A stretch of 64,000 bases of DNA from a virus: IMG/VR virus record IMGVR_UViG_3300035070_003385, positions 1 to 64,000 of that record; one strand, 5' to 3'. The notes below the pieces were generated by a model. The model had not been told where the DNA came from. It was given only the letters and a program-made list of their open reading frames with translations, and ran no database searches. This document shows, in pieces, positions 1 through 64,000 of this stretch (its first letter is position 1; every line of letters begins with the position of its first letter). The translations under genes and the position numbers were made by a program.

Positions 1-694
1 ATCTACCCTGTGTTAAATCACCGACGTCAGTTGCATTTGCATCTGTAGCAAAAGGAAACTTGTCAATTACATTTAAAGTCGTGTTTAATGGCCTGTTTAC
101 CCCGCCTGAAGTATAACCGGAAACGTTGCTAGATTGACCAGCAGTGCGGCCGCGACCTTGTGTGAGATCGCCAACATCTGTTGCATTTGCATCTGTAGCA
201 AAAGGAAACTTGTCAATTATGTTTTGAACTGTATCATCAGGATATGCTCCAGACGCATATCCTGATTCTGAACTCGATTGTCCTGCTGGTAGTTCACGTG
301 ATGCCGTTAAATCCCCAACATCTGTTGCGTTTGTATCTGTAGCAAAAGGAAACTTTTCAATTATGTTAGAAGCGGTTGGAGGCGTTTTACCTCCCGAAAC
401 GTAACCTGATACTGTACTAGATTGGCCTGTGGCGCCATCACGCGCGGCGTTCAAATTTCCAACGGTTGTTGCGTTTGCATCCGATGTAAACGAAAACTTT
501 TCAATTCTCTCTGATGCAGAGCCATACAGGTTACTAGCAGTATATCCGCTTACAGAGCCCTGAAATGAGTACGGTATTTCGTATCCAGTCGCTAGAATAG
601 CTCCATCGAACTCAAACCCTTCGTCAGTAAAGGTAAGAGTGTAGTCTCCGAAGTTAATCGTGCCGTCAGCGTTAAATTTAATCTCAGTTGCCAA
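1..694 (-). CDS. Beta-propeller repeat protein, paralog 5 (partial, runs off the window start; not in ORF track)
   Basis: Manual translation from TTG at 694 (AAGGA SD upstream) gives MATEIKFNADGTINFGDYTLTF...QGSVSGYT followed by four GQSS-GY-GG...IDKFPFATDANATDVGDLTQGR repeats. Confidence 0.85.
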   Translation of the reverse strand, partial: MATEIKFNADGTINFGDYTLTFTDEGFEFDGAILATGYEIPYSFQGSVSGYTASNLYGSASERIEKFSFTSDANATTVGNLNAARDGATGQSSTVSGYVSGGKTPPTASNIIEKFPFATDTNATDVGDLTASRELPAGQSSSESGYASGAYPDDTVQNIIDKFPFATDANATDVGDLTQGRGRTAGQSSNVSGYTSGGVNRPLNTTLNVIDKFPFATDANATDVGDLTQGR

Positions 695-711
695 GAAGGT
701 CTATCCTTTAC

Positions 712-840
712 TTAAATGTCTTCAACTAACTCTTGTAAAAGATTAAACGCATCACGGTCTTCCATTTCAAATTTTCGTAGGACCTCGAGTAATTCATCGA
801 AGTCAAGGTCCTCAATCTTTTTTGCAAGAATTAATTCCAT
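712..840 (-). CDS. Small acidic hypothetical protein (42 aa; not in ORF track)
   Basis: MELILAKKIEDLDFDELLEVLRKFEMEDRDAFNLLQELVEDI*. It starts 2 nt after the stop of the 843..1178 ORF. Confidence 0.7.
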   Translation of the reverse strand: MELILAKKIEDLDFDELLEVLRKFEMEDRDAFNLLQELVEDI

Positions 841-842
841 GA

Positions 843-1178
843 TTAGCTACCGTTCTTGGCAACAAAGTCGTCGTACCAAGCTTCAGCCATCGTAGTCACT
901 TCAGCGTCAGTCATATTCGTTGAATCCGCACCTGGGTCTTCCATATTCATATTCTGAAACGGTGTTGTCCCATGCATTGTAAGTAGACGAGTTACGAACT
1001 CGGCTTTTGTAAAAGATGTAACTGTGTCGGGTACGTAGTAATCACGAACGTCGTCTACCCAACCGATGTATGTGTTGTCCGCTGGGTTGAACCAGTGACC
1101 GCGATCGCCGACCCAACCTGGTATTTCAGCGCGTGCACTTCCATTAATTCTGTGAAGCATATATTCTATTACAGCCAT
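843..1178 (-). CDS. Hypothetical protein (111 aa)
   Basis: GGAG SD upstream; lies downstream of the late promoter at 1221-1228. Confidence 0.8.
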   Translation of the reverse strand: MAVIEYMLHRINGSARAEIPGWVGDRGHWFNPADNTYIGWVDDVRDYYVPDTVTSFTKAEFVTRLLTMHGTTPFQNMNMEDPGADSTNMTDAEVTTMAEAWYDDFVAKNGS

Positions 1179-1220
1179 TTTTTCCTCCGGGTGTTATAGT
1201 TTGAATAAGGTTTCTTAATG

Positions 1221-1228
1221 TATTTATA
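1221..1228 (-). promoter_or_regulatory. T4-type late promoter TATAAATA
   Basis: Exact TATAAATA on the minus strand in the intergenic gap. Confidence 0.7.
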
Positions 1229-1229
1229 A

Positions 1230-2000
1230 TTACAATGATCTTATATTTTTCCTTGGATATGGAAAAATATCTATTGGTGTTAATGTAATACAACAAGTAC
1301 TGTTTTGATCTCTATCTTTATTCTCGACCATATGTTCTACGCTAAATGTTGTATTTTCAACTTTTTGTTTTAAATTTTCAATATTATATTCTTTTTGTAA
1401 ATTATTTTTGCTTTCAAATACTTCGTAAAACGTTCTTGGTATTCTTCCACTGTTTAATATATCAACTATACGATTGATTGCCATATAAGAAGAATAATGA
1501 GTACTTGCGCTATCAATATATATTTTAGAATGGTCGTTCATCTTTGGAATATAATCCACGAGCAGTTTCGTAACATCAAAGACTCCGTGAGCAAAGTCAG
1601 AAAAGAGTATATCAATGTTCTTTAGATCCAATACATCGATCCTTTGGTTCAAAAAGTTAACTTGATCCTGTACCTCGTACTTTTGAACTAGACCTGTTAT
1701 GAAATCATTGTAATCATCATGATAATGATCGCCCATTGCATTCTTTGCAGTCTTAAGGCGATACCACTCACTTCCGTCGTCTATCGTATGTATTGTCCCA
1801 AACTCATTTTCCTCAAGCGCAAGTCCGGACCATAACATAGCAGATCCAAGACCGGTTCCTAATTCAACTACGGTCTCGGGTTTCATCATTTTAATTATAG
1901 AATAAAGGTACACCGAAAAGTCTTCTGTTCCGTATATAGATCCAACTCTATCAGTGTACCTTTTTAATTCTACAAACCTATCGTAGAAGTTACTCTTCAT
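1230..2000 (-). CDS. Class I SAM-dependent methyltransferase (Methyltransf_24-like)
   Basis: VVELGTGLGS motif I, IHTIDD and IDILFSDFAH. Start moved to the ATG at 2000, which overlaps the upstream stop. Confidence 0.8.
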   Translation of the reverse strand: MKSNFYDRFVELKRYTDRVGSIYGTEDFSVYLYSIIKMMKPETVVELGTGLGSAMLWSGLALEENEFGTIHTIDDGSEWYRLKTAKNAMGDHYHDDYNDFITGLVQKYEVQDQVNFLNQRIDVLDLKNIDILFSDFAHGVFDVTKLLVDYIPKMNDHSKIYIDSASTHYSSYMAINRIVDILNSGRIPRTFYEVFESKNNLQKEYNIENLKQKVENTTFSVEHMVENKDRDQNSTCCITLTPIDIFPYPRKNIRSL

Positions 2001-2940
2001 TATTCTCTTCTGACCCAAAATTGCCAAGTAATGCAACCTTATTTGAGAAAGAAATAGCTTCGTTTGGTTCTGGGTCGTATCCTAAAAGTTCCATGCGGGT
2101 TACATCAACTTTGTGTTTGTCTATCAATTCGTGAGCAAGACCATCAACAAATTCAAATAAACCTTCACTACCCCAAGAGTCTTGTTCAACTTCTTTCTTT
2201 ACATATTCTTGAATGATACGTTGCATTTTACTTGGGTTAACACCAATTTGCTCCATATATTCTTGCTCACCTTTTGTAATTTTTCCACTTTGGCGAACAT
2301 CCCGAATACATTGCACAATACTTCTTTTGAGGTGAGTAATTGACTCTTCTCTTTCGATGTCATGTTCAGAAAAACCACTCACTTTTTCTTTAAGATCTTC
2401 ATATATTTCTTGTAAAGCAAGAACGTCTTTCATTGCTCCTTCAATATATGTCATACCTTCAATAGCACCTTCTTGAAGTTCAGCTAGCTTAATCTTAAGA
2501 TCCACCTCTCTCCAATAATCAAGGTTTTCAGATTCTCCTAGCTCTTCTTGCAATTTACGAATTTTTGCTTCTTTTTTAATATGACGCCATTTTGCTTCAG
2601 TTAATGCTGATTTCTTTTTTGATAATTCGGCAGAAATTTGGCGCATATTTTTATGAGGGCTATGGTAACTGAAGTTAATATGCTTCCACATCCATTGTGT
2701 ATGACTGTGATTCCAAATATTTCCTAGTTCACCTACATTTTTTAATGCAGCGTCAACTAATTGTGAATTTTCATTAAGAGTTTTGTTACCAAAACTTGGA
2801 AGATTGCCAGTGGTGCCATGACCAAAAACCATAGCCATTGGCACCTTCATTTTTTCAGCATCTTCAGCTGTAACCATACTACTCTTACGAATTTCTTCAA
2901 ATACTGCAAGTTCGCGAGCGTTCTTTTTTTCTTCTTCCAT
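1990..2940 (-). CDS. Coiled-coil hypothetical protein
   Basis: Long helical, charged ORF. Probable start is the ATG at 2940, directly after the upstream stop at 2942-2944. Confidence 0.75.
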   Translation of the reverse strand: MEEEKKNARELAVFEEIRKSSMVTAEDAEKMKVPMAMVFGHGTTGNLPSFGNKTLNENSQLVDAALKNVGELGNIWNHSHTQWMWKHINFSYHSPHKNMRQISAELSKKKSALTEAKWRHIKKEAKIRKLQEELGESENLDYWREVDLKIKLAELQEGAIEGMTYIEGAMKDVLALQEIYEDLKEKVSGFSEHDIEREESITHLKRSIVQCIRDVRQSGKITKGEQEYMEQIGVNPSKMQRIIQEYVKKEVEQDSWGSEGLFEFVDGLAHELIDKHKVDVTRMELLGYDPEPNEAISFSNKVALLGNFGSEENNEE

Positions 2941-2941
2941 G

Positions 2942-4282
2942 TTATTTAAATCTCCTTGGTCCATGTATCCAAATTACGAGTGCATAGCGATTTCCAGTTT
3001 TAATTGGAGTAACTACATGAGGCATATAGCTCGGGAATAGAGAAATAGATCCTCTTTCTCGAACTGCTTGTATTTTATTTCCGTGGTCATCAACAACTAA
3101 ATCGCATCCAGTATAAGAATCTGAATTAGATAATTGAGCTGTAAACGATATTTTTCTTGTTGCTACTGTTCCGTTTCCAGCATCAACATGCCAATCGTAG
3201 TGTCCTGGCACTTCCGCATCGGAAGGATAATGAATAAGCTGCAGTGAGTGCTCGATATGAGATATATCATAGTCGAAGTGAACAGCGTTTGCGACTGATA
3301 CCGCCTTTGCTACCTTATCAAAGATCCATTTATTCTCTTCTATATTTTCAACAGAATAGATTTCAGCTGATCGTATCTTACGAGCAACAGTTCCTTTCGA
3401 GTCTCCACCTACGCTCGCGGATGCAGCATACGAATCGTTCGCTATCTGAATAATACGATCACATTCTTCCTCTGTAAACATCATCTGCGGAAAGGTTTCG
3501 CTGTTAACTGGAAAATATCCAGGCAAAGTGTTGTCTCGGCCTGGAAGTATAACGCCGCCGAATACAGGATCTGGAATAAGCATTTCCTTCTTCTTTTCGA
3601 GCATTTCTTTTAGCGGTGCTTGGTTGTGTTTGTGAACGATAGTTGTATTTTGTTCTTGTTCCTGAGGTTTTGGCTGTTGAACTTGATTTGATTTTACCAT
3701 AGTTTCAGAGGTTTTGTCAATACCTAAACTTGTTCTACCATCCATTGCTTGGTCGGCATGCGGGCCATTTGCATCTACGTAATGTAGGAACACTTGGCAA
3801 TGCCAATTGCCTTTAAACGGCCTTCTCCAATGAACCATTTCAGTACCTTTGTACGCAGCCATTTCTCCTGGTTCCATGGATACTGCCTTTTCTACAGTAC
3901 CATCATCATTCGAAAAATGAATAGGCCAATTTACTTTCGCATCATAACCTAAAGTTAAAGTAGTACTAATTTCACATGCAGGACGGTCCTTATGCTTTTT
4001 GAGTACGTCTCCCGTGCGATAGATGCGCGCATAGGAATATGTTGGAAGTAATTTTTTTCCAACAGCTTTACCTAGCGGTTCAACAATGTTTTGTAAAAGT
4101 GTATCAAACTTCTCATCACCGTATACAGCATCCGAGAGTGGACACTGATCGTCTTGAATAAGTTTTCCATCGGCGTGTAGTTGAAACATATGTTCGACTA
4201 GAGAGTCGCATTGTTCCTTTGTTAAAACATCTTGTAAAACTACATAGCCATTTTCTTCAAAATAATTTGCAGTATCGGTCAT
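2942..4282 (-). CDS. Tandem two-domain 2OG-Fe(II) oxygenase (prolyl-4-hydroxylase-like)
   Basis: Domain 1 has HKD...H (HKDRPACE, VHWR). Domain 2 has WHVD...PHVVTPIKTGNRY. A Q/E-rich linker joins them. Confidence 0.85.
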   Translation of the reverse strand: MTDTANYFEENGYVVLQDVLTKEQCDSLVEHMFQLHADGKLIQDDQCPLSDAVYGDEKFDTLLQNIVEPLGKAVGKKLLPTYSYARIYRTGDVLKKHKDRPACEISTTLTLGYDAKVNWPIHFSNDDGTVEKAVSMEPGEMAAYKGTEMVHWRRPFKGNWHCQVFLHYVDANGPHADQAMDGRTSLGIDKTSETMVKSNQVQQPKPQEQEQNTTIVHKHNQAPLKEMLEKKKEMLIPDPVFGGVILPGRDNTLPGYFPVNSETFPQMMFTEEECDRIIQIANDSYAASASVGGDSKGTVARKIRSAEIYSVENIEENKWIFDKVAKAVSVANAVHFDYDISHIEHSLQLIHYPSDAEVPGHYDWHVDAGNGTVATRKISFTAQLSNSDSYTGCDLVVDDHGNKIQAVRERGSISLFPSYMPHVVTPIKTGNRYALVIWIHGPRRFK

Positions 4283-4288
4283 AATAAA

Positions 4289-4861
4289 TTATTCTCCATT
4301 CGTATATTGAAATTTGCAAGTCACAACGTATCTTTTATCTTGAGCGCCACTAAAGGGCGGTGAACCACAGTGTGGAATCAATCCATCGAAAACAACCAAC
4401 CGCCCTGGTTTATATGCTGCAGCATATTCTATATTATCGAGCGTCTCATTAAAGAAGAACGTATGTCCTCCCCAATGAATGTTCCAATCCGGATGCGGAT
4501 AGTATAGAGCAGTCTTTGGTTTTTCTAGATGGTTATCATCGATATGAATCGTATCGAAATCGCTCGTTGTAGCAAGATTTACATACTGGCGATGAACTAT
4601 ATAATTCTTAGCGATGTTTTGATCCACGCTATTGAGCCTATTTATAATTCCAAACTCAGTTGCTTCTTCACGCGATCCAAAGGTATACTTAAGTTTATGT
4701 TTTTCGCCGTATATATGAGAACGGAACCCGTCACTAAAGTTTGTTGCAGTGTATGCAAACTGACGAACCTTAATGAACATTCTTGCTACTTCGTCAAAGG
4801 AAAAGAGATCATCGTATATATCGATATTACGGCCGTTTATCTGTATCTTTTTATGTTTCAT
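4289..4861 (-). CDS. 2OG-Fe(II) oxygenase
   Basis: IHIDD...WGGHTFF...PGRLVVFDGLIPH...KRYVVTCK. Confidence 0.85.
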   Translation of the reverse strand: MKHKKIQINGRNIDIYDDLFSFDEVARMFIKVRQFAYTATNFSDGFRSHIYGEKHKLKYTFGSREEATEFGIINRLNSVDQNIAKNYIVHRQYVNLATTSDFDTIHIDDNHLEKPKTALYYPHPDWNIHWGGHTFFFNETLDNIEYAAAYKPGRLVVFDGLIPHCGSPPFSGAQDKRYVVTCKFQYTNGE

Positions 4862-5418
4862 AATTTACCTACGTTAAAGCTAATGCTAACTCTTGCTTCA
4901 TCTGACATGTTTGGCTCTACATAGTGTTCTAACCAACTCGGGAAAACAATACAAGCGAGTTCTTGTGGAATAATCGGATAGTTCTTTTGTCGAATAGGGT
5001 GGGACTCGCTACGAACGGCCGGATTTGTAAATATTAATCTACCGCTGTTCTGTGGAACCTTTAGATAATATACACCCGAGAGATAACCCTCGTGAGTATG
5101 CTGATAGTTAAATGAATACTTTTGGTTGACATTTGCCCACATGCTTTGAATACCAAAATCTTTAATTCCGTATTCTTCCAGGATTGGCTGTGAGATTGAT
5201 TTTAAGAGAGTGTTGTTTATGAACTCTTTAAAGATGGGTTCTTTGTGAAGATCGTCTCTCGACTGCCATCCACCACCCGCGTTACTCTTTTCTGCGGATG
5301 GTTCGTTGTTATAGATCTCAAGGACTCGTTCAAGGTAGTCCTCGGTCTGATACTTTTCATGACTTAATACGTGACCCCAAAGAGGTGTATTAAATACATT
5401 AAACTGGTGTTCACTCAT
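4858..5418 (-). CDS. Putative 2OG-Fe(II) oxygenase (TIGR02466-like)
   Basis: MWANVN...HTHEGYLSGVYYLKVP...FPSWLEHYVEPN...RVSISFN. Confidence 0.85.
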   Translation of the reverse strand: MSEHQFNVFNTPLWGHVLSHEKYQTEDYLERVLEIYNNEPSAEKSNAGGGWQSRDDLHKEPIFKEFINNTLLKSISQPILEEYGIKDFGIQSMWANVNQKYSFNYQHTHEGYLSGVYYLKVPQNSGRLIFTNPAVRSESHPIRQKNYPIIPQELACIVFPSWLEHYVEPNMSDEARVSISFNVGKL

Positions 5419-5452
5419 TTTATTCCCTCATAATATAGTAATACTGTATTGT

Positions 5453-5460
5453 TATTTATA
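5453..5460 (-). promoter_or_regulatory. Late promoter TATAAATA overlapping the last codon and stop of the upstream propeller gene
   Basis: GTA TAA ATA on the minus strand. Confidence 0.7.
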
Positions 5461-6448
5461 CTTGTTGGCCTGCTGCGGTGCTTCGGGCTACTGTTAGATC
5501 CCCAACGTCTGTCGCATTTGCATCAGTGGCAAAAGGAAACTTTTCAATCGTATTTACATTAGGCGGCGCTATTCCTCCAGAAGCATATCCTGATACTGTT
5601 GATGATTGACCTGCAGCAACTTTTTTTGCTTGAGTTAAATCACCAACATCCGTTGCATTGGCATCAGCAGCAAAAGGAAACTTATCAATCGTATTTACAT
5701 AACTAGTTGGGCCCCCTGAAGCACCTCCTGAAGCATATCCGTTTTCAGTACTGTTTTCCGAGTTTCCTCCGTTTGCAGATCTCCCTTGCGTTAGATCCCC
5801 AACGTCTGTCGCATTTGTGTCTGTTGCGAAAGGAAACTTTTCAATCCTATTAACATCTGGAAATCCTCCTGCCGTATATCCTGATACTGTACTCGAAGTA
5901 CCTCCTATCCCAAATCCTAAAGTCCCAGGCAAGTCACCAACATCCGTTGCATTGGCATCAGCAGCAAATGGAAACTTATCGATTGTATCAACGTATGAAG
6001 GAACCCACCCGCCTGAAGAATAACCGGACGCCGTACTCATTTGACCAGTCAAAGATTTTCTTGTCTGCGTTAGATCTCCAACGTCAGTTGCATTTGTGTC
6101 TGTCGCAAAAGGAAATTTATCAATAGTATTAAAACGTATTGGCCCTGTGCCACCAGAAGTATAACCTGAAACGTCACTCGATTGACCTGCTGTTTCTCCT
6201 CTCGATTGAGTTAGATCCCCAACATCCGTTGCATTACCGTCAGACGCAAAGGGAAATTTATCAATCGTTGTTTGAAAGGGCGTACCGGCAGAAGTGTACC
6301 CACTCACAGAACCTTGTGCTTGGGTTGGCGGCGGTGGAGTCGCATAAGATCCATATTTAAACTTACCGTCGATCTCTATCCCACCGGGATGCAACGAGAT
6401 ACTATACGTCCCGAAGTTAATAGAGTTTTTATTAATTGAAATCGGCAT
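5456..6448 (-). CDS. Six-repeat Kelch-like beta-propeller protein, paralog 4 (N-terminal type A); probable virion/receptor-binding accessory
   Basis: N-terminus MPISINKNSINFGTY, poly-Pro linker, six repeats, ends GQQV. Confidence 0.85.
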   Translation of the reverse strand: MPISINKNSINFGTYSISLHPGGIEIDGKFKYGSYATPPPPTQAQGSVSGYTSAGTPFQTTIDKFPFASDGNATDVGDLTQSRGETAGQSSDVSGYTSGGTGPIRFNTIDKFPFATDTNATDVGDLTQTRKSLTGQMSTASGYSSGGWVPSYVDTIDKFPFAADANATDVGDLPGTLGFGIGGTSSTVSGYTAGGFPDVNRIEKFPFATDTNATDVGDLTQGRSANGGNSENSTENGYASGGASGGPTSYVNTIDKFPFAADANATDVGDLTQAKKVAAGQSSTVSGYASGGIAPPNVNTIEKFPFATDANATDVGDLTVARSTAAGQQV

Positions 6449-6476
6449 TTATAAAATCCTTGGCAAGTCTTTAATC

Positions 6477-6484
6477 TATTTATA
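6477..6484 (-). promoter_or_regulatory. Late promoter TATAAATA overlapping a stop codon
   Basis: GTA TAA ATA G on the minus strand. Confidence 0.7.
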
Positions 6485-7478
6485 CTTGTTGGCCTGCCGG
6501 CCTTTGCACGGTTTGTATTAAATCACCAACGTCTGTTGCATTACCATCAGAAGCAAATGGAAATTTATCAATCGTTGTAGAACCTCCGGAATTATAACCT
6601 GATGCATTACTTGATTGGCCCGCCGCGGATTGCCTTGCTTGTGTCAAATCTCCTACATCGGTTGCATTAGCATCTGATGCAAAAGGAAATTTTTCGATCG
6701 CATTAAATACCGCTGGGGTGAATCCGGGGTTGCTCCCACCTGCTACGTATCCAAACTCGGTAGAATTTTGGCCTGAAGGGCCATTGAGTCCTCGTGTTAA
6801 ATCTCCTACATCGGTTGCATTACTGTCTGATGCAAAGGGAAATTTTTCGATCGTATCGATCGGCGCGCCTGGCGGCGCGCCGCCAGAAATATAACCACTT
6901 CCTGTACTCGATTGACCTGCGATATTGTATTTAGCTGCTGTTAAATTACCAACGTCCGTTGCATTAGCATCTGAAGCAAAGGAAAATTTATCAATCACGT
7001 TTGAAATATTTGGCCAAGTTGAAACACCCCCAGAAGTATAACCAGATGCTGTACTCATTTGCCCAGCTGCGGTACTAGTTTTTACTTCAGTTAAATCGCC
7101 AACATCAGTTGCATTCCCATCGGTAGCAAAAGGAAATTTATCAATAATGTTGGATGGGGTGCCGGCCCCAAGATATCCACCCGATGTATAACCAGATACG
7201 TCACTTGATTGTCCAGTCACTGTCCATCTCGTTCCAGTTAAATCACCAACATCCGTTGCATTTGCGTCGGTAGCAAATGGAAACTTTTGAATTATGTTTA
7301 TGGGCCCCGGTGTCCCGCCAGACATATAACCACTTACAGAACCCTGAGCCTGCGTAGGCGGCGTCGGCAGAGCATAAGATCCGTACTTAAACTTGCCGTC
7401 TATCTCTATCCCATTAGGATGCAACGAGATACTATAGGTACCAAAGTTAATAGAGTTTTTGTTAATCGAGATTGGCAT
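6480..7478 (-). CDS. Six-repeat beta-propeller protein, paralog 3 (N-terminal type A)
   Basis: N-terminal ~36 aa nearly identical to 5456..6448; six repeats; ends GQQV. Confidence 0.85.
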   Translation of the reverse strand: MPISINKNSINFGTYSISLHPNGIEIDGKFKYGSYALPTPPTQAQGSVSGYMSGGTPGPINIIQKFPFATDANATDVGDLTGTRWTVTGQSSDVSGYTSGGYLGAGTPSNIIDKFPFATDGNATDVGDLTEVKTSTAAGQMSTASGYTSGGVSTWPNISNVIDKFSFASDANATDVGNLTAAKYNIAGQSSTGSGYISGGAPPGAPIDTIEKFPFASDSNATDVGDLTRGLNGPSGQNSTEFGYVAGGSNPGFTPAVFNAIEKFPFASDANATDVGDLTQARQSAAGQSSNASGYNSGGSTTIDKFPFASDGNATDVGDLIQTVQRPAGQQV

Positions 7479-7506
7479 TCATAAAATCCTTGGTAAGTCT
7501 TTAGAC

Positions 7507-7514
7507 TATTTATA
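7507..7514 (-). promoter_or_regulatory. Late promoter TATAAATA overlapping a stop codon
   Basis: GTA TAA ATA G on the minus strand. Confidence 0.7.
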
Positions 7515-8589
7515 CTTGTTGTCCTGCTGCTCGATATCTACCTTGGGTTAAGTCCCCAACATCTGTTGCATCGGCATCAGCTGCAAAAGGAAATTTGTCA
7601 ATTGTAGTAAACCTATCCGGGTGGCCACCAGAACTATAACCACTTGCTGTGCTTGATTGGCCTGCTGACCCCCACCTGGTTTGTGATAAATCACCTACGT
7701 CTGTTGCATTTGCGTCCGTTGCAAATGGAAACTTGTCGATAGTATTTGCCGCCCCGCCAGAGGCATAACCACCCCCCACATAGCCAGACACTACACCGGA
7801 TTGACCGGCTGCAGCATATCTACCTTGTGTTAGATCACCTACATCTGTTGCATTCGCATCGGCCGCAAACGGAAATTTATCGATAGTGTTCACCAGGCCT
7901 GGGTTACCACCAGAAGTATAACCAGATACTGTACTTGATTGGCCGCTGCCAGGGCGTCTACTTTGTGTTAAATCACCTACGTCTGTTGCATTAGCGTCAG
8001 CCGCAAACGGAAATTTGTTTATATCATTATAGAAAGAAGGGACCCATCCACCTGAAGTGTATCCTGAAGAATTACTAGACTGGCCTGCAGGGTCATGAAC
8101 ATCTCTCGTAAGATTTCCAACATCTGTTGCATTACCATCAGAAGAAAACGGAAACTTGTCAACGGTGTTTGTCCTCCCTGAACCACCAGAGGTATAACCA
8201 GAAACTGAACTTGACTGACCTGTCATGGCAAATCCAGCTACAGACAAGTCACCTACGTCTGTTGCATTACCATCAGAAGCAAATGGAAACTTGTCAATAG
8301 TTACTGTGCTAGGTGCATTACCCCCTGAAGTATAACCACTAATAGACCCCTGTGCCTGTGGCGGTGGCACCGGGCTAAAGCTGATCGACTGCTCTTCTGC
8401 ATTAAACTGATTAAACGCAAAGCCGTCATCCGCTATCGCTTTTGTATCTGATATCGAATAACCATCAGAAGAAACCGTATCGTTATTTGCGATTAAGATA
8501 TATGCGTCATTTGCCAACGCGGTGTTTGCCGTTGCGCTATAGTTTCGATTGTCGTCTAGGAACGTTGATCCGTTTGATTTTAATGCCAT
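7510..8589 (-). CDS. Six-repeat beta-propeller protein, paralog 2 (N-terminal type B)
   Basis: N-terminus MALKSNGSTFLDDNRNYSA..., Pro linker, six repeats, ends GQQV. Confidence 0.85.
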   Translation of the reverse strand: MALKSNGSTFLDDNRNYSATANTALANDAYILIANNDTVSSDGYSISDTKAIADDGFAFNQFNAEEQSISFSPVPPPQAQGSISGYTSGGNAPSTVTIDKFPFASDGNATDVGDLSVAGFAMTGQSSSVSGYTSGGSGRTNTVDKFPFSSDGNATDVGNLTRDVHDPAGQSSNSSGYTSGGWVPSFYNDINKFPFAADANATDVGDLTQSRRPGSGQSSTVSGYTSGGNPGLVNTIDKFPFAADANATDVGDLTQGRYAAAGQSGVVSGYVGGGYASGGAANTIDKFPFATDANATDVGDLSQTRWGSAGQSSTASGYSSGGHPDRFTTIDKFPFAADADATDVGDLTQGRYRAAGQQV

Positions 8590-8593
8590 TTTG

Positions 8594-9679
8594 TTATACC
8601 TGTTGTCCTGCAGTCATGTTTCTAGCTTGGGTTAGATCGCCAACGTCGGTTGCATTTGCATCAGTAGCAAAAGAAAACTTGTCAATTGTGTTTCTCTCCG
8701 GTGGTGTTCTTCCCCCAGAAGTATATCCTGAAACGGTGCTAGACTGGCCAGCCGGGGAATCTCTACTTTGCGTTAAATTACCAACGTCGGTTGCATTTGC
8801 ATCAGAAGCAAAAGGAAATTTATCAATTACGTTTACCCTGGCTGACCCTTGAAATCCACCAGAAGTATATCCAGAAATGTCACTAGATTGTCCAGCTGCG
8901 TACGCTCTTGCTTGTGTCAAATCGCCAACATCAGTGGCGTTTCCATCGGTAGCAAAAGGAAATTTATCAATTAAATCAGCTACTGGGTTTTTCCCGGAAA
9001 CATATCCTGATACTTTACTAGATTGCCCGGTAGTTGCAAATCTAGTCTGCGTTAAATCGCCAACATCAGTGGCATTTCCATCAGCAGCAAAAGGGAATTT
9101 ATCAATTGTGTTTCTAGCGCCAGGTGCATACCCTCCTGCGGTATAACCAGAAACATCACTAGATTGACCCGATACATAAAATCTTGCCTGCGTCAAATCG
9201 CCAACGTCAGTTGCATTTGCATCAGCGGCAAAGGGAAATTTGTCAATCGTGTTTACTGAACCAGGAGAAGTCCCTCCCGAGGCATAACCTGAAACACTAC
9301 TCGATTGTCCGGCCGGCCCTTCTCGCCCGTCTGATAAATTACCAACATCAGTCGCATTACCGTCAGATGCAAAAGAAAATTTATCTATAGTGTCAACTTG
9401 GCCAGGCACGCCGCCCGAAGTATAACCACTAATAGAACCTTGCGCTTGCGGCGGAGGCGGTGGACTAAAGCTGATCGACTGCTCTTCCGCATTAAATTGA
9501 TTAAACGCAAAACCATCGTCAGCGATTGCTTTCGCATCAGATATCGAGTATCCGTCAGAAGAAACACTATCGTTATTCGCGATTAAGATATACGCATCAT
9601 TCGCTAGTGCCGTATTGGCACTAGCGCTGTAGTTTCGATTGTCGTCTAAGAACGTTGATCCGTTTGATTTTAATGCCAC
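8594..9679 (-). CDS. Six-repeat beta-propeller protein, paralog 1 (N-terminal type B)
   Basis: N-terminal ~72 aa nearly identical to 7510..8589; six repeats; ends GQQV. Confidence 0.85.
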   Translation of the reverse strand: MALKSNGSTFLDDNRNYSASANTALANDAYILIANNDSVSSDGYSISDAKAIADDGFAFNQFNAEEQSISFSPPPPPQAQGSISGYTSGGVPGQVDTIDKFSFASDGNATDVGNLSDGREGPAGQSSSVSGYASGGTSPGSVNTIDKFPFAADANATDVGDLTQARFYVSGQSSDVSGYTAGGYAPGARNTIDKFPFAADGNATDVGDLTQTRFATTGQSSKVSGYVSGKNPVADLIDKFPFATDGNATDVGDLTQARAYAAGQSSDISGYTSGGFQGSARVNVIDKFPFASDANATDVGNLTQSRDSPAGQSSTVSGYTSGGRTPPERNTIDKFSFATDANATDVGDLTQARNMTAGQQV

Positions 9680-9682
9680 GAG

Positions 9683-12247
9683 TTAAGATTCCTCGATTTT
9701 TGAAACGCGTTCGGCCAACTGCTTGTAACCCTCGATAAGGAATGCGACCAACGGTATATAGTTAACGTACTTCTTGTTATCCATATTCGTAACGAGTTCT
9801 GGTAAAACGTTCTCAAGTTCTTGAGCGATCACACCGTAACTGTTCTTTCCGTTATCTTTCCATTTGAACTTATATATGTCAATCTGATTTAAGATATCAT
9901 TCATATTATCGATCGGAGTAAAGTCTTTCTTTGCACTTATGTCTGATAGCGAATTAAAGTTTGTAGCTGAAAGAGTACCAGTTGAAGGATTAAAGTATAG
10001 TTTAGTGCTTGTTGCGTTAATTGTTTGAATTGACCCAACATTTTGAACAAACACTGGGAAAAACGATGCGTCTGTAGAGGTATCATTTGTAGCATTCATT
10101 TCTGTTGCTGAAGCACCGGCCGACTCTGGTCCTTGAATACCTTGTTCGCCAGTAATACCTTGAATACCTTGTTCGCCAGTAGTACCTTGAGTACCAGCGC
10201 CAGTAGTACCTTGTGTTCCTTGTTCGCCAGTAGTACCTTGAGTACCAGTTCCAGTTATACCCTGAATACCTTGAATACCTTGAGCACCTGTTGCCCCGTC
10301 ACCACCAGATGGCCCGCTGGTAGTTACCCATTGTTGAGTATCTCCATCGTCATAATATACATTTAATGTAGAATCTGTCGTGTCAAACCACATTTGTCCA
10401 TCTACAGGAGAACTTGGCGCAGTATTAGAAGTTTCTGTAATTGTGCCAACATTTCCAGTAATACCTTGAATACCTTGTTCACCAGTAATACCTTGAATAC
10501 CTTGTTCACCAGTAGCACCTTGAGTACCTTGAGTACCTTGATTACCATCTCCTCCAGTACCTTGAATACCTTGTTCTCCAGTAGTACCTTGAGTACCAGC
10601 GCCAGTAATACCTTGAATACCTTGTTCGCCAGTAGTACCTTGTGTTCCTTGTTCGCCAGTAGTACCTTGAGTACCTTGATTACCATCTCCTCCAGTACCT
10701 TGAATACCTTGTTCGCCGGTCGTACCCTGTATACCTTGTTCTCCAGTAGTACCAATAGTACCTTGAGTACCTTGAGCACCAGCCCCTCCAGTACCTTGAA
10801 TACCTTGCGCACCAGTGTTACCTACGATACCTTGGGCCCCAGCCTCACCGTCTTCACCCTGAGTACCTTGTATCCCTAACGGGCCCTGAATGCCAATCCT
10901 ACCTTGAATACCTTGTTCGCCAGTTGTACCTTGAGTACCTGCTCCGGTGATACCTTGACTACCTTGTGCACCTAAGAATCCTTGAATACCTTGTTCACCA
11001 GTTGTACCTTGAGTACCTGCTCCGGTGATACCTTGACTACCTTGTATACCTAAGAAACCTTGAATACCCTGAATACCTTGAGCACCAGCGCCAGTAATAC
11101 CTTGAATACCTTGCGGGCCAAGATCACTAATCTGTAGCTCTCCACCCATTGCAGAGTGAATGGAACACTGATAGTATAAGGTATTAGGCGCATTATAAGG
11201 TACTGCAAAAGTAACAGTGCCTACTTCTGTTCCGTTTCCTGTTACTCCAGTCGTATATTGGTTGCCAGTACCAGTTGTTGCGCTAGATTTTATATAAAAA
11301 GGATGGCCTGATGCGTTTACAATAAATCTATACGTAAATCCTCTAATTAATTTAATATCTGCATTACTTACTGAAAAGTCAATTAAATATGCAATATTTC
11401 CGGAACTATCAACATTTATATCACGAGCACCTTCAAGACCTTGAACACCTTGTTCGCCAGTGATACCTTGAATACCCTGAATACCTTGTACTCCGATTGT
11501 ACCATCTATACCCTGAATACCTTGTTCACCGGTAATACCTTGTATACCCTGAGCACCAATAATACCTTGCCGGCCTTGAATACCTTGCGATCCTTGAACA
11601 CCTTGCGATCCTTGAATACCTTGCGAACCAATTGTACCTTGTGCACCTAAAGTACCATCGATACCTTGGATACCTTGCTCGCCAGTAATACCTTGAATAC
11701 CCTGAGCACCCTGATCGCCTCGTAGCGATGTACCTTGAATACCTTGAATACCTTGCCGGCCTTGATTGGCAGTGCCTTGGATACCTTGCTGGCCAGTGAT
11801 ACCTTGGATACCTTGAACACCCTGTGTTCCTCTAAAATTTCCAATGTTTACCCAAGTGCTAGAACCTGTATAAGCCCATAATTCATTTTCAGCTTGGTCT
11901 ACAACCGTGTTGCCAACTGTAGCTGATGGAAAGTTTGCATTAAGTACTGCTTGAGGATCTCCGGAGTAATTTACGTCAGATTCAGATCCGATGATATTAA
12001 TAGCAGGTCCAAAATCACCCTGAATGCCTTGAAACCCTTGAATACCCTGAATGCCTTGAATACCTTGAATACCGCCAGTTCCAGCTAAATTCCAACTTAC
12101 ACCATCTGAAGAATATAAGTTGTCGTCGGAACCATAAACTAACACATACTGGTGTGCAACAGGATCCAAATCTATTGGAAGCTGCTTAAACAGTAATTTT
12201 TCTGGCTGGCCAATGGGCGATCCTCGAAGTGTTTTAAACGACATCAT
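9683..12247 (-). CDS. Collagen-like (Gly-X-Y) tail fibre with an internal cupredoxin-like domain and a C-terminal peptidase S74 intramolecular chaperone
   Basis: Long GIQ/GTQ/GEQ triplet tracts; GHPF...YYQCSIHSAMGG; C-terminal SDISAKKDF...GVIAQELENVLPELV. Confidence 0.85.
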   Translation of the reverse strand: MMSFKTLRGSPIGQPEKLLFKQLPIDLDPVAHQYVLVYGSDDNLYSSDGVSWNLAGTGGIQGIQGIQGIQGFQGIQGDFGPAINIIGSESDVNYSGDPQAVLNANFPSATVGNTVVDQAENELWAYTGSSTWVNIGNFRGTQGVQGIQGITGQQGIQGTANQGRQGIQGIQGTSLRGDQGAQGIQGITGEQGIQGIDGTLGAQGTIGSQGIQGSQGVQGSQGIQGRQGIIGAQGIQGITGEQGIQGIDGTIGVQGIQGIQGITGEQGVQGLEGARDINVDSSGNIAYLIDFSVSNADIKLIRGFTYRFIVNASGHPFYIKSSATTGTGNQYTTGVTGNGTEVGTVTFAVPYNAPNTLYYQCSIHSAMGGELQISDLGPQGIQGITGAGAQGIQGIQGFLGIQGSQGITGAGTQGTTGEQGIQGFLGAQGSQGITGAGTQGTTGEQGIQGRIGIQGPLGIQGTQGEDGEAGAQGIVGNTGAQGIQGTGGAGAQGTQGTIGTTGEQGIQGTTGEQGIQGTGGDGNQGTQGTTGEQGTQGTTGEQGIQGITGAGTQGTTGEQGIQGTGGDGNQGTQGTQGATGEQGIQGITGEQGIQGITGNVGTITETSNTAPSSPVDGQMWFDTTDSTLNVYYDDGDTQQWVTTSGPSGGDGATGAQGIQGIQGITGTGTQGTTGEQGTQGTTGAGTQGTTGEQGIQGITGEQGIQGPESAGASATEMNATNDTSTDASFFPVFVQNVGSIQTINATSTKLYFNPSTGTLSATNFNSLSDISAKKDFTPIDNMNDILNQIDIYKFKWKDNGKNSYGVIAQELENVLPELVTNMDNKKYVNYIPLVAFLIEGYKQLAERVSKIEES

Positions 12248-12656
12248 CTTGCTCCGCTTGTCCTACTGTATATGATATAGTAACATCAACGCTGTTATTT
12301 GATGTGGCTTTCATTTCAAGAATATCACCAGTATATATAAACTGCCCATTCATAGGAAAAGAAAGAACATCAAAACTTGGAATAGGAATTTCGTTTGCTA
12401 AATAAAATACACTATTTGAACTCGCGCGATATATCCTTACACTTACATCAACTGTTACAATGTCGCGATTTGCAATAATTAATGGCGTAATTATTTCTCC
12501 CACGCCTGGAACCGTTACATTAGTTCCACCAAAAACAAGTTCAGGAATAGAATAGCTAGGTACTTCAATAATTGGATCCCAGCTTTCTGATAAAGTAACA
12601 CTGAGACCAACTGGTTTTGCGTCTGGCGCTTGTGTAGTGGTAATAATTGTTGTCAT
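12234..12656 (-). CDS. Putative virion structural protein (beta-sandwich, 140 aa)
   Basis: Beta-rich ORF translationally coupled to the flanking fibre genes. Confidence 0.7.
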   Translation of the reverse strand: MTTIITTTQAPDAKPVGLSVTLSESWDPIIEVPSYSIPELVFGGTNVTVPGVGEIITPLIIANRDIVTVDVSVRIYRASSNSVFYLANEIPIPSFDVLSFPMNGQFIYTGDILEMKATSNNSVDVTISYTVGQAEQDDVV

Positions 12657-15600
12657 GTTGATGTCCTACTGTTTGCGGCTCTACGAGCTAACTTTCTTAC
12701 TGAAGATGTAAACGGCCTACCTTCAATTCTACCGGTTCTACCGTTAATTCTGAGACCTTTTGCAAAATATTGATTATTTAATTCGTCTGCTCCAGACCAC
12801 CTTACTCTCCCACCATTTTCTTCAAGAACAGATGATGCTGCGGATATAGGCTGGCCCAATCTCCTAAAGTTTATAGGAAGAGCGTTAACATTAACACCAG
12901 CGCTAGCCAAATTAAATTGATGCGAAAGACTTTCTACTAAACTTCCAAAATTAATAACGGTTGGGTTTCGTACGCTTGCAATTAATACTTCGTCTACAAG
13001 GCCATCTAACATAGCCTCTTCTCCAGCGGTTAGAGTAAATGTACTTTTAATTGTATCACGCATCCGGTCCCATGAATTTGTAAATGCGTTTAATAGCGAT
13101 ATATCATTTGCTCCATCTGAAATCCAAGCAGATCCGTTCCAATAATAAACTGTTCCATCGTATACGTTCGTAACACTTGTATATACAATATAAGCATCTT
13201 TAATTGCTACGGTTGATCCGGCCGGTAAATTGCCGACAGCAGCAACACTCCCAACATAATTAAGACCGACTGTTGTTGGGTTAAATACTGAAAAAACATG
13301 CTTACCTTTGCTAGTAAATAATCCAGCCGTAAATATACGAGTGCCAGTTTGAGTTCCACCCCTAAAGTCATTTGTAATAGAACGAAGAAAGTTTAACGAG
13401 TCTCTACGCGTGAGTTCTTCATCTATAAAATCGTATGTTGCATTTACATAAGCAACTGTAGTTTTCTGAAGCTGGGCTTTGTTATTATCTATAATTTCTT
13501 TACCGTTTACATAATTAGTGGCCACCCAAGTTAAATCAGGTTCTTCTCTCGCCTGAAGATGTGTAAGGGAATTATATTTTATAACGTCTTTTAACATATT
13601 CGCAAGCGATACACACTTAAGTGCTTCAACTTGAGACGCTGCACCAGATGCAGTATCTTGTGACGGATACGTTCCTAATATGATAGATGAACAAATCGAC
13701 CCAAGCTGTTCATAAATAGCAGCAGTTGGTGCTCTTTGGGCTGTTGATAAAGAACTACCAGCTTCTCTATAATAATTTTCAGTGTTTACGATTGATGCTA
13801 TGTTTGTTTCGTAGTTTAAGTCGTGTGTTAACGCATCGATTTTATACCCAATGTCTCGCGTATATGCTGCCACGTTATAGACAAGACTAGGATAATTTGT
13901 ATTAATCCAAGCAATTAAGTCTGTTTGGATTAAAGATTTATTTGCAATTAAAAGATCTCTTGCATTTGCGTGATTACTAATTCCTGTACCCGAAAATGTA
14001 AGTGTATCTGCATTGCCAGTTCCATTTTCGAGAATGTCTATAATTTCATCAAAGGACGCGTCTGTTCTTGTTTCGCTAGCAGAGTTTTGAAGAAGATCTT
14101 TAACAGATGTTTTAAGAAAGGTAATTGCCCCTGATGTTTCAGTTAACTGATCGTTAATAACAACCTGCGAGTTTGCGGTTCTGTATGAATTGCCGTTTAA
14201 TACTGCCCAGTAGTTAGTACCAAGGACTAGATCATTTCCAACACCGTCAAGAATGTATCCAGTGTCTCTTTTACATTTTACTGAGTTATACCCCTCGTAA
14301 CCAAGAGTAGTAGTTAAGTGACTCCATAAATCGTCTATAACAGTATTTGAAGAATTAATAATAGTATCAGCAAGAGTATTATTTGCAACTAAAGTTGCTG
14401 TAGTTTGCGCTGGATTAAATATTGGAGTACTACCCTTGGCCCGCATCGATATATCACCAAACTGCGTACCTGAATTATTGAGTGTAATTTGACCGCCATC
14501 TAAAGCATAAAACGAACAGCGCGCAAAAATTGATAATGACGAAATTCCATTAATCCCAGCTCCGTTCTTTGCAACATATCCTATTCCATTTTGAGTACGA
14601 GGAGTTGCACCAAAACAAAGTATATATGGAAAAATAGAATCTGTATCTACAATTTCGCGGTCGGCAAGAATCATACCACCGCCACGCCCAACATTTTTGT
14701 TCGGAAAGTCTTCTTCGCCGACAACAGTGATCGTTGCGCTCCCACCTGAAGAAGAAGTGATTGTAGTATTAGATGTAAAACCCTTTGTGTTGTTTCTTAC
14801 ATAAATTGTACCTGAGCCAATTTCGTCAACTCTTGAAACAAATCCATTTACGTCGTCACTTGTTTCAATTGCATCACCTTCTTTAAAAGTTCCGGTTACG
14901 CCAGATACAGTAAGCTCATATCCCAAATCGTAAATAGTTCCACGGCTGTTAAGCGGATTTAATAGAGGAGGAATTTCTTTTTCAAAATAGTTTGATATTT
15001 GGCTTGAGTCTCTTACATAAGGAGATCTTGTAATTTTTGTACCGGGTCTAAATGCAAATGCAAACCCGCCAGTTGGATAATCAAAGTTATCAACTTTTAA
15101 ATTAAAGAACGAAAATCCTTGCACGTAACAGCCTGAACCTAAAAGAATACAGTTTTTGTTTTCGTATCCGTCATTCATTACAATGGTTGTTGAATATTGG
15201 CCTGAAGAACCTATCATAGAGCAAAAGTCTGGTAAAGCTAATTCACCGTTTGTATAATAAGTTCCTGGCCCGACTGTAATATTAATAATTTGTCGATCAA
15301 GAACACCTGGTCTTATTGTTTTTGCTTTTTCTTGAGCAATTGTTACAGCACGTTCAAGGGTCGCAACCGGGGCCAAATAGCTACCAACATTACTATCATT
15401 ACCGTCAGAGCTTACATATACTTTAAAAGCCTTTTCGGAGGACTTTGCGATTTCTTTATATAATTGAGAATAAGAAAATGCAACAGTTATTCCAGCCGAT
15501 ACATCCTTTAAAGTAAAATAATCTTCGTTTTGGATATCATCGGTTAACGGTGTTGTTACTGTTATGTTTGGGTTTTTAATTGGTGTATTATCTATTAATC

Positions 15601-15772
15601 CACCAGCTACTTTAATATCACTGAACTGCTCTTTTTGTAGAGCCTTTAAAAGTTCATCTCTCGTGATGCTTCTTGTGCCGTCATCACCCTGATCAAGGCT
15701 AACCATAACAAAAAGATCATTCGATTTTGTATTAGCACCAGAAATCTGTTCAAGATCTGAAATTTTTGACAT
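12653..15772 (-). CDS. Large virion fibre/structural protein with a pectin-lyase-like beta-helix (DUF1565-like) domain
   Basis: VYVSSDGNDSNVGSYLAPVATLERAV...INITVGPGTY beta-helix entry motif; late promoter upstream. Confidence 0.7.
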   Translation of the reverse strand: MSKISDLEQISGANTKSNDLFVMVSLDQGDDGTRSITRDELLKALQKEQFSDIKVAGGLIDNTPIKNPNITVTTPLTDDIQNEDYFTLKDVSAGITVAFSYSQLYKEIAKSSEKAFKVYVSSDGNDSNVGSYLAPVATLERAVTIAQEKAKTIRPGVLDRQIINITVGPGTYYTNGELALPDFCSMIGSSGQYSTTIVMNDGYENKNCILLGSGCYVQGFSFFNLKVDNFDYPTGGFAFAFRPGTKITRSPYVRDSSQISNYFEKEIPPLLNPLNSRGTIYDLGYELTVSGVTGTFKEGDAIETSDDVNGFVSRVDEIGSGTIYVRNNTKGFTSNTTITSSSGGSATITVVGEEDFPNKNVGRGGGMILADREIVDTDSIFPYILCFGATPRTQNGIGYVAKNGAGINGISSLSIFARCSFYALDGGQITLNNSGTQFGDISMRAKGSTPIFNPAQTTATLVANNTLADTIINSSNTVIDDLWSHLTTTLGYEGYNSVKCKRDTGYILDGVGNDLVLGTNYWAVLNGNSYRTANSQVVINDQLTETSGAITFLKTSVKDLLQNSASETRTDASFDEIIDILENGTGNADTLTFSGTGISNHANARDLLIANKSLIQTDLIAWINTNYPSLVYNVAAYTRDIGYKIDALTHDLNYETNIASIVNTENYYREAGSSLSTAQRAPTAAIYEQLGSICSSIILGTYPSQDTASGAASQVEALKCVSLANMLKDVIKYNSLTHLQAREEPDLTWVATNYVNGKEIIDNNKAQLQKTTVAYVNATYDFIDEELTRRDSLNFLRSITNDFRGGTQTGTRIFTAGLFTSKGKHVFSVFNPTTVGLNYVGSVAAVGNLPAGSTVAIKDAYIVYTSVTNVYDGTVYYWNGSAWISDGANDISLLNAFTNSWDRMRDTIKSTFTLTAGEEAMLDGLVDEVLIASVRNPTVINFGSLVESLSHQFNLASAGVNVNALPINFRRLGQPISAASSVLEENGGRVRWSGADELNNQYFAKGLRINGRTGRIEGRPFTSSVRKLARRAANSRTST

Positions 15773-15794
15773 GATTAGTTAACCTTTTTTCTTA

Positions 15795-15802
15795 TATTTA
15801 TA
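15795..15802 (-). promoter_or_regulatory. Late promoter TATAAATA
   Basis: Exact motif 23 nt upstream of the ATG at 15772. Confidence 0.7.
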
Positions 15803-15844
15803 AAACAAAACACATCGCTTGTACGAATTTAAAAATATTTAAAT

Positions 15845-16885
15845 TTACACAAGCCCGTAAATAGTGCCAGTATTTACTATACTTACATTAGGACTAGTTG
15901 TTTCTACAGCTTTCCCGCCAGTTCCACCGAGTTTCCCACCCCGGCCACCATTAGCACCCCAACCGCCACCTCCGCCACCGGATCCTGCGGCGGGAGTTCT
16001 ACCTTGACCCGATGCGCCAGCACTTCCTCCTGGCATGCCTTCATAGTCGTCACTGCCGGTGGATCCTGCCCCGCCAACACCAGGTAAAATACGGCCGCCG
16101 CCGCCACCTGAACCAGCATCTGGATCATTAAACAATCCGGAACCATTATCATATCCGCCGCCGCCACCGCCAGCTCCGCCGCCCTTGCCGCCACCTGCAT
16201 CCGAATCGTTTGGCGCAGTACCGCCAGTAGCGCCAAGTATACCACCTACACCTGGGCGACCTGCCCCGCGGAAGCCAGATCCACCAGCACCACCGCCAGC
16301 ACCGCCACCGCCGCCTGCGCTTGCCCCAGGGTCTCCACCGCCACCACCACCGCCTCCGCCAGCAATGTATGCATTTATATTATTAAGAATTGTAACATTT
16401 GCATTTGTTAATATTTTTATCGCAGGTCCACCATTTTCACCGGCAACGCCGCCATTTCCGCCTTTACCACCGCAACCAATGATATTGCCATTGTTTCGAA
16501 TGATTATGTCGCCAGTCATATTCGATGGTATAGTTAATCCTGCGTTAGCCGGGCTATCGCCCCAAAACCATACATTTAGTGGAATTGATAAGTCATAGCG
16601 CAAAGATGGATCTGTAAAACCAATTCCAGTTAATAACGTCCATAAATTACAATTTTTAATATTGTCAAAACCGTTTATTCTTGGGTCGTACAAACCGCTA
16701 ATAGCGTTTGATGCAATTTCCCGAACATCTGATGTGCCATAAAAATCACTAAATTTTATTGTGCCTGAAAGCGGAATTTCTGGAGCAACACCGTAAAATT
16801 CTCCAAGGGACCAAGGTTTAGGATTATCAAATTCTGCCTCGATTTCAGTAAATGAAAGAGTTCCAAATGCTGCTTTAATTGGCAT
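15845..16885 (-). CDS. gp38: Glycine-rich tail-fibre adhesin, T2/S16 gp38-like
   Basis: N-terminal ...IKFSDFYG; NNGNIIGCGGKGG; IAGGGGGGGG; GGGGGGWG polyglycine motifs; lies directly downstream of an S74-chaperoned fibre. Confidence 0.65.
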   Translation of the reverse strand: MPIKAAFGTLSFTEIEAEFDNPKPWSLGEFYGVAPEIPLSGTIKFSDFYGTSDVREIASNAISGLYDPRINGFDNIKNCNLWTLLTGIGFTDPSLRYDLSIPLNVWFWGDSPANAGLTIPSNMTGDIIIRNNGNIIGCGGKGGNGGVAGENGGPAIKILTNANVTILNNINAYIAGGGGGGGGGDPGASAGGGGGAGGGAGGSGFRGAGRPGVGGILGATGGTAPNDSDAGGGKGGGAGGGGGGYDNGSGLFNDPDAGSGGGGGRILPGVGGAGSTGSDDYEGMPGGSAGASGQGRTPAAGSGGGGGGWGANGGRGGKLGGTGGKAVETTSPNVSIVNTGTIYGLV

Positions 16886-16886
16886 A

Positions 16887-17939
16887 TTATTTACCTATTT
16901 TTTCGTTTAATTCTTTGATAGCCTCAATTAACAACCCAACTAAATTTCCATGGCGAACTGCATAAACTTTTTCTTTAGTTTTAGGATCGTCGTGTTGATA
17001 TACTATACCGGGCAATACATCAATAATTTCTTGGGCTATGACGCCAGTCATAGGATTATCATTCCCTATATAATTAAACGTGTATCCACCGAGTTGTAAA
17101 ACTTTTTCTAGAGCATTTGAAATTGGAAGTATGTTTTCTTTCATTGTAATGTCTGAAACAGACCCATAAGCCGTTACATCACCCCCAGCAACAACCTGGC
17201 CTATTACACTGACATTCCCATTACTAAGTATATCATTAAATGTTACATTAGATGTAGTTGCCACGTCTTGACCTATGCTTATAACACCGGTTGAATTATC
17301 ATAAGTAATACCAGTTCCGCCAGAAATTGATGATCTAGCTCTTGCTGCAGTAAAATAAAGATTGTTACTACCTTCAGTCAAGTCATCCGAATTGTGATTA
17401 GATATATCACTTACAGTACCAGTAATATCTCCAGTCACATTACTGGAAATCTTAAACGGAGCTGGTACTTCAATACCAGCCAGCGCTATGAATTTTCCTG
17501 AAATTGTTAAATCACCTGTTGGCGTTAATACTAATCTGCGAGGGGTAGCGCCGGTGTCAATAATAAAATTGTTATTAATTGTATCTTCAAAGCCGGTCAA
17601 CCAGGTAGAAGAGCCAGACGAATATTTAAACCTAGGGCCTGCTGGGCTAACCGTAGTTTGTGCAATTACACCGGAGGTGTTAATTTCAATAGGTGCAGTA
17701 TATGATACTTTAGTAAAACCACTTCTTGGCATAACAGTATTTACCTGGAGTGAATCATGGGCAATTACATTATTTGCGGTGAATGTGCCTACAAGAGTTG
17801 AGTTACCTGTAGTTGAATCGCCGAGCGCGGATGCCGACATAACATCAGTTTCCAATAGCTGCACTATGTCATTAGTTTTATCTAGCCACGATTGAAAGGT
17901 TTGTGTTGTTGTGACTTGGCCTATAATTGGTTTTGACAT
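16887..17939 (-). CDS. Tail fibre protein with C-terminal peptidase S74 chaperone
   Basis: SDITMKENILPISNALEKVLQLGGYTF...GVIAQEIIDVLP. Confidence 0.8.
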   Translation of the reverse strand: MSKPIIGQVTTTQTFQSWLDKTNDIVQLLETDVMSASALGDSTTGNSTLVGTFTANNVIAHDSLQVNTVMPRSGFTKVSYTAPIEINTSGVIAQTTVSPAGPRFKYSSGSSTWLTGFEDTINNNFIIDTGATPRRLVLTPTGDLTISGKFIALAGIEVPAPFKISSNVTGDITGTVSDISNHNSDDLTEGSNNLYFTAARARSSISGGTGITYDNSTGVISIGQDVATTSNVTFNDILSNGNVSVIGQVVAGGDVTAYGSVSDITMKENILPISNALEKVLQLGGYTFNYIGNDNPMTGVIAQEIIDVLPGIVYQHDDPKTKEKVYAVRHGNLVGLLIEAIKELNEKIGK

Positions 17940-17942
17940 ATC

Positions 17943-18119
17943 TTAAATACTTTCTATTCGATCAAGTCTTTCGCAAACTGAAGTAAGAACTTTTTTAATT
18001 TCCCTTACTTCTTTTGAAAGAGATTCGATTTTTCTGATGCGATTTCTTTCTAGCTTGTATTTATTTAAAGACGCAATATCGCTGTTTAGCAATGCTTTGG
18101 TTTTTTCATCTCTTATCAT
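17943..18119 (-). CDS. Small coiled-coil protein (58 aa; not in ORF track)
   Basis: MIRDEKTKALLNSDIASLNKYKLERNRIRKIESLSKEVREIKKVLTSVCERLDRIESI*. ATGA overlap with the upstream stop. Confidence 0.75.
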   Translation of the reverse strand: MIRDEKTKALLNSDIASLNKYKLERNRIRKIESLSKEVREIKKVLTSVCERLDRIESI

Positions 18120-21100
18120 GTTAGTGAAATTCCTCTGTAGTCTAATAACCTAGGTGCTTTAAATATATTTTCGGAATGTAATTCTATTTTAATTGCAAAC
18201 CTACGATAACCTTCAAAAGTTGATATATTATTTGTATATGTTAATACTTCTGAAGCATTTTTATCCGTATCTTTAACTTTATATGTGAATTCTTTAAAGT
18301 CGTTTACATTACTTATCGAAGAATATAAATTTATGCCTTCTGAAAGTTCCAATTCTATCCAATCGTTAGTATCAAATACACTTGCGTCATCAACAGATTG
18401 TGGTTTAATGAATACTTTTATATCTGTTCCACTTGGGCGATATGCTGTGGCTAATAATGTAAAGTCTTCAGCATCTAAGTTTTCCGACAATTCAACAGTT
18501 TTTGAAATATATTTAGCTGTTGTATTTGAGTCGTTTGTAATTTGCCATTCACTTGCAAGAACCGCTGCAGTTTCAATATCTACCATCGGGGATGATGTTG
18601 CATTTGATCCATTTGCCAAAGATATTGTTAAATTCAAAGATTTTGCGCCAGCTATATCGTTAGACTTACTATGTATGGCTATACCATTTTCCGCAAATAA
18701 TGTTTTATCATTAAAGGCAACATTTTGATTATATGCAGCACCTGTAGTAGAGTTTGCAAAGGTTCCAGCCAATGTTGTACTTGATGCAATATCATTTGTT
18801 CTTGTAATCATTGGCTGTATGTAACTGATTTTCTTATTGTCAACAGACACAATTTCAGCCGTAGATCCACTATCAAATCCGTTAATAGTATCCCCAGCTT
18901 CAAATTTTCTGGTTGAAATTGCTGACGAACGTTCTAATATCATAGCTGTTGGGTATCTGAAATCGTAATGCGATATAACACCAACTGTAATTGGGTTTGA
19001 ATTTATCGAGGCTGTAAAGAATGCATTTCGATCTGCGGTAATTGTAGAAGTTGTTGAGGATACAACTTTAAGTATTTGTTTATTCGTAGATCCGTCATCT
19101 AATAAAATATAATCCCCGGCAGAATATGTATCAGATAAGCTTGTACCAGTTATTATATTGCTCCCAGCAGTAACACTTACTGAAGCCGTAGTGGACCCAA
19201 TTAATATCTCATTAGTATAAACAAATTCACCAACTTCAAAACGTCCTACATTATTTACCGTAGTAAAGAATTCATTATCATCGTTTGTAAGTGTTATAGA
19301 TCCAGTATTAGCACCAAAGTTGTGACGATGCAAAGTAAATTTAACATCTTCATCTTGGTAAGATTTCCATGCTCTGTTGTTGGTAGATGTAAAGAGAACC
19401 CCGTCTCCCCAATCCTGAACAATTGTAAGGCCTTGTGTTGCACCTGGGCTAAGATTTTTTCCACCAACCTTGGAAGTAAAGAGCAGGTAATCTGGATCAT
19501 TTGCGTCTGGTTTAACTACGAATGCGTATTCTTTTTCGGCGTCTAATCGTATAGGAGATTTAAATGTTACAGTTGTAGCAACAGAAGCATCATCTGAAAC
19601 TCCTATTTCAGATGGGTTTAAATGAACATCTGATAATGGCACAGATACATTTGAAGGATAACCATTAATAACTTCTCTAATGTCAACCAATAAGCCGTTT
19701 AATGTGCTTTTTCTTTTAAAGAATATATCTAATTTTGATATAAACACGGTATCAGATCCCCGGCCCATGCCAGTTTTAATAAAGAATGTTTGCGATAACG
19801 GATCTGTGTTGACCCCATTATCATTATCTGGTATTGGCGCGGTTCTCCGAGTGACAGTTCTTTCAGTGGTTGTAGTTTGTATAAAGTTTGAAGGTGATCT
19901 AGTTGAAACTGATAAGGAAGATTTTTCAACAGAAAAGTTATATGCACGATACACTAATGAACCGTATGATGTTTTTGCTGAATTAATTGAAGCATACGTA
20001 TCAACATCTACTATTTCAAGTTTTCTATCACCTACAAAAAAGGTACCTTCTGGTATTTTAAATATCGCTCTTACAATTCCATTTCCATCCGATGTTACGG
20101 CCGATGCAATAACTCCACTTCTTGTGAAAGAATTAGGATTGTTTACGTCACCTGGAGATCCTTGGGCAGGATATATATGTGCATTCACGTCATCTTCATC
20201 AAAGAAAAAGTAATGCCGAGTATTAGGTCTTAAACCTGACATAAACACGTTTACTTCTCTAGATTTCATATATGGATTAAAGCTAAAGTTTGTAACAAAA
20301 TCACCAACTTTTTGTTCGTTTACGTTTTCGCCAGACAATTGTATATTGCTGACCGTATCGCGAAATCTGGTAGTTGCTGTTGTACCAGTGCGGCGAGTGC
20401 CGGTGCGGACAGTACCAAGATTTTCCGTTAAAGTGGATGTCAAAGGAATAAATTCCTGTATTGCATCAACTAGTTGAGTCATCGGCGTTGTTATATCTAT
20501 ATCTATGTTAAGTGGATTCGTGACAGTATCATACAATGCATCATATTCTGGTACTAAGGTTCCTGTGCCAAAATAGTTATAAAAATTACTTACACAGTTT
20601 CTAAACCCTGTCGCATATGGTTGAGATATAATTTCTACATCAGAATCTCTTTGTAAAGATCCGAGAATAGGATTTGTTGCATTAGGAAATACCGTTGCAT
20701 TTGAAACACTTTTAAGCTTTAGGTTAATCGGAAATGATTTCACTGACGGCATAAGTGATTTTTCTGTAAAATCTATGGCCGCATTATATTCTACATTTTC
20801 CAAGTTTGCTATAGTAAGGTCATTAAACGGATCTACAATAATACCATTTTTAAATCTACTTAAACCGTTTTCATCAGTGATATTTAAATTTTTAGTGTCT
20901 GCTTCTAATGTACTTAAAAGAACATAATAACGCAATTGATCTACTTTTTGTTCTATATTTTCTATAGCTTTCATGTCGTATCCGCGAGTACCTGTTTGTT
21001 TGATCGTTGCGGAGTAATCAATTCTGTTTTGTGCATATGCCTCACTTGGTGAAAGAGCAGGCTTTCCTGGAATAAAGATTTCTGCGATTTTTAATTGATC

Positions 21101-23494
21101 TTTTGGAGTAGTTTCAGGAAATGGTTTTTCAGATTCAGTTCCTTTAATTACTGAAATTCTTGAAAACGAATCCATGACAACTATATCTTTTCTTGCAAAA
21201 TAATACTGATAATCTACATCTCCAGTCTGATTATACGCAGGAGTAAGAATTTCATAAGAACTAGAAAAAACAGGAGGAACATTTACACCGGTTGTAGAAT
21301 CACTAACTGACGGAGCAGTTCCAACCGAAGCTGCGTTTGTATATGTGGCTGGAGACAACGGCTCTGCATATGGTCTAAAGTCTAAACAGTTTCTGAGGTT
21401 ATATGTATCCCCGGATGCTGAAATATAAGGCTGAAGCTTATTCTTAGCGAATGAAACCGGGTAACTGTTTATATTAAAGAAATAATTTCCAGTTGTATCT
21501 CCAAGTTTAAAGGCATTCATTTCAACTGTCATATCTCCAGGAGCCGGTATCGTACGCCCTGGTATAAACTCAATGTAAGAATGACCGTAAAAATTATCTC
21601 TTTGGTTTGTTTTTAATTTAAAACTACTTGTGACATCGTTTCCAAGTGAATCTGTAATTGTTACAATTTCATATACATCTGGAAATCCTAAATTATATAT
21701 CGAATTTGCAGATGTTATTGGAGGATTTGCGAAATCACATTTTACATAAAGAGTTTCGGAAGTTTTTGTAAACGGTGATGCATTTTGAATTCTTTTATTA
21801 TGATAAAGAGTACCGGTTGCAGAAGGAGTTGAACTTAATGTTAAATTTAATAGCGATCCAGCCAAAGAATTATTTAAAATATCTATTCTTGTGTTTGTTG
21901 CGTCAACAAATAATGCGTCATCGTTATTAACAACAAAATCTTCTCCAGCATTTGGGGATAATATAACAGTAGTACTAGACAGACCAGACAAAGCTCTTTG
22001 AGCTCTTACAGGAATTGAAATATTACTTAGCGAATTAAGACTTGTCATTCCACTATCAAATATCATCGCCGATTTGCTAGCATCTTGAATTACAGAGTTA
22101 TTGCTAATCGGTATAGATCCGCTAGATCCTACTACTTCCTCTACGTCTGAAAATGTTTGGCCAGGTAAAACGCGAATATCAAATAGAAATATTTTATCAT
22201 TTGTTATATTGCGAACTCTTGCCGTACCAGCTGCATCACCGTCATGGTCTTTAAGTTGAACAGTTCCAAATGTTCCAATATCAACTGTGCCTGATGCAGA
22301 ACTATTTGTTGTCTTTGCATACGATCCGTAGTTAAAGGAAATTGGTTGGTTTGTTCTTTGACCTATTGATGTGTTAGCTATTTCGTCAATAGGCTTAAAA
22401 ATTTCAGCTGCAGTTTCAACACGATAACCTTTTATATATGCTAAACCTGGAGATATTGTAGCAGTAAGAACACCGTTCTTTCTTACTAAGTTTGGTTTAA
22501 ACCCGCTTACCGTATAATCTCCAGATTCTTCAAATGTGCGACGAGCCATTTCATCGCCAAGAACGTTATATTGAGAAACGTTTCTTAAAACAACCTGGTT
22601 TCCATCCGAATATCTAACTAATGAGAAAAAGTCTGCATTATTTGCGGCCTGTGCATTCGTAAGAGATTTTAACACTGGGATTAATTTAAGACGATCTGCA
22701 CCAGGTGCGTTTTGGTTAAAAGAGCCATTAGCATTATCTAAAAGTGATCTATCTGTGAATGAATCTATAATTTTTTCTTGAACTTCATAACCTATTGAAA
22801 TTCCAGTTGGAATATTGTTATATTTAGAAACAATAATCAACTGCTCTTCTGCATATAAAAAATGACCACGCTGATAAATAACACCAGGCGCAGAGCGAAG
22901 ACCAAAGGAATTGCCAACAGCACCAACAAAAGAAGTGACGTTGATAGAATCTACTAGCGTTTCTGTTTTATCAACACCGGAACCAACTTCAACAGTACTT
23001 ATTTTATAAATTTCTAAAAGTTCACCGGTTTGAAATTGCTTATTTGTTCCGGCCGTTGACGTGTAGTCAATAAAAAACGTATTTAAATCAGGGTTTCTGG
23101 TTTCAAATCCAGATACAGCCGCAACAACAGATGCGCTTATACCTGAAACTGAACCGCGCAATTCGTAAGAATTCGTACGCACATATTCTTCGCCCAATAC
23201 GGTTACAGTATCATCAAATCCAATATATTTTGAAATATCAAATCCAGTTTTATCACCAAGCTTAACAAACTTTAGCTCATCAAGTTCTGTAAAATTACAT
23301 CCGTTAATAATAGAACCTTCTTGAAAGATATTGTCGCCAAATTGTTCTATTTGATTTTGCAGCGTAGTCTGCAGCTGAGTAAGTTCTCTAGCTTGTACAG
23401 GGTACGACGGCTTAAAGAGAATTTTATAAAATTGTTTCTCTAAGTTGTAATCATCAAAATATGGATCAACATTAAGATCTGTGTTAATTGGCAT
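18116..23494 (-). CDS. DUF4815/VrlC-like large virion structural (baseplate-associated) protein
   Basis: N-terminal DPYFDDY...YKILFKPSYPVQARELTQLQTTLQNQIEQFG signature; 1792 aa. Confidence 0.85.
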   Translation of the reverse strand: MPINTDLNVDPYFDDYNLEKQFYKILFKPSYPVQARELTQLQTTLQNQIEQFGDNIFQEGSIINGCNFTELDELKFVKLGDKTGFDISKYIGFDDTVTVLGEEYVRTNSYELRGSVSGISASVVAAVSGFETRNPDLNTFFIDYTSTAGTNKQFQTGELLEIYKISTVEVGSGVDKTETLVDSINVTSFVGAVGNSFGLRSAPGVIYQRGHFLYAEEQLIIVSKYNNIPTGISIGYEVQEKIIDSFTDRSLLDNANGSFNQNAPGADRLKLIPVLKSLTNAQAANNADFFSLVRYSDGNQVVLRNVSQYNVLGDEMARRTFEESGDYTVSGFKPNLVRKNGVLTATISPGLAYIKGYRVETAAEIFKPIDEIANTSIGQRTNQPISFNYGSYAKTTNSSASGTVDIGTFGTVQLKDHDGDAAGTARVRNITNDKIFLFDIRVLPGQTFSDVEEVVGSSGSIPISNNSVIQDASKSAMIFDSGMTSLNSLSNISIPVRAQRALSGLSSTTVILSPNAGEDFVVNNDDALFVDATNTRIDILNNSLAGSLLNLTLSSTPSATGTLYHNKRIQNASPFTKTSETLYVKCDFANPPITSANSIYNLGFPDVYEIVTITDSLGNDVTSSFKLKTNQRDNFYGHSYIEFIPGRTIPAPGDMTVEMNAFKLGDTTGNYFFNINSYPVSFAKNKLQPYISASGDTYNLRNCLDFRPYAEPLSPATYTNAASVGTAPSVSDSTTGVNVPPVFSSSYEILTPAYNQTGDVDYQYYFARKDIVVMDSFSRISVIKGTESEKPFPETTPKDQLKIAEIFIPGKPALSPSEAYAQNRIDYSATIKQTGTRGYDMKAIENIEQKVDQLRYYVLLSTLEADTKNLNITDENGLSRFKNGIIVDPFNDLTIANLENVEYNAAIDFTEKSLMPSVKSFPINLKLKSVSNATVFPNATNPILGSLQRDSDVEIISQPYATGFRNCVSNFYNYFGTGTLVPEYDALYDTVTNPLNIDIDITTPMTQLVDAIQEFIPLTSTLTENLGTVRTGTRRTGTTATTRFRDTVSNIQLSGENVNEQKVGDFVTNFSFNPYMKSREVNVFMSGLRPNTRHYFFFDEDDVNAHIYPAQGSPGDVNNPNSFTRSGVIASAVTSDGNGIVRAIFKIPEGTFFVGDRKLEIVDVDTYASINSAKTSYGSLVYRAYNFSVEKSSLSVSTRSPSNFIQTTTTERTVTRRTAPIPDNDNGVNTDPLSQTFFIKTGMGRGSDTVFISKLDIFFKRKSTLNGLLVDIREVINGYPSNVSVPLSDVHLNPSEIGVSDDASVATTVTFKSPIRLDAEKEYAFVVKPDANDPDYLLFTSKVGGKNLSPGATQGLTIVQDWGDGVLFTSTNNRAWKSYQDEDVKFTLHRHNFGANTGSITLTNDDNEFFTTVNNVGRFEVGEFVYTNEILIGSTTASVSVTAGSNIITGTSLSDTYSAGDYILLDDGSTNKQILKVVSSTTSTITADRNAFFTASINSNPITVGVISHYDFRYPTAMILERSSAISTRKFEAGDTINGFDSGSTAEIVSVDNKKISYIQPMITRTNDIASSTTLAGTFANSTTGAAYNQNVAFNDKTLFAENGIAIHSKSNDIAGAKSLNLTISLANGSNATSSPMVDIETAAVLASEWQITNDSNTTAKYISKTVELSENLDAEDFTLLATAYRPSGTDIKVFIKPQSVDDASVFDTNDWIELELSEGINLYSSISNVNDFKEFTYKVKDTDKNASEVLTYTNNISTFEGYRRFAIKIELHSENIFKAPRLLDYRGISLT

Positions 23495-23505
23495 TTTTTT
23501 CTCTC

Positions 23506-25233
23506 TTAAAATTCAAGGATGATTTTATATTGTTCTCTTGAGTTTGCTGTCCTAGTAATAGGAACAAACCTGTGCATATAGTATACTTCACCAGTCCTTT
23601 GGACATACGGTGACAGCTTGAAACCAGGATAATTAGAATCATAACCACCAGTATATGCCGGATTATTATCTGTATTTATCTGTATTATTTGGCCTTGCGA
23701 AGTAATTAACGGCAATGTAACATCTAAAGATATGTCACTAAAATCTGTATTTGCATATACACCTTGGTCGTTTGGATAAGGTCCTAAATATTCAGCAAGA
23801 TAAATAAAATCGCCAGATACCTCATGAACCTTTGCGCTAAATCTAACATCGCCAAAGAAATCACTAGCCGTGTTAACAGTTTCGATTTGAGTGATAGTTT
23901 CGTTAACCGTAAACGGGTTTGCATCTACTGCCAATTCTATTCTGTTATCAAAAATGGTAGGATACGAATAATCTTTAAATTCTGGATTTTTTACAATACC
24001 AATGCTTCCATAAGTATTTGTATTTGAAATTAAAGCATTGTCTACTGCATCTATGTCTGTATATGCTAAGACACGGGTGCAATTAAACTCTTCTACTAAA
24101 TTGGACCCGTGGCCACCAACAGGAGAAAGGACTGGTCTTAATACAGCTCTTACATCTAAACTGTCTGTTAAATTTGGATCAAATGCAAAAGGGTCAACAA
24201 CTTTCGCTGTTGCATTTGTATAATCGGAACCAGAGTTTAATACTGTTACACTGGAAATAGATCCGTCAGCGGCAACGCTCGGAATAGCTATTGCGCCAGA
24301 GCCATCTCCTTGTATTTCAACTCTTGGAAGCAAATTAAAAGTTGCCGTGTCGACCAAAACACCGTCGGTAGGAGTTCCTTCAATCAACGTAATTGTTGCA
24401 CGCCCTGTAACTGGATCATACGTGTATGTATCAACCTCGTATGTTTGTGATCGCACATTTTGGTTTGTGACATAAAACGTATATCCAGAATAATAATTAG
24501 TAATCCCATTTAAGGTATTGGTTGTGTTTGGTATAATTGTAATTTCATTTACTGGAGATCGTGCAACTTGAAAAATAGTACCTATTATACTTTCATACCC
24601 AGTGTTTTGATTTAAATTTTCAACAAATATTTGATTAATTGAACTTTTACTTGTGATTGCGGAATTATTTGCAGAATAAACTGAATTATTTGCAGAAGAA
24701 ACGGAATTATTTGCGCTATCCCTATTCACGGAAACATCTATAATTGGTATATAACCTCTAGTGTTATATTTTTCAAATTCCGACACAGAAAGAGAGTACA
24801 TATATTTCCAAGTGTAACCATCTGGCATAATATAAATTTGATCTGGAGTGGATGATTGATAATTTGGAGGATTTATTGATGCGCCACCGTAATTGTTAAA
24901 TAAACACTTATAAATTTTATAATCACCGGTTGCACTATCTGCTGGATAAACTGTTACATAATATCTTTTATCTGACAAATCACTTTTATCATCGTATTGT
25001 GTATAAACTGTACCGGTTTGCCATACGTTATTTTCTATCACATAAAATAGGTTATCAGCAGGCAATTTTTTTCCAAAAATAGTTTTTTCTAAAAAAGATC
25101 TTTTTGAAACTGCGGTGTTTTCAACAGCAGTATTTGATATGCTTGATGCAAAAAGATAATAATCGTTAACAGTGACGTCTTCTACAAAAAAACGTGCAGC
25201 ATCTGATCTATATTTGCTGGTGATTATTGTCAT
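23506..25233 (-). CDS. gp8: Baseplate wedge subunit gp8
   Basis: WQTGTVYTQYDD, YKIYKCLFNN, DGYTWKYMY motifs. Confidence 0.85.
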   Translation of the reverse strand: MTIITSKYRSDAARFFVEDVTVNDYYLFASSISNTAVENTAVSKRSFLEKTIFGKKLPADNLFYVIENNVWQTGTVYTQYDDKSDLSDKRYYVTVYPADSATGDYKIYKCLFNNYGGASINPPNYQSSTPDQIYIMPDGYTWKYMYSLSVSEFEKYNTRGYIPIIDVSVNRDSANNSVSSANNSVYSANNSAITSKSSINQIFVENLNQNTGYESIIGTIFQVARSPVNEITIIPNTTNTLNGITNYYSGYTFYVTNQNVRSQTYEVDTYTYDPVTGRATITLIEGTPTDGVLVDTATFNLLPRVEIQGDGSGAIAIPSVAADGSISSVTVLNSGSDYTNATAKVVDPFAFDPNLTDSLDVRAVLRPVLSPVGGHGSNLVEEFNCTRVLAYTDIDAVDNALISNTNTYGSIGIVKNPEFKDYSYPTIFDNRIELAVDANPFTVNETITQIETVNTASDFFGDVRFSAKVHEVSGDFIYLAEYLGPYPNDQGVYANTDFSDISLDVTLPLITSQGQIIQINTDNNPAYTGGYDSNYPGFKLSPYVQRTGEVYYMHRFVPITRTANSREQYKIILEF

Positions 25234-25258
25234 TTTTTCCCCGGTGTTTTCTTTAATT

Positions 25259-25266
25259 TATTTATA
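25259..25266 (-). promoter_or_regulatory. Late promoter TATAAATA
   Basis: Exact motif between gp7 and gp8. Confidence 0.7.
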
Positions 25267-25283
25267 ACAAAAAAACTTGCTTA

Positions 25284-28200
25284 TTATTCTTCAGAGCGAT
25301 TAATAACAACTTTAGTTGATATTGGTGTAGATATAAATTCTTCCAAATTGAATTTTGCAAACACCTTTGTGCCAGCGACATGAGTAATTTCTTTAAGAGA
25401 TTCCTCGTAATTTTCAATGTTTAGTTTAGATTGAATTTCATAAGAGTATTCTTGATAATAATTGCTGTCTTGAATATATTTATCCGAATTATAATATTTT
25501 AATTTGCCGTTTACATTTGTGTATCCATTAAGATGCGAATTATAAGTTGACCAAAATCCTGAACTTTTTCCTTGGCCCTGTGCAGATAAAATTCCGCCAG
25601 AAACTACAACTCCGTTTTTAAGAACTTCAGCCTGTGTATTATGCACATAATTATAACCTGAATCTAATATCTCTACTTCTTCTATGATACCATTTTCAAA
25701 AATTACTTCTGCGCGGGTTATTGCATTACTTCCTGCAACCTTATTACTTGTAAAATCTTTAGACACGGATACTATTGAAAAATTTATTCCACCATAAGTG
25801 ATTGGTGTTGAAGAATTGAAACCGTAGTATGCATACGGTCTTACTGTTAAAGTATTGCTGTTAATTGCAACAACCTTTCCGTTGATAAGACCTTGGGTTA
25901 TTTCATCACCTACACTTAAAGCTGAAGGAACTGAATTTAACGTAATTAATTGATTTCTCCTATTAAAATTAGATAAACGCGTATCGTGTGTAAAAGTAAC
26001 TACTTCATTAAGATAATTTAAGCCAGGATTTATATTGTCAAACCTAACAATAGAACCAATATTAGTGTTTGTCAAATCAAATGCAACATCCAACCTAGTG
26101 TTGATATCCGTTGGGTTTACATTTCCAGACATTGAACCCAACGCAGGTGGAATATCATTATAGTTTAATGCATCAAGTGGAACATTCAAAAAATTTCCAA
26201 TTACGTCAAATATAAGATCTATTGATTCTATATTTTCCAATTCACCAACTATAACCGGAGTTCCGCCTACTAATTCATCAACAACATATCCTGACACGCC
26301 TGTATCATTTTCACCAAAAATACTTTCTATTGTAGCAAAATCTGGTTTGCTTAATACTTGAGCAAAATATGTATTGAACAATGCATAACCTAATGGATTG
26401 TTTGCTAACATACCTGCTGGTGTTTTTAAACTATCATCCCATTCAGGACTAAGACTGCCGCCATCCCAGTATACACTCATATCCCACATTGACCAGTTTA
26501 CCAAGTAGGTGTATTCTGTATATGCAACTGCCGCTTTCTCTGGATCTGTATTCCAATCAGGAGCATAACCACTTGGATCATATAATCCTGCGTCAATTGC
26601 TTCTTTCATAGCAAGATGCAGTGCTGTGTTTTTCCAATCGAAACTTGGTTCATTACCAATTCTAATATCTGGATTCATTTCCACCGCGTCTGAACTACCA
26701 GGCACTGCACCCGGAATACCAAATGCGTGTATGGTGTGGAATATGTGTTCAAATATTTCTTCTATATCCCTACGCTGTGTTGGAGGATTGTTTCCGTTAA
26801 TATTCTTATACCATACCATATCCTTTTGAGCAACACTGTCATTGAATGCTTGTAGTCCTGCATAACTTGGTATGCCGGCATCTTCTAACCAGTTAGGTGT
26901 ATATGTACTTCCGCCGCCATAGCCAACTCTTTGTACTGTAGGTATTCCTGCGTGTTTCGTTCCAGCGTCACCTTTTAGTGTTTTAAGAAAATTGCGTTGA
27001 TGTGTAGTGTTAATGCCAGCACCGTTAGGATCGGTCATTAATTCAAATGTTCTTGCTGTTTTCAATGCCCATTCATCTGGTACTGCTAGTTGTCCGCCTA
27101 CTGCTCCTGCAACAACTAGTTTCAATCCGTTTACAGTTAAGGCTCTGTCAAACACTGTACCATTGTTCTCAGTAATTAATGCACCATTGTTGTATTCTGC
27201 ATCTGTTTCCGGATATAGAGGACCAGGGGAGCTTTCGTTTTTTTCGGATACTTTAAGAGTTACTCCAGACAACGATTGTATATTAATGTTTGGCGATCTA
27301 TCAACAGTGCTAATAATGGATGTATTTGAAAACTCTTTACCGGCCTCCATTCTCACGCCGACGAAAAAATCACCTTGGTTGATGACGGCTCCTCTATTAC
27401 CATCGCTGTCTTCAAGGGTTTCTAAATTAATAAAATTATTTGGAGTGTTTTCTAAAAAAATAATTTGGTTTGACACATATAAATGAGTAGATTCTATAGT
27501 GTAACCCCATCCGCCATCTATAACATCGTAATCAATTGAACCAGTAGTTTTTGGTTTTACTTTAGACACTCTTCCAGTAGCAGCAATGCCATCGGGTGAT
27601 CCTCTAAATGTAACAATTTCCCCAACAGAATTTCCGCCAGGACCATTTACATTAATGTTGATAGAATCTAAGGAGCCATTTACAATTCCAAAATTAGCTG
27701 GCGAACCATTTATTTGCGCGGTGATTCCTTCAAGTCCTAAAAATTCGCCACTTATATTATTAATAAAAATAATTGGTACAAATGTGTTATTTAATATAAA
27801 AAAGTTTATTTTGTCAACTGTTGCTCTTGCGCCGGATGTGTCCCCAGTAATAGTAGTATTAATAATATCGTCATACGGAAATTTATTATCTACATTAACC
27901 GATGTGAATATTCCCGCGTTTGGAAATAATTGAATATAATTACCGGTCTGCCATTTTGAATCTGATGCTTTAAATATATTTTTTGCTGGATAATATATTT
28001 TAATAAACTCGTTATAAAAAAGCCTAAAGAATAACTCAAGCCCGCCTTCAGAACCTTTGCGGCGATAAAGTCCAAGTATATTTTTAACAATGATGCGAAG
28101 GGTAGTATCGTTGAGTGGAAGATCTGAAAGATATTTATTTTTAAAAAATATTAGCATTCTTTCAAGAGTAGTATCAATATCCTTATATTCAAATAATCTT

Positions 28201-28352
28201 CTACCATTATAAAGGGATTGGTTTGAATTAGTTTCAAGAAATTTATAATATTCCTTTACGAATTGTATAAGATCTTGCCCCTCTTCACGATATATCGCTG
28301 GGAATTGTTTTTCAATATGAAATGAAACTAACTTATCTACTGGAACTGACAT
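25284..28352 (-). CDS. gp7: Baseplate wedge protein gp7-like, with a ~285-aa inserted domain
   Basis: QFPAIYREEG...FVKEYYKFLE, LYRRKGSEGG and C-terminal IQDSNYYQEYSYEIQS...THVAGTKVF; lies between gp6 and gp8. Confidence 0.8.
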   Translation of the reverse strand: MSVPVDKLVSFHIEKQFPAIYREEGQDLIQFVKEYYKFLETNSNQSLYNGRRLFEYKDIDTTLERMLIFFKNKYLSDLPLNDTTLRIIVKNILGLYRRKGSEGGLELFFRLFYNEFIKIYYPAKNIFKASDSKWQTGNYIQLFPNAGIFTSVNVDNKFPYDDIINTTITGDTSGARATVDKINFFILNNTFVPIIFINNISGEFLGLEGITAQINGSPANFGIVNGSLDSININVNGPGGNSVGEIVTFRGSPDGIAATGRVSKVKPKTTGSIDYDVIDGGWGYTIESTHLYVSNQIIFLENTPNNFINLETLEDSDGNRGAVINQGDFFVGVRMEAGKEFSNTSIISTVDRSPNINIQSLSGVTLKVSEKNESSPGPLYPETDAEYNNGALITENNGTVFDRALTVNGLKLVVAGAVGGQLAVPDEWALKTARTFELMTDPNGAGINTTHQRNFLKTLKGDAGTKHAGIPTVQRVGYGGGSTYTPNWLEDAGIPSYAGLQAFNDSVAQKDMVWYKNINGNNPPTQRRDIEEIFEHIFHTIHAFGIPGAVPGSSDAVEMNPDIRIGNEPSFDWKNTALHLAMKEAIDAGLYDPSGYAPDWNTDPEKAAVAYTEYTYLVNWSMWDMSVYWDGGSLSPEWDDSLKTPAGMLANNPLGYALFNTYFAQVLSKPDFATIESIFGENDTGVSGYVVDELVGGTPVIVGELENIESIDLIFDVIGNFLNVPLDALNYNDIPPALGSMSGNVNPTDINTRLDVAFDLTNTNIGSIVRFDNINPGLNYLNEVVTFTHDTRLSNFNRRNQLITLNSVPSALSVGDEITQGLINGKVVAINSNTLTVRPYAYYGFNSSTPITYGGINFSIVSVSKDFTSNKVAGSNAITRAEVIFENGIIEEVEILDSGYNYVHNTQAEVLKNGVVVSGGILSAQGQGKSSGFWSTYNSHLNGYTNVNGKLKYYNSDKYIQDSNYYQEYSYEIQSKLNIENYEESLKEITHVAGTKVFAKFNLEEFISTPISTKVVINRSEE

Positions 28353-30148
28353 TAATTTGACTCTTCAAAATTAATTTTAATATCTTCGCTTCTGATAGAC
28401 AAAATACGATTTTTTGGAGCAGTAATATTTGGGGACATTGACGCCGCATATATTTTAATTGCATTTCCTGAAAACGCTTCTACACCAAACTTAATTAATT
28501 TAACTTCGCCTGTATCGTAATTTACTGTACCTATCGAAGGATTTATTATTGCTTGTGTTGAATTTCCAGTGTTTACAACTGAATTAATAATAGCAATCTT
28601 TCCTGCACCATCATCAATTAACTTTGCCGAAATGCCTTTATACGTAAACACAGAACTTGTTATTGATGGCTTAAATCCAATTAATCCAGTTTCTGCATCG
28701 TATGGATATGGTTTAATAAGCTGAGTAGTAAACTTAAATGCTGGGTTTAATTCTAAGTTAAGAACTGGCGCATATTCAATAATAGGATTTGCACAAACGT
28801 TATTACTTAATATTCCATCATCAACACCATCTATGATAGACATAAGTTTTGAAACTCTTAACGTTTCGCCAAATTCATCTAGGTTTGCAGCGTTATAACT
28901 AGTAATTTTTTCTCTTATTAAGGTTTCGAGAGCTTGTGTTGATTTTGTTGTGAATTTTTTTGAATAAATTACATCCACTATAGTTTCAGAATATAAAAAA
29001 TCTGGATCAATGAAAATAGGTTCAATTGAAAGCGGAGTTTTATCAGCCAAATATCTTAAATACGAGTTTTTACGGGTTTCTGACAAAAATCCTTCGCCTT
29101 GTAAGTTTACAGAAATCGCAACTCGCCCGTATTGAGGAGGATCTAATTCATCACCGCCGTATGCTGATACACTTTTTATTTCTGGAAATCTTTGTGATAA
29201 TATAATTTTATAATCGCCTGCAGTAATTGCTCTTTCTTGAACTTGAATTGATTTAGGAGCAAAGAACTTTATATTTTCTAAGGTTTCGCGCTCTGAACCG
29301 CCGGCCGCAGGTGATACTGTTGTTACAGTTGAATTCGGTTTAAACGAAGTCGCAAATACATTAGCCCCGTTTACTTCCGGTCCATTACATACTCGATATT
29401 GTATTTTTACGTCAATGTCTCTTTTTGGCTGTTCACCAAATACATTTCCACCAAAATAAACAGAATATCTGTTATCTAAATGCGGCTCAAGGTAAAAAAC
29501 TTTGCTCGTTGGCGTAACACCAAATATGTCGGCCGTATAGAAAAATTGATTTTTTCCAAGAGTTGCATCATCATCAACATATACTTCAATGGTATTTGTA
29601 TCGATGTTATCGTTTATTAAATTACATTTTAAAGAATTTGTTTCATCAACAAAAAAGCCGTCCTTTTCAAATATATCTAATATGTATCCTTCGAATATTT
29701 CAACATTTGTTGCTACAAAAACTCCATCTGACGTTTTTTTAGCAATGTAAGATTGATCTGTAATAAATGTATAATTATTACGTTCAAAATTAGCCGTAAA
29801 TTCCGTAAATCTTGGTATAGTAATTATTGACGCGGTTTCAAGTGGATCTCGTAATGTTACATTTACTACGGCTTTTGCCGATTTTCTAGATCGAGGTAAA
29901 TAATTTAATTCTTTGGCGTGTGAAACAACAGAATTTTTAATAACAGCAGAATCAAGAAACATTTCATTGATTGCCATATTAGTATAAAAATTATTCATGT
30001 GTGTATTATAGGATAGAACATCAAGTAAGACATTCATATTTGCACCAGTAAAATCGTAATCTTTAAATTGCGTTTGATTTTGCAAGTGCGTTATGAATTG
30101 ATCCTTAATGGTTGTAAAATCAAGCTCATTAATCTGTTTAGTAGCCAT
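28352..30148 (-). CDS. gp6: Baseplate wedge subunit gp6
   Basis: ELDFTTIK...DYDFTGANMNVLLDVLSYNTH...EMFLDSA; QERAITAGDY. Confidence 0.92.
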   Translation of the reverse strand: MATKQINELDFTTIKDQFITHLQNQTQFKDYDFTGANMNVLLDVLSYNTHMNNFYTNMAINEMFLDSAVIKNSVVSHAKELNYLPRSRKSAKAVVNVTLRDPLETASIITIPRFTEFTANFERNNYTFITDQSYIAKKTSDGVFVATNVEIFEGYILDIFEKDGFFVDETNSLKCNLINDNIDTNTIEVYVDDDATLGKNQFFYTADIFGVTPTSKVFYLEPHLDNRYSVYFGGNVFGEQPKRDIDVKIQYRVCNGPEVNGANVFATSFKPNSTVTTVSPAAGGSERETLENIKFFAPKSIQVQERAITAGDYKIILSQRFPEIKSVSAYGGDELDPPQYGRVAISVNLQGEGFLSETRKNSYLRYLADKTPLSIEPIFIDPDFLYSETIVDVIYSKKFTTKSTQALETLIREKITSYNAANLDEFGETLRVSKLMSIIDGVDDGILSNNVCANPIIEYAPVLNLELNPAFKFTTQLIKPYPYDAETGLIGFKPSITSSVFTYKGISAKLIDDGAGKIAIINSVVNTGNSTQAIINPSIGTVNYDTGEVKLIKFGVEAFSGNAIKIYAASMSPNITAPKNRILSIRSEDIKINFEESN

Positions 30149-30151
30149 ATC

Positions 30152-30568
30152 TTATCTAGTCCTCTCTAGAAACACCGTGAGTGTAATTGGGTCTGCAACA
30201 TTATTTATGTAAAAATATATATCTATTTTGACAGTGTTATCGTCTAATGAAGATAACACATTTACATCAATAAGTGAGCACCGCGGTTCGTATGTTTCGA
30301 TTGTAATTCTTACTTGCTCTTGTATCATTTTAATTACGGCAGGAGTATTGTTTTCGAATAACATTGCCCGAATATTGCCGCCAATAAGAGGCTGCATAAG
30401 TCTTTCACCTTTATCTGTAAGAATAAGATTTTTTATTGATTCCTTAACAGCTTCTTCATTTCTTTTTAAAGCAATATCCTTAGATATAGGATTCACGGAC
30501 AAGTCTTTGTGAACGTCGGCATATAAGTTCATCTTTTTTAATTTTGGAGTTATGAGTTGTACTACCAT
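30152..30568 (-). CDS. gp25: Baseplate wedge subunit gp25
   Basis: AVKESIKNLILTDKGERLMQP...IETYEPR. Confidence 0.92.
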   Translation of the reverse strand: MVVQLITPKLKKMNLYADVHKDLSVNPISKDIALKRNEEAVKESIKNLILTDKGERLMQPLIGGNIRAMLFENNTPAVIKMIQEQVRITIETYEPRCSLIDVNVLSSLDDNTVKIDIYFYINNVADPITLTVFLERTR

Positions 30569-30573
30569 TTATT

Positions 30574-32259
30574 TTACCTATAAGTTGCAGGATCACGAGG
30601 ATTTACGCCGTCTACAGATCCCCAATACCGTGCGTGCCCTTCGTCTATATGAACAAAGTCTGTATAACCACCAATTCCAACCATACCTTCTTGTACTGCA
30701 ATTTTTAAAAATTCTTTGCGGCCTGCTGGGTAACCAGCCCATTGTATATCATATGCATGACCCTGTTCGTGCTTTGAATTTCCGGGTTTGGCTACTTTGC
30801 TCTTATCTTTAGTACGGTCATATATAGCTTTTTGTTCTTGATAAGTTCTTCTTAAGCTAATCATCGTTAATTGTTTGCCAAACCTTTTTTGTATTCTCAT
30901 AACCTTAACACGTGATGCCATTGACTGAGTTTCCCAGCGCCAAGCAGGCGGTTTTTTACCTTCTCTTGTGATTGCTGGTCTTAATGAACCCCCGGTAAAT
31001 GTAATTCTTGAATCGCCTTTACCTTCATTGTATTTTGTAACACTATTAAGTTCTTCTGCTGAAAGTGGAGCAATGTCACCAGATTTAACTGATGTTATCG
31101 GTGTACTATCAGCGCCTGCTCCACCAAAAGGCTCGAGTTCGCTTGCATTACCTGTTGCTGCGCTTATTGCCGCCGATCTTTGCTCTGGTGAAATACGTAT
31201 TGCACCAGCTCTTATAGCACGCTCTGTATTTACGTTTGAGGATGACTTTAACGTATTTAAAGAAGACTGATAATTATTCGTGTAGTCTGTTAAAGGGTTT
31301 ATAAGACCTTTAATGCCATTTTCTATTTGGGCCCCAAAACTACAAAAGCGATATATTAAAAATTGTATTTCATCTAATGATGGGTTTTTAAATAAATTAA
31401 GAGCATATTCTATTATACCTTTTATTTTATTTTTAAAACTTTCAATATTAGATGGACTAAAAAAGCTTAACGCTTTTTCTTTAATATTATAAAATCTTAA
31501 TATTACGTTTTGTTGAAAATACGTTGTGGCATCTTTGATGATATTTTCTATACTAAAATTTTCAATAATATTTTTTACATTATCAACAACTCTTTCAACC
31601 ACATTTATTATTTGATCTTTAATTTTATCAATAAGCAGCTTTAAAGATAAGTCTTGGACTGAAAAGTTTTTAATTGCACTTACAAAATTTTGTATATCGT
31701 TAAGAGTGTCAAAAAATCCATCAATTGCCCCAAACACAGATGGCATAATAGAGCAAAAACTATCAAGTATTCCGTTAGAAATACTACTTCCATAAAAATC
31801 TTCTACTTCGTTTAAAAGTTTTGGTGTAATTGTGTTTGCTTGGTCTTTAAGTGTTATTGGTATATACTGATAGGTGTTTGTAAATTCTGCCACTTCAATA
31901 GGCGTAAAGATAAGATTTTGATTAATTCTTTTTGTAATATTTGGGTATCTTTCAGTATTGGTAATTAGTTTTTTTATTTCACTATTTTCAAAGTATGTGT
32001 TAAATGTAGAAACAGATTCATAGAAAGGTGTTTCGCCATATTGTTGAATTAACAGTTCAGTTGTGCTTATTGGTTTAAATACTGCACCTTGCTGGAAGTT
32101 ATTACTTAAAGAATCTGCATTATTAATTGTATATGTCCCAAAGTTTAATTCGTTTGCGAAGGCTGCAACCACATCATTTACTGCAGCTTCAGGATTTGAA
32201 GCTGTTGATCCTATTCGGATAACGCAATGATTTCTAGTTGATATGTTCGACCCGGACAT
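30574..32259 (-). CDS. Helical protein with a C-terminal peptidase M15 (Zn D-Ala-D-Ala/L-Ala-D-Glu peptidase-like) domain
   Basis: SLRRTYQEQ...PGNSKHEQGHAYDI...GIGGYTDFVHID. Confidence 0.8.
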   Translation of the reverse strand: MSGSNISTRNHCVIRIGSTASNPEAAVNDVVAAFANELNFGTYTINNADSLSNNFQQGAVFKPISTTELLIQQYGETPFYESVSTFNTYFENSEIKKLITNTERYPNITKRINQNLIFTPIEVAEFTNTYQYIPITLKDQANTITPKLLNEVEDFYGSSISNGILDSFCSIMPSVFGAIDGFFDTLNDIQNFVSAIKNFSVQDLSLKLLIDKIKDQIINVVERVVDNVKNIIENFSIENIIKDATTYFQQNVILRFYNIKEKALSFFSPSNIESFKNKIKGIIEYALNLFKNPSLDEIQFLIYRFCSFGAQIENGIKGLINPLTDYTNNYQSSLNTLKSSSNVNTERAIRAGAIRISPEQRSAAISAATGNASELEPFGGAGADSTPITSVKSGDIAPLSAEELNSVTKYNEGKGDSRITFTGGSLRPAITREGKKPPAWRWETQSMASRVKVMRIQKRFGKQLTMISLRRTYQEQKAIYDRTKDKSKVAKPGNSKHEQGHAYDIQWAGYPAGRKEFLKIAVQEGMVGIGGYTDFVHIDEGHARYWGSVDGVNPRDPATYR

Positions 32260-32316
32260 TTTACTTTTTCCTTTATAATCTATTTATTCGCGATTGAACT
32301 TGCAATAGTTTAAACA

Positions 32317-34167
32317 TTAGGTAAGGCCCCAATTTTTATTATAATAGGCATTAATGCTTCCTACTGTGATCCTGCCATCAGAACCGCGCCATGGCGGATT
32401 TTGCTCATATGCTTTTGAGCCTCTTTTGTAAACTTCAAAATTATCAGGACGGCCATAATAAGCCGGAGCTGCTTGAATAATTCCAAGATCGCCACCTTTA
32501 TATTTAGCACTTGCAAGATATTTGTCATATACTTCTAATTGCTGAGTTGGGTTCATATTACGAATTTGACTCGTTGTATAACCAAGGCCTTTTGCCGTGG
32601 CAGGTACAAACTGAAACAAACCCGATGCCCCAGAATTTTGATTATATGCAGCAGTATTAAATGCGCTTTCACCGCTAATGATTGCATATAATTGCTGCTT
32701 TTCGAGGCCGGGATATTTACTTTGCATTTCCGCAAGTTTTGTTTGAAACGCTTGATCATTTTCGAGTTCGGCCACGGATGTTTTAACTCCACTGGATGAT
32801 TTTTTAATTGCATCTGCTGCAGAAGAAGTCGAAGCTTCACTGGGTGTTTCTGCTGCGGCCGATGAATTAACTGATTCTTCACCTTCATCTTGTGACGCAT
32901 AACCGCTCGAACCAATCATGCCGCCATCGTAGCTTTCGTTTCTTGTTATACTTATAGATTTACTTACAGGTTCTGGAGCGTCTACAGCTTCAGCTAAACC
33001 TGCGCCTGCAGAATTTGGTTCAACCGCTAAACCTTCTGCCATACGTACGTAATCATCAATGGCAGTAAGTGCAGCACTGATACTCACCTGCGATTCTCCA
33101 CCAATTTTTACGTGCTCAGATTTAATACTTAAATCACCTAATGCATCAAAATACATTATTTCCGATTTTAAATTAATATCATTATTAGCCTGCAGATTTA
33201 TTTTTTTATTTGCTTTTAAATTAATGCCTTCTACATTTGATTCAAGACGTAGCTTTCCACCTCTTATTTGAATTTCTTCACTTGCATTAATAGTAGATTG
33301 CCCGCCAACAGAAAGATAATGATTCCCTCTAACGTTTTGTATTAAATCGCCAGTGATTTCTTCTATCTTATTTCCTTTTACTAAAACCTGTGAATCGCCT
33401 TCTATAGTAACTATGTTTCTACCTTTTACATACACATAATTATTTCTATCATTTATTTGCATTTTATCAGAAATAGATTTATGAATAGTGCTTCCTCGTG
33501 CATCAATCGTGATATAAGAGCCTTCACCGTGATATATAGTAATTCTTTCAGAGCCTGGTGTATCATCCAATTCGATAGAATGATTAGCTGTTTCTATTAC
33601 TCTATTGAATGGGTATTGTGTATTATATGCAGGTGCTGGTTCTGCAAAAAATTCTCGATCTCCGCTATCGGCTTTATCTGGGTTTTGGTCTGCAATACCG
33701 ATATCTTTTACACGAGACATTTCCTGCTGGTGAACATAAGTTTGTTCAATATTTTCCCCGCGCGCCAATTTTGAATTTGCTGGTTGACCCAAGTCAGGCG
33801 GCATTGATCCTTTTGCGAGAATTCTAGAATTTGTTTCTGGTATTTTACCCCAGCCTGTCAAATCCGGATTTATTATTTCAGTCATTTGTGTTGGAATTAA
33901 ACCTAATATCATTGGCTGCTGCGCATCACGTCCGTCAACGAAAAATCCAAATACAAATGAGTTTAAACGCGGTATTTCAGCGTTAGGGTCGTAACTTCCA
34001 TGTATCAGTGTTGCCCAAGGAAGATCTTCAGTTGGGACTTGCTGGGTCGTTCCATGTACTCCAAAGGCACGTACTTGAACTCTTCCTTCAAGGCGATCGT
34101 CGACGTTATTTTCTACAACCCCTATAAAAAATAAAGGATTTAAAATCCCTACGCCAGTTTCCATCAT
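32317..34167 (-). CDS. gp5: Baseplate hub/needle gp5 with a C-terminal lytic transglycosylase (SLT-like) domain
   Basis: N-terminal OB-fold GVVENNVDDRLEGRVQVRAFGVH; HSIELDDTPGSERI; beta-helix repeats; C-terminal AIISGESAFN...ASGLFQFVPATA. Confidence 0.88.
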   Translation of the reverse strand: MMETGVGILNPLFFIGVVENNVDDRLEGRVQVRAFGVHGTTQQVPTEDLPWATLIHGSYDPNAEIPRLNSFVFGFFVDGRDAQQPMILGLIPTQMTEIINPDLTGWGKIPETNSRILAKGSMPPDLGQPANSKLARGENIEQTYVHQQEMSRVKDIGIADQNPDKADSGDREFFAEPAPAYNTQYPFNRVIETANHSIELDDTPGSERITIYHGEGSYITIDARGSTIHKSISDKMQINDRNNYVYVKGRNIVTIEGDSQVLVKGNKIEEITGDLIQNVRGNHYLSVGGQSTINASEEIQIRGGKLRLESNVEGINLKANKKINLQANNDINLKSEIMYFDALGDLSIKSEHVKIGGESQVSISAALTAIDDYVRMAEGLAVEPNSAGAGLAEAVDAPEPVSKSISITRNESYDGGMIGSSGYASQDEGEESVNSSAAAETPSEASTSSAADAIKKSSSGVKTSVAELENDQAFQTKLAEMQSKYPGLEKQQLYAIISGESAFNTAAYNQNSGASGLFQFVPATAKGLGYTTSQIRNMNPTQQLEVYDKYLASAKYKGGDLGIIQAAPAYYGRPDNFEVYKRGSKAYEQNPPWRGSDGRITVGSINAYYNKNWGLT

Positions 34168-35492
34168 GTCGTGTTCCAGTCGTACTTAATTAATTTAAGA
34201 GCAGTAGTGTGTACATCTCTTACAAAGTTATGAGTTACCGTATCTATCATATAGTATCCAGATAGTTGTGGATTTAATCCTTTTTTAGATGAGGCAACAA
34301 ATTGAGGTATTTTAATATTTATCATGCCTCCTGCGTTTAAATCTAATCTACCGTTAGCTGTTGCATGGACCATAGTGTTATTTAAATGATGTCGATAAGC
34401 TGTTCTATTTGCAACTATTTCTGGAAGAAACTGATTTCCTCTTAATTGAAATTCTCCGCTATCATCTGCATAATCACGAATTACCATATAACGTTTTTCG
34501 TTTTCTTGAGTAAAATAAGTACTTTTAAATTCAGGAGAATGAATACCTTCATCGGTATTACGCCCCGAGGTGGACAGATATTTTGTTTTTTCTGTTTCAA
34601 AATTATAAGAGTGTGTTGTAGATTTAGTAGGAAGATTTACTCGGCCTCTTACTAAATCTATTTCAATAACGTGGCTACGATATGCGCCAGAACCAAGATC
34701 TTTCATTGTGTTAACGCGATCTTCGTTTTTAATAGTTATAAAATTTTGCATTTGCTGCGAATATTCTTCGCCTGATTTGTCTAAAGCATCACTATAAGTA
34801 AATTCTTTAATGTCGTTAACATTTTTTAATGCCTGATTAATTAAATATTCGTCTGAAACAAAAAAGTGATTGTGAACTGTTTCAAAAAATCTAAAAGAGC
34901 ACGATGGGCTTGTTGTGCTATAAGCACGCTGTGATAAAAAGTTCATTGCTTGAATCGGTGTGTAGTTTGGAATTACACAACGAAATATACCTTCAGTTGG
35001 TTCGACAATTAATCCTGAAGAGTTTTGCGGTGGGCTATAATAATTATCAAAAATAGTTGATGCTATAGTTGATATTTTGTCTTCAAAAGGAGCTGTTATG
35101 CGTCGTGAACTTACATTAAATCTTGATTTTGAAACAAAGTGAATTTCATATCTTAAGCCGTCGTTTGCGTCGTTAATTTCTACATTTTGAATTTTATATA
35201 TTCGCATTTGATAAATTCTACGATTTTTCATAGCGTCTTCAATAGTAAAAATTAAATGTTCCTCGCCGCGAATTGGCAAGTCCTCAAGAAAACCTATATT
35301 ATCAACTATTTCCGCATAACCTTTTATGCAGTCGGAATTAATAGATTCTTCAATCACAAAAACAGGTATGAAGCCTGAAAATTCATTTGAATTTCCTTGA
35401 CCTGAAACTCCTAATTCGATAGATGCAGCTGAATCGGAAACTAATACAGCACTTAATAGCTTGTATTGTCCTGGTAAAATAAATTCACTCAT
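34164..35492 (-). CDS. Baseplate hub protein (gp27/phage protein D-like)
   Basis: Position upstream of gp5; FRCVIPNYTPIQAMNFL, FRFFET, GRLDLNAGGMINIKIP...SGYYMI. Confidence 0.7.
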   Translation of the reverse strand: MSEFILPGQYKLLSAVLVSDSAASIELGVSGQGNSNEFSGFIPVFVIEESINSDCIKGYAEIVDNIGFLEDLPIRGEEHLIFTIEDAMKNRRIYQMRIYKIQNVEINDANDGLRYEIHFVSKSRFNVSSRRITAPFEDKISTIASTIFDNYYSPPQNSSGLIVEPTEGIFRCVIPNYTPIQAMNFLSQRAYSTTSPSCSFRFFETVHNHFFVSDEYLINQALKNVNDIKEFTYSDALDKSGEEYSQQMQNFITIKNEDRVNTMKDLGSGAYRSHVIEIDLVRGRVNLPTKSTTHSYNFETEKTKYLSTSGRNTDEGIHSPEFKSTYFTQENEKRYMVIRDYADDSGEFQLRGNQFLPEIVANRTAYRHHLNNTMVHATANGRLDLNAGGMINIKIPQFVASSKKGLNPQLSGYYMIDTVTHNFVRDVHTTALKLIKYDWNTT

Positions 35493-35739
35493 TTAATTTA
35501 TTCGTAATTTCTTTTTCAATTTTTGATACTAAATTTCTATCAATAAGTTGAATATTTCTTTTATTGTCATTTATTGCTTCCTCAAAATCCCAAATGCGAT
35601 ATGGTTTCCACTCAGCTGGGATGATTTTTTGTAATACAATTCGCTTGCCTGCTTCGCTTCTTAATATGACTCTATCTTCTTTGCGGAGGTAAAGAGTTCT
35701 AAAACTGTCAGGACTAATCTTTATTATATCAATTGCCAT
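35485..35739 (-). CDS. C-terminal segment of gp53 encoded as a separate ORF
   Basis: WDFEEAINDNKRNIQLID resembles the YEYEEELNxxKRNIKLL tail of marine T4-like gp53; it has its own GAGGT SD. Confidence 0.6.
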   Translation of the reverse strand: MAIDIIKISPDSFRTLYLRKEDRVILRSEAGKRIVLQKIIPAEWKPYRIWDFEEAINDNKRNIQLIDRNLVSKIEKEITNKLNE

Positions 35740-35740
35740 T

Positions 35741-36124
35741 TTATACCTCTTTATAATAGTAAACTATATTATCCGTGTTAGTAGTAGTTCTGGTCCAATC
35801 AATTAAATCATAACCATTTAACCCCCCAGCTTGATCACTATATTTACTAATTAAATATTGGTTAAATGTGTATTCGTCCATCGGCCATTCATTATACGGG
35901 TCAATAATATTGTTTGCTAAATATATTAGCCAAGTATAGTTGGAGTCGCCGTAATAGTGATACGCAATATCCTCAGCTCTTTCGCCTTCCTTAATAGTAT
36001 ACGGCAAAAAAGAATACGGATCTTGCAAAGTTTCCTTTAGAAAATTTACTCTTTTTGTTATGTCTTTTACTAAAACATTATTATAACTTATATCTGGAAA
36101 TTTATCAAAATATTCTCCGCTCAT
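35741..36124 (-). CDS. gp53: Baseplate wedge gp53 (N-terminal, LysM-like part)
   Basis: YFDKFPDISY; YTIKEGERAEDIAYHYYGDSNYTWLIYLANNIIDPYNEWPM. Confidence 0.88.
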   Translation of the reverse strand: MSGEYFDKFPDISYNNVLVKDITKRVNFLKETLQDPYSFLPYTIKEGERAEDIAYHYYGDSNYTWLIYLANNIIDPYNEWPMDEYTFNQYLISKYSDQAGGLNGYDLIDWTRTTTNTDNIVYYYKEV

Positions 36125-36129
36125 TTAAC

Positions 36130-37122
36130 TTACCCCGCTCCGCCGCTTATTATTTGATCACCAGCTGTTAAATTTGAAGCTGACGTATTAGTAGTTGATA
36201 CTCCGCCATAATCTTCAGATGTATGTATATCCATTTCCATGAGAGTCATATTCATTGATACCATAGCTGGTTTACCGCCAGTTACAACGGCCAATCCGTT
36301 TGGCGTGTAGTTATTTTGAAATTGCTGTACCATACATGTTTTATATTTAAAGAAATATCCATCATCAATTCCTAAAAAGAATATATCTACAGTACTAGGA
36401 TAATTTAACAATACCTTGTTAAAACCAACTGCACTCCCATAAGTAGGAAGAATGTTTCTTCGAATAGTTGTAATGATATCTCTTATTCTATCAGATTCTG
36501 CATTTTCTGTTGGCGCAAGTGTCCAATTAAAATCAAACTGTTTTAAATTTACACCTTCAAAAAACAGCGATGACTTTGGGTTAACCGTGTTTCCTAATCC
36601 TTGGTCAATTGCCTTTCCACTGCCGGCAAGTAACTTATCAATTGATCTTCTACCTAAAAACGATAAGTTTTTTGAAGCTTGGTCAATATCAGAATTAAGT
36701 ATTGAACTTAAATCTACGCCAGGTATCAAATTACCTAAAACATTTCCTAAATTTGAAACAGTAAGATCACCGGCTCCAGCAAATTGAGATGCCCCTGTAG
36801 CAACTGCTGACTGTGCAATACCCATATCACTTCCTGCTACTCTAACAGAATAAGTGTCTTGAATATTAGCAGGCAATGGGAGCTGAATTACATCTGTTCC
36901 GTTCGGTACCGGCCCAAATTGACCAGCACGATTTCTAGAAGAACCACCGGATAACGTATTTAACCCTCGTTCACCAGGTGGAACAAAAGAATATTTATTA
37001 AAAGCCAATAATACGCTGTGTGCACCAATATTCAGCGGAAAGTTTAAAAAATTAGAACTTTGCGAATTTTTACTGTTACTTATGACCTGCTCGGGTCTTT
37101 GACCAAAATCTTGATAGGGCAA
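36130..37122 (-). CDS. gp48: Baseplate tail-tube cap gp48-like
   Basis: IQLPLPANIQD, NPKSSLFFEGVNLKQFDFNWTLAP, LNYPSTVDI; TTG start with AAGGA SD. Confidence 0.82.
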   Translation of the reverse strand: MPYQDFGQRPEQVISNSKNSQSSNFLNFPLNIGAHSVLLAFNKYSFVPPGERGLNTLSGGSSRNRAGQFGPVPNGTDVIQLPLPANIQDTYSVRVAGSDMGIAQSAVATGASQFAGAGDLTVSNLGNVLGNLIPGVDLSSILNSDIDQASKNLSFLGRRSIDKLLAGSGKAIDQGLGNTVNPKSSLFFEGVNLKQFDFNWTLAPTENAESDRIRDIITTIRRNILPTYGSAVGFNKVLLNYPSTVDIFFLGIDDGYFFKYKTCMVQQFQNNYTPNGLAVVTGGKPAMVSMNMTLMEMDIHTSEDYGGVSTTNTSASNLTAGDQIISGGAG

Positions 37123-37135
37123 ACCTAAATTCCTT

Positions 37136-37143
37136 TATAAATA
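37136..37143 (+). promoter_or_regulatory. Late promoter TATAAATA for the gp4 operon
   Basis: Exact motif on the plus strand. Confidence 0.75.
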
Positions 37144-37166
37144 GAGATATACATTGGCTTTGATTC

Positions 37167-37174
37167 TATTTATA
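37167..37174 (-). promoter_or_regulatory. Late promoter TATAAATA for the gp48 operon
   Basis: Exact motif on the minus strand. Confidence 0.75.
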
Positions 37175-37194
37175 TTAAAATTTGGACAGCATAA

Positions 37195-37659
37195 ATGACT
37201 AGAGGACATAAAGGGCGATTTAGGCCAAAACACCCGGAGAAGTATAAGGGAGATCCTTCAAAGATCATATATAGATCTTTATGGGAATTTAAATTCTTTA
37301 GGTATATTGATATTCATCCTGATGTTATTTGGTGGCAAAGTGAAGAAGTTATAGTACCTTATATGTCTCCTATAGATGGAAAAAGACATAGGTATTACCC
37401 AGACGTAGTTGTAAGAAAGAGAACACCGAATGGCACAACTGAAACTATTATGATAGAAATAAAACCGCATGCACAAACCAAAGCTCCTGATATTCGGAAA
37501 AAAAACGCAACTCCTTCAGGAAGACTTTCGCGTAGATATATAAACGAAGTTAAAACTTACGGTGTTAACGAATCTAAATGGAAAGCTGCGCGCCAATATT
37601 GTGCAGATAGAGGATGGATATTTGAAATATTTACCGAACACGAATTGGGAATTAAGTAA
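37195..37659 (+). CDS. gp4: Head completion nuclease gp4
   Basis: KGRFRPKHPEKYKGDPSKIIYRSLWE...SEEVIVPY...RYYPD...IEIKP. Confidence 0.93.
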   Translation: MTRGHKGRFRPKHPEKYKGDPSKIIYRSLWEFKFFRYIDIHPDVIWWQSEEVIVPYMSPIDGKRHRYYPDVVVRKRTPNGTTETIMIEIKPHAQTKAPDIRKKNATPSGRLSRRYINEVKTYGVNESKWKAARQYCADRGWIFEIFTEHELGIK

Positions 37660-38267
37660 TGACTGCAAAAATATTTGACGAAATTCTTTTAAAAGGTATT
37701 CGAGCAGGCCAAGTGCCGGCACGTACAAAAGCAGCACGTGATTGGTATAGAAATCAAGCAAAAGCAGTATCACGTTCAAGTATAGAAGAAACAAAAATTA
37801 TCCGTCAAATGAAAGATAGACACGAAAGTAGATTTAGGCTTGGCCATATGTATACTTTTTTATACGATCCTAAACATAAAGAAACTCTTCCTTATTATGA
37901 CAGGTTCCCGCTTGTATTTCCAATAAATAAAGCTAAAGGCGGCTTTCTTGGAATGAACTTTCATTACTTACCGCTTCCTTTACGTGCGCAATTAATGGAT
38001 GCTTTATACGAAGTGACAGGAAACCAAAAATATGATGAAACTACAAAAATGCAAATATCATATAGTATCCTTAATGGTGCTTCAAAATATAGAGAATTTA
38101 AACCCACGGTGAAACATTATTTAACGTCTCAGATAAGAACAAAATTGGTATACATAAATCCTACTGAATGGGATATAGCATTATTCTTACCATCTGAACA
38201 TTTTGAAAAGTCTTCAAAAGGAAGAGTTTGGGCAGACTCAAGAAAAATAGCAAGAGGCGGGCGGTAA
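37659..38267 (+). CDS. gp2: DNA end protector gp2
   Basis: YDPKHKETLPYYDRFPLVFP...FLGMNFHYLP. Confidence 0.93.
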   Translation: MTAKIFDEILLKGIRAGQVPARTKAARDWYRNQAKAVSRSSIEETKIIRQMKDRHESRFRLGHMYTFLYDPKHKETLPYYDRFPLVFPINKAKGGFLGMNFHYLPLPLRAQLMDALYEVTGNQKYDETTKMQISYSILNGASKYREFKPTVKHYLTSQIRTKLVYINPTEWDIALFLPSEHFEKSSKGRVWADSRKIARGGR

Positions 38268-39074
38268 ATGCCATTTAATATAAACGAATTTAAAAGTACT
38301 ATGAATAAGTACGGCGGCCCTGCGCGAAAAAACTTATACGTTGTTGAAATAATGAATGGGCCCGTGCAATCAGATGGCATGACAATGCAAGATCTCAGAT
38401 TTTTTTGTCAAACCGCTACAATTCCTGGTTTAAATTATACGGTAGCTGATTATTATCCAAATGCGTTTGGTGTAAAACAATCAATCCCAACAGCTGTTAC
38501 ACCTGACCAATTCAATGCAGTATTTATGCTAGACTCGGATCACATGGTGCTTCGGTTTTTTCATCAATGGATGCAATCTGTAATTAATTACAATTACTCA
38601 GACGGACCTTTTTCACAAATAAACGGGCAGCTGCCCTATGAGGTTGGATATAAAAAAGATTTTGCTTGTAACATAATAATTAAGCACTATAGTACTGACG
38701 GCGCAGATGGTATACCAAAATATTATGAATACACATTGTATGATGCATTCCCAACGCAGGTAAGCGGCGTTGATGTATCCTGGGCAGACAACGATTCTTT
38801 TGCAACTTCTACAGTTAACTTTACATATGCTCATATGTCAGTGTCAAGTTCAAGACAAGGTATTCCGACTGAAAGGTTTGCGCGAGGTACTGGCTTTGTA
38901 GAATATGTAAATACTTTAGGATCAAATGCCCAGGTAATTGGGCAGGGTAATTTACCAATTTCAGTTCAAGATTCAATAAATGCATTTACTAAACTTGGTA
39001 ACTTGAAAAATAACATAAATAATTCGTTTTCGCAAATCAAATCTGGACTAAACGGTTTGCGAAATATATTTTAA
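38268..39074 (+). CDS. Tail tube initiator/tube-family protein (gp54/gp19 family)
   Basis: GGPARKNLYVV, LRFFCQTATIPG, LYDAFPTQVSGVDVSW. Confidence 0.75.
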   Translation: MPFNINEFKSTMNKYGGPARKNLYVVEIMNGPVQSDGMTMQDLRFFCQTATIPGLNYTVADYYPNAFGVKQSIPTAVTPDQFNAVFMLDSDHMVLRFFHQWMQSVINYNYSDGPFSQINGQLPYEVGYKKDFACNIIIKHYSTDGADGIPKYYEYTLYDAFPTQVSGVDVSWADNDSFATSTVNFTYAHMSVSSSRQGIPTERFARGTGFVEYVNTLGSNAQVIGQGNLPISVQDSINAFTKLGNLKNNINNSFSQIKSGLNGLRNIF

Positions 39075-39092
39075 TTGAGGAGATAATACACA

Positions 39093-39794
39093 ATGCCACT
39101 ACCAAAGATTGACATGCCGATATATGAGCTTTCGTTACCATCTAATGATAAAAAAGTTAAGTATCGGCCTTTTACAGTAAAAGAAGAAAAAATTCTTTTA
39201 ATTGCTCAAGAATCAAAAGACACAGAACAAATTATAAGTTCAATTAAACAAATTGTAAATAACTGCCTGCTTGAAGATAGTATTGATTCTTTATCACTTG
39301 TTGATTTAGAATACTTATTAATATCAATTCGTTCCAAGTCTGTTGATAATATTGTAAAGTTTAAAATAGAAGACCCAGACACTGAAGAATCAATTGAATT
39401 AGAATTAGATTTAACACAAGTAAAAATTGAAAAACCAGAGAACCATACAAACCAAATTGAAGTATCAAAAGATTATGTATTGTTTTTAAAATACCCTACG
39501 GCTGAAGACTTTTTTGTTCTTTTAAACGAGGATAAGTCTGAAACCGAAAGAAATTACGATATCATGCTTTGCTGTTTAGACAAATTAGCATCAAAAGAAG
39601 ATGTGTTTAACTTTAAAGATTTTAATAAAAAAGAAGTTGACGACTTTATCGAAAGTTTACATAACGACGTTGTGAAAAAAATGAAAGAGTTTTTTGACAC
39701 GATACCAAAAGTAAGACATGAAGTTGAATACGTAAATAAAAACGGTGATAACAAAACCTTTGTAATACAAGGAACCCAAACTTTTTTTATCTGA
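39093..39794 (+). CDS. gp26: Baseplate hub subunit/assembly chaperone gp26
   Basis: MPLPKIDMPIYELSLPS...KYRPFTVKEEKILLIAQES. Confidence 0.9.
   Translation: MPLPKIDMPIYELSLPSNDKKVKYRPFTVKEEKILLIAQESKDTEQIISSIKQIVNNCLLEDSIDSLSLVDLEYLLISIRSKSVDNIVKFKIEDPDTEESIELELDLTQVKIEKPENHTNQIEVSKDYVLFLKYPTAEDFFVLLNEDKSETERNYDIMLCCLDKLASKEDVFNFKDFNKKEVDDFIESLHNDVVKKMKEFFDTIPKVRHEVEYVNKNGDNKTFVIQGTQTFFI
39782..39788 (+). promoter_or_regulatory. Candidate -1 ribosomal slippery heptamer T TTT TTT
   Basis: In gp26 frame ACT TTT TTT ATC TGA; the -1 frame is open into gp51. Confidence 0.55.
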
Positions 39795-39967
39795 TGTTGA
39801 GCCATACGAACCTTTCGATTTATTATGATAAAATTTTTGGAATGGTTCAACATCATAAATATTCGGTCGATGAATTAGAAAAAATGATACCTTTTGAAAG
39901 AGATTTGTATTTTGATATGTTAATTAATTTTATAAAGCAACAAGAAGAAAAGCAAAGAAGAAAATAA
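39794..39967 (+). CDS. gp51: Baseplate hub assembly protein gp51-like (57 aa; not in ORF track)
   Basis: MLSHTNLSIYYDKIFGMVQHHKYSVDELEKMIPFERDLYFDMLINFIKQQEEKQRRK*; TGATG overlap with gp26. Confidence 0.85.
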   Translation: MLSHTNLSIYYDKIFGMVQHHKYSVDELEKMIPFERDLYFDMLINFIKQQEEKQRRK

Positions 39968-42451
39968 ATGGCAACGTTTGAAGATCTTAAAATTGTATTA
40001 GACTCTATTGATATTAACATATCGCAGCAAGGTGCTATGTTATCTTCTATGGTGCAAATTGATAATCGGCAAGTTGATTTGCTTGCCGAACAAAATAGTA
40101 TGCTGCAGAAAATGTTATCGGCACAGGAAAGAGCAACAACCTTAGGGGATGCTAGTAGGGCGTCTGTAAGCCCACAGCCAATGGGTCAATCATCTTCGAG
40201 CGGATCCCCTGCAGCTGCGCCAAGCAATGCTAGTAAGGGTGGTTTTAGTCTTGGCAAAGGCCTTGGTATAGGTGCTGCCGGGATCGGCCTTGCAAAGGGG
40301 GCTAGCGGGTTAGCCATGATGGGTCTCGGCCTATCAGCATTTTTTGGTGGTTTAGTTGCTGGTGATGCTACTTTGGGTTGGCTTGAATCGATGGGAGCTA
40401 GTTTTAAATTCGACAATTTAAAATCTGCAGCATTGGGTTTTTCAGATATGATTGTTGGAATGGATCCCAAATCATTTATTGTTCTCGGCGGTATCATGGG
40501 TATATCTGCCATTGGTGGTAAGAAAGCTGCAATTGGATTAGGATCTATGGGATTTGCTATATCAGCATTTCTCGGCGGTCTTATGGCTGGAGATTTAATA
40601 TTTAGTGGTGTATCAGCTCTTGGCGGCGATATGAAATTTTCTTCTATGAAAGAAGTTATGTCAGGGTTCTCTGATATGATTTTAGAAATTGATCCTAAAG
40701 CCCTTGCAGTTCTTGGCGGTATTATGGGTATAAGTGCTTTAGCAGGTTTAAAGGGTGGTACGAGTGCTGCCGTTGGTTTAGGTGCTATGGGCGCAGGCAT
40801 TTCTGGTTTCTTAGGCGGATTGTTAGCCGGGGATCTATTATTCAGCGGCGTTTCTGCATTGGGTGGTGATATAAACTTTTCATCACTAAAAACAGTAATG
40901 GGCGGTTTCTCTGATGTAATTGGTGAATTGACGCCAGGCGCAATAACGGCTATGGTAGGTATACTTGGTGCTGCAACTGGAGCAGCTGTATTTGGGCGAG
41001 GATCTGGTGTAGCTGCAGCAACTCGAGTTGCCGGCACAATGACAGGAATTGGTGCAGGTATAGCAGGATTAATGCTTGGATTAGGTGTTGGCGGTGCTGG
41101 CCTAGACTGGCTCAATTCTGCAGTAGGGTTTTCAGGTGGTGGATTACCAACAGCTTTTAAAATGTTTAGTGATGCTATTGGCGAATTAACAATAGATGGA
41201 ACGGCGGCATTAGTAGGAATTTTAGGAGTTGGAGGTCTTGCAGCTGTATTTGGAAGCGGAACTGGTATAGGTGCGGCAACTCGAGTTACAACTATAATGG
41301 CCGGTATCGGTGCAGGTATATCCGGTTTAATGATAGGTCTTACAGCTGGCGACAAGACAATGTCTTGGATGAGCTCATTAAAATCAGGCAGTGGTGGATT
41401 AGTTAATGCGTTTAAAATGTTTAATGATTCTATCGGTGAATTAAATAACGAAAATTCTATTACTGCCCTCGTTGGAATACTAGGAGCTGGCGTAGGATTA
41501 GGAACACTCTTAGGAGTGGCTGGATCTCCAGCTGCTGCAGTAATGGCGGGTGTTGGTATATTTGCTATAATGACTGCTATCGGCGCAGGCATTTCTGGAT
41601 TAATGATAGGTCTTACGCTCGGAGATGTTGGCTTATCTTGGTTGGAAAAATTAAAAGGAAGTGGCGGCGGAGGATTAGTTAATGCATTTAAAATGTTTAG
41701 TAATTCTATTACTGCGATAACTCCAGACGCACTTAAAAGATTAACTGAAATTTCTAAATTAAACCTTGGATCTGGTATTAGCGATTTAGTATCAGCTGTT
41801 ACAAATTTTTTCGCAATAGATGTTAAAGAAGGCGTTGGCGACAGAGTAAGGGGGTTTTTCACTTCATTGTTTGGTGGAACAGTTGAAAAAGAAAGCATTA
41901 TATCAAAATTAATCAATGAATTTGAGCCATTAACTGGATCGAAAGGTAATGAATTAGTAACAGGAATGGAAAGATTTGCGATGGCGTTAGAACCATTGGC
42001 TAATGCGCTATCAACATTAAGTGGTATTGATCCAGGCTCTATTAATTTTAGAGAAATTTCTAAAAACTTGGCTGAAACTATTCCTATATTTAATCATCTA
42101 GCAAACGGTGGAGTTTACGATCCTTCGTGGATGCCTGGTAATGCTATTAATTTTGGAGATGGAATTTTAGATCCAAAACTAAAATTAGATGAAGTTACAA
42201 GTAAAATAGCCAGCGCAAGAAATGCGATAGTTGGAATTATAGATAATGAAACTATGCAAGCTTTAAATTTGGTTAGCTCTGGAGCTGGTGCTGCAACCGG
42301 CGGTAATCAAATTACACTTGCGCCAGTCACAGTATCCCCAACAACAAATAACAGTGTACAAGGCGGATCTTCAAGTACTGTAATAAATTCTATCGGAAAA
42401 GGTAATACGTCTGATTTGGATCAATTTGCACGCCCGGGCGGTGTGCATTAA
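39968..42451 (+). CDS. gp29: Tail tape measure/baseplate hub gp29-like protein
   Basis: 827 aa of Gly/Ala-rich hydrophobic internal repeats (GLxxGDxxLxWL...FKMFSD), directly after gp26-gp51. Confidence 0.7.
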   Translation: MATFEDLKIVLDSIDINISQQGAMLSSMVQIDNRQVDLLAEQNSMLQKMLSAQERATTLGDASRASVSPQPMGQSSSSGSPAAAPSNASKGGFSLGKGLGIGAAGIGLAKGASGLAMMGLGLSAFFGGLVAGDATLGWLESMGASFKFDNLKSAALGFSDMIVGMDPKSFIVLGGIMGISAIGGKKAAIGLGSMGFAISAFLGGLMAGDLIFSGVSALGGDMKFSSMKEVMSGFSDMILEIDPKALAVLGGIMGISALAGLKGGTSAAVGLGAMGAGISGFLGGLLAGDLLFSGVSALGGDINFSSLKTVMGGFSDVIGELTPGAITAMVGILGAATGAAVFGRGSGVAAATRVAGTMTGIGAGIAGLMLGLGVGGAGLDWLNSAVGFSGGGLPTAFKMFSDAIGELTIDGTAALVGILGVGGLAAVFGSGTGIGAATRVTTIMAGIGAGISGLMIGLTAGDKTMSWMSSLKSGSGGLVNAFKMFNDSIGELNNENSITALVGILGAGVGLGTLLGVAGSPAAAVMAGVGIFAIMTAIGAGISGLMIGLTLGDVGLSWLEKLKGSGGGGLVNAFKMFSNSITAITPDALKRLTEISKLNLGSGISDLVSAVTNFFAIDVKEGVGDRVRGFFTSLFGGTVEKESIISKLINEFEPLTGSKGNELVTGMERFAMALEPLANALSTLSGIDPGSINFREISKNLAETIPIFNHLANGGVYDPSWMPGNAINFGDGILDPKLKLDEVTSKIASARNAIVGIIDNETMQALNLVSSGAGAATGGNQITLAPVTVSPTTNNSVQGGSSSTVINSIGKGNTSDLDQFARPGGVH

Positions 42452-42478
42452 AAAAGGGGAGCAATAAGCTCCCCTTTT
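42451..42478. terminator. Bidirectional rho-independent terminator
   Basis: AAAAGGGGAGC-AATAA-GCTCCCCTTTT between the convergent gp29 and hsp20 genes. Confidence 0.9.
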
Positions 42479-42483
42479 CAATT

Positions 42484-42927
42484 TTATTCCATAAGAAGTT
42501 CTGGACCTTTTGAAATAGGTATTTTCTTAGGCTTCTTTTCCTCAGGTATTACATTGTGTAGCTGCACTGTTAACATTCCTTGATTTAAGGAAACTCCAGT
42601 TACTTGCACTGTATCGGCAAGAGTAAACTTACGAACAAAGTTTCTTGCGGCAATGCCTTTATGCAAATAATTTGTTGAAGTATCTGATTCTTTAACATCT
42701 GCTTGGATGGTTAGGATACCATCGTGTAGCTCAATGTCAAAGTCATCTTCGTTAAAACCTGCGACGGCTACCTCAATAAGAAAGGTATCATCACTAGTTT
42801 TAATTAAATTGTAAGGTGGATAATTTGATATATTGGTCTGCGTATGATTTAGTTTATCAAGTATTGAGTCAAAACCAATAAAAAATGGATCGTTTAATAG
42901 ATCCGTGTTGAACCTACGAGTGTTCAT
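42484..42927 (-). CDS. hsp20: Small heat shock protein Hsp20 (IbpA-like)
   Basis: NYPPYNLIK...IEVAVAGF...YLHKGIAARNFVRKFTLAD...GMLTV. Confidence 0.95.
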   Translation of the reverse strand: MNTRRFNTDLLNDPFFIGFDSILDKLNHTQTNISNYPPYNLIKTSDDTFLIEVAVAGFNEDDFDIELHDGILTIQADVKESDTSTNYLHKGIAARNFVRKFTLADTVQVTGVSLNQGMLTVQLHNVIPEEKKPKKIPISKGPELLME

Positions 42928-42933
42928 ATCGTT

Positions 42934-42951
42934 CTCCTTATATTAAGCGAG
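42934..42951 (-). promoter_or_regulatory. ROSE-like RNA thermometer hairpin over the hsp20 SD
   Basis: mRNA CUCGCUUA-AUA-UAAGGAG: UCGCU pairs with AGGAG leaving a bulged G. Confidence 0.6.
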
Positions 42952-43015
42952 TATGTGAATTTGCCGTCAGTGACCGGCGATTAAAAAGTGGAGACCCAGG
43001 TGGCGCCTCCACTTA

Positions 43016-43047
43016 TATTTATATAATACTTTTATTGTAAATGTCAA
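43016..43047 (-). promoter_or_regulatory. Overlapping late (TATAAATA, 43016-43023) and sigma70-like (TTGACA, 43042-43047) promoters for hsp20
   Basis: Both motifs are read directly; the sigma70 spacing is imperfect (16 or 18 nt). Confidence 0.6.
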
Positions 43048-43074
43048 TAGCCAAATGAAAATTATTTTAGAAAA

Positions 43075-43293
43075 TTAATCTTTTTTAGAAACAAAAGAAT
43101 ACATTTCTTTAGCTTTTTCCATTAATTCTTCCATAGAATACATTTTGTAACTTTCTCTTATTTGTTCTGCGGTTTTTTTACCTTCATTCACCATGTTTTC
43201 AGCAAATTGAATATTCATATGGTATTGTTGGTCCATATATTCTTTTGCAAGCTGTAACATTTCTGCGCGGATTTCAAAAGGATTCTTATTCAT
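43075..43293 (-). CDS. Hypothetical protein (72 aa, helical)
   Basis: MNKNPFEIRAEMLQLAKEYM...; ATGA overlap with the upstream ORF. Confidence 0.8.
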   Translation of the reverse strand: MNKNPFEIRAEMLQLAKEYMDQQYHMNIQFAENMVNEGKKTAEQIRESYKMYSMEELMEKAKEMYSFVSKKD

Positions 43294-43502
43294 TGTTTGT
43301 CACCCTTTGCCAAGTTTTCGCCAGCAGCATTCTGAAAAGCAAAAAAAGTTTTCATTGCTTCTTTAGTAAATTCAGTTTGTAATTTGATAAAATCGTTAAG
43401 AGGTTTGGAAGTATTTTCGTCCTTGAACCATGTTTTTACAAATTCAGATTTTGAATTCTGAATTGTATCAATAAACATGTTTGTCATAAATTCGTTATTC
43501 AT
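43290..43502 (-). CDS. Hypothetical amphipathic helical protein (possibly phasin-like)
   Basis: AGGAG SD and sigma70 promoter upstream; the phasin resemblance is weak. Confidence 0.7.
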   Translation of the reverse strand: MNNEFMTNMFIDTIQNSKSEFVKTWFKDENTSKPLNDFIKLQTEFTKEAMKTFFAFQNAAGENLAKGDKQ

Positions 43503-43550
43503 TTTAGTTCTCCTGTGTGTGTTGTGTTTAAATTGAGCTTTTATATTAAT

Positions 43551-43579
43551 AATATATCTGATTCTATATAAAATGTCAA
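43551..43579 (-). promoter_or_regulatory. Early sigma70-type promoter
   Basis: TTGACA-N17-TATATT. Confidence 0.8.
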
Positions 43580-43607
43580 TATAATTTACGTGGATTTTTT
43601 AAAATAT

Positions 43608-44093
43608 TTACGCATCCTCTGCCACGTCATCGGATGGTAATTTTGTAATTTCTGAAATCGAATATGTTAGCATTTTCTCAAGCTGACCAAGAGCAATGTT
43701 TTCACCAGTTTCAATAACAGAAACACCGTCTGTAATATTTGTAATCATTACATGTAATTCTTCATTTAATCCAGATCTAATTAATTCAACACCATTTGAA
43801 AGTACCAAACCTTTTTCATTTGATACGTCAGGATCTGAATATAATTTTAATACGCAATCCGACGGAACATCAAATGTCAAACCAGTTGGTATTAAAATTC
43901 TTTGTTGTGGATATACTTGAACACATGTTTTTCCACGGTATATTTTTGTTGGTGTATAGGTTTTTTTGTTTAAAGGATTAATTAAACGTACTTTACTGTT
44001 TGGTTCAAAACATGCTTTTAAATTAAAAATTGCATTTTCAGGCCTATCAAAAACTGGCTTTATTGCATTTTTATTTGCTCGAAAAACTTTCAT
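43608..44093 (-). CDS. dUTPase-fold protein with degenerate catalytic motifs (pseudo-dUTPase)
   Basis: RILIPTGL and KGLVLSNGVELI...GENIA layout match the trimeric dUTPase fold; the catalytic motifs are altered and motif 5 is absent. Confidence 0.75.
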   Translation of the reverse strand: MKVFRANKNAIKPVFDRPENAIFNLKACFEPNSKVRLINPLNKKTYTPTKIYRGKTCVQVYPQQRILIPTGLTFDVPSDCVLKLYSDPDVSNEKGLVLSNGVELIRSGLNEELHVMITNITDGVSVIETGENIALGQLEKMLTYSISEITKLPSDDVAEDA

Positions 44094-44109
44094 TATATAA
44101 TACTCCAGA

Positions 44110-44514
44110 TTATTTCTTTTTACCGATATTGTATTTAGGTTCCAGTTCCCAAGAACCTTTTTCTTTGTGCGATAATATTTTGATTTGACTTAAGGGGGCA
44201 ATCGGGGTTTCCGATTTCGCAGGATCTACAATTTCAAGAAGACCCCATTCTTCTAACAAATTAACAATAGTATTTCTTCTAGCACGGTCTTCTTCCGCGA
44301 ACGAATTTTCTTTACCGTCCAAAATAAAAAGTTCTTTAAAATGTACGATTGCATAAAAGCCTTGCTTGTGTAATATATGACAAGACTGATACAGTTTTTT
44401 TTCTTTTTTTGACGCTATCCCGATACGAGTCAAAGTTTCTTTTATTTTAAGAAAATTATCAGGATTTGGCAGTTTTAATTTTACTCCAACCCCTCTAAAC
44501 AAATCTCTTTCCAT
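44110..44514 (-). CDS. regA: Translational repressor RegA
   Basis: DNFLKIKETLTRIGIAS...LYQSCHILHKQG.YAIVHFKELF.LDG. Confidence 0.97.
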   Translation of the reverse strand: MERDLFRGVGVKLKLPNPDNFLKIKETLTRIGIASKKEKKLYQSCHILHKQGFYAIVHFKELFILDGKENSFAEEDRARRNTIVNLLEEWGLLEIVDPAKSETPIAPLSQIKILSHKEKGSWELEPKYNIGKKK

Positions 44515-44574
44515 AATGAGTTCACCTTTATTTTTTTTATTATTGTGATAATGCTCTCATTTAGACCATCTGAA

Positions 44575-44582
44575 TATTTATA
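44575..44582 (-). promoter_or_regulatory. Late promoter TATAAATA upstream of regA
   Basis: Exact motif just after the gp62 stop. Confidence 0.6.
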
Positions 44583-44583
44583 A

Positions 44584-44979
44584 TTATCCGCCTTTCTCTA
44601 ATTTTGTATGGATTGTTTTCAAATTTTCTTTAGTTAAAGTTTTAAGATACATTTTTGCGACTGTTCTATTTACTAAATATGTTTGCTGTATTACATCCAA
44701 GTCTTTATTCTTTTCAGCTTTATGCCATTTAGAAAATCGATTGCGTGGGCGTAGCATTCCTAAATAGTATCTATATTGAGCATCTTCAAATAAATGATGG
44801 CGCATATTCAATTCGTTTGCATGAAGAATAGTATCTTCAAAATATGAAAATCCGCGATTAATAATAAATGCATTATATTGTTTTTCAGTCTGTTGCGGGT
44901 AGTCAGAATCTAAAATTAAATCCTTTTTACTGTGTGAAACTGATTTAATAAAATCAAATGGAGTCAAATCCTTGGCCAT
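44584..44979 (-). CDS. gp62: Clamp loader small subunit gp62
   Basis: YNAFIINRGFSYFEDTILHANELN...LRPRNRFSKW; synteny gp45-gp44-gp62-regA. Confidence 0.9.
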   Translation of the reverse strand: MAKDLTPFDFIKSVSHSKKDLILDSDYPQQTEKQYNAFIINRGFSYFEDTILHANELNMRHHLFEDAQYRYYLGMLRPRNRFSKWHKAEKNKDLDVIQQTYLVNRTVAKMYLKTLTKENLKTIHTKLEKGG

Positions 44980-45151
44980 ACGCCCTATCCTTTAAATCTG
45001 CGAGTTCATCAAAAGTTTTTGAACATTCACCACACATAGTCGCGGTATGTACACCATCAGCCGATGAATATTGAAGAGTGAAAGAATTATCGGCTGATAA
45101 ATTTACCTTACAGAAAAAACATTCTTTTACCTTTTTCTTTAGAAATTTCAC
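44954..45151 (-). CDS. Small zinc-finger-like protein
   Basis: CFFC...CGEC; inserted between gp44 and gp62. Confidence 0.65.
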   Translation of the reverse strand: MKFLKKKVKECFFCKVNLSADNSFTLQYSSADGVHTATMCGECSKTFDELADLKDRAYGQGFDSI

Positions 45152-46101
45152 TTGTAACTCGATTCAAACATTACTTCAGTTAAAAACGCAATCATATTAA
45201 TTTCTGTATCCGCAACAAAATGAGCTTTATACATATAATCAGCAAGTGTTACAATAAATCCTGGTAAACTTTTAAGTTCAACTTTATTCGTTGCGGTATC
45301 ATATATGTGGCGAAACATTTCGTTAGTATCTTGGTCACTGTTGTCCGCGCACCACTTACGCATTCCAGTAAAATTTTTTTCTTTTAACATAATGAACAGC
45401 TGTTCAATAGATTCTTCCTTTAGGTTTGTAAAAATACCTTCATCAATACGACCAGACGCAGCATATGTTTGAAGCTCAGTAAGCACGCGTCGGAAATCCG
45501 GAAAATGCTTTTCAATTACCTTTGCAACAACTGTTTTATCGTGATTAATGTTTTCTTGTTCTAAAATAGAAAGAACACGTTTATAGAATTGCGCTGCCAT
45601 TTTTGGCCTGTCGCTTTTTTCGATAGAAAAGTCTATTTCTGATAAACGAGAACGGAGTGGTTCAATAATACGATTTTTAAAATTACACGTAAAAATAAAT
45701 CCGCAATTCTTGGAATATTCTTCAATAAAATTGCGAAGAGCTGGCTGGACAGTTGTGGCGTTTAGATAATCAGCCTCGTCAAGAATAACAAATTTACGTC
45801 CACCCGTAAAAGATACAGATGAAGCAAATGTAGAAATTTCATATCGAAGAGTATCGATACTTACGTTTAATGATCCGTTCTTTACGATATAGTCACAACC
45901 TAGTTCGTTCAGCATTGCTTTTGCAACAGTTGTTTTACCCATACCTGGTCCGCCAGTGAGTAATAGGTTTGGCATATTATCGTCAGCAACAAACTTTTTA
46001 AAAATGTCTTTTGTTTTTTGTGGAAGAATTGTTTCTTCAATTGTATTTGGGCGATACCCTTCGACCCAAAGTACTTCATCAGCTTTTTTGTTCAGTGTCA
46101 T
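45148..46101 (-). CDS. gp44: Clamp loader large subunit gp44 (AAA+)
   Basis: LWVEGYRP, GGPGMGKTT Walker A, VILDEAD, SRL. Confidence 0.96.
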   Translation of the reverse strand: MTLNKKADEVLWVEGYRPNTIEETILPQKTKDIFKKFVADDNMPNLLLTGGPGMGKTTVAKAMLNELGCDYIVKNGSLNVSIDTLRYEISTFASSVSFTGGRKFVILDEADYLNATTVQPALRNFIEEYSKNCGFIFTCNFKNRIIEPLRSRLSEIDFSIEKSDRPKMAAQFYKRVLSILEQENINHDKTVVAKVIEKHFPDFRRVLTELQTYAASGRIDEGIFTNLKEESIEQLFIMLKEKNFTGMRKWCADNSDQDTNEMFRHIYDTATNKVELKSLPGFIVTLADYMYKAHFVADTEINMIAFLTEVMFESSYK

Positions 46102-46130
46102 TCATAACCTCAAGAAATTTCATAATGTAA

Positions 46131-46164
46131 AATCAAGGCTGTTCAATTAAGAACTACCTTGATT
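46131..46164 (-). terminator. Stem-loop upstream of gp44 (terminator or leader hairpin)
   Basis: AATCAAGG..GTTC-loop-GAAC..CCTTGATT, followed by a short U-run on the minus strand. Confidence 0.45.
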
Positions 46165-46200
46165 TATATAATATACCACTTTCACCAGTTTGTATATAGT

Positions 46201-46386
46201 TTATTTTGTTTTTGGATTGTCTGAAACATTATTGGTTTCTTGCTTTGCATAAGAATCTAACTTATCTCGGATTGCTCCGACAGCTGACAATTCACTACCT
46301 TCGATAGCTCCTCTTTTTACACAAATGTCAATAATTGCAATAACGTTATTAATATCCTGTGGTGTAATTTCAATCTTATCTGCCAT
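46201..46386 (-). CDS. Hypothetical protein (61 aa)
   Basis: Coupled to the gp45 stop (TAATG). Confidence 0.75.
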   Translation of the reverse strand: MADKIEITPQDINNVIAIIDICVKRGAIEGSELSAVGAIRDKLDSYAKQETNNVSDNPKTK

Positions 46387-47054
46387 TATTCACCTTTTTC
46401 ATATGTTGATTTTGTATCAATGCCAACATAATAAGATACATCAGCTCCTTTAAAATATGAAATTCCTTTAGCGCACAAAGTTATTTCATAATCCTGAGGT
46501 AGCAATTTGAGATTGTCGGTTTTAATGATAATAGTAAACTTATCATTTGTTGTGCCAATTTCAATACCATATGCATCGGCTGTTGGATTTTTACTATCAA
46601 TTGCTCGAAGAAAACATTTCCCATCTTCGCCAACAAACGCAATTTCCTCAAACTGTAAAACTCCAGCTGCTTTTAATACGGATTGGAAATCATCCCATAT
46701 AACATTTACCTTTACATCCTCAGAAGGAATAGATAATTCTTTTTCTGGTGGGGCAATAACCATAGATGGATCTGCATAGACGTATTTTGTTTTTTTCTTA
46801 TTTCCTTCAGAAATAGTAAAAAATTTATCGTTAAATTGAATATCCGGATCTTGGTGAAGGCTTAAAATTGAAAGGAATCTTGAAAGATCATAAACAACAG
46901 CTTGAGATGGAATTTCGTCTTCAAGATTTGCGATTGCGATTAAGGTTTTTTCGGGTGTTACAGTTTTCAATACATTGCCTGGCTTCATAATAATTGATTT
47001 ATTAATTGTTGCAAAGCTTTTGAGAATAGTTAAAGTACGGTCAGATAGTTTCAT
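46386..47054 (-). CDS. gp45: Sliding clamp gp45
   Basis: MKLSDRTLTILKSFATINKSI...YDLSRFLS...YADPS; start at 47054 with AGGAG SD. Confidence 0.95.
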   Translation of the reverse strand: MKLSDRTLTILKSFATINKSIIMKPGNVLKTVTPEKTLIAIANLEDEIPSQAVVYDLSRFLSILSLHQDPDIQFNDKFFTISEGNKKKTKYVYADPSMVIAPPEKELSIPSEDVKVNVIWDDFQSVLKAAGVLQFEEIAFVGEDGKCFLRAIDSKNPTADAYGIEIGTTNDKFTIIIKTDNLKLLPQDYEITLCAKGISYFKGADVSYYVGIDTKSTYEKGE

Positions 47055-47085
47055 TATATAGTTTCTCCTGGTTGTCATTAATATA

Positions 47086-47114
47086 ATTATAACATAATAG
47101 TTTTAAAATGTCAA
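47086..47114 (-). promoter_or_regulatory. Early sigma70-type promoter (perfect consensus)
   Basis: TTGACA-N17-TATAAT. Confidence 0.88.
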
Positions 47115-47119
47115 TCATT

Positions 47120-47995
47120 TTATGGTCTAAAAGCTCGTTTTGTTTTTTTATAATTTTTAGGGTTAGAACTTTTTGAAGCTGTAGGAGTCATACCCAATGT
47201 GCTTACGGCACCTAAAGATCCTTTAAATATATAACTTCCTACATGTTGCAATTCCATCCATGGACACATATGCAATTTGATTCCAATTTTTGTAGCATTC
47301 CTACAAAAGAAATAATCTTCTGATAAATATCTTTTTGAATTTGGGTCTATTTCGCAATCAAAAAAAGCTGTAATTTCGTGAGTTCCGTCAAAGTTTTTTG
47401 TTCTTACATGGTCTGGAATATATTTAAGTTCTGGATATGCTTCTGAGTATTTTTCCAATACTTCACGTGGTATTAACATAAATCCTGTTCCTGCTTCGCT
47501 TACTGCAACAGGTTCGTTTATTTTAAATGATTTTACACCTTCCGCCATATTAAAAACGTAATCGCCAGCATAATAGTCAAGGTCAAACGGATTTTCATCA
47601 GCCTTTCCTAACTCAACTGCAGTCTTAATTTTTTCCCATGCAATAGTCTTTTTAGGATATGGCCCTGTCATAATATCGTAGTTTTCTGGTTGCATTGTTT
47701 GAATTCCTAATAACGTTAATACGTCATTAGCTTTAAATCCAATATCTGAATCAATAAACATCAAGTGGGTGCAATCCGAGCGAAGAAATTCATCTGCTAC
47801 GTAATTTCTTGCACGCTGAACTAAGCTTTCATTAAACAAATAATAAAACTTAAGCTCAATTCCGTATTTTGCACACATTGCCGAAAGATCGTTAGTCGAT
47901 TTACAAAACGACCCTGCGCATTGACCACCGTACATTGGTGCTCCAATAAATAATTTGTATTTTTGCAAATGTTCTGTTGTAATTTGGATATCCAT
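47120..47995 (-). CDS. GT-A fold glycosyltransferase-like protein
   Basis: LFIGAPMYGG, LVQRARN, THLMFIDSDIGF (DxD), LSEDYFFC, ELQHVG. Confidence 0.8.
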   Translation of the reverse strand: MDIQITTEHLQKYKLFIGAPMYGGQCAGSFCKSTNDLSAMCAKYGIELKFYYLFNESLVQRARNYVADEFLRSDCTHLMFIDSDIGFKANDVLTLLGIQTMQPENYDIMTGPYPKKTIAWEKIKTAVELGKADENPFDLDYYAGDYVFNMAEGVKSFKINEPVAVSEAGTGFMLIPREVLEKYSEAYPELKYIPDHVRTKNFDGTHEITAFFDCEIDPNSKRYLSEDYFFCRNATKIGIKLHMCPWMELQHVGSYIFKGSLGAVSTLGMTPTASKSSNPKNYKKTKRAFRP

Positions 47996-48005
47996 AATAT
48001 ATTCC

Positions 48006-48632
48006 TTAAAGTAATTCTAAATCGTTTTCTGCACGATGTATTTGTTGAAATCTAATTACGTCAGCAAGAATATCCCAGGCACTATCGTGTTTTTTAAAGT
48101 TTTTATTCCAAGTATTTTCATCGATCATTGGAATAAAACCGTTTTGTTTTGGGAAGTTTAGCTTTGCATCAATATAAGTACGAGTATCGCGAACTTTCCA
48201 ATATTTAAGGTATTCCTCGAGATGAAGCAATTTATCTTCAGCTTCAAAAATACGAGAAAGAATGATTGGGTCAAACGTATTAGAACGGCTCCACCAATAA
48301 TCTATTTTTGGAGAATCAATTAAAAACTCATGAAAGCTTTTTACGAATTCTTTAACTGTTAGATCTGATTTTTTCGGAGAAACATTTGCACGGACCTCAG
48401 GATCTTGCTCTTCCCAAAATTGCAAAGTACTTTTATCAATTTCCCACCCATAGTTTTTAACCTGGTCAGCAACCGAAAGCTTAAACTTTTTTGTTTCGGT
48501 TATACTATTAAGTGTATATGGATTTGACAAAAAGCGATCCATATTAAATACCATTACAGAACAATCTACGATAGCGCACTTTGATGCGTCCTTACCCATA
48601 GTTTCAAAATCAATAATAAAGTGATTACTCAT
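48006..48632 (-). CDS. dexA: 3'-5' exonuclease, DexA-like (DEDD)
   Basis: HFIIDFETMG, WWSRSNTFD, YWKVRDTRT, HDSAWDILAD. Confidence 0.8.
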   Translation of the reverse strand: MSNHFIIDFETMGKDASKCAIVDCSVMVFNMDRFLSNPYTLNSITETKKFKLSVADQVKNYGWEIDKSTLQFWEEQDPEVRANVSPKKSDLTVKEFVKSFHEFLIDSPKIDYWWSRSNTFDPIILSRIFEAEDKLLHLEEYLKYWKVRDTRTYIDAKLNFPKQNGFIPMIDENTWNKNFKKHDSAWDILADVIRFQQIHRAENDLELL

Positions 48633-49843
48633 GCAAAGAATTCCTCCAATGTTGCCATATCAGTTTTCCCGAGCGGATCGTTTTCCATTCTTTCATAATG
48701 ATTATTTTGGCGTAAATAATTTGTATCAGATAGTTTTAATTCTCCACGAATAAACTTACCAATTTCAGTGTGTATATCTCGAGACGTAGGTACTGGCACG
48801 TTCTGGGCAATGTGGTTCATTTTTGCGAGGCCACCAACGAGTTCAAAGTCGTCAGGAAATCCCATCATGTGCAGTGCCTCACGTATAGTTAAAGAACGAT
48901 CGTGGATAGGATGAATAGTATCGGCAAGGTTTCTACCGATTACCGCATTCATACACTCGTTGAAAACATGAGTAGAGCTGTCCCATACTCCTTTACCAGC
49001 CGCAAACTTTTTAATTGCATGATCTGATACCTTAATTCCGCGTTCGTGGCCAATGTCTTTAAACCACTCGTTTGCTTCTTCGAGTAATCCTTGGCGTTGG
49101 ATATACGTAAAGGCAGTAATGTTTTGATTGCGAATTAAAATATCCCTTGGATTTTCGTTTGTTTTGGATTTAAGAAACTGGAAGTATGGTTCATCATCGA
49201 GCTTTTGGTTAATAATTAAATCCTGCTGTAGAGTCTTTTCATCAACCTCAGTTATATAGTCCCTAAAGTTTTTACGATCTCGTTTGTACCAGGACATGAT
49301 TGGAGCTTTTTCTGATTTCCAGCCGATCGCAAAGGTACGATCGCGAGCCTGAGGAATACCGTGATACTTAGTAGAAGTTTTATATAGAGTTAAACTATAA
49401 CCTCTTTTGTTGCAAATGTCAAACAAATTGTTCGCAACTTCACGACCTTTATTTGTATATAGCGCTGGAGCATTCTCAACTACAACTGCCTTTGCTCCGA
49501 ATAAATCAAAACCGTCCTCAAATACTTTGTACATCCATTCGTTTTTTGCACAACCTGCGCCTTTTGCTTCCTCGGTCTTACCAGTATTTAATTGCGATAG
49601 CGCAGCACAAGGTGGAGTACCCGATACAACGTCAACCTTATGAATAGGTGGACCTTCGTCTAGGAGTCGATATTCCAATCCACGACCTTTTACATTATTC
49701 TGATAGTTGACATAGTGACTATCATTTGCCTGAAATCCATCGTAGGAATAGATTGCCTCTGGCGGTTTACCAAAAGCCTTTTCCGCTCCTAGCATTTGGC
49801 CACCGATAAGTGGTATATGTGATGCCCATGTAATATTGCTCAT
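48629..49843 (-). CDS. C5-cytosine methyltransferase-like enzyme with degenerate SAM-binding motifs and a clamp-binding-like C-terminal tail
   Basis: Motif IV GTPPC, motif VI ENAP and motif VIII PQARDRTF are intact; LTIREALHMMGFPDDF present; motif I reads HIPLIGG and motif X reads AQNV; ends ATLEEFFA. Confidence 0.85.
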   Translation of the reverse strand: MSNITWASHIPLIGGQMLGAEKAFGKPPEAIYSYDGFQANDSHYVNYQNNVKGRGLEYRLLDEGPPIHKVDVVSGTPPCAALSQLNTGKTEEAKGAGCAKNEWMYKVFEDGFDLFGAKAVVVENAPALYTNKGREVANNLFDICNKRGYSLTLYKTSTKYHGIPQARDRTFAIGWKSEKAPIMSWYKRDRKNFRDYITEVDEKTLQQDLIINQKLDDEPYFQFLKSKTNENPRDILIRNQNITAFTYIQRQGLLEEANEWFKDIGHERGIKVSDHAIKKFAAGKGVWDSSTHVFNECMNAVIGRNLADTIHPIHDRSLTIREALHMMGFPDDFELVGGLAKMNHIAQNVPVPTSRDIHTEIGKFIRGELKLSDTNYLRQNNHYERMENDPLGKTDMATLEEFFA

Positions 49844-49855
49844 TATTCTTATTCC

Positions 49856-51100
49856 TTATGCAAAAAAGTCTTCAAGTGTAGCTACAGTTTTCTTTTTATA
49901 CTTGCTAGTATCCGGGCGGGTATAACTTGGATCCACTGAGGACATAATCTTGTTGTTTATAAATGTACCGTCGTAATATTCTGGTTTAAGAATTGCTTTA
50001 CGCAAATTGGTAAGTACTTGTTCATACCGCTCTTTATTTTCAATAAGAGTCTGCATGCGTTCGTAAAACTCGGATGGAGTCTGTGGACGAAGAAACATCG
50101 GAATGGGCAGATGCCCTTGAGTATCATATGAAGGATGTAAAAAAGGAATTACACCTGCATGTATCATTTCAATATACTTAGATGTAGTCCAACCTTCTTT
50201 AATCGGAATGATGAAGGTAAACTTTACATCTTGTAACTTATTCTGCAGTTCACTAAGATGAAGGGATCCTTTGAAACGGCTGTCATCTCCAATTACATCT
50301 GACCATTTACCATATACTTCTACTTCATTAAACTTATTCAGGACCCATTCCTTGAGTAAGTTATAACGAGATGGTTTACCTTCGTTGAGAACGACCATAA
50401 AGTTTGTATTGCGATCTGTGTTTACTTGTTCACTATATTCATAATCACCACAGAACGCGGTTTCCATACCAGCATATTCTGATTTCACGATACGAGTAAT
50501 ACGTTCCTGGTCTTCGTAGTTACGAATAGCAAACGTCTCATATTCATAATCATACTGACCGAGAGATTTCATCGGCATATGGAATAAATCACGCGGTTGT
50601 TTTATCGTATAGCGAGGATCATTTACGATTTCAACGTAAGGTGGCTTTTCTTCATTCAGCCACGCGATAATTGGAGTCGTGTACCACTTGGACATATCAA
50701 GAGTTGCGGCAGGTTTTCCGTCGTTCCCTTCTCTTACCTTTTGAATACGATTTGGAATAGTTACGTTACTCATTTGACCAATCATCATAATTGTAAAGTC
50801 GAGTGTAATATTTTTTTCCTTAAAGTAGGTAATGATATGATTAAAATAAGCTTCTGACATAGACAATGGAATCCCTTGCCATATATCAATCACGTTATCA
50901 TATGTAAATAATTTGGTTTTTTCGGCATCAGATAGAGTAGCATAATCAGAACGACCTATGATATAAAAATTTTTATCCGGATTGTTATTTGCTACAGCGC
51001 GTAGAGTACACGATGCTTCGTTGTCTCCACCGATTGGAGAATACTTGTTTGTTCTAAATTTAATAGATTTGCCTACTTTTGCAAAGCCAATGTTTTTCAT
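49856..51100 (-). CDS. DNA glycosyltransferase, T4 beta-glucosyltransferase (GT-B)-like
   Basis: By-eye block matches to T4 BGT: MKNIGFAKVGKSIKF, EIVNDPRY, VEVYGK, FKGSLHLSELQNKLQDVKFTFII, TSKYIEMIHAGVIPFLHPSYDT; ends ATLEDFFA. Confidence 0.75.
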   Translation of the reverse strand: MKNIGFAKVGKSIKFRTNKYSPIGGDNEASCTLRAVANNNPDKNFYIIGRSDYATLSDAEKTKLFTYDNVIDIWQGIPLSMSEAYFNHIITYFKEKNITLDFTIMMIGQMSNVTIPNRIQKVREGNDGKPAATLDMSKWYTTPIIAWLNEEKPPYVEIVNDPRYTIKQPRDLFHMPMKSLGQYDYEYETFAIRNYEDQERITRIVKSEYAGMETAFCGDYEYSEQVNTDRNTNFMVVLNEGKPSRYNLLKEWVLNKFNEVEVYGKWSDVIGDDSRFKGSLHLSELQNKLQDVKFTFIIPIKEGWTTSKYIEMIHAGVIPFLHPSYDTQGHLPIPMFLRPQTPSEFYERMQTLIENKERYEQVLTNLRKAILKPEYYDGTFINNKIMSSVDPSYTRPDTSKYKKKTVATLEDFFA

Positions 51101-51101
51101 T

Positions 51102-51464
51102 TTAATCCCATTCTATAAATTTGACAAAGTCTTGCGGTAGCATTGCTTTGTCATCAACATAATAAATGCCGTATGGTTTACCCCATACTATTTCGTCGTA
51201 TGGTACCTCGTGCTTTTCCAACCAATCAGTTGTAATTTTTCCGACATCATCGATGATTTTATTTATATCGCCGTCATGAGTTACCATCCTACGAGCAGTA
51301 TGAATAACTATCCTATAGCCTTTTTCTTTTGCCTTTTTTAAACTATTAATCATTTCTTTTTTGGGACTTGCCATTCCATACTTTTTATGGCTATCTTTTC
51401 TTCCGTGAATTGGAATGCAGATAGTATCGTCAAGATCCATTACTATTGTTTGTTGCGTATTCAT
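51102..51464 (-). CDS. HAD-superfamily phosphatase (capsule-biosynthesis phosphatase-like)
   Basis: DLDDTIC motif I, IHTAR motif II, GKP...YYVDDKA. Confidence 0.88.
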   Translation of the reverse strand: MNTQQTIVMDLDDTICIPIHGRKDSHKKYGMASPKKEMINSLKKAKEKGYRIVIHTARRMVTHDGDINKIIDDVGKITTDWLEKHEVPYDEIVWGKPYGIYYVDDKAMLPQDFVKFIEWD

Positions 51465-52920
51465 TCACATAATCTCTCATTCGTTTTTGCCTATCAGTAC
51501 AGTCATAATGCAGTTTAATACAAGTAGCAATAAGCAACGCACCGCCGTCAATAATTTCATTATACTCTGCTTTATAGTATTTGTCAACTAGTTTTTCAAA
51601 ACTTTTTGCAACATACTCTGGATATTTATGCCCGGTCACTAGTTCATTATAACCGTGGTAAAGATCGTGTGATAGTTTGCACATATCGTATAAGTGATCT
51701 CCACCACATCCTATATGATCACCATAAGAGCCTCGAGGGTCTAACAATGTAATACTGTCGTTGTATGGATTATATAATATGTTTGCGAAATGCAAGTCTC
51801 CATGCATAGCTGCAACTGGTTTTGCTTTTTCGAGACAACGTTTTGCCAAATCATTATAATAATCTTCAGAACATTCTAAACGTTCTGCTGTTTTATCAAC
51901 CCACATTTTTTTAGCATTATTTTGAAAGTCAACTGCAAACTTAAGTGTTGGTTGTTTATGAAAATGATTTTGCATTGCAATAATTACTTTTTCAATCAAA
52001 TAATCTATGGTGCTGTTTGATATATCTTCGTGTGCAAATAAATCAGACAATAAAACACCTGACTCATATGACATTGATAAAGCATAATCATCTTTAAGCA
52101 TCTTAGGAATAAACATACTTTGAACTGAATCGAGCGATTCGTACCAATTCTTTTCGTTCATTATGGTTCGTACCGCAAAGGTATTATTGTGAGATGGGAT
52201 TTTTGTAATAACGTTAATATCTGATTTGTATTCAAAAGAATTAAATTCACGTGCTTTGAATGTAAGGAACTCAGCGCAAGTTTTATGATATGACGCAATG
52301 TCTCCAATATCATACCAACGCTCAGTGCTTATATTATTAAACTTGACATTATATCCATACAATTCAAGCGCGTCGGATATATCATACTCTTTTGTATTAA
52401 TAAATGACTGCGCAGCTTTAAACCCATCAGCAAAACTATATAAACCTACGAGTGCTACCGCATCTCTAACAGTTTCTTTAGGTTTATTATAATACTGATT
52501 TCCATCCCACATACACCATGCAGAGTGATCTTCAACTTTTTTAGTTAAAAGAAAGTCTTCACCCAATGGCATGTTTTCTTCAAGGATAATAGCATCGCCT
52601 AACCAAACTACAAGAGGATTTGCAAAATCTAACAAAGATTGACATCCAACCGCTATAGCATCACGGGGACCGTTTAACGATCCCTGCTTTACACATTCAA
52701 TATTATTATATTTGCTTTTAGATGCCCATTCACGTATATCATTATGCTTGCCATCAACAATAATAATTTTACCTACATCAGGGGTGTTTTTATAAATGGA
52801 CTCAATGATATATTCAATTGTAGGCTTTCCGTGAACTCTGACCATAGCCTTTGAGCAATTTGATGTTAAAGGCCGAAGTCGAGTTGCTTCACCTGCTGCT
52901 GGTATTACTACATTGATCAT
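51430..52920 (-). CDS. Sugar-phosphate nucleotidyltransferase fused to an APH/choline-kinase-like phosphotransferase
   Basis: N-terminal VVIPAAGEATRLRPLT...KAMV and WYDIG; C-terminal MHGDLHFANIL...LLDPRG. Start set to the ATG at 52920 (GGAG SD). Confidence 0.88.
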   Translation of the reverse strand: MINVVIPAAGEATRLRPLTSNCSKAMVRVHGKPTIEYIIESIYKNTPDVGKIIIVDGKHNDIREWASKSKYNNIECVKQGSLNGPRDAIAVGCQSLLDFANPLVVWLGDAIILEENMPLGEDFLLTKKVEDHSAWCMWDGNQYYNKPKETVRDAVALVGLYSFADGFKAAQSFINTKEYDISDALELYGYNVKFNNISTERWYDIGDIASYHKTCAEFLTFKAREFNSFEYKSDINVITKIPSHNNTFAVRTIMNEKNWYESLDSVQSMFIPKMLKDDYALSMSYESGVLLSDLFAHEDISNSTIDYLIEKVIIAMQNHFHKQPTLKFAVDFQNNAKKMWVDKTAERLECSEDYYNDLAKRCLEKAKPVAAMHGDLHFANILYNPYNDSITLLDPRGSYGDHIGCGGDHLYDMCKLSHDLYHGYNELVTGHKYPEYVAKSFEKLVDKYYKAEYNEIIDGGALLIATCIKLHYDCTDRQKRMRDYVNEYATNNSNGS

Positions 52921-53557
52921 ACTGTTCTCTCCATGCATCGTATTCATCTTCAAGATTAACCCACTGCATTTTTGTATATTGCGTTTTCGTAGAAAATCGT
53001 CTATCCCATATTATCCACATATAGGCAATCATCCCTCCTATTTGATCCTTCTTTTCAATAGGTTCAACAAGGCCAGAATTAAATTTAGCGCGATCTGATA
53101 AAAATATTATATCACTTGGTGGGTTATTTGTAAATAGTTTTTTTCTCTTTTTTCCTTCAAGAAACGTTAAGCGAAGAAACATTGCAGTATAACTGTATTC
53201 ATCAATCCACTTTTCAGCCAACTTACGAGGCAGGTCCTTATGATACGGTGGATTAGTTACTACACCTTCGGCAAAGTCTTGCTTTGGAGTCTCAAGAGCG
53301 TCGTGTGATGTATTTATGCTACATAGAGAGTCTTCGTATTCGTGTAGGTCATGACTTAAAACATTATGACCATTTCGAGCAAGTTCAACAGAAATGTTAC
53401 CCTTTCCTGCGCAGGGTTCAAAAATGTTTTGCGGTGGTCTATTATATTTGCATAACACGTGGGTAGCGAGCGGAGGAGTTGGGTAGAAATCGTTTTTCTT
53501 ACGATTTGGGTCGTTCTTTTTTACGCCAACGTATATATCGCTAAGACTACTTGCCAT
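52889..53557 (-). CDS. N6-adenine (or N4-cytosine) DNA methyltransferase
   Basis: DFYPTP, FEPCAGKG and TNPPY motifs. Confidence 0.85.
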   Translation of the reverse strand: MASSLSDIYVGVKKNDPNRKKNDFYPTPPLATHVLCKYNRPPQNIFEPCAGKGNISVELARNGHNVLSHDLHEYEDSLCSINTSHDALETPKQDFAEGVVTNPPYHKDLPRKLAEKWIDEYSYTAMFLRLTFLEGKKRKKLFTNNPPSDIIFLSDRAKFNSGLVEPIEKKDQIGGMIAYMWIIWDRRFSTKTQYTKMQWVNLEDEYDAWREQYDQCSNTSSR

Positions 53558-53560
53558 TAA

Positions 53561-54070
53561 TTAAACCTCCAAAACAGTAACTTGCACGCCGCTTTCTTTA
53601 AACATTGGCAAACTTTGTTGTTCCCATACTTCTTGCCAATTACCTTTATCAGTTTTATCTGTTGGTATTACTACACGTTTGACACCAGCTTGAATGACGC
53701 ACTTAGAACATGAAGGGCAAACTGGCAATCCATAAACGTACAAAGTTGCATCTTTAAGACTTACACCTGAATACAAAGCATTCATAAGAGCATTCATTTC
53801 AGCATGAACAATACGTGGATATTTTTCATCTTTATTATTCAGACGTTCTTCAGTATCAGCAATACCTTTTGGAAAACCATTATAACCAGTAGCAAGAATA
53901 CGGCGTTCATCATTTACAGCCACTGCGCCAATTTTACTTGAAGGATCTTTGCTCCAAGTAGAAATCATTTTAGCCATATCCATAAAACGGTTATCCCATT
54001 TTAGTTCTTTTTCGTCTTGTTCTTTATGCATTCTTCGTATACTTTCCTCATAAAATTCATATTCAGCCAT
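53561..54070 (-). CDS. cd: dCMP deaminase
   Basis: WSKDPSSKIGAV, GYNGFP, HAEMNA, PVCPSCSK. Confidence 0.93.
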   Translation of the reverse strand: MAEYEFYEESIRRMHKEQDEKELKWDNRFMDMAKMISTWSKDPSSKIGAVAVNDERRILATGYNGFPKGIADTEERLNNKDEKYPRIVHAEMNALMNALYSGVSLKDATLYVYGLPVCPSCSKCVIQAGVKRVVIPTDKTDKGNWQEVWEQQSLPMFKESGVQVTVLEV

Positions 54071-54172
54071 TAGGTGTTCTCCTTAATCCAAACGCATTCA
54101 CTAACTTTTTTATGCCACAAAGTATTCGGATTCATCAAAGACCCGGAATCCTTCCGCACCATCTAGTACTCA

Positions 54173-54286
54173 TTACTTCTCTCCTATGTAGCTATTTTCT
54201 ATTAGTTCGACAACGCCGGGCGCCACCATAAACAAAAACAAAGACAGTGAAAAAAAGAACATCGCCGCAATTAAATTACCGTTCAT
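54173..54286 (-). CDS. Small membrane peptide (37 aa; not in ORF track)
   Basis: MNGNLIAAMFFFSLSLFLFMVAPGVVELIENSYIGEK*; GGAG SD and ATGA overlap. Confidence 0.65.
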   Translation of the reverse strand: MNGNLIAAMFFFSLSLFLFMVAPGVVELIENSYIGEK

Positions 54287-54483
54287 TTTGTCTCTCCTTT
54301 AATGGACGCATCTGTCACTTTCATCTCGTCCATAAATTCATACATTTCTGCGTTGGTGGGGCAATTTTGATAGTAGCTCCGAACGTTATATCGTGCCAGT
54401 TCACATATACTGTCCAAGTCTAGAGATTCAACATACCGTTGTACTGCTAGATCCAGTTTAGCTTGTGTTTTACTGTCCATCAT
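54283..54483 (-). CDS. Hypothetical protein
   Basis: Coupled small ORF in the early gene array. Confidence 0.7.
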   Translation of the reverse strand: MMDSKTQAKLDLAVQRYVESLDLDSICELARYNVRSYYQNCPTNAEMYEFMDEMKVTDASIKGETK

Positions 54484-54724
54484 GAGTGTATCCTTTGCAT
54501 TTTTGACGAGTCTTCAGTTGAGGATTACCATCTTTATTGATCACCATATGGTATTCGATATCATCTTCAAAACGAGTTACAATACGCTCTAAGCTCTGAC
54601 GTTGAAAAATTGCTTCGCACAGGGGAAGCAATTTTTGCTGTATATTATAAACCTTTTCCAATTCATTTAGCGTGTCAATTTCTTCACGCATAGCGTCTAA
54701 CAGTTTCGCTAGATCATCACTCAT
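54470..54724 (-). CDS. Hypothetical protein (MSDDL family start)
   Basis: TAATG-coupled ORF. Confidence 0.7.
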   Translation of the reverse strand: MSDDLAKLLDAMREEIDTLNELEKVYNIQQKLLPLCEAIFQRQSLERIVTRFEDDIEYHMVINKDGNPQLKTRQKCKGYTHDGQ

Positions 54725-55053
54725 TACTCTTTTCCTTTAAGTTCTGCGAGGGCAGCGCGGGCAATCATGTTGCCATCGCTGTTGCCGTAAAGGTCGCCGT
54801 TACCCAGCCGTGCCAGCTTCTCTAAAGACTCCACCGCCTGCGCCAGCTTGGTCTCAAGTTCTTCGATTCGGTAAAACTTTAAAGCCGTCACCGCCTTTTC
54901 CAGCTTGGCTTCAAGTTCTTCAATCCGCTCCGCTGCTGTGTCTAGAAGGTTCTCGCTGTCGTATAATACGGGCCAGGACATTTCGTAAAAAACATTTGAT
55001 TTATTTCTCAACCGCTTCACTATATTTGAGTTATTTCTTAGATCATCACTCAT
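54724..55053 (-). CDS. Hypothetical coiled-coil protein (MSDDL...RIEELEAKL...AELKG)
   Basis: Internal tandem duplication RIEELEAKL/RIEELETKL. Confidence 0.75.
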   Translation of the reverse strand: MSDDLRNNSNIVKRLRNKSNVFYEMSWPVLYDSENLLDTAAERIEELEAKLEKAVTALKFYRIEELETKLAQAVESLEKLARLGNGDLYGNSDGNMIARAALAELKGKE

Positions 55054-55469
55054 TACTTATCTCCTTTGAGTTCTGCGACCCTGTTGCGTCGTTCCTGCCA
55101 CCAGTTATCGTAGCTTTCTGATCGCCAGAAATACCCGCATTCATCAAGAGCCATTTCTAACGCCTCTTCCAGCTTGGCCTCAAGTTCTTTGATCCTGTCT
55201 GCCGCTTCATAACACAAAGCATCTGTTTTGAATTCGCTTATGACTCCAGATACACCTGCTGCGGGTGAGGCTACAAAGACCGTACCATCACGCAGCCGTT
55301 TTACTAATTCGTTCTTTGGCTCGTGCGTCCAACTATACCTTCCGTCAACGTGTGTGCAATCGTTACACAGAGGCTGGCCGCAAGTAAAGCCAGCTATATC
55401 CACATCACACCTCCCATTAGTCACACATCCGCATCCACTGCATTTCTTTAGACCGTCACCCATTATCAA
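55053..55469 (-). CDS. Cys-rich N-terminal domain fused to a RIKELEAKL coiled-coil block
   Basis: CSGCGC...CGQPLCNDC; LVKRLR; ends AELKGDK. Confidence 0.75.
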   Translation of the reverse strand: MIMGDGLKKCSGCGCVTNGRCDVDIAGFTCGQPLCNDCTHVDGRYSWTHEPKNELVKRLRDGTVFVASPAAGVSGVISEFKTDALCYEAADRIKELEAKLEEALEMALDECGYFWRSESYDNWWQERRNRVAELKGDK

Positions 55470-55708
55470 TACCTTCTTTGTCTGTGAAGTTTATCTCTTA
55501 CTCTATTAGTATACACGTTATTGTTATTCTTGTCAACCAGCTCCAATAACAAATCAAGGTCATCGTCATCTAGTTTGTCATCCCATCCCATAACCTCTTT
55601 GAGAGATTTTTTCTGTACATAATATCCACGAGCTTTAAGTTCGCGTACAATCTCTTCGTCACCGAACTCGTCCAAATCTACGTCTACTTCAACTGTTACA
55701 TATGTCAT
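55466..55708 (-). CDS. Hypothetical acidic protein
   Basis: Coupled ORF. Confidence 0.7.
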   Translation of the reverse strand: MTYVTVEVDVDLDEFGDEEIVRELKARGYYVQKKSLKEVMGWDDKLDDDDLDLLLELVDKNNNNVYTNRVRDKLHRQRRY

Positions 55709-56218
55709 TTATGTATCCTTATACTCTAAGCTAGTCCAGTACTTCCCTGCGATCTGACCATGAACATTACCAAAGACATTACCTAAGACACTACCTTTGA
55801 CAGTACCTCCGACACTGCCTCCGATGCTGCCTACAACATCGCCTTTGACATTGTAATAGACGTGACCTCCGACATCTCCACAGACATTGCCTACAACATC
55901 GCCTTTGACATTGTTATGGACATCACCTCCGACACTGCCTCCGACATAACCTCCGATATCACCATAGACATCACCCAAGACATTACCTTCGACATTGCCT
56001 TCGACATTACCTTCGACATTACCATAGACATTACCATAGACATTACCCAAGACATTACCTTCAACATAGCCTTTGACATTGCCTTTCACAGTACCTACAA
56101 CATCGCCTTCGACATTACCTAAGACATTCTTAATAAACAAAACTCCGTCTTCGTTCTCATTGAATGTAATAAGCTTTGCGAGTTGATCTAGTTGGCTTTG
56201 AGTTAAATTAGTTTTCAT
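55709..56218 (-). CDS. GxVx tetrapeptide-repeat (beta-solenoid) protein
   Basis: About 30 consecutive G-[NDTYSH]-V-x units; ATGA overlap at 56218. Confidence 0.8.
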   Translation of the reverse strand: MKTNLTQSQLDQLAKLITFNENEDGVLFIKNVLGNVEGDVVGTVKGNVKGYVEGNVLGNVYGNVYGNVEGNVEGNVEGNVLGDVYGDIGGYVGGSVGGDVHNNVKGDVVGNVCGDVGGHVYYNVKGDVVGSIGGSVGGTVKGSVLGNVFGNVHGQIAGKYWTSLEYKDT

Positions 56219-56385
56219 GTGCAACTACCTTCTATTAAGGTTTTACCTGCGTTGATACAAGCCATTTTTAATTCGTGTTCCAATCGCCGTTCTAGGTTCA
56301 TGTCCATGTATCGGCCAAGGCCGGGCAACACTAAAGCCGAAGCAAAAATAGCGATAAATGCCAGGGTGATTAAATCATTTTTCAT
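56215..56385 (-). CDS. Small membrane-anchored protein
   Basis: N-terminal hydrophobic helix; GGAGA SD; first gene after the promoter at 56433. Confidence 0.7.
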   Translation of the reverse strand: MKNDLITLAFIAIFASALVLPGLGRYMDMNLERRLEHELKMACINAGKTLIEGSCT

Positions 56386-56432
56386 TTTGTTTCTCCACAC
56401 ATCACAGATTCTTCCTTTGATGTAACTAATAT

Positions 56433-56461
56433 ATTATAACACCAGTTGTTGAGTTTGTCAA
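56433..56461 (-). promoter_or_regulatory. Early sigma70-type promoter (perfect consensus)
   Basis: TTGACA-N17-TATAAT. Confidence 0.88.
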
Positions 56462-56464
56462 CCC

Positions 56465-57109
56465 CTAATCCCACAAATTTTCGTAATATTTACCAAATAG
56501 TTTCAGTCCATTTGATATACGTTTCTGGTGTGCTTTTCTTCCCTTAGGATCTTCCCATACTAATTTGTAACCACCCAGAAATCCATCACCGGCGCCCTCT
56601 TCAAACTTATAATAATCAGATTCCCAATCATCAAGACACTTTTGCTCAAAGGCCCATATCATTTCATCAAGTACATAGTCCCAACGTTTAAAATAGTTAT
56701 TATCAGGCAACCATCCATTCTCTTTGGGCGGAGCTGATGTGGATTTCAATTCCTTTGGTACATCCTTATCATCAACAGATGGTGCACCATGTTTAGTTTC
56801 TTTTAATTGTTTTAACATAGGCAGAATAATCAAAGAAAGAGTGTCATCCACTGACCACGTATCATAGCTATCAATACGGATTTTTACTCTACGTTGCTTA
56901 CGATCTAAATATAGATTAATGGTATGGTTATAGATCCATTGCAGAGTATCTTCTAGATTGCGAAGAAATGCTTCTTTAAATGGTTCAACCTTATTGTTTA
57001 AACCTTTTTGTCCGTACTCAGGCCAATAATGACCATAATGCTTAATCATATAATTGGTATATACGCTGCTTGTCCAACGATATACGTATGGTCCAATATT
57101 AACTTTCAT
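56465..57109 (-). CDS. Conserved phage hypothetical protein
   Basis: Start moved to MKVNIGPY (ATGA overlap); DTWSVDDTL...WDYVLDEMIWAF...GLKLFGKYYENLWD. Confidence 0.8.
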   Translation of the reverse strand: MKVNIGPYVYRWTSSVYTNYMIKHYGHYWPEYGQKGLNNKVEPFKEAFLRNLEDTLQWIYNHTINLYLDRKQRRVKIRIDSYDTWSVDDTLSLIILPMLKQLKETKHGAPSVDDKDVPKELKSTSAPPKENGWLPDNNYFKRWDYVLDEMIWAFEQKCLDDWESDYYKFEEGAGDGFLGGYKLVWEDPKGRKAHQKRISNGLKLFGKYYENLWD

Positions 57110-57300
57110 CCCCAGTCCTCCAATGTGCTTTTCAGTCCTTTTAAAACATGTTCCAACTTTTCCGCATCTAATGTACGACAAGATGTGATCTGATTTGGAC
57201 GGAACGTTCTGCCTTCATCAGTTTCTTCTGTGCGGTCAAGCAATACAAATAGTTCTTTTACCAGAACATCATACTGTTGTGCTTTACTTGTTAGGCTCAT
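57106..57300 (-). CDS. Hypothetical protein
   Basis: Start moved to MSLTSKAQQY with AAGGA SD. Confidence 0.7.
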   Translation of the reverse strand: MSLTSKAQQYDVLVKELFVLLDRTEETDEGRTFRPNQITSCRTLDAEKLEHVLKGLKSTLEDWG

Positions 57301-57314
57301 GTTTCTTTCCTTAC

Positions 57315-57563
57315 TTAGAAAGTTGCTTTGAATTGTATTGGGCAGTCTTGTGAAGGGCAAACATATCCCATTGGGCCATTCCATTTCATGCCGCATTTAC
57401 GACAAGTGGTTAGCGCAAAGTAGGTTGGATCATGATCGGAGGGTGGCGGTTTATACGGTGATGGCTGAATAGGAACATCTTTTCTCAACAAATATTTAAT
57501 GATCCACTCAAGGTCACGTTCAATCTTATCTAATCTTCGGATATATTCGTCTTTATCGCTCAT
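57315..57563 (-). CDS. Hypothetical protein with a C-terminal Zn-ribbon-like motif
   Basis: CRKCG...CPSQDC. Confidence 0.7.
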   Translation of the reverse strand: MSDKDEYIRRLDKIERDLEWIIKYLLRKDVPIQPSPYKPPPSDHDPTYFALTTCRKCGMKWNGPMGYVCPSQDCPIQFKATF

Positions 57564-57835
57564 TTCATATCCAATCCTTCTTCACAACTACAAGTATAAT
57601 ATTCTACAGTGTCTTCGGGATACCACACAATACATTCTTTAGCCACCCACTCAGTATATGGGATCAAACCTAAGAACTTGTTACGCACTTTTTGATATTC
57701 ATATGTGACACCCAAGCGAGTTACACTTTTACACTCTGGTAACAAATCCACCGGTTCGTATTCCAACCATTCAGCTGGGCAGAATTTGCTGGCATAAACT
57801 TTTTTATAGGCTTGTGCTTTACTTGTTTTACTCAT
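57560..57835 (-). CDS. Hypothetical protein
   Basis: Coupled ORF. Confidence 0.7.
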   Translation of the reverse strand: MSKTSKAQAYKKVYASKFCPAEWLEYEPVDLLPECKSVTRLGVTYEYQKVRNKFLGLIPYTEWVAKECIVWYPEDTVEYYTCSCEEGLDMK

Positions 57836-57980
57836 TTGTTTTCACCTCTAGCCATTCACGACAGATTTTAATATAATGATCTCTCTGCCACTTAACTTTC
57901 TCATGTGACAGTTCAGGACGATCAATAGCAATATATTGTATCAACTGTTCAGCAGTCAATGCTTTTGTATATGCGCTCAT
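57828..57980 (-). CDS. Hypothetical protein (50 aa; not in ORF track)
   Basis: MSAYTKALTAEQLIQYIAIDRPELSHEKVKWQRDHYIKICREWLEVKTNE*; TAATG coupling. Confidence 0.7.
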   Translation of the reverse strand: MSAYTKALTAEQLIQYIAIDRPELSHEKVKWQRDHYIKICREWLEVKTNE

Positions 57981-58159
57981 TACGGATTCTCTTTAATCCA
58001 AACACATTCTGAAATATCTTCAGGCGTGTCGTACATACGCTTACACTGTTCATAAGGATGACTCCAACTACCTAGTGATGTTCCGATACCAAGTGCTATA
58101 CCTATCCAAAAAAACTGCTTAAACCCTTGTTTGAAGTCACGCCAAAATGTTTTAATCAT
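57980..58159 (-). CDS. Small membrane protein (59 aa; not in ORF track)
   Basis: MIKTFWRDFKQGFKQFFWIGIALGIGTSLGSWSHPYEQCKRMYDTPEDISECVWIKENP*. Confidence 0.7.
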   Translation of the reverse strand: MIKTFWRDFKQGFKQFFWIGIALGIGTSLGSWSHPYEQCKRMYDTPEDISECVWIKENP

Positions 58160-58404
58160 TTTTCTTTCCTTACTTTAGTCCAAGGGGTTGACCACGTCAT
58201 ACACGCCCACCATAAACACAGTGATACATGAGGTCCATCATAATACATATATTCATATCCAATAAAGCGATTCTCTTTCTTTTCAATCCGGTCAAACCAA
58301 TAGAAGTAATAGAAGTAATGATCAGTTCCGAGTGTTTTCTCAGACTGCCACCATTCAATGCCATTCCATTTGAGTTTGAACTTCCAAGGATACTGTTTCA
58401 TCAT
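58156..58404 (-). CDS. Aromatic-rich hypothetical protein
   Basis: GGAG SD; W/Y/F-rich. Confidence 0.65.
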   Translation of the reverse strand: MMKQYPWKFKLKWNGIEWWQSEKTLGTDHYFYYFYWFDRIEKKENRFIGYEYMYYDGPHVSLCLWWACMTWSTPWTKVRKEK

Positions 58405-58423
58405 TTTTCTCCGTAATCAACAG

Positions 58424-59095
58424 TTATTTTACAAGATTAAAGTGGCGTTCGTAAACATGTAGGTTCATTACCTGCCAAGTAAGATCACCTTTTGTGATTT
58501 CATATCCTGCTTGATGCAAATCACTAACAGCACGATCCATAAGATGTTGAGCCCAAGCATAATCGTTCTTGTAACCAAAGACTACATCATTTGATCGCAT
58601 TTGAGATACCATATGCAACTTACCATCACGGATATAGAATGTTTGTGCATTGGTACAGATGAAATCAGACTTGCCACCTTCGTTGAATTCAACCCAGATT
58701 GATGGGCGATTGTAAATCATTTGAGCACGACGGCTATCTGGATTTGCAATCAGCTCATCAATTGCGTTATAATATTGATTATAAAACTTTGGCGAATTAA
58801 CTAGGTGGCCATAGTTCGAATTAATATTACCATGTGTATCTGCTGCGTATTTCCAAGCTGCAGGTGGTTCTTTACCTGCACCATGAATATCATAAATGTT
58901 AATAGATCCGCTTTCATACCAAGCCAACTCAGCATCAATATATTCCTGTTTTGGAGTACCAAAGATTGAAGGCTCGTCGGCAATAAAACTTGCACCTAGA
59001 ATTTCAATAGTTTTCTGACCAGTTTTATCGGTCGTAAACCGTTCTGCCTTGAGTTCTTCAATAAAATAGTTACGAATATCATTTACTTTTTGCAT
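58424..59095 (-). CDS. gp42: dCMP hydroxymethyltransferase (T4 gp42-like)
   Basis: Colinear with T4 gp42: DKTGQKTIEILGASFIADEP, ELAWY, INSNYG, NPDSRRA, DFICTN, MRSNDVVFGYKNDYAW (cytosine-specifying Asp), LHVYERHF. Confidence 0.92.
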   Translation of the reverse strand: MQKVNDIRNYFIEELKAERFTTDKTGQKTIEILGASFIADEPSIFGTPKQEYIDAELAWYESGSINIYDIHGAGKEPPAAWKYAADTHGNINSNYGHLVNSPKFYNQYYNAIDELIANPDSRRAQMIYNRPSIWVEFNEGGKSDFICTNAQTFYIRDGKLHMVSQMRSNDVVFGYKNDYAWAQHLMDRAVSDLHQAGYEITKGDLTWQVMNLHVYERHFNLVK

Positions 59096-59580
59096 TATGC
59101 GTATTCCTTATAGTTAGAAAAGCTGTACTTTGTAATCTCATTATACAACTTATCGCTACGAATGTCAACAATTTTTGTAAATGTTTCTAATGGAAAAAGT
59201 GCAACCAACCTTCCATCGTGTTGATTTACAATAAATTCAAAATCGCGTTTTCCTAACGGCGCAGCTTCCCATAGGGTAACCGCGCTATCTTTGCCAGGAT
59301 TTTGAACTACGATAAGTCGTTCTACATTCATACATTTGTTGAGTTGGTTTTTTGTGATCCTACCGTTTCGCGTATTATATACAGGTATGGAAAAAGAATT
59401 AAATTTATGATATAGAGTCTCGAACTTTACTTCTGTTCGAACTCCATTGATAAACATATCTTTTTCTTGATCGTATGGATCTGTCGACATTTCAACCGTA
59501 TCGCCTTGCATCGTGAAATAGTCAGACACAACCGTTTCGGCAATGTCACCAAGAATTTTTTGTGATTTGGCTCTATTCAT
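59095..59580 (-). CDS. PD-(D/E)XK-type nuclease-like protein
   Basis: GDIAETVV...DQEKDMF...TEVKFE motif. Confidence 0.6.
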   Translation of the reverse strand: MNRAKSQKILGDIAETVVSDYFTMQGDTVEMSTDPYDQEKDMFINGVRTEVKFETLYHKFNSFSIPVYNTRNGRITKNQLNKCMNVERLIVVQNPGKDSAVTLWEAAPLGKRDFEFIVNQHDGRLVALFPLETFTKIVDIRSDKLYNEITKYSFSNYKEYA

Positions 59581-59885
59581 TTTTTAAACCTATCATCGGT
59601 AGATGGATCGCCTTCGATCGTAGTCATTACAAGGATCATCATTTGCGTAAGAGCATGCGACAAGTGTGGTAAACCGGACTCAGGGTCTTCATCTTCACCT
59701 GACATATATGCCATAAGATGTCGTTGAATAGACGAATAATGCCGAGAGACAGGAAATTTGTCAATGTCCTGCCGCCAATTGTTTTCACCATACTTTTTTG
59801 CGCCAAAGCCAAAGACCCGAGCAGCTTCAATGATAGCCTCAGGTGGTACTAAGTGGATCTTTGGTTTACCTTCGTCATACTTCAT
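59577..59885 (-). CDS. DUF5664 / dATP-dGTP diphosphohydrolase-family nucleotide pyrophosphatase
   Basis: KYDEGKP...GAKKYGENNW...RHL...DPESGLPHLSHA. Confidence 0.88.
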   Translation of the reverse strand: MKYDEGKPKIHLVPPEAIIEAARVFGFGAKKYGENNWRQDIDKFPVSRHYSSIQRHLMAYMSGEDEDPESGLPHLSHALTQMMILVMTTIEGDPSTDDRFKK

Positions 59886-60390
59886 TACGAGAACCTCTAC
59901 CTTTAATTTCGTTATTCATTATAGGTTGAAAATGTTGGATTGATGCGTCCTCGATAATAGGAGCAATACTCAGATCACCATATTCGACCGTATTAATATA
60001 TTGTATCACAACATCCATAGAATGTAAACCATTTTGTTTTAGATATTCCCGATATTTACGACCTGAAGATTCATGCTGTTCATCAGGACGGCGGAACGAA
60101 CGAGTATGGTTACCTTGCCGCAGATGAATAGAGCTTGTCTTTCCATCGGTCTTACCAACATACAGGATTTTTCCTGTTTTCTTTTCAACCCAACGATAGA
60201 TACCCTTTGCGTAGTTTGCAGCAATGCGGTTTCCATCTTTAATGTGTGGAGTTAAAATCTCAGTTTCAAAACCAGAGTCGGTTTTTGAAAGACGGATTTC
60301 TCCATAGGATTTCGCTTCCGCCCAATAGTCTTCAATTTCGTTAAAGACAGTCTGTTCTATAATAGCGGCAAGTGATTGCAATTTAGACAC
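59875..60390 (-). CDS. GIY-YIG endonuclease, DenA/endonuclease II-like
   Basis: GIYRW...LYVGKT...R; C-terminal IEDASIQHFQPIMN resembles EndoII EExLFIKLFNPPWN; GTG start. Confidence 0.7.
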   Translation of the reverse strand: MSKLQSLAAIIEQTVFNEIEDYWAEAKSYGEIRLSKTDSGFETEILTPHIKDGNRIAANYAKGIYRWVEKKTGKILYVGKTDGKTSSIHLRQGNHTRSFRRPDEQHESSGRKYREYLKQNGLHSMDVVIQYINTVEYGDLSIAPIIEDASIQHFQPIMNNEIKGRGSRNEV

Positions 60391-60410
60391 TGTGAATATC
60401 CTATTTATTA

Positions 60411-60686
60411 TTAAGTACGGTTATAAACGTATACGTCAGCAGAAGTAGCCATCCCAAGTGGCAATGCTTGATGATAGCGGCGTGACTGGCGGGGTCCGCG
60501 ACCTTGTAGCTTAACGTATTTCTGTGGAGCGGAAAAGCGGTACTTACGATACTCAGCATTACGATTTTTAATAATATTGCGCATTTCTTCAACAGATTCT
60601 TTATCTTCAGGGGCGATTTGCCCATTAACCATTTTAACGGTAAAGCGGTAAGAAGTGGATGTGCGATTTGCAGACGTGATTTTCAT
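60411..60686 (-). CDS. Basic hypothetical early protein
   Basis: AAGGA SD; first gene after the promoter at 60717. Confidence 0.75.
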   Translation of the reverse strand: MKITSANRTSTSYRFTVKMVNGQIAPEDKESVEEMRNIIKNRNAEYRKYRFSAPQKYVKLQGRGPRQSRRYHQALPLGMATSADVYVYNRT

Positions 60687-60716
60687 GTATGTATTCCTTT
60701 TTCATTTGATATATAC

Positions 60717-60745
60717 AATATAACTGATTCGCGATAAAATGTCAA
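60717..60745 (-). promoter_or_regulatory. Early sigma70-type promoter
   Basis: TTGACA-N17-TATATT. Confidence 0.8.
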
Positions 60746-60824
60746 TAGGTAATTTCAAAATAGCTACAAAAATCTCTAACGTCATACCGATTTACTTTGT
60801 GCATATGCGCGATTTAGATAGATT

Positions 60825-60832
60825 TATAAATA
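60825..60832 (+). promoter_or_regulatory. Late promoter TATAAATA driving the plus-strand island
   Basis: Exact motif 77 nt upstream of the ATG at 60909. Confidence 0.6.
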
Positions 60833-60908
60833 GTTATGATCTATACAATTAGCCGTTTTGAATTATATTATTAATTATAATTATTTAGTCAAATCAGGTT
60901 TATATAAA

Positions 60909-61391
60909 ATGATTGATCCGATTACAGCAATTACCGCTGCCACCGCTGCATTTAATACAGTCAAAAAATTTGTTCACGCTGGGCAAGAATTTGAAAACGT
61001 AGCAGGACAACTTGGTAAGTGGTATACAGCAGCGGCCGACTTTAGACATGCCCAGGCTGAAAGTAAAAACCCTCCAATTTTTAAAAAATTATTTCAAGCT
61101 GGAAGCGTTGAAGAAGAAGCGTTAGCAATCTTAATTCACGAAAAAAAATTAGTTGAACAAGAAAAAGAATTAGCACAATTACTTAATATGCGTTTTGGTT
61201 GGGGTACTATGGACGAACTCAAACAAATGAGAAGAAAAATTCGTGCCCAAAGACAAGAAACAGTATATAAACAAATTGAAAGAAAAAAAGCTTTAATGGA
61301 TGGGATTGTAGTCACAATCTTAATTACACTTTGCATAGCATTAATAATAGGTGGTGGTTGGCTAATAGGAATAGGTGCAGGATTGTGGTAA
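60909..61391 (+). CDS. Coiled-coil protein with a C-terminal transmembrane helix
   Basis: MIDPITAITAATAAF...; C-terminal GIVVTILITLCIALIIGGGWLIGIGAGLW. Start moved to 60909. Confidence 0.8.
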   Translation: MIDPITAITAATAAFNTVKKFVHAGQEFENVAGQLGKWYTAAADFRHAQAESKNPPIFKKLFQAGSVEEEALAILIHEKKLVEQEKELAQLLNMRFGWGTMDELKQMRRKIRAQRQETVYKQIERKKALMDGIVVTILITLCIALIIGGGWLIGIGAGLW

Positions 61392-61576
61392 TATTATTAC
61401 TATATTCTGTCACTCTTTCTCATGCATGGATTAACAATAGCAATACTTTAGTAAAAATATGCAGATATACTGTTGCAAACGAAACAAGCATATATACTAA
61501 ACCAAGCCACAATCCTAGACAAATATCAATACATTATATGAGCAGTTGCCCAAAGACGCTCAGAGTTAAAAAATAA
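61385..61576 (+). CDS. Small secreted-type protein (signal peptide, two Cys)
   Basis: GTG start overlapping the upstream stop: MVILLLYSVTLSHAW...C...C. Confidence 0.55.
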   Translation: MVILLLYSVTLSHAWINNSNTLVKICRYTVANETSIYTKPSHNPRQISIHYMSSCPKTLRVKK

Positions 61577-61577
61577 G

Positions 61578-61694
61578 TTAAATTAATTTGTGTTGTTTCC
61601 ATTCAACTCTTATATAGTTTGCGTCGAGAATATCCCTGTATTCCATTGCATCAAGCACACAATTAAAATGTTTACCGTTAATAATGTAAAGCAT
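61578..61694 (-). CDS. Hypothetical protein (38 aa; not in ORF track)
   Basis: MLYIINGKHFNCVLDAMEYRDILDANYIRVEWKQHKLI*. Confidence 0.55.
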   Translation of the reverse strand: MLYIINGKHFNCVLDAMEYRDILDANYIRVEWKQHKLI

Positions 61695-61702
61695 TCTTAA
61701 TA

Positions 61703-61975
61703 TTAACCCCAATCCTTAAAATCTTGATTAATAGTTTCGTTATATTCATAACCTGCATAATATGCTTCTTTTTCAATAACAGTCAAATCAGTAATTTTTT
61801 CTGATCTGTTAGTTCCACCAACAAAATAATGCGGTTCACGTGAACGCCTATAATAACTATCGGCTGATCCTCGGTCGAAAGGTCCTCCATGTCTAGTATC
61901 GTCAGATCCATGTTCAACATCGTACACTCTAGATTTGAATTCATATGTTTGCGATTTTGGACAATATCTTGGCAT
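61703..61975 (-). CDS. Conserved marine-phage hypothetical protein
   Basis: Start moved to MPRYCPK (TAATG overlap); RHGGPFDRGSADSYY motif. Confidence 0.75.
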   Translation of the reverse strand: MPRYCPKSQTYEFKSRVYDVEHGSDDTRHGGPFDRGSADSYYRRSREPHYFVGGTNRSEKITDLTVIEKEAYYAGYEYNETINQDFKDWG

Positions 61976-62202
61976 TAGTAAATGACCTCCATTCCAGTAA
62001 AACCTTCTTGAGTCCAGCCACGAACGACTGCATGGGCTGCGACCATATGAATATAGTCCATATGCGGCCAATGGCCTTCTTTCAAAGCCCACGTTTTCAT
62101 ATCAGATTGAACATCAATTGATTGCTTACCTCCAACTAATTCGGGGTTAACGCGGCGGATTTCTTCTTCGATGAACATATCATCCATTATGCGTTGATTC
62201 AT
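61975..62202 (-). CDS. Hypothetical protein
   Basis: TAATG-coupled ORF. Confidence 0.7.
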   Translation of the reverse strand: MNQRIMDDMFIEEEIRRVNPELVGGKQSIDVQSDMKTWALKEGHWPHMDYIHMVAAHAVVRGWTQEGFTGMEVIY

Positions 62203-62480
62203 TATGCTGCCTCCATACCAAGATAATCTGTTTTTAAAACTTGTAGGCGGTCGTATGCGACGTTCAAGTCATGTTCAGCGGATAATATTTTCACACATTC
62301 TTCAATATGATGGAATTCATAGAAAGTTTCTAAATCCCAGGCTATATCTGAAGTGATAGAATTCCAATTAATAGAACCACCAGCGTTAATGTTTTCTTTG
62401 CTTTCAACAGCAATATCAAACGCAGCGATGATATCACTGTGGATTGCTGAACCATTTGGAAAATGTACGATTCTAGACAT
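62202..62480 (-). CDS. Hypothetical protein
   Basis: AAGGA SD; first gene after the promoter at 62515. Confidence 0.75.
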   Translation of the reverse strand: MSRIVHFPNGSAIHSDIIAAFDIAVESKENINAGGSINWNSITSDIAWDLETFYEFHHIEECVKILSAEHDLNVAYDRLQVLKTDYLGMEAA

Positions 62481-62514
62481 AAGACTGATTCCTTTTGTTT
62501 TACCTTATAGAATC

Positions 62515-62543
62515 AATATAAACTAATTAAAAAAGAATGTCAA
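62515..62543 (-). promoter_or_regulatory. Early sigma70-type promoter
   Basis: TTGACA-N17-TATATT. Confidence 0.8.
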
Positions 62544-62599
62544 CAATTAATTTCAGTTATAATGCATTATTTTGTTATGATTAAAAACTTTATGATTTA

Positions 62600-62848
62600 T
62601 TAATCATAACCTCTTACCGCAACTTTATCAATATCTTCATCTTCATTTATGATCGTATCTGCACGAGCCTTGTACGCGGCTTCAAATCCTGCTTCGTGAA
62701 TATAATTTTCGTTATTACCCCAAAGCCTTTTAAAATATGAATCATAAATTTTTTCTACTTCTGAGTCAGACCATGACGAATCAATAAGTTTGCCTTTAAT
62801 CATCCAATAATAACGATTAGCTTCTTTACGAATGCGTGGGCTACACAT
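62600..62848 (-). CDS. Hypothetical protein (82 aa)
   Basis: AGGAG SD lies within an upstream hairpin. Confidence 0.75.
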   Translation of the reverse strand: MCSPRIRKEANRYYWMIKGKLIDSSWSDSEVEKIYDSYFKRLWGNNENYIHEAGFEAAYKARADTIINEDEDIDKVAVRGYD

Positions 62849-62891
62849 AAAAAATCTCCTACCGATTATACTTTTATTTATCGGTAGGAGA
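62849..62891 (-). terminator. Intrinsic terminator-like hairpin after pstS that also sequesters the next SD
   Basis: TCTCCTACCGAT-13 nt loop-ATCGGTAGGAGA-TTTTTT-ATG; perfect 12-bp stem. Confidence 0.75.
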
Positions 62892-62946
62892 CATAATTGT
62901 TATAAGTATCGCGCCATGTTATCGATAACATGCAACATAATGTTAC

Positions 62947-63921
62947 TTATTTGTTTGCCACTTTTGCTTGTGTGGTTGCTAGTTCTGGGTCGCTCACTAG
63001 ACCATATTGTGCTAATGGGCCGGATGGTCCTGCAATACCATCTGCTACAAAGAAACGAACATAGTCATACAATCCTGGGATTGTGCCTGCGTGTGCGTCT
63101 TTCACATAGAAGAACAATGGACGACTAACCGGATATTCAGCACTTGCGACGGTGGCTGCGCTTGGGCGAACACCATTAATAGTTGCTACTTCAATAATGT
63201 CTGTGTTGTTTTCATAGAACGCTAGTCCAAATACACCAAATGAGTTTTGGTTAGAAGAAATATTTGCTAGTGTTTCTGTATAGTCACCGTCAATGTCAAT
63301 ACTACGACTATCTGTGCGGGTTTTAATGCACATGGATTCTGCTTCATCTTCACCGTGCGCCGCTTCAAACTTCTCAAAGTCACCTACTGCTTCACAGCCT
63401 AATAATAGAACCTTTTCTTCAAATACTTCACGTGTTCCGTGCTTGGTGCCTGGGATAAACATTTTGATTTCATATGCTGGGAAACTTGGATCCACTTGAT
63501 CCCATGTTGTTAGTTCACTGCGATTGTTGAGTGCAAGGTAGATATGCGCTGGTGTAAATGCAAACCGTTCATCTTCGATTGAGTTGGCAAATACAATACC
63601 GTCATAACCAAACATAACTTCTGTTATTTCTGTTACGCCATTGTCTGCACATACCTTTACTTCTTTTGGTTTGATAGGACGACTTGAGTTTGCAATGTCG
63701 ATTGTGTTTTCGCCTACGCCCGTGCAGAATCGTTTCATACCCGAACTTGATCCGCCTGATTCAACAACTGGTGTTGGGAAGTCAAAGTTTTCACCAAATG
63801 CTTCTGCTACGATTGAAGCATATGGTAGGACAGTCGAACTGCCTGCAATCTGAATATTGTCTCGTGCTGATACAGTTGTTGCAGCCAATGCAATCCCTGC
63901 GGCTAAAATAAGATTTTTCAA
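62947..63921 (-). CDS. pstS: Phosphate ABC transporter substrate-binding protein PstS (auxiliary metabolic gene)
   Basis: Signal peptide MKNLILAAGIALAATTVSA; IAGSSTVLPY, ESGGSSSG, IANSSR, GYDGIV, YPVSRPLFFYVK. TTG start at 63921 with AAGGA SD. Confidence 0.93.
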   Translation of the reverse strand: MKNLILAAGIALAATTVSARDNIQIAGSSTVLPYASIVAEAFGENFDFPTPVVESGGSSSGMKRFCTGVGENTIDIANSSRPIKPKEVKVCADNGVTEITEVMFGYDGIVFANSIEDERFAFTPAHIYLALNNRSELTTWDQVDPSFPAYEIKMFIPGTKHGTREVFEEKVLLLGCEAVGDFEKFEAAHGEDEAESMCIKTRTDSRSIDIDGDYTETLANISSNQNSFGVFGLAFYENNTDIIEVATINGVRPSAATVASAEYPVSRPLFFYVKDAHAGTIPGLYDYVRFFVADGIAGPSGPLAQYGLVSDPELATTQAKVANK

Positions 63922-64000
63922 TTGGAATTCCTTTCCTAAAACATTAATGAGGCGGCACCCTGGCCACCCCATACTATATTATATATTATGCTTTTACTTT

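What the first reader, a model, noticed from the sequence alone, without database searches (positions are those of the whole stretch)
47120..59885. Candidate new cytosine-hypermodification system: hmC synthesis, BGT-like transferase and a self-made sugar nucleotide
Seen: a T4 gp42-like dCMP hydroxymethylase (58424-59095) with the cytosine-specifying Asp, and one co-transcribed block. That block encodes a BGT-like GT-B glycosyltransferase, a nucleotidyltransferase-kinase fusion, a HAD phosphatase, a C5-MTase-like enzyme, a DexA-like exonuclease and a GT-A glycosyltransferase. Established: T4 glucosylates hmC using host UDP-glucose and needs no sugar pathway. A kinase + phosphatase + nucleotidyltransferase set is the logic used to make unusual NDP-sugars, as in ADP/GDP-heptose pathways. 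Inference: this phage makes its own non-glucose NDP-sugar and attaches it to hmC, possibly extending it with the GT-A enzyme. The product would be a base modification distinct from T4 glucosyl-hmC.
Basis: partly seen in the sequence, partly recalled or inferred. Interest (0 to 1): 0.88.

Follow-up and report, generated by a model that had tools for sequence, protein, structure and literature searches.

The report
Phage sugar-hydroxymethylcytosine DNA modification block
An uncultured marine T4-like phage carries genes that should replace cytosine with hydroxymethylcytosine and then attach a sugar the phage activates itself; the design is already published for sister gene sets, but this version's sugar and a conserved methylase-like partner enzyme remain unexplained.

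Summary
The block encodes a true T4 gp42-type dCMP hydroxymethylase. It also encodes a sugar-1-phosphate nucleotidyltransferase fused to a kinase, a small HAD phosphatase, and a GT-B whose closest solved structure is T4 beta-glucosyltransferase. A C5-methyltransferase-like enzyme, a 3'-5' exonuclease and a GT-A complete the list.

The reading (self-made NDP-sugar put on hmC) is well supported, but it is not a new kind of system.
- The fusion and the HAD are homologues of the RB69/HY126 AfhE/AfhF pair, which makes UDP-arabinose.
- Sister marine phages fill the same slot with a HAD-kinase fusion plus an ADP-heptose-type transferase. That is the "contig 53" gene set that Pyle et al. showed makes heptosyl-5hmC.

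This window is therefore a new variant: gp42 plus an AfhE/F-like kit plus a BGT-like transferase. The sugar is unknown; heptose or a pentose is most likely.

Two points add interest. The GT-B and the methylase-like enzyme both end in the DNA polymerase's own C-terminal clamp-binding-like peptide. The methylase-like enzyme has a conserved but atypical cofactor motif and follows the GT-B in 70 of 71 related loci.

The GT-A is not tied to hmC. This scan has met the same cassette before in other genomes.

The parts
59577..59885 (-). DUF5664 / MazG-like nucleotide pyrophosphohydrolase next to gp42. It is a candidate stand-in for a dCTPase (inferred).
   Evidence: PF18909 E 1.7e-29; phrog_801. It lies beside gp42 in related loci at 86-98% identity. 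No T4 gp56 homologue was found by tblastn.
58424..59095 (-). gp42-type dCMP hydroxymethylase, which makes 5-hydroxymethyl-dCMP.
   Evidence: PDB 1b49 E 2e-64. It is 47-53% identical to gp42 of hmC phages but 26-28% identical to the 5hoC-synthase lineage. The signature RSND...ND and DFIC is kept in all relatives.
53561..54070 (-). dCMP deaminase (T4 cd-like).
   Evidence: PF00383 E 2.5e-21; phrog_174 E 7e-49. Present in 34 of 34 related loci with enough flank.
52889..53557 (-). N6-adenine DNA methyltransferase-like protein. It is probably a separate modification.
   Evidence: phrog_799 E 5e-42. The motifs DFYPTPP and TNPPY were read directly. It is absent from some related loci.
51430..52953 (-). 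Bifunctional sugar-1-phosphate nucleotidyltransferase and sugar kinase (AfhE-like). The probable true start is 52920.
   Evidence: PF00483 E 4e-14; PDB profile hits to LicC, GalU, RmlA and MurU; invariant HGDLHxGN...D kinase loop. hhalign to JS98 orf42 (RB69 orf052c-like) gives probability 98.6, E 1e-15 over 394 columns.
51102..51464 (-). HAD-IIIA type sugar-phosphate phosphatase (AfhF-like).
   Evidence: TIGR01689 E 2.6e-24. 29% identity, E 2e-12 to JS98 orf41 (RB69 orf051c-like). 47% identity to the Enterococcus phage Planchet homologue.
49856..51100 (-). GT-B glycosyltransferase, structurally closest to T4 beta-glucosyltransferase. It is the predicted hmC-DNA glycosyltransferase. Its C-terminal tail ATLEDFFA lies at 49856-49882.
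   Evidence: AF2 pLDDT 87.7. T4 BGT 1c3j Z 20.9, T4 AGT Z 17.6, HY126 GT Z 16.1. The tail is shared with gp43 and conserved in 80 of 82 homologues.
48629..49843 (-). C5-cytosine-methyltransferase-like enzyme with an atypical motif I, of unexplained role. Its C-terminal tail ATLEEFFA lies at 48629-48655.
   Evidence: PF00145 E 1.4e-20. Motifs PPC, ENA and QxRxR are kept, while motif I reads IPLIGG and is near-invariant in the family. It follows the GT-B in 70 of 71 loci. The tail is conserved in 69 of 70 homologues.
48006..48632 (-). DEDD 3'-5' exonuclease (DexA / Rv2179c-like). It is probably nucleotide salvage rather than part of the modification chemistry.
   Evidence: PF16473 E 6e-19; phrog_255 E 1e-33. 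Present in 60 of 62 loci. It is not homologous to Planchet's RNase H-like gene.
47120..47995 (-). GT-A glycosyltransferase with a DxD motif. Its target is unknown and it is not demonstrably part of the hmC system.
   Evidence: AF2 pLDDT 73. Mimivirus R699 Z 15.9, STIV A197 Z 15.6, ColGalT1 Z 15.1. Asp82 and Asp84 are invariant. A homologue lies beside gp45 in Cr30, where no gp42 was found. It has no clamp-like tail.
46386..47078 (-). gp45 sliding clamp, the proposed docking partner of the two tailed enzymes.
   Evidence: phrog_223 E 6.5e-68.

Best explanation
This is a cytosine hypermodification system of the pre-replicative (thymidylate-synthase-type) kind.

1. gp42 converts dCMP to 5-hydroxymethyl-dCMP, which is incorporated into phage DNA. 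This is inferred from strong homology and from diagnostic residues.
2. A phage-encoded three-activity sugar kit makes an NDP-sugar from a host sugar phosphate. By analogy with AfhE/AfhF, the kinase domain phosphorylates C1 of a terminally phosphorylated sugar. The HAD then removes the terminal phosphate, and the nucleotidyltransferase domain forms the NDP-sugar.
3. The BGT-like GT-B transfers that sugar to the hydroxymethyl group of hmC in DNA. It is probably tethered to the gp45 sliding clamp through a C-terminal peptide that copies the polymerase's own tail.

The sugar is not established. My estimates are heptose about 45%, a pentose such as arabinose about 30%, and other sugars (including glucose) about 25%. 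The C5-methyltransferase-like enzyme is a conserved, probably clamp-tethered partner whose reaction is unknown. The GT-A and the exonuclease are neighbours with no demonstrated link to the system.
For: - gp42 identity and residues. The Asp169 versus Asn169 diagnostic comes from Lee et al. 2026.
- GT-B fold, with T4 BGT as best match.
- Homology of the fusion and the HAD to the AfhE/AfhF-type genes of JS98/RB69. Their biochemistry is summarised.
- Kinase catalytic loop. Nucleotidyltransferase domain.
- Conserved order gp42 - deaminase - kit - GT-B - C5MT in marine relatives: gp42 in 23 of 23 loci, HAD in 37 of 37, C5MT in 70 of 71.
- The same core (Asp177 TS homologue + HAD + fusion + GT-B) occurs in cultured Pseudoalteromonas phage XG4 and in Enterococcus phage Planchet.
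- Experimental precedent: a HAD-APH fusion, a cytidylyltransferase and a betaGT-like GT-B are jointly required for heptosyl- and diheptosyl-5hmC. Sister loci carry that gene set in the same slot.
- Clamp tail: only gp43, the GT-B and the C5MT among 493 ORFs end in the motif, against 0.025 expected from shuffles. gp43 identity. The tail is conserved in the families. T4 alpha-GT binds gp45.
- For heptose: kit-A and kit-B GT-Bs differ by only 9 conservative fixed residues, none between residues 238 and 370.
Against: - No chemistry was measured; everything rests on homology and context.
- tblastn found no homologue of T4 gp56 dCTPase or gp1 dNMP kinase, so complete replacement of C is not assured.
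- The GT-B has no detectable sequence similarity to T4 BGT or to the JS98 arabinosyltransferase. Acceptor and donor are therefore inferred from fold and context only.
- No arabinose-5-P isomerase or GmhA-type isomerase was found in the phage record, so the precursor must come from the host.
- It could not be tested whether contig 53's GT belongs to this GT-B family, because no sequences are available.
- XG4 and Planchet lack the clamp-like tails.
Confidence: 0.72

Rival explanations
1. The kit simply boosts supply of an ordinary donor, UDP-glucose made from glucose-6-P via glucose-1,6-bisphosphate. The product would then be T4-like glucosyl-hmC and the system chemically ordinary.
For: The nucleotidyltransferase domain hits GalU/UDP-glucose pyrophosphorylases among its best PDB and NCBIfam matches. 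T4 BGT, a glucosyltransferase, is the closest structure. No dedicated sugar isomerase is encoded.
Against: The closest characterised homologues of the whole fusion and of the HAD make UDP-arabinose. The sister kit is ADP-heptose-like, and its published counterpart gave heptose rather than hexose in E. coli, where UDP-glucose is abundant.
Confidence: 0.1
2. The GT-B and the sugar kit act on a non-DNA target (host LPS, capsule, teichoic acid or a protein), for example for superinfection exclusion. Their position near gp42 would then be coincidental.
For: GT-B and GT-A folds are generic. Many structural neighbours are LPS or cell-wall enzymes. Pyle et al. note that most GT-containing contigs lack a nearby base-modification gene.
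Against: gp42 lies within about 8 kb in 23 of 23 loci. The GT-B carries the polymerase's C-terminal peptide. The T4 DNA glucosyltransferases BGT and AGT rank first and fourth. The core also co-occurs with an Asp177 TS homologue in unrelated Enterococcus phages.
Confidence: 0.05
3. The C5-methyltransferase-like enzyme is an ordinary SAM-dependent DNA cytosine methylase. It rides the clamp and methylates cytosines that escaped hmC replacement, acting as a back-up shield.
For: The Pfam match is above the cut-off, and the catalytic Cys, ENx and QxRxR motifs are intact. No gp56 or gp1 homologue was found, so replacement may be incomplete. Eukaryotic DNMT1 is likewise clamp-tethered (my own knowledge).
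Against: Motif I reads IPLIGG instead of FxGxG, and this is near-invariant across the family, including XG4 and S-TIM5. The family co-occurs with cytosine-directed TS homologues in three lineages, where free C5 positions should be scarce.
Confidence: 0.45
4. The GT-A (47120-47995) adds a second sugar to the first, giving a disaccharide on hmC.
For: It has a GT-A fold with DxD and lies in the same strand-packed block in 52 of 52 loci. Phage GT-A enzymes that extend hmC glycans are known.
Against: Homologues lie beside gp45 in Cr30, where the search found no gp42-type enzyme, and also occur in cyanophages and a Pelagibacter podophage. It has no clamp-like tail. Planchet's extra GT is unrelated. 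In contig 53 the GT-B alone gave both mono- and di-heptose.
Confidence: 0.2

Closest known systems
'Contig 53' subclass III cluster of Pyle, Lund, O'Toole and Saleh (bioRxiv 10.1101/2023.12.21.572611): HAD-APH bifunctional enzyme + cytidylyltransferase + T4-betaGT-like GT-B, giving mono- and di-heptosyl-5hmC
   Same: The logic is the same: kinase + HAD phosphatase + nucleotidyltransferase feeding a betaGT-like GT-B that acts on 5hmC in DNA. Sister loci of this phage (L073 type) carry this gene set in the same slot, with GT-Bs 61-63% identical to this one.
   Different: Here the kinase is fused to a GalU/RmlA/LicC-type nucleotidyltransferase and the HAD stands alone. The two kinase domains are barely related, and the nucleotidyltransferases belong to different superfamilies. 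In this phage hmC comes from gp42, whereas the reconstitution used a methylase plus TET. The product of this variant is unknown.
Arabinosyl-5-hydroxycytosine system of RB69, DLP3 and HY126 (Afh genes; Lee et al. 2026 NAR, PMC13326640)
   Same: The nucleotidyltransferase-kinase fusion and the small HAD are homologues of AfhE/AfhF-type genes. The genes lie in the replication-gene region between gp43 and gp45, and a GT-B acts on DNA.
   Different: The base precursor differs. Here it comes from a folate-type hydroxymethylase (Asp169), not a flavin 5-hydroxylase (Asn169). No arabinose-5-P isomerase was detected. The GT-B is unrelated in sequence to the arabinosyltransferase. An extra C5-methylase-like partner is present.
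Phage T4 glucosyl-hmC system (gp42, gp56, gp1, cd, alpha-GT, beta-GT)
   Same: gp42 is 50% identical and a dCMP deaminase is present. A BGT-like transferase lies downstream of gp42, as in T4. There is a precedent for a DNA glucosyltransferase binding gp45 (alpha-GT).
   Different: T4 uses host UDP-glucose and has no sugar kit. No gp56 or gp1 homologue is detectable here. The GT-B is not a sequence-level member of the BGT family. In T4 the clamp binder is alpha-GT, not beta-GT.

Membership tests
T4-type dCMP hydroxymethylase (gp42) | High similarity to T4 gp42 across the whole thymidylate-synthase fold | tested here: met
   PDB 1b49 E 2e-64; 50% identity over 221 residues.
T4-type dCMP hydroxymethylase (gp42) | Asp at ThyA-177 (cytosine specificity), an acidic residue at 143, and Asp (not Asn) at 169, which separates hydroxymethylases from 5hoC synthases | tested here: met
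   RSNDVVFGYKND and DFICTN, identical in pattern to T4.
T4 hmC replacement pathway | dCTPase gp56 and dNMP kinase gp1 present | tested here: inconclusive
   No tblastn match at E below 1 in the 182.7 kb record. A DUF5664 pyrophosphohydrolase next to gp42 may substitute. BLAST would miss distant analogues.
T4 beta-glucosyltransferase family (GT63, PF09198) | Sequence-level membership | tested here: not met
   No Pfam hit; hhalign probability 2.6% against T4 BGT. The genome-wide PF09198 search was uninformative because its controls were silent.
T4 beta-glucosyltransferase family (GT63, PF09198) | GT-B fold closest to BGT | tested here: met
   1c3j Z 20.9, rmsd 3.6, 307 of 333 residues, 2.4 Z above the next entry. 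Foldseek TM 0.62-0.69 normalised to BGT.
Afh/RB69 arabinosyl-5hoC system | AfhE-like nucleotidyltransferase-kinase fusion and AfhF-like HAD | tested here: met
   hhalign probability 98.6, E 1e-15; HAD E 2e-12.
Afh/RB69 arabinosyl-5hoC system | 5hoC synthase (Asn169), arabinose-5-P isomerase, GT4-like arabinosyltransferase | tested here: not met
   Asp169. No SIS domain was found, with all 14 controls positive. No similarity to the JS98 arabinosyltransferase.
Contig-53-type heptosyl-5hmC cluster | HAD-APH fusion plus CTP_transf_like (RfaE domain II-like) nucleotidyltransferase | tested here: not met
   In this window the HAD stands alone and the transferase is PF00483. The defining pair is present in sister loci such as L073.
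Contig-53-type heptosyl-5hmC cluster | GT-B of the same family as GT53; heptose product | not testable with these tools
C5 DNA cytosine methyltransferase (PF00145) | Catalytic motifs IV (PC), VI (ENV) and VIII (QxRxR) | tested here: met
   GTPPC, ENA and QaRdR; Pfam 74 bits against a cut-off of 22.
C5 DNA cytosine methyltransferase (PF00145) | SAM-binding motif I, FxGxG | tested here: not met
   It reads IPLIGG and is near-invariant in 39 distinct homologues, including XG4. S-TIM5 has IIPLVGG. Whether SAM still binds cannot be tested here.
gp45 clamp-binding proteins of T4-like phages | C-terminal peptide like that of the phage's own gp43 | tested here: met
   gp43 ends TLESFFV, the GT-B ends TLEDFFA and the C5MT ends TLEEFFA. 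These are the only 3 of 493 ORFs with the motif; shuffles give 0.025. T4 gp43 ends SLDFLFG. Physical binding is not testable here.
GT-A glycosyltransferases | GT-A fold with a DxD motif | tested here: met
   Z 15.9, 15.6 and 15.1 to GT-A enzymes; invariant Asp82 and Asp84.

The most novel reading that the evidence does not exclude
The C5-methyltransferase-like enzyme is not a methylase. It would be a clamp-tethered enzyme that uses the covalent Cys-C6 mechanism on 5-hydroxymethyl- or 5-glycosyloxymethyl-cytosine in nascent DNA. It could, for example, exchange or remove the C5 substituent, or act as a base-flipping partner for the GT-B. Together with the GT-B it would form a replication-fork-coupled hypermodification machine that yields a base not yet described.
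Probability: 0.2. Interest if true: 0.85.

Novelty: new variant of a known kind. Interest (0 to 1): 0.55.

Why it matters
Glycosylated cytosines shield phage DNA from restriction enzymes and CRISPR nucleases, and they are themselves targets of type IV restriction systems. This lineage is abundant in marine metagenomes: hundreds of clusters of the GT-B and of the methylase-like protein turn up in Tara, GOS, JGI and ENA data. Its DNA chemistry therefore bears on marine phage-host ecology and on how well such genomes sequence. The slot between the deaminase and the GT-B holds interchangeable sugar kits, which makes it a natural test bed for how donor supply and transferase co-evolve. The two polymerase-like tails suggest that hypermodification is physically coupled to replication. 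That idea has been partly tested for T4 alpha-GT but not for a beta-GT-like enzyme or for a methylase-like enzyme. The same core in Enterococcus phages of the 9183/Planchet group predicts glycosylated hmC in relatives of phages being considered for therapy.

Tried and rejected
- **Nucleotide search.** A search of the block against 50,697 phage records gave only a 2% match, to Roseobacter phage CRP-6. There is no close cultured relative.
- **Sequence searches with the GT-B.** Pfam, PHROGs, NCBIfam and PDB gave nothing. Only the fold was informative.
- **GT-A family profile against PDB.** It gave nothing, so a structure prediction was needed.
- **5hoC (RB69-type) base.** I considered it and rejected it on identity bands and on the Asp169 diagnostic.
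- **MTase plus TET route to hmC.** I considered it and found no TET/JBP domain. The control for that search rang in only one genome, so this is a weak negative.
- **Sugar isomerases.** I searched for KdsD/SIS and GmhA/SIS_2 to pin down the sugar and found none.
- **Link to contig 53.** I tried to tie GT53 to this GT-B family through peptide motifs in the paper's supplement, but no sequences are held there.
- **Experimental data on cassette-bearing cultured phages.** Two paper searches (Enterococcus phage terms, Andrewesvirinae) found no paper on their DNA chemistry. I made no literature search for XG4.
- **Group-specific GT-B residues.** These were meant to separate the sugars of kit A and kit B. 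They turned out few and conservative, which argues for a similar donor rather than a different one.

Full report
**Setting.** The window is the first 64 kb of a 182.7 kb T4-like virus record, about 91% complete. It encodes baseplate and tail genes, gp44, gp45 and, just past the window end, a family-B polymerase. No close cultured relative exists at the nucleotide level.

**Observation.**
- The thymidylate-synthase homologue at 58424-59095 is a genuine gp42. It matches the T4 dCMP hydroxymethylase structure at E 2e-64. It is 47-53% identical to gp42 of proven hmC phages but only 26-28% identical to the RB69-type enzymes.
- Lee et al. 2026 showed that RB69-type enzymes are flavin-dependent 5-hydroxylases marked by Asn at the ThyA-169 position. 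This protein and all its relatives have Asp169, Asp177 and an acidic residue at 143, as T4 does. The predicted product is therefore 5hm-dCMP, not 5ho-dCMP.
- The 414-aa protein has no sequence-level match anywhere. A confident AF2 model (pLDDT 87.7) is GT-B. T4 beta-glucosyltransferase is the best match in an unfiltered search of 48,161 chains: Z 20.9, rmsd 3.6 A, 307 of 333 residues. T4 alpha-GT scores Z 17.6 and the HY126 DNA arabinosyltransferase Z 16.1.
- The 507-aa protein is a sugar-1-phosphate nucleotidyltransferase fused to a kinase with an invariant HGDLHxGN...D catalytic loop. Its conserved start is the ATG at 52920.
- The 120-aa protein is a HAD-IIIA phosphatase of the TIGR01689 subfamily.
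- The 404-aa protein matches PF00145.
- The 208-aa protein is a DEDD exonuclease.
- The 291-aa protein is a GT-A with DxD.
- The block also contains a dCMP deaminase and an N6-adenine methylase-like gene.

**Context in relatives.** I fetched 80 IMG/VR loci that encode relatives of the GT-B. The order gp42 - deaminase - (N6-MTase) - sugar kit - GT-B - C5MT-like - exonuclease - GT-A - gp45 - gp44 is conserved among them. Counting only loci with enough flank, gp42 is present in 23 of 23, the HAD in 37 of 37, the C5MT-like gene in 70 of 71 and the GT-A in 52 of 52.

Two cultured groups share the core. Pseudoalteromonas phage XG4 has gp42, the HAD, the fusion, the GT-B and the C5MT-like gene. Enterococcus phages of the 9183/Planchet group have an Asp177 TS homologue, the HAD (47% identity), the fusion (28%) and the GT-B (30%).

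**What is already known.** Two published systems bracket this one.
- *Arabinosyl-5-hydroxycytosine pathway of RB69, DLP3 and HY126.* It uses AfhE, a bifunctional arabinose-5-P 1-kinase and UDP-arabinose pyrophosphorylase, together with AfhF, a HAD that removes the 5-phosphate. This window's fusion and HAD are homologues of the corresponding JS98/RB69 genes: hhalign probability 98.6, E 1e-15 over 394 columns including the kinase loop, and HAD E 2e-12. The base-forming enzyme, the isomerase and the transferase of that system are absent here.
It reconstituted a HAD-APH bifunctional enzyme, a cytidylyltransferase and a T4-betaGT-like GT-B, all three required for mono- and di-heptosyl-5hmC in E. 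coli.

About 20 of the 46 marine loci with enough flank carry what looks like the contig 53 gene set in the same slot. It consists of a 346-aa HAD-APH fusion, a 305-aa unknown protein and a 144-aa enzyme. The 144-aa enzyme best matches the heptose-1-phosphate adenylyltransferase domain of RfaE (E 3e-22). I call this kit B, and this window's version kit A.

**Relation of the two kits.** In a maximum-likelihood tree of the GT-Bs, the kit-B enzymes form one clade (support 100/98). That clade is nested among the kit-A enzymes, and XG4 (kit A) lies outside. This fits a single replacement of kit A by kit B; the rooting is by midpoint only. The two GT-B groups differ by just nine fixed, conservative substitutions, none between residues 238 and 370, plus a 3-residue indel in a disordered loop. 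This suggests a similar donor, so heptose is a serious candidate for kit A as well. The nucleotidyltransferase domain gives weak hits to HddC-type heptose-1-P guanylyltransferases among many others. Homology of kit A to AfhE/AfhF argues instead for a pentose. No isomerase that would decide the matter is encoded.

**Does it act on DNA?** Following a lead in earlier first-stage notes, I scanned all 493 ORFs of at least 60 aa in the genome for a C-terminal [LIMV][DE][DESQ]FF motif followed by 0-2 residues. Exactly three have it: the polymerase (TLESFFV), the GT-B (TLEDFFA) and the C5MT-like protein (TLEEFFA). Composition-preserving shuffles give 0.025.
- T4 gp43 ends SLDFLFG. From my own knowledge, this is its gp45-binding peptide.
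- The tail is kept in 80 of 82 GT-B homologues and 69 of 70 C5MT-like homologues.
- It is absent from the kit enzymes, the exonuclease and the GT-A.
- It is also absent from XG4 and Planchet.
- T4 alpha-GT, but not beta-GT, co-purifies with gp45.

This argues against an LPS or protein target and suggests modification at the replication fork.

**The unexplained part.** The C5MT-like enzyme keeps the catalytic Cys and motifs VI and VIII, but motif I reads IPLIGG. That N-terminal region is almost invariant across the family. It recurs in XG4 and, as IIPLVGG, in cyanophage S-TIM5, where the gene lies four genes from a TS homologue with Asp177. A C5 enzyme in genomes that pre-empt C5 is odd. Either replacement is partial (no gp56 or gp1 homologue was found) or the enzyme does something else. 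No TET/JBP was found, so it is not needed to make hmC.

**GT-A and exonuclease.** GT-A homologues sit beside gp45 in Cr30 and in the phiM12-group phages (phiM7, phiM12, phiN3), and also occur in cyanophages. The search found no gp42-type enzyme in Cr30. I therefore treat the GT-A as an old neighbour of the clamp gene, not as part of the hmC system.

**Verdict.** This is a new variant of a known kind: gp42-derived hmC, an AfhE/F-like sugar kit and a BGT-like, probably clamp-tethered transferase. The sugar is unknown. The conserved methylase-like partner is the most interesting open point. The scan had already met the same cassette in other genomes.

Noticed in passing
window 54282-55814: This stretch is about 89% identical at the nucleotide level to Roseobacter phage CRP-6, a podophage of a Rhodobacteraceae host. 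It lies in a locally GC-rich patch (0.43 against about 0.36). That suggests recent gene exchange and hints that the host is a roseobacter or another alphaproteobacterium. The small ORFs there have no family matches.
   Followed up: partly
L073:7602-9973 and about 20 other loci (L048-L080, L083, L084): The slot between the dCMP deaminase and the GT-B holds one of two interchangeable sugar kits. One is the AfhE/F-like kit of this window. The other is a HAD-APH fusion, a 305-aa unknown protein and an RfaE-domain-II-like adenylyltransferase. The 305-aa protein matches no Pfam or NCBIfam family.
   Followed up: partly
L003 (Enterococcus phage Planchet, OX422066.1) 5266-11794: Enterococcus siphophages of the 9183/Planchet/TJE4 group carry a nucleotide kinase, an Asp177 TS homologue, a dUTPase, the HAD, the NT-kinase fusion, the BGT-like GT-B and a further GT. 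This predicts glycosylated hmC DNA in these phages. The two paper searches I ran found no paper on it.
   Followed up: partly
L090 (cyanophage S-TIM5, NC_019516.2) 3781-8218: S-TIM5 encodes a homologue of the C5MT-like protein (31% identity, motif I IIPLVGG). Four genes away lies a 'thymidylate synthase' with Asp at the base-specifying position, so it is predicted to modify dCMP. The search found no GT-B homologue in S-TIM5.
   Followed up: partly
window 59168-59140, 56461-56433, 51587-51559, 47114-47086 (minus strand): Four perfect TTGACA-17-TATAAT sites lie on the coding strand within 15 kb. One is upstream of gp42, one lies inside the fusion gene upstream of the HAD and GT-B, and one is upstream of gp45. 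They look like T4-style early promoters, so the block may not be a single transcript.
   Followed up: no
window 59095-59580 and 59875-60390: Two unassigned proteins flank the DUF5664 gene next to gp42. The second gives a weak Eco29kI (GIY-YIG) nuclease hit (E 0.002). They may be nucleases that destroy cytosine-containing DNA, as T4 EndoII and EndoIV do, but this was not established.
   Followed up: no
genome C1:126779-127120 (outside the window): A second, distant thymidylate-synthase homologue (30% identity to gp42 over 117 residues, in a 306-aa frame), probably the phage's ordinary dTMP synthase.
   Followed up: no
window 39968-42451 (+): An 827-aa ORF on the opposite strand, in a patch with strong positive GC skew (0.28) and raised GC (0.43). 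It has no PHROG match.
   Followed up: no
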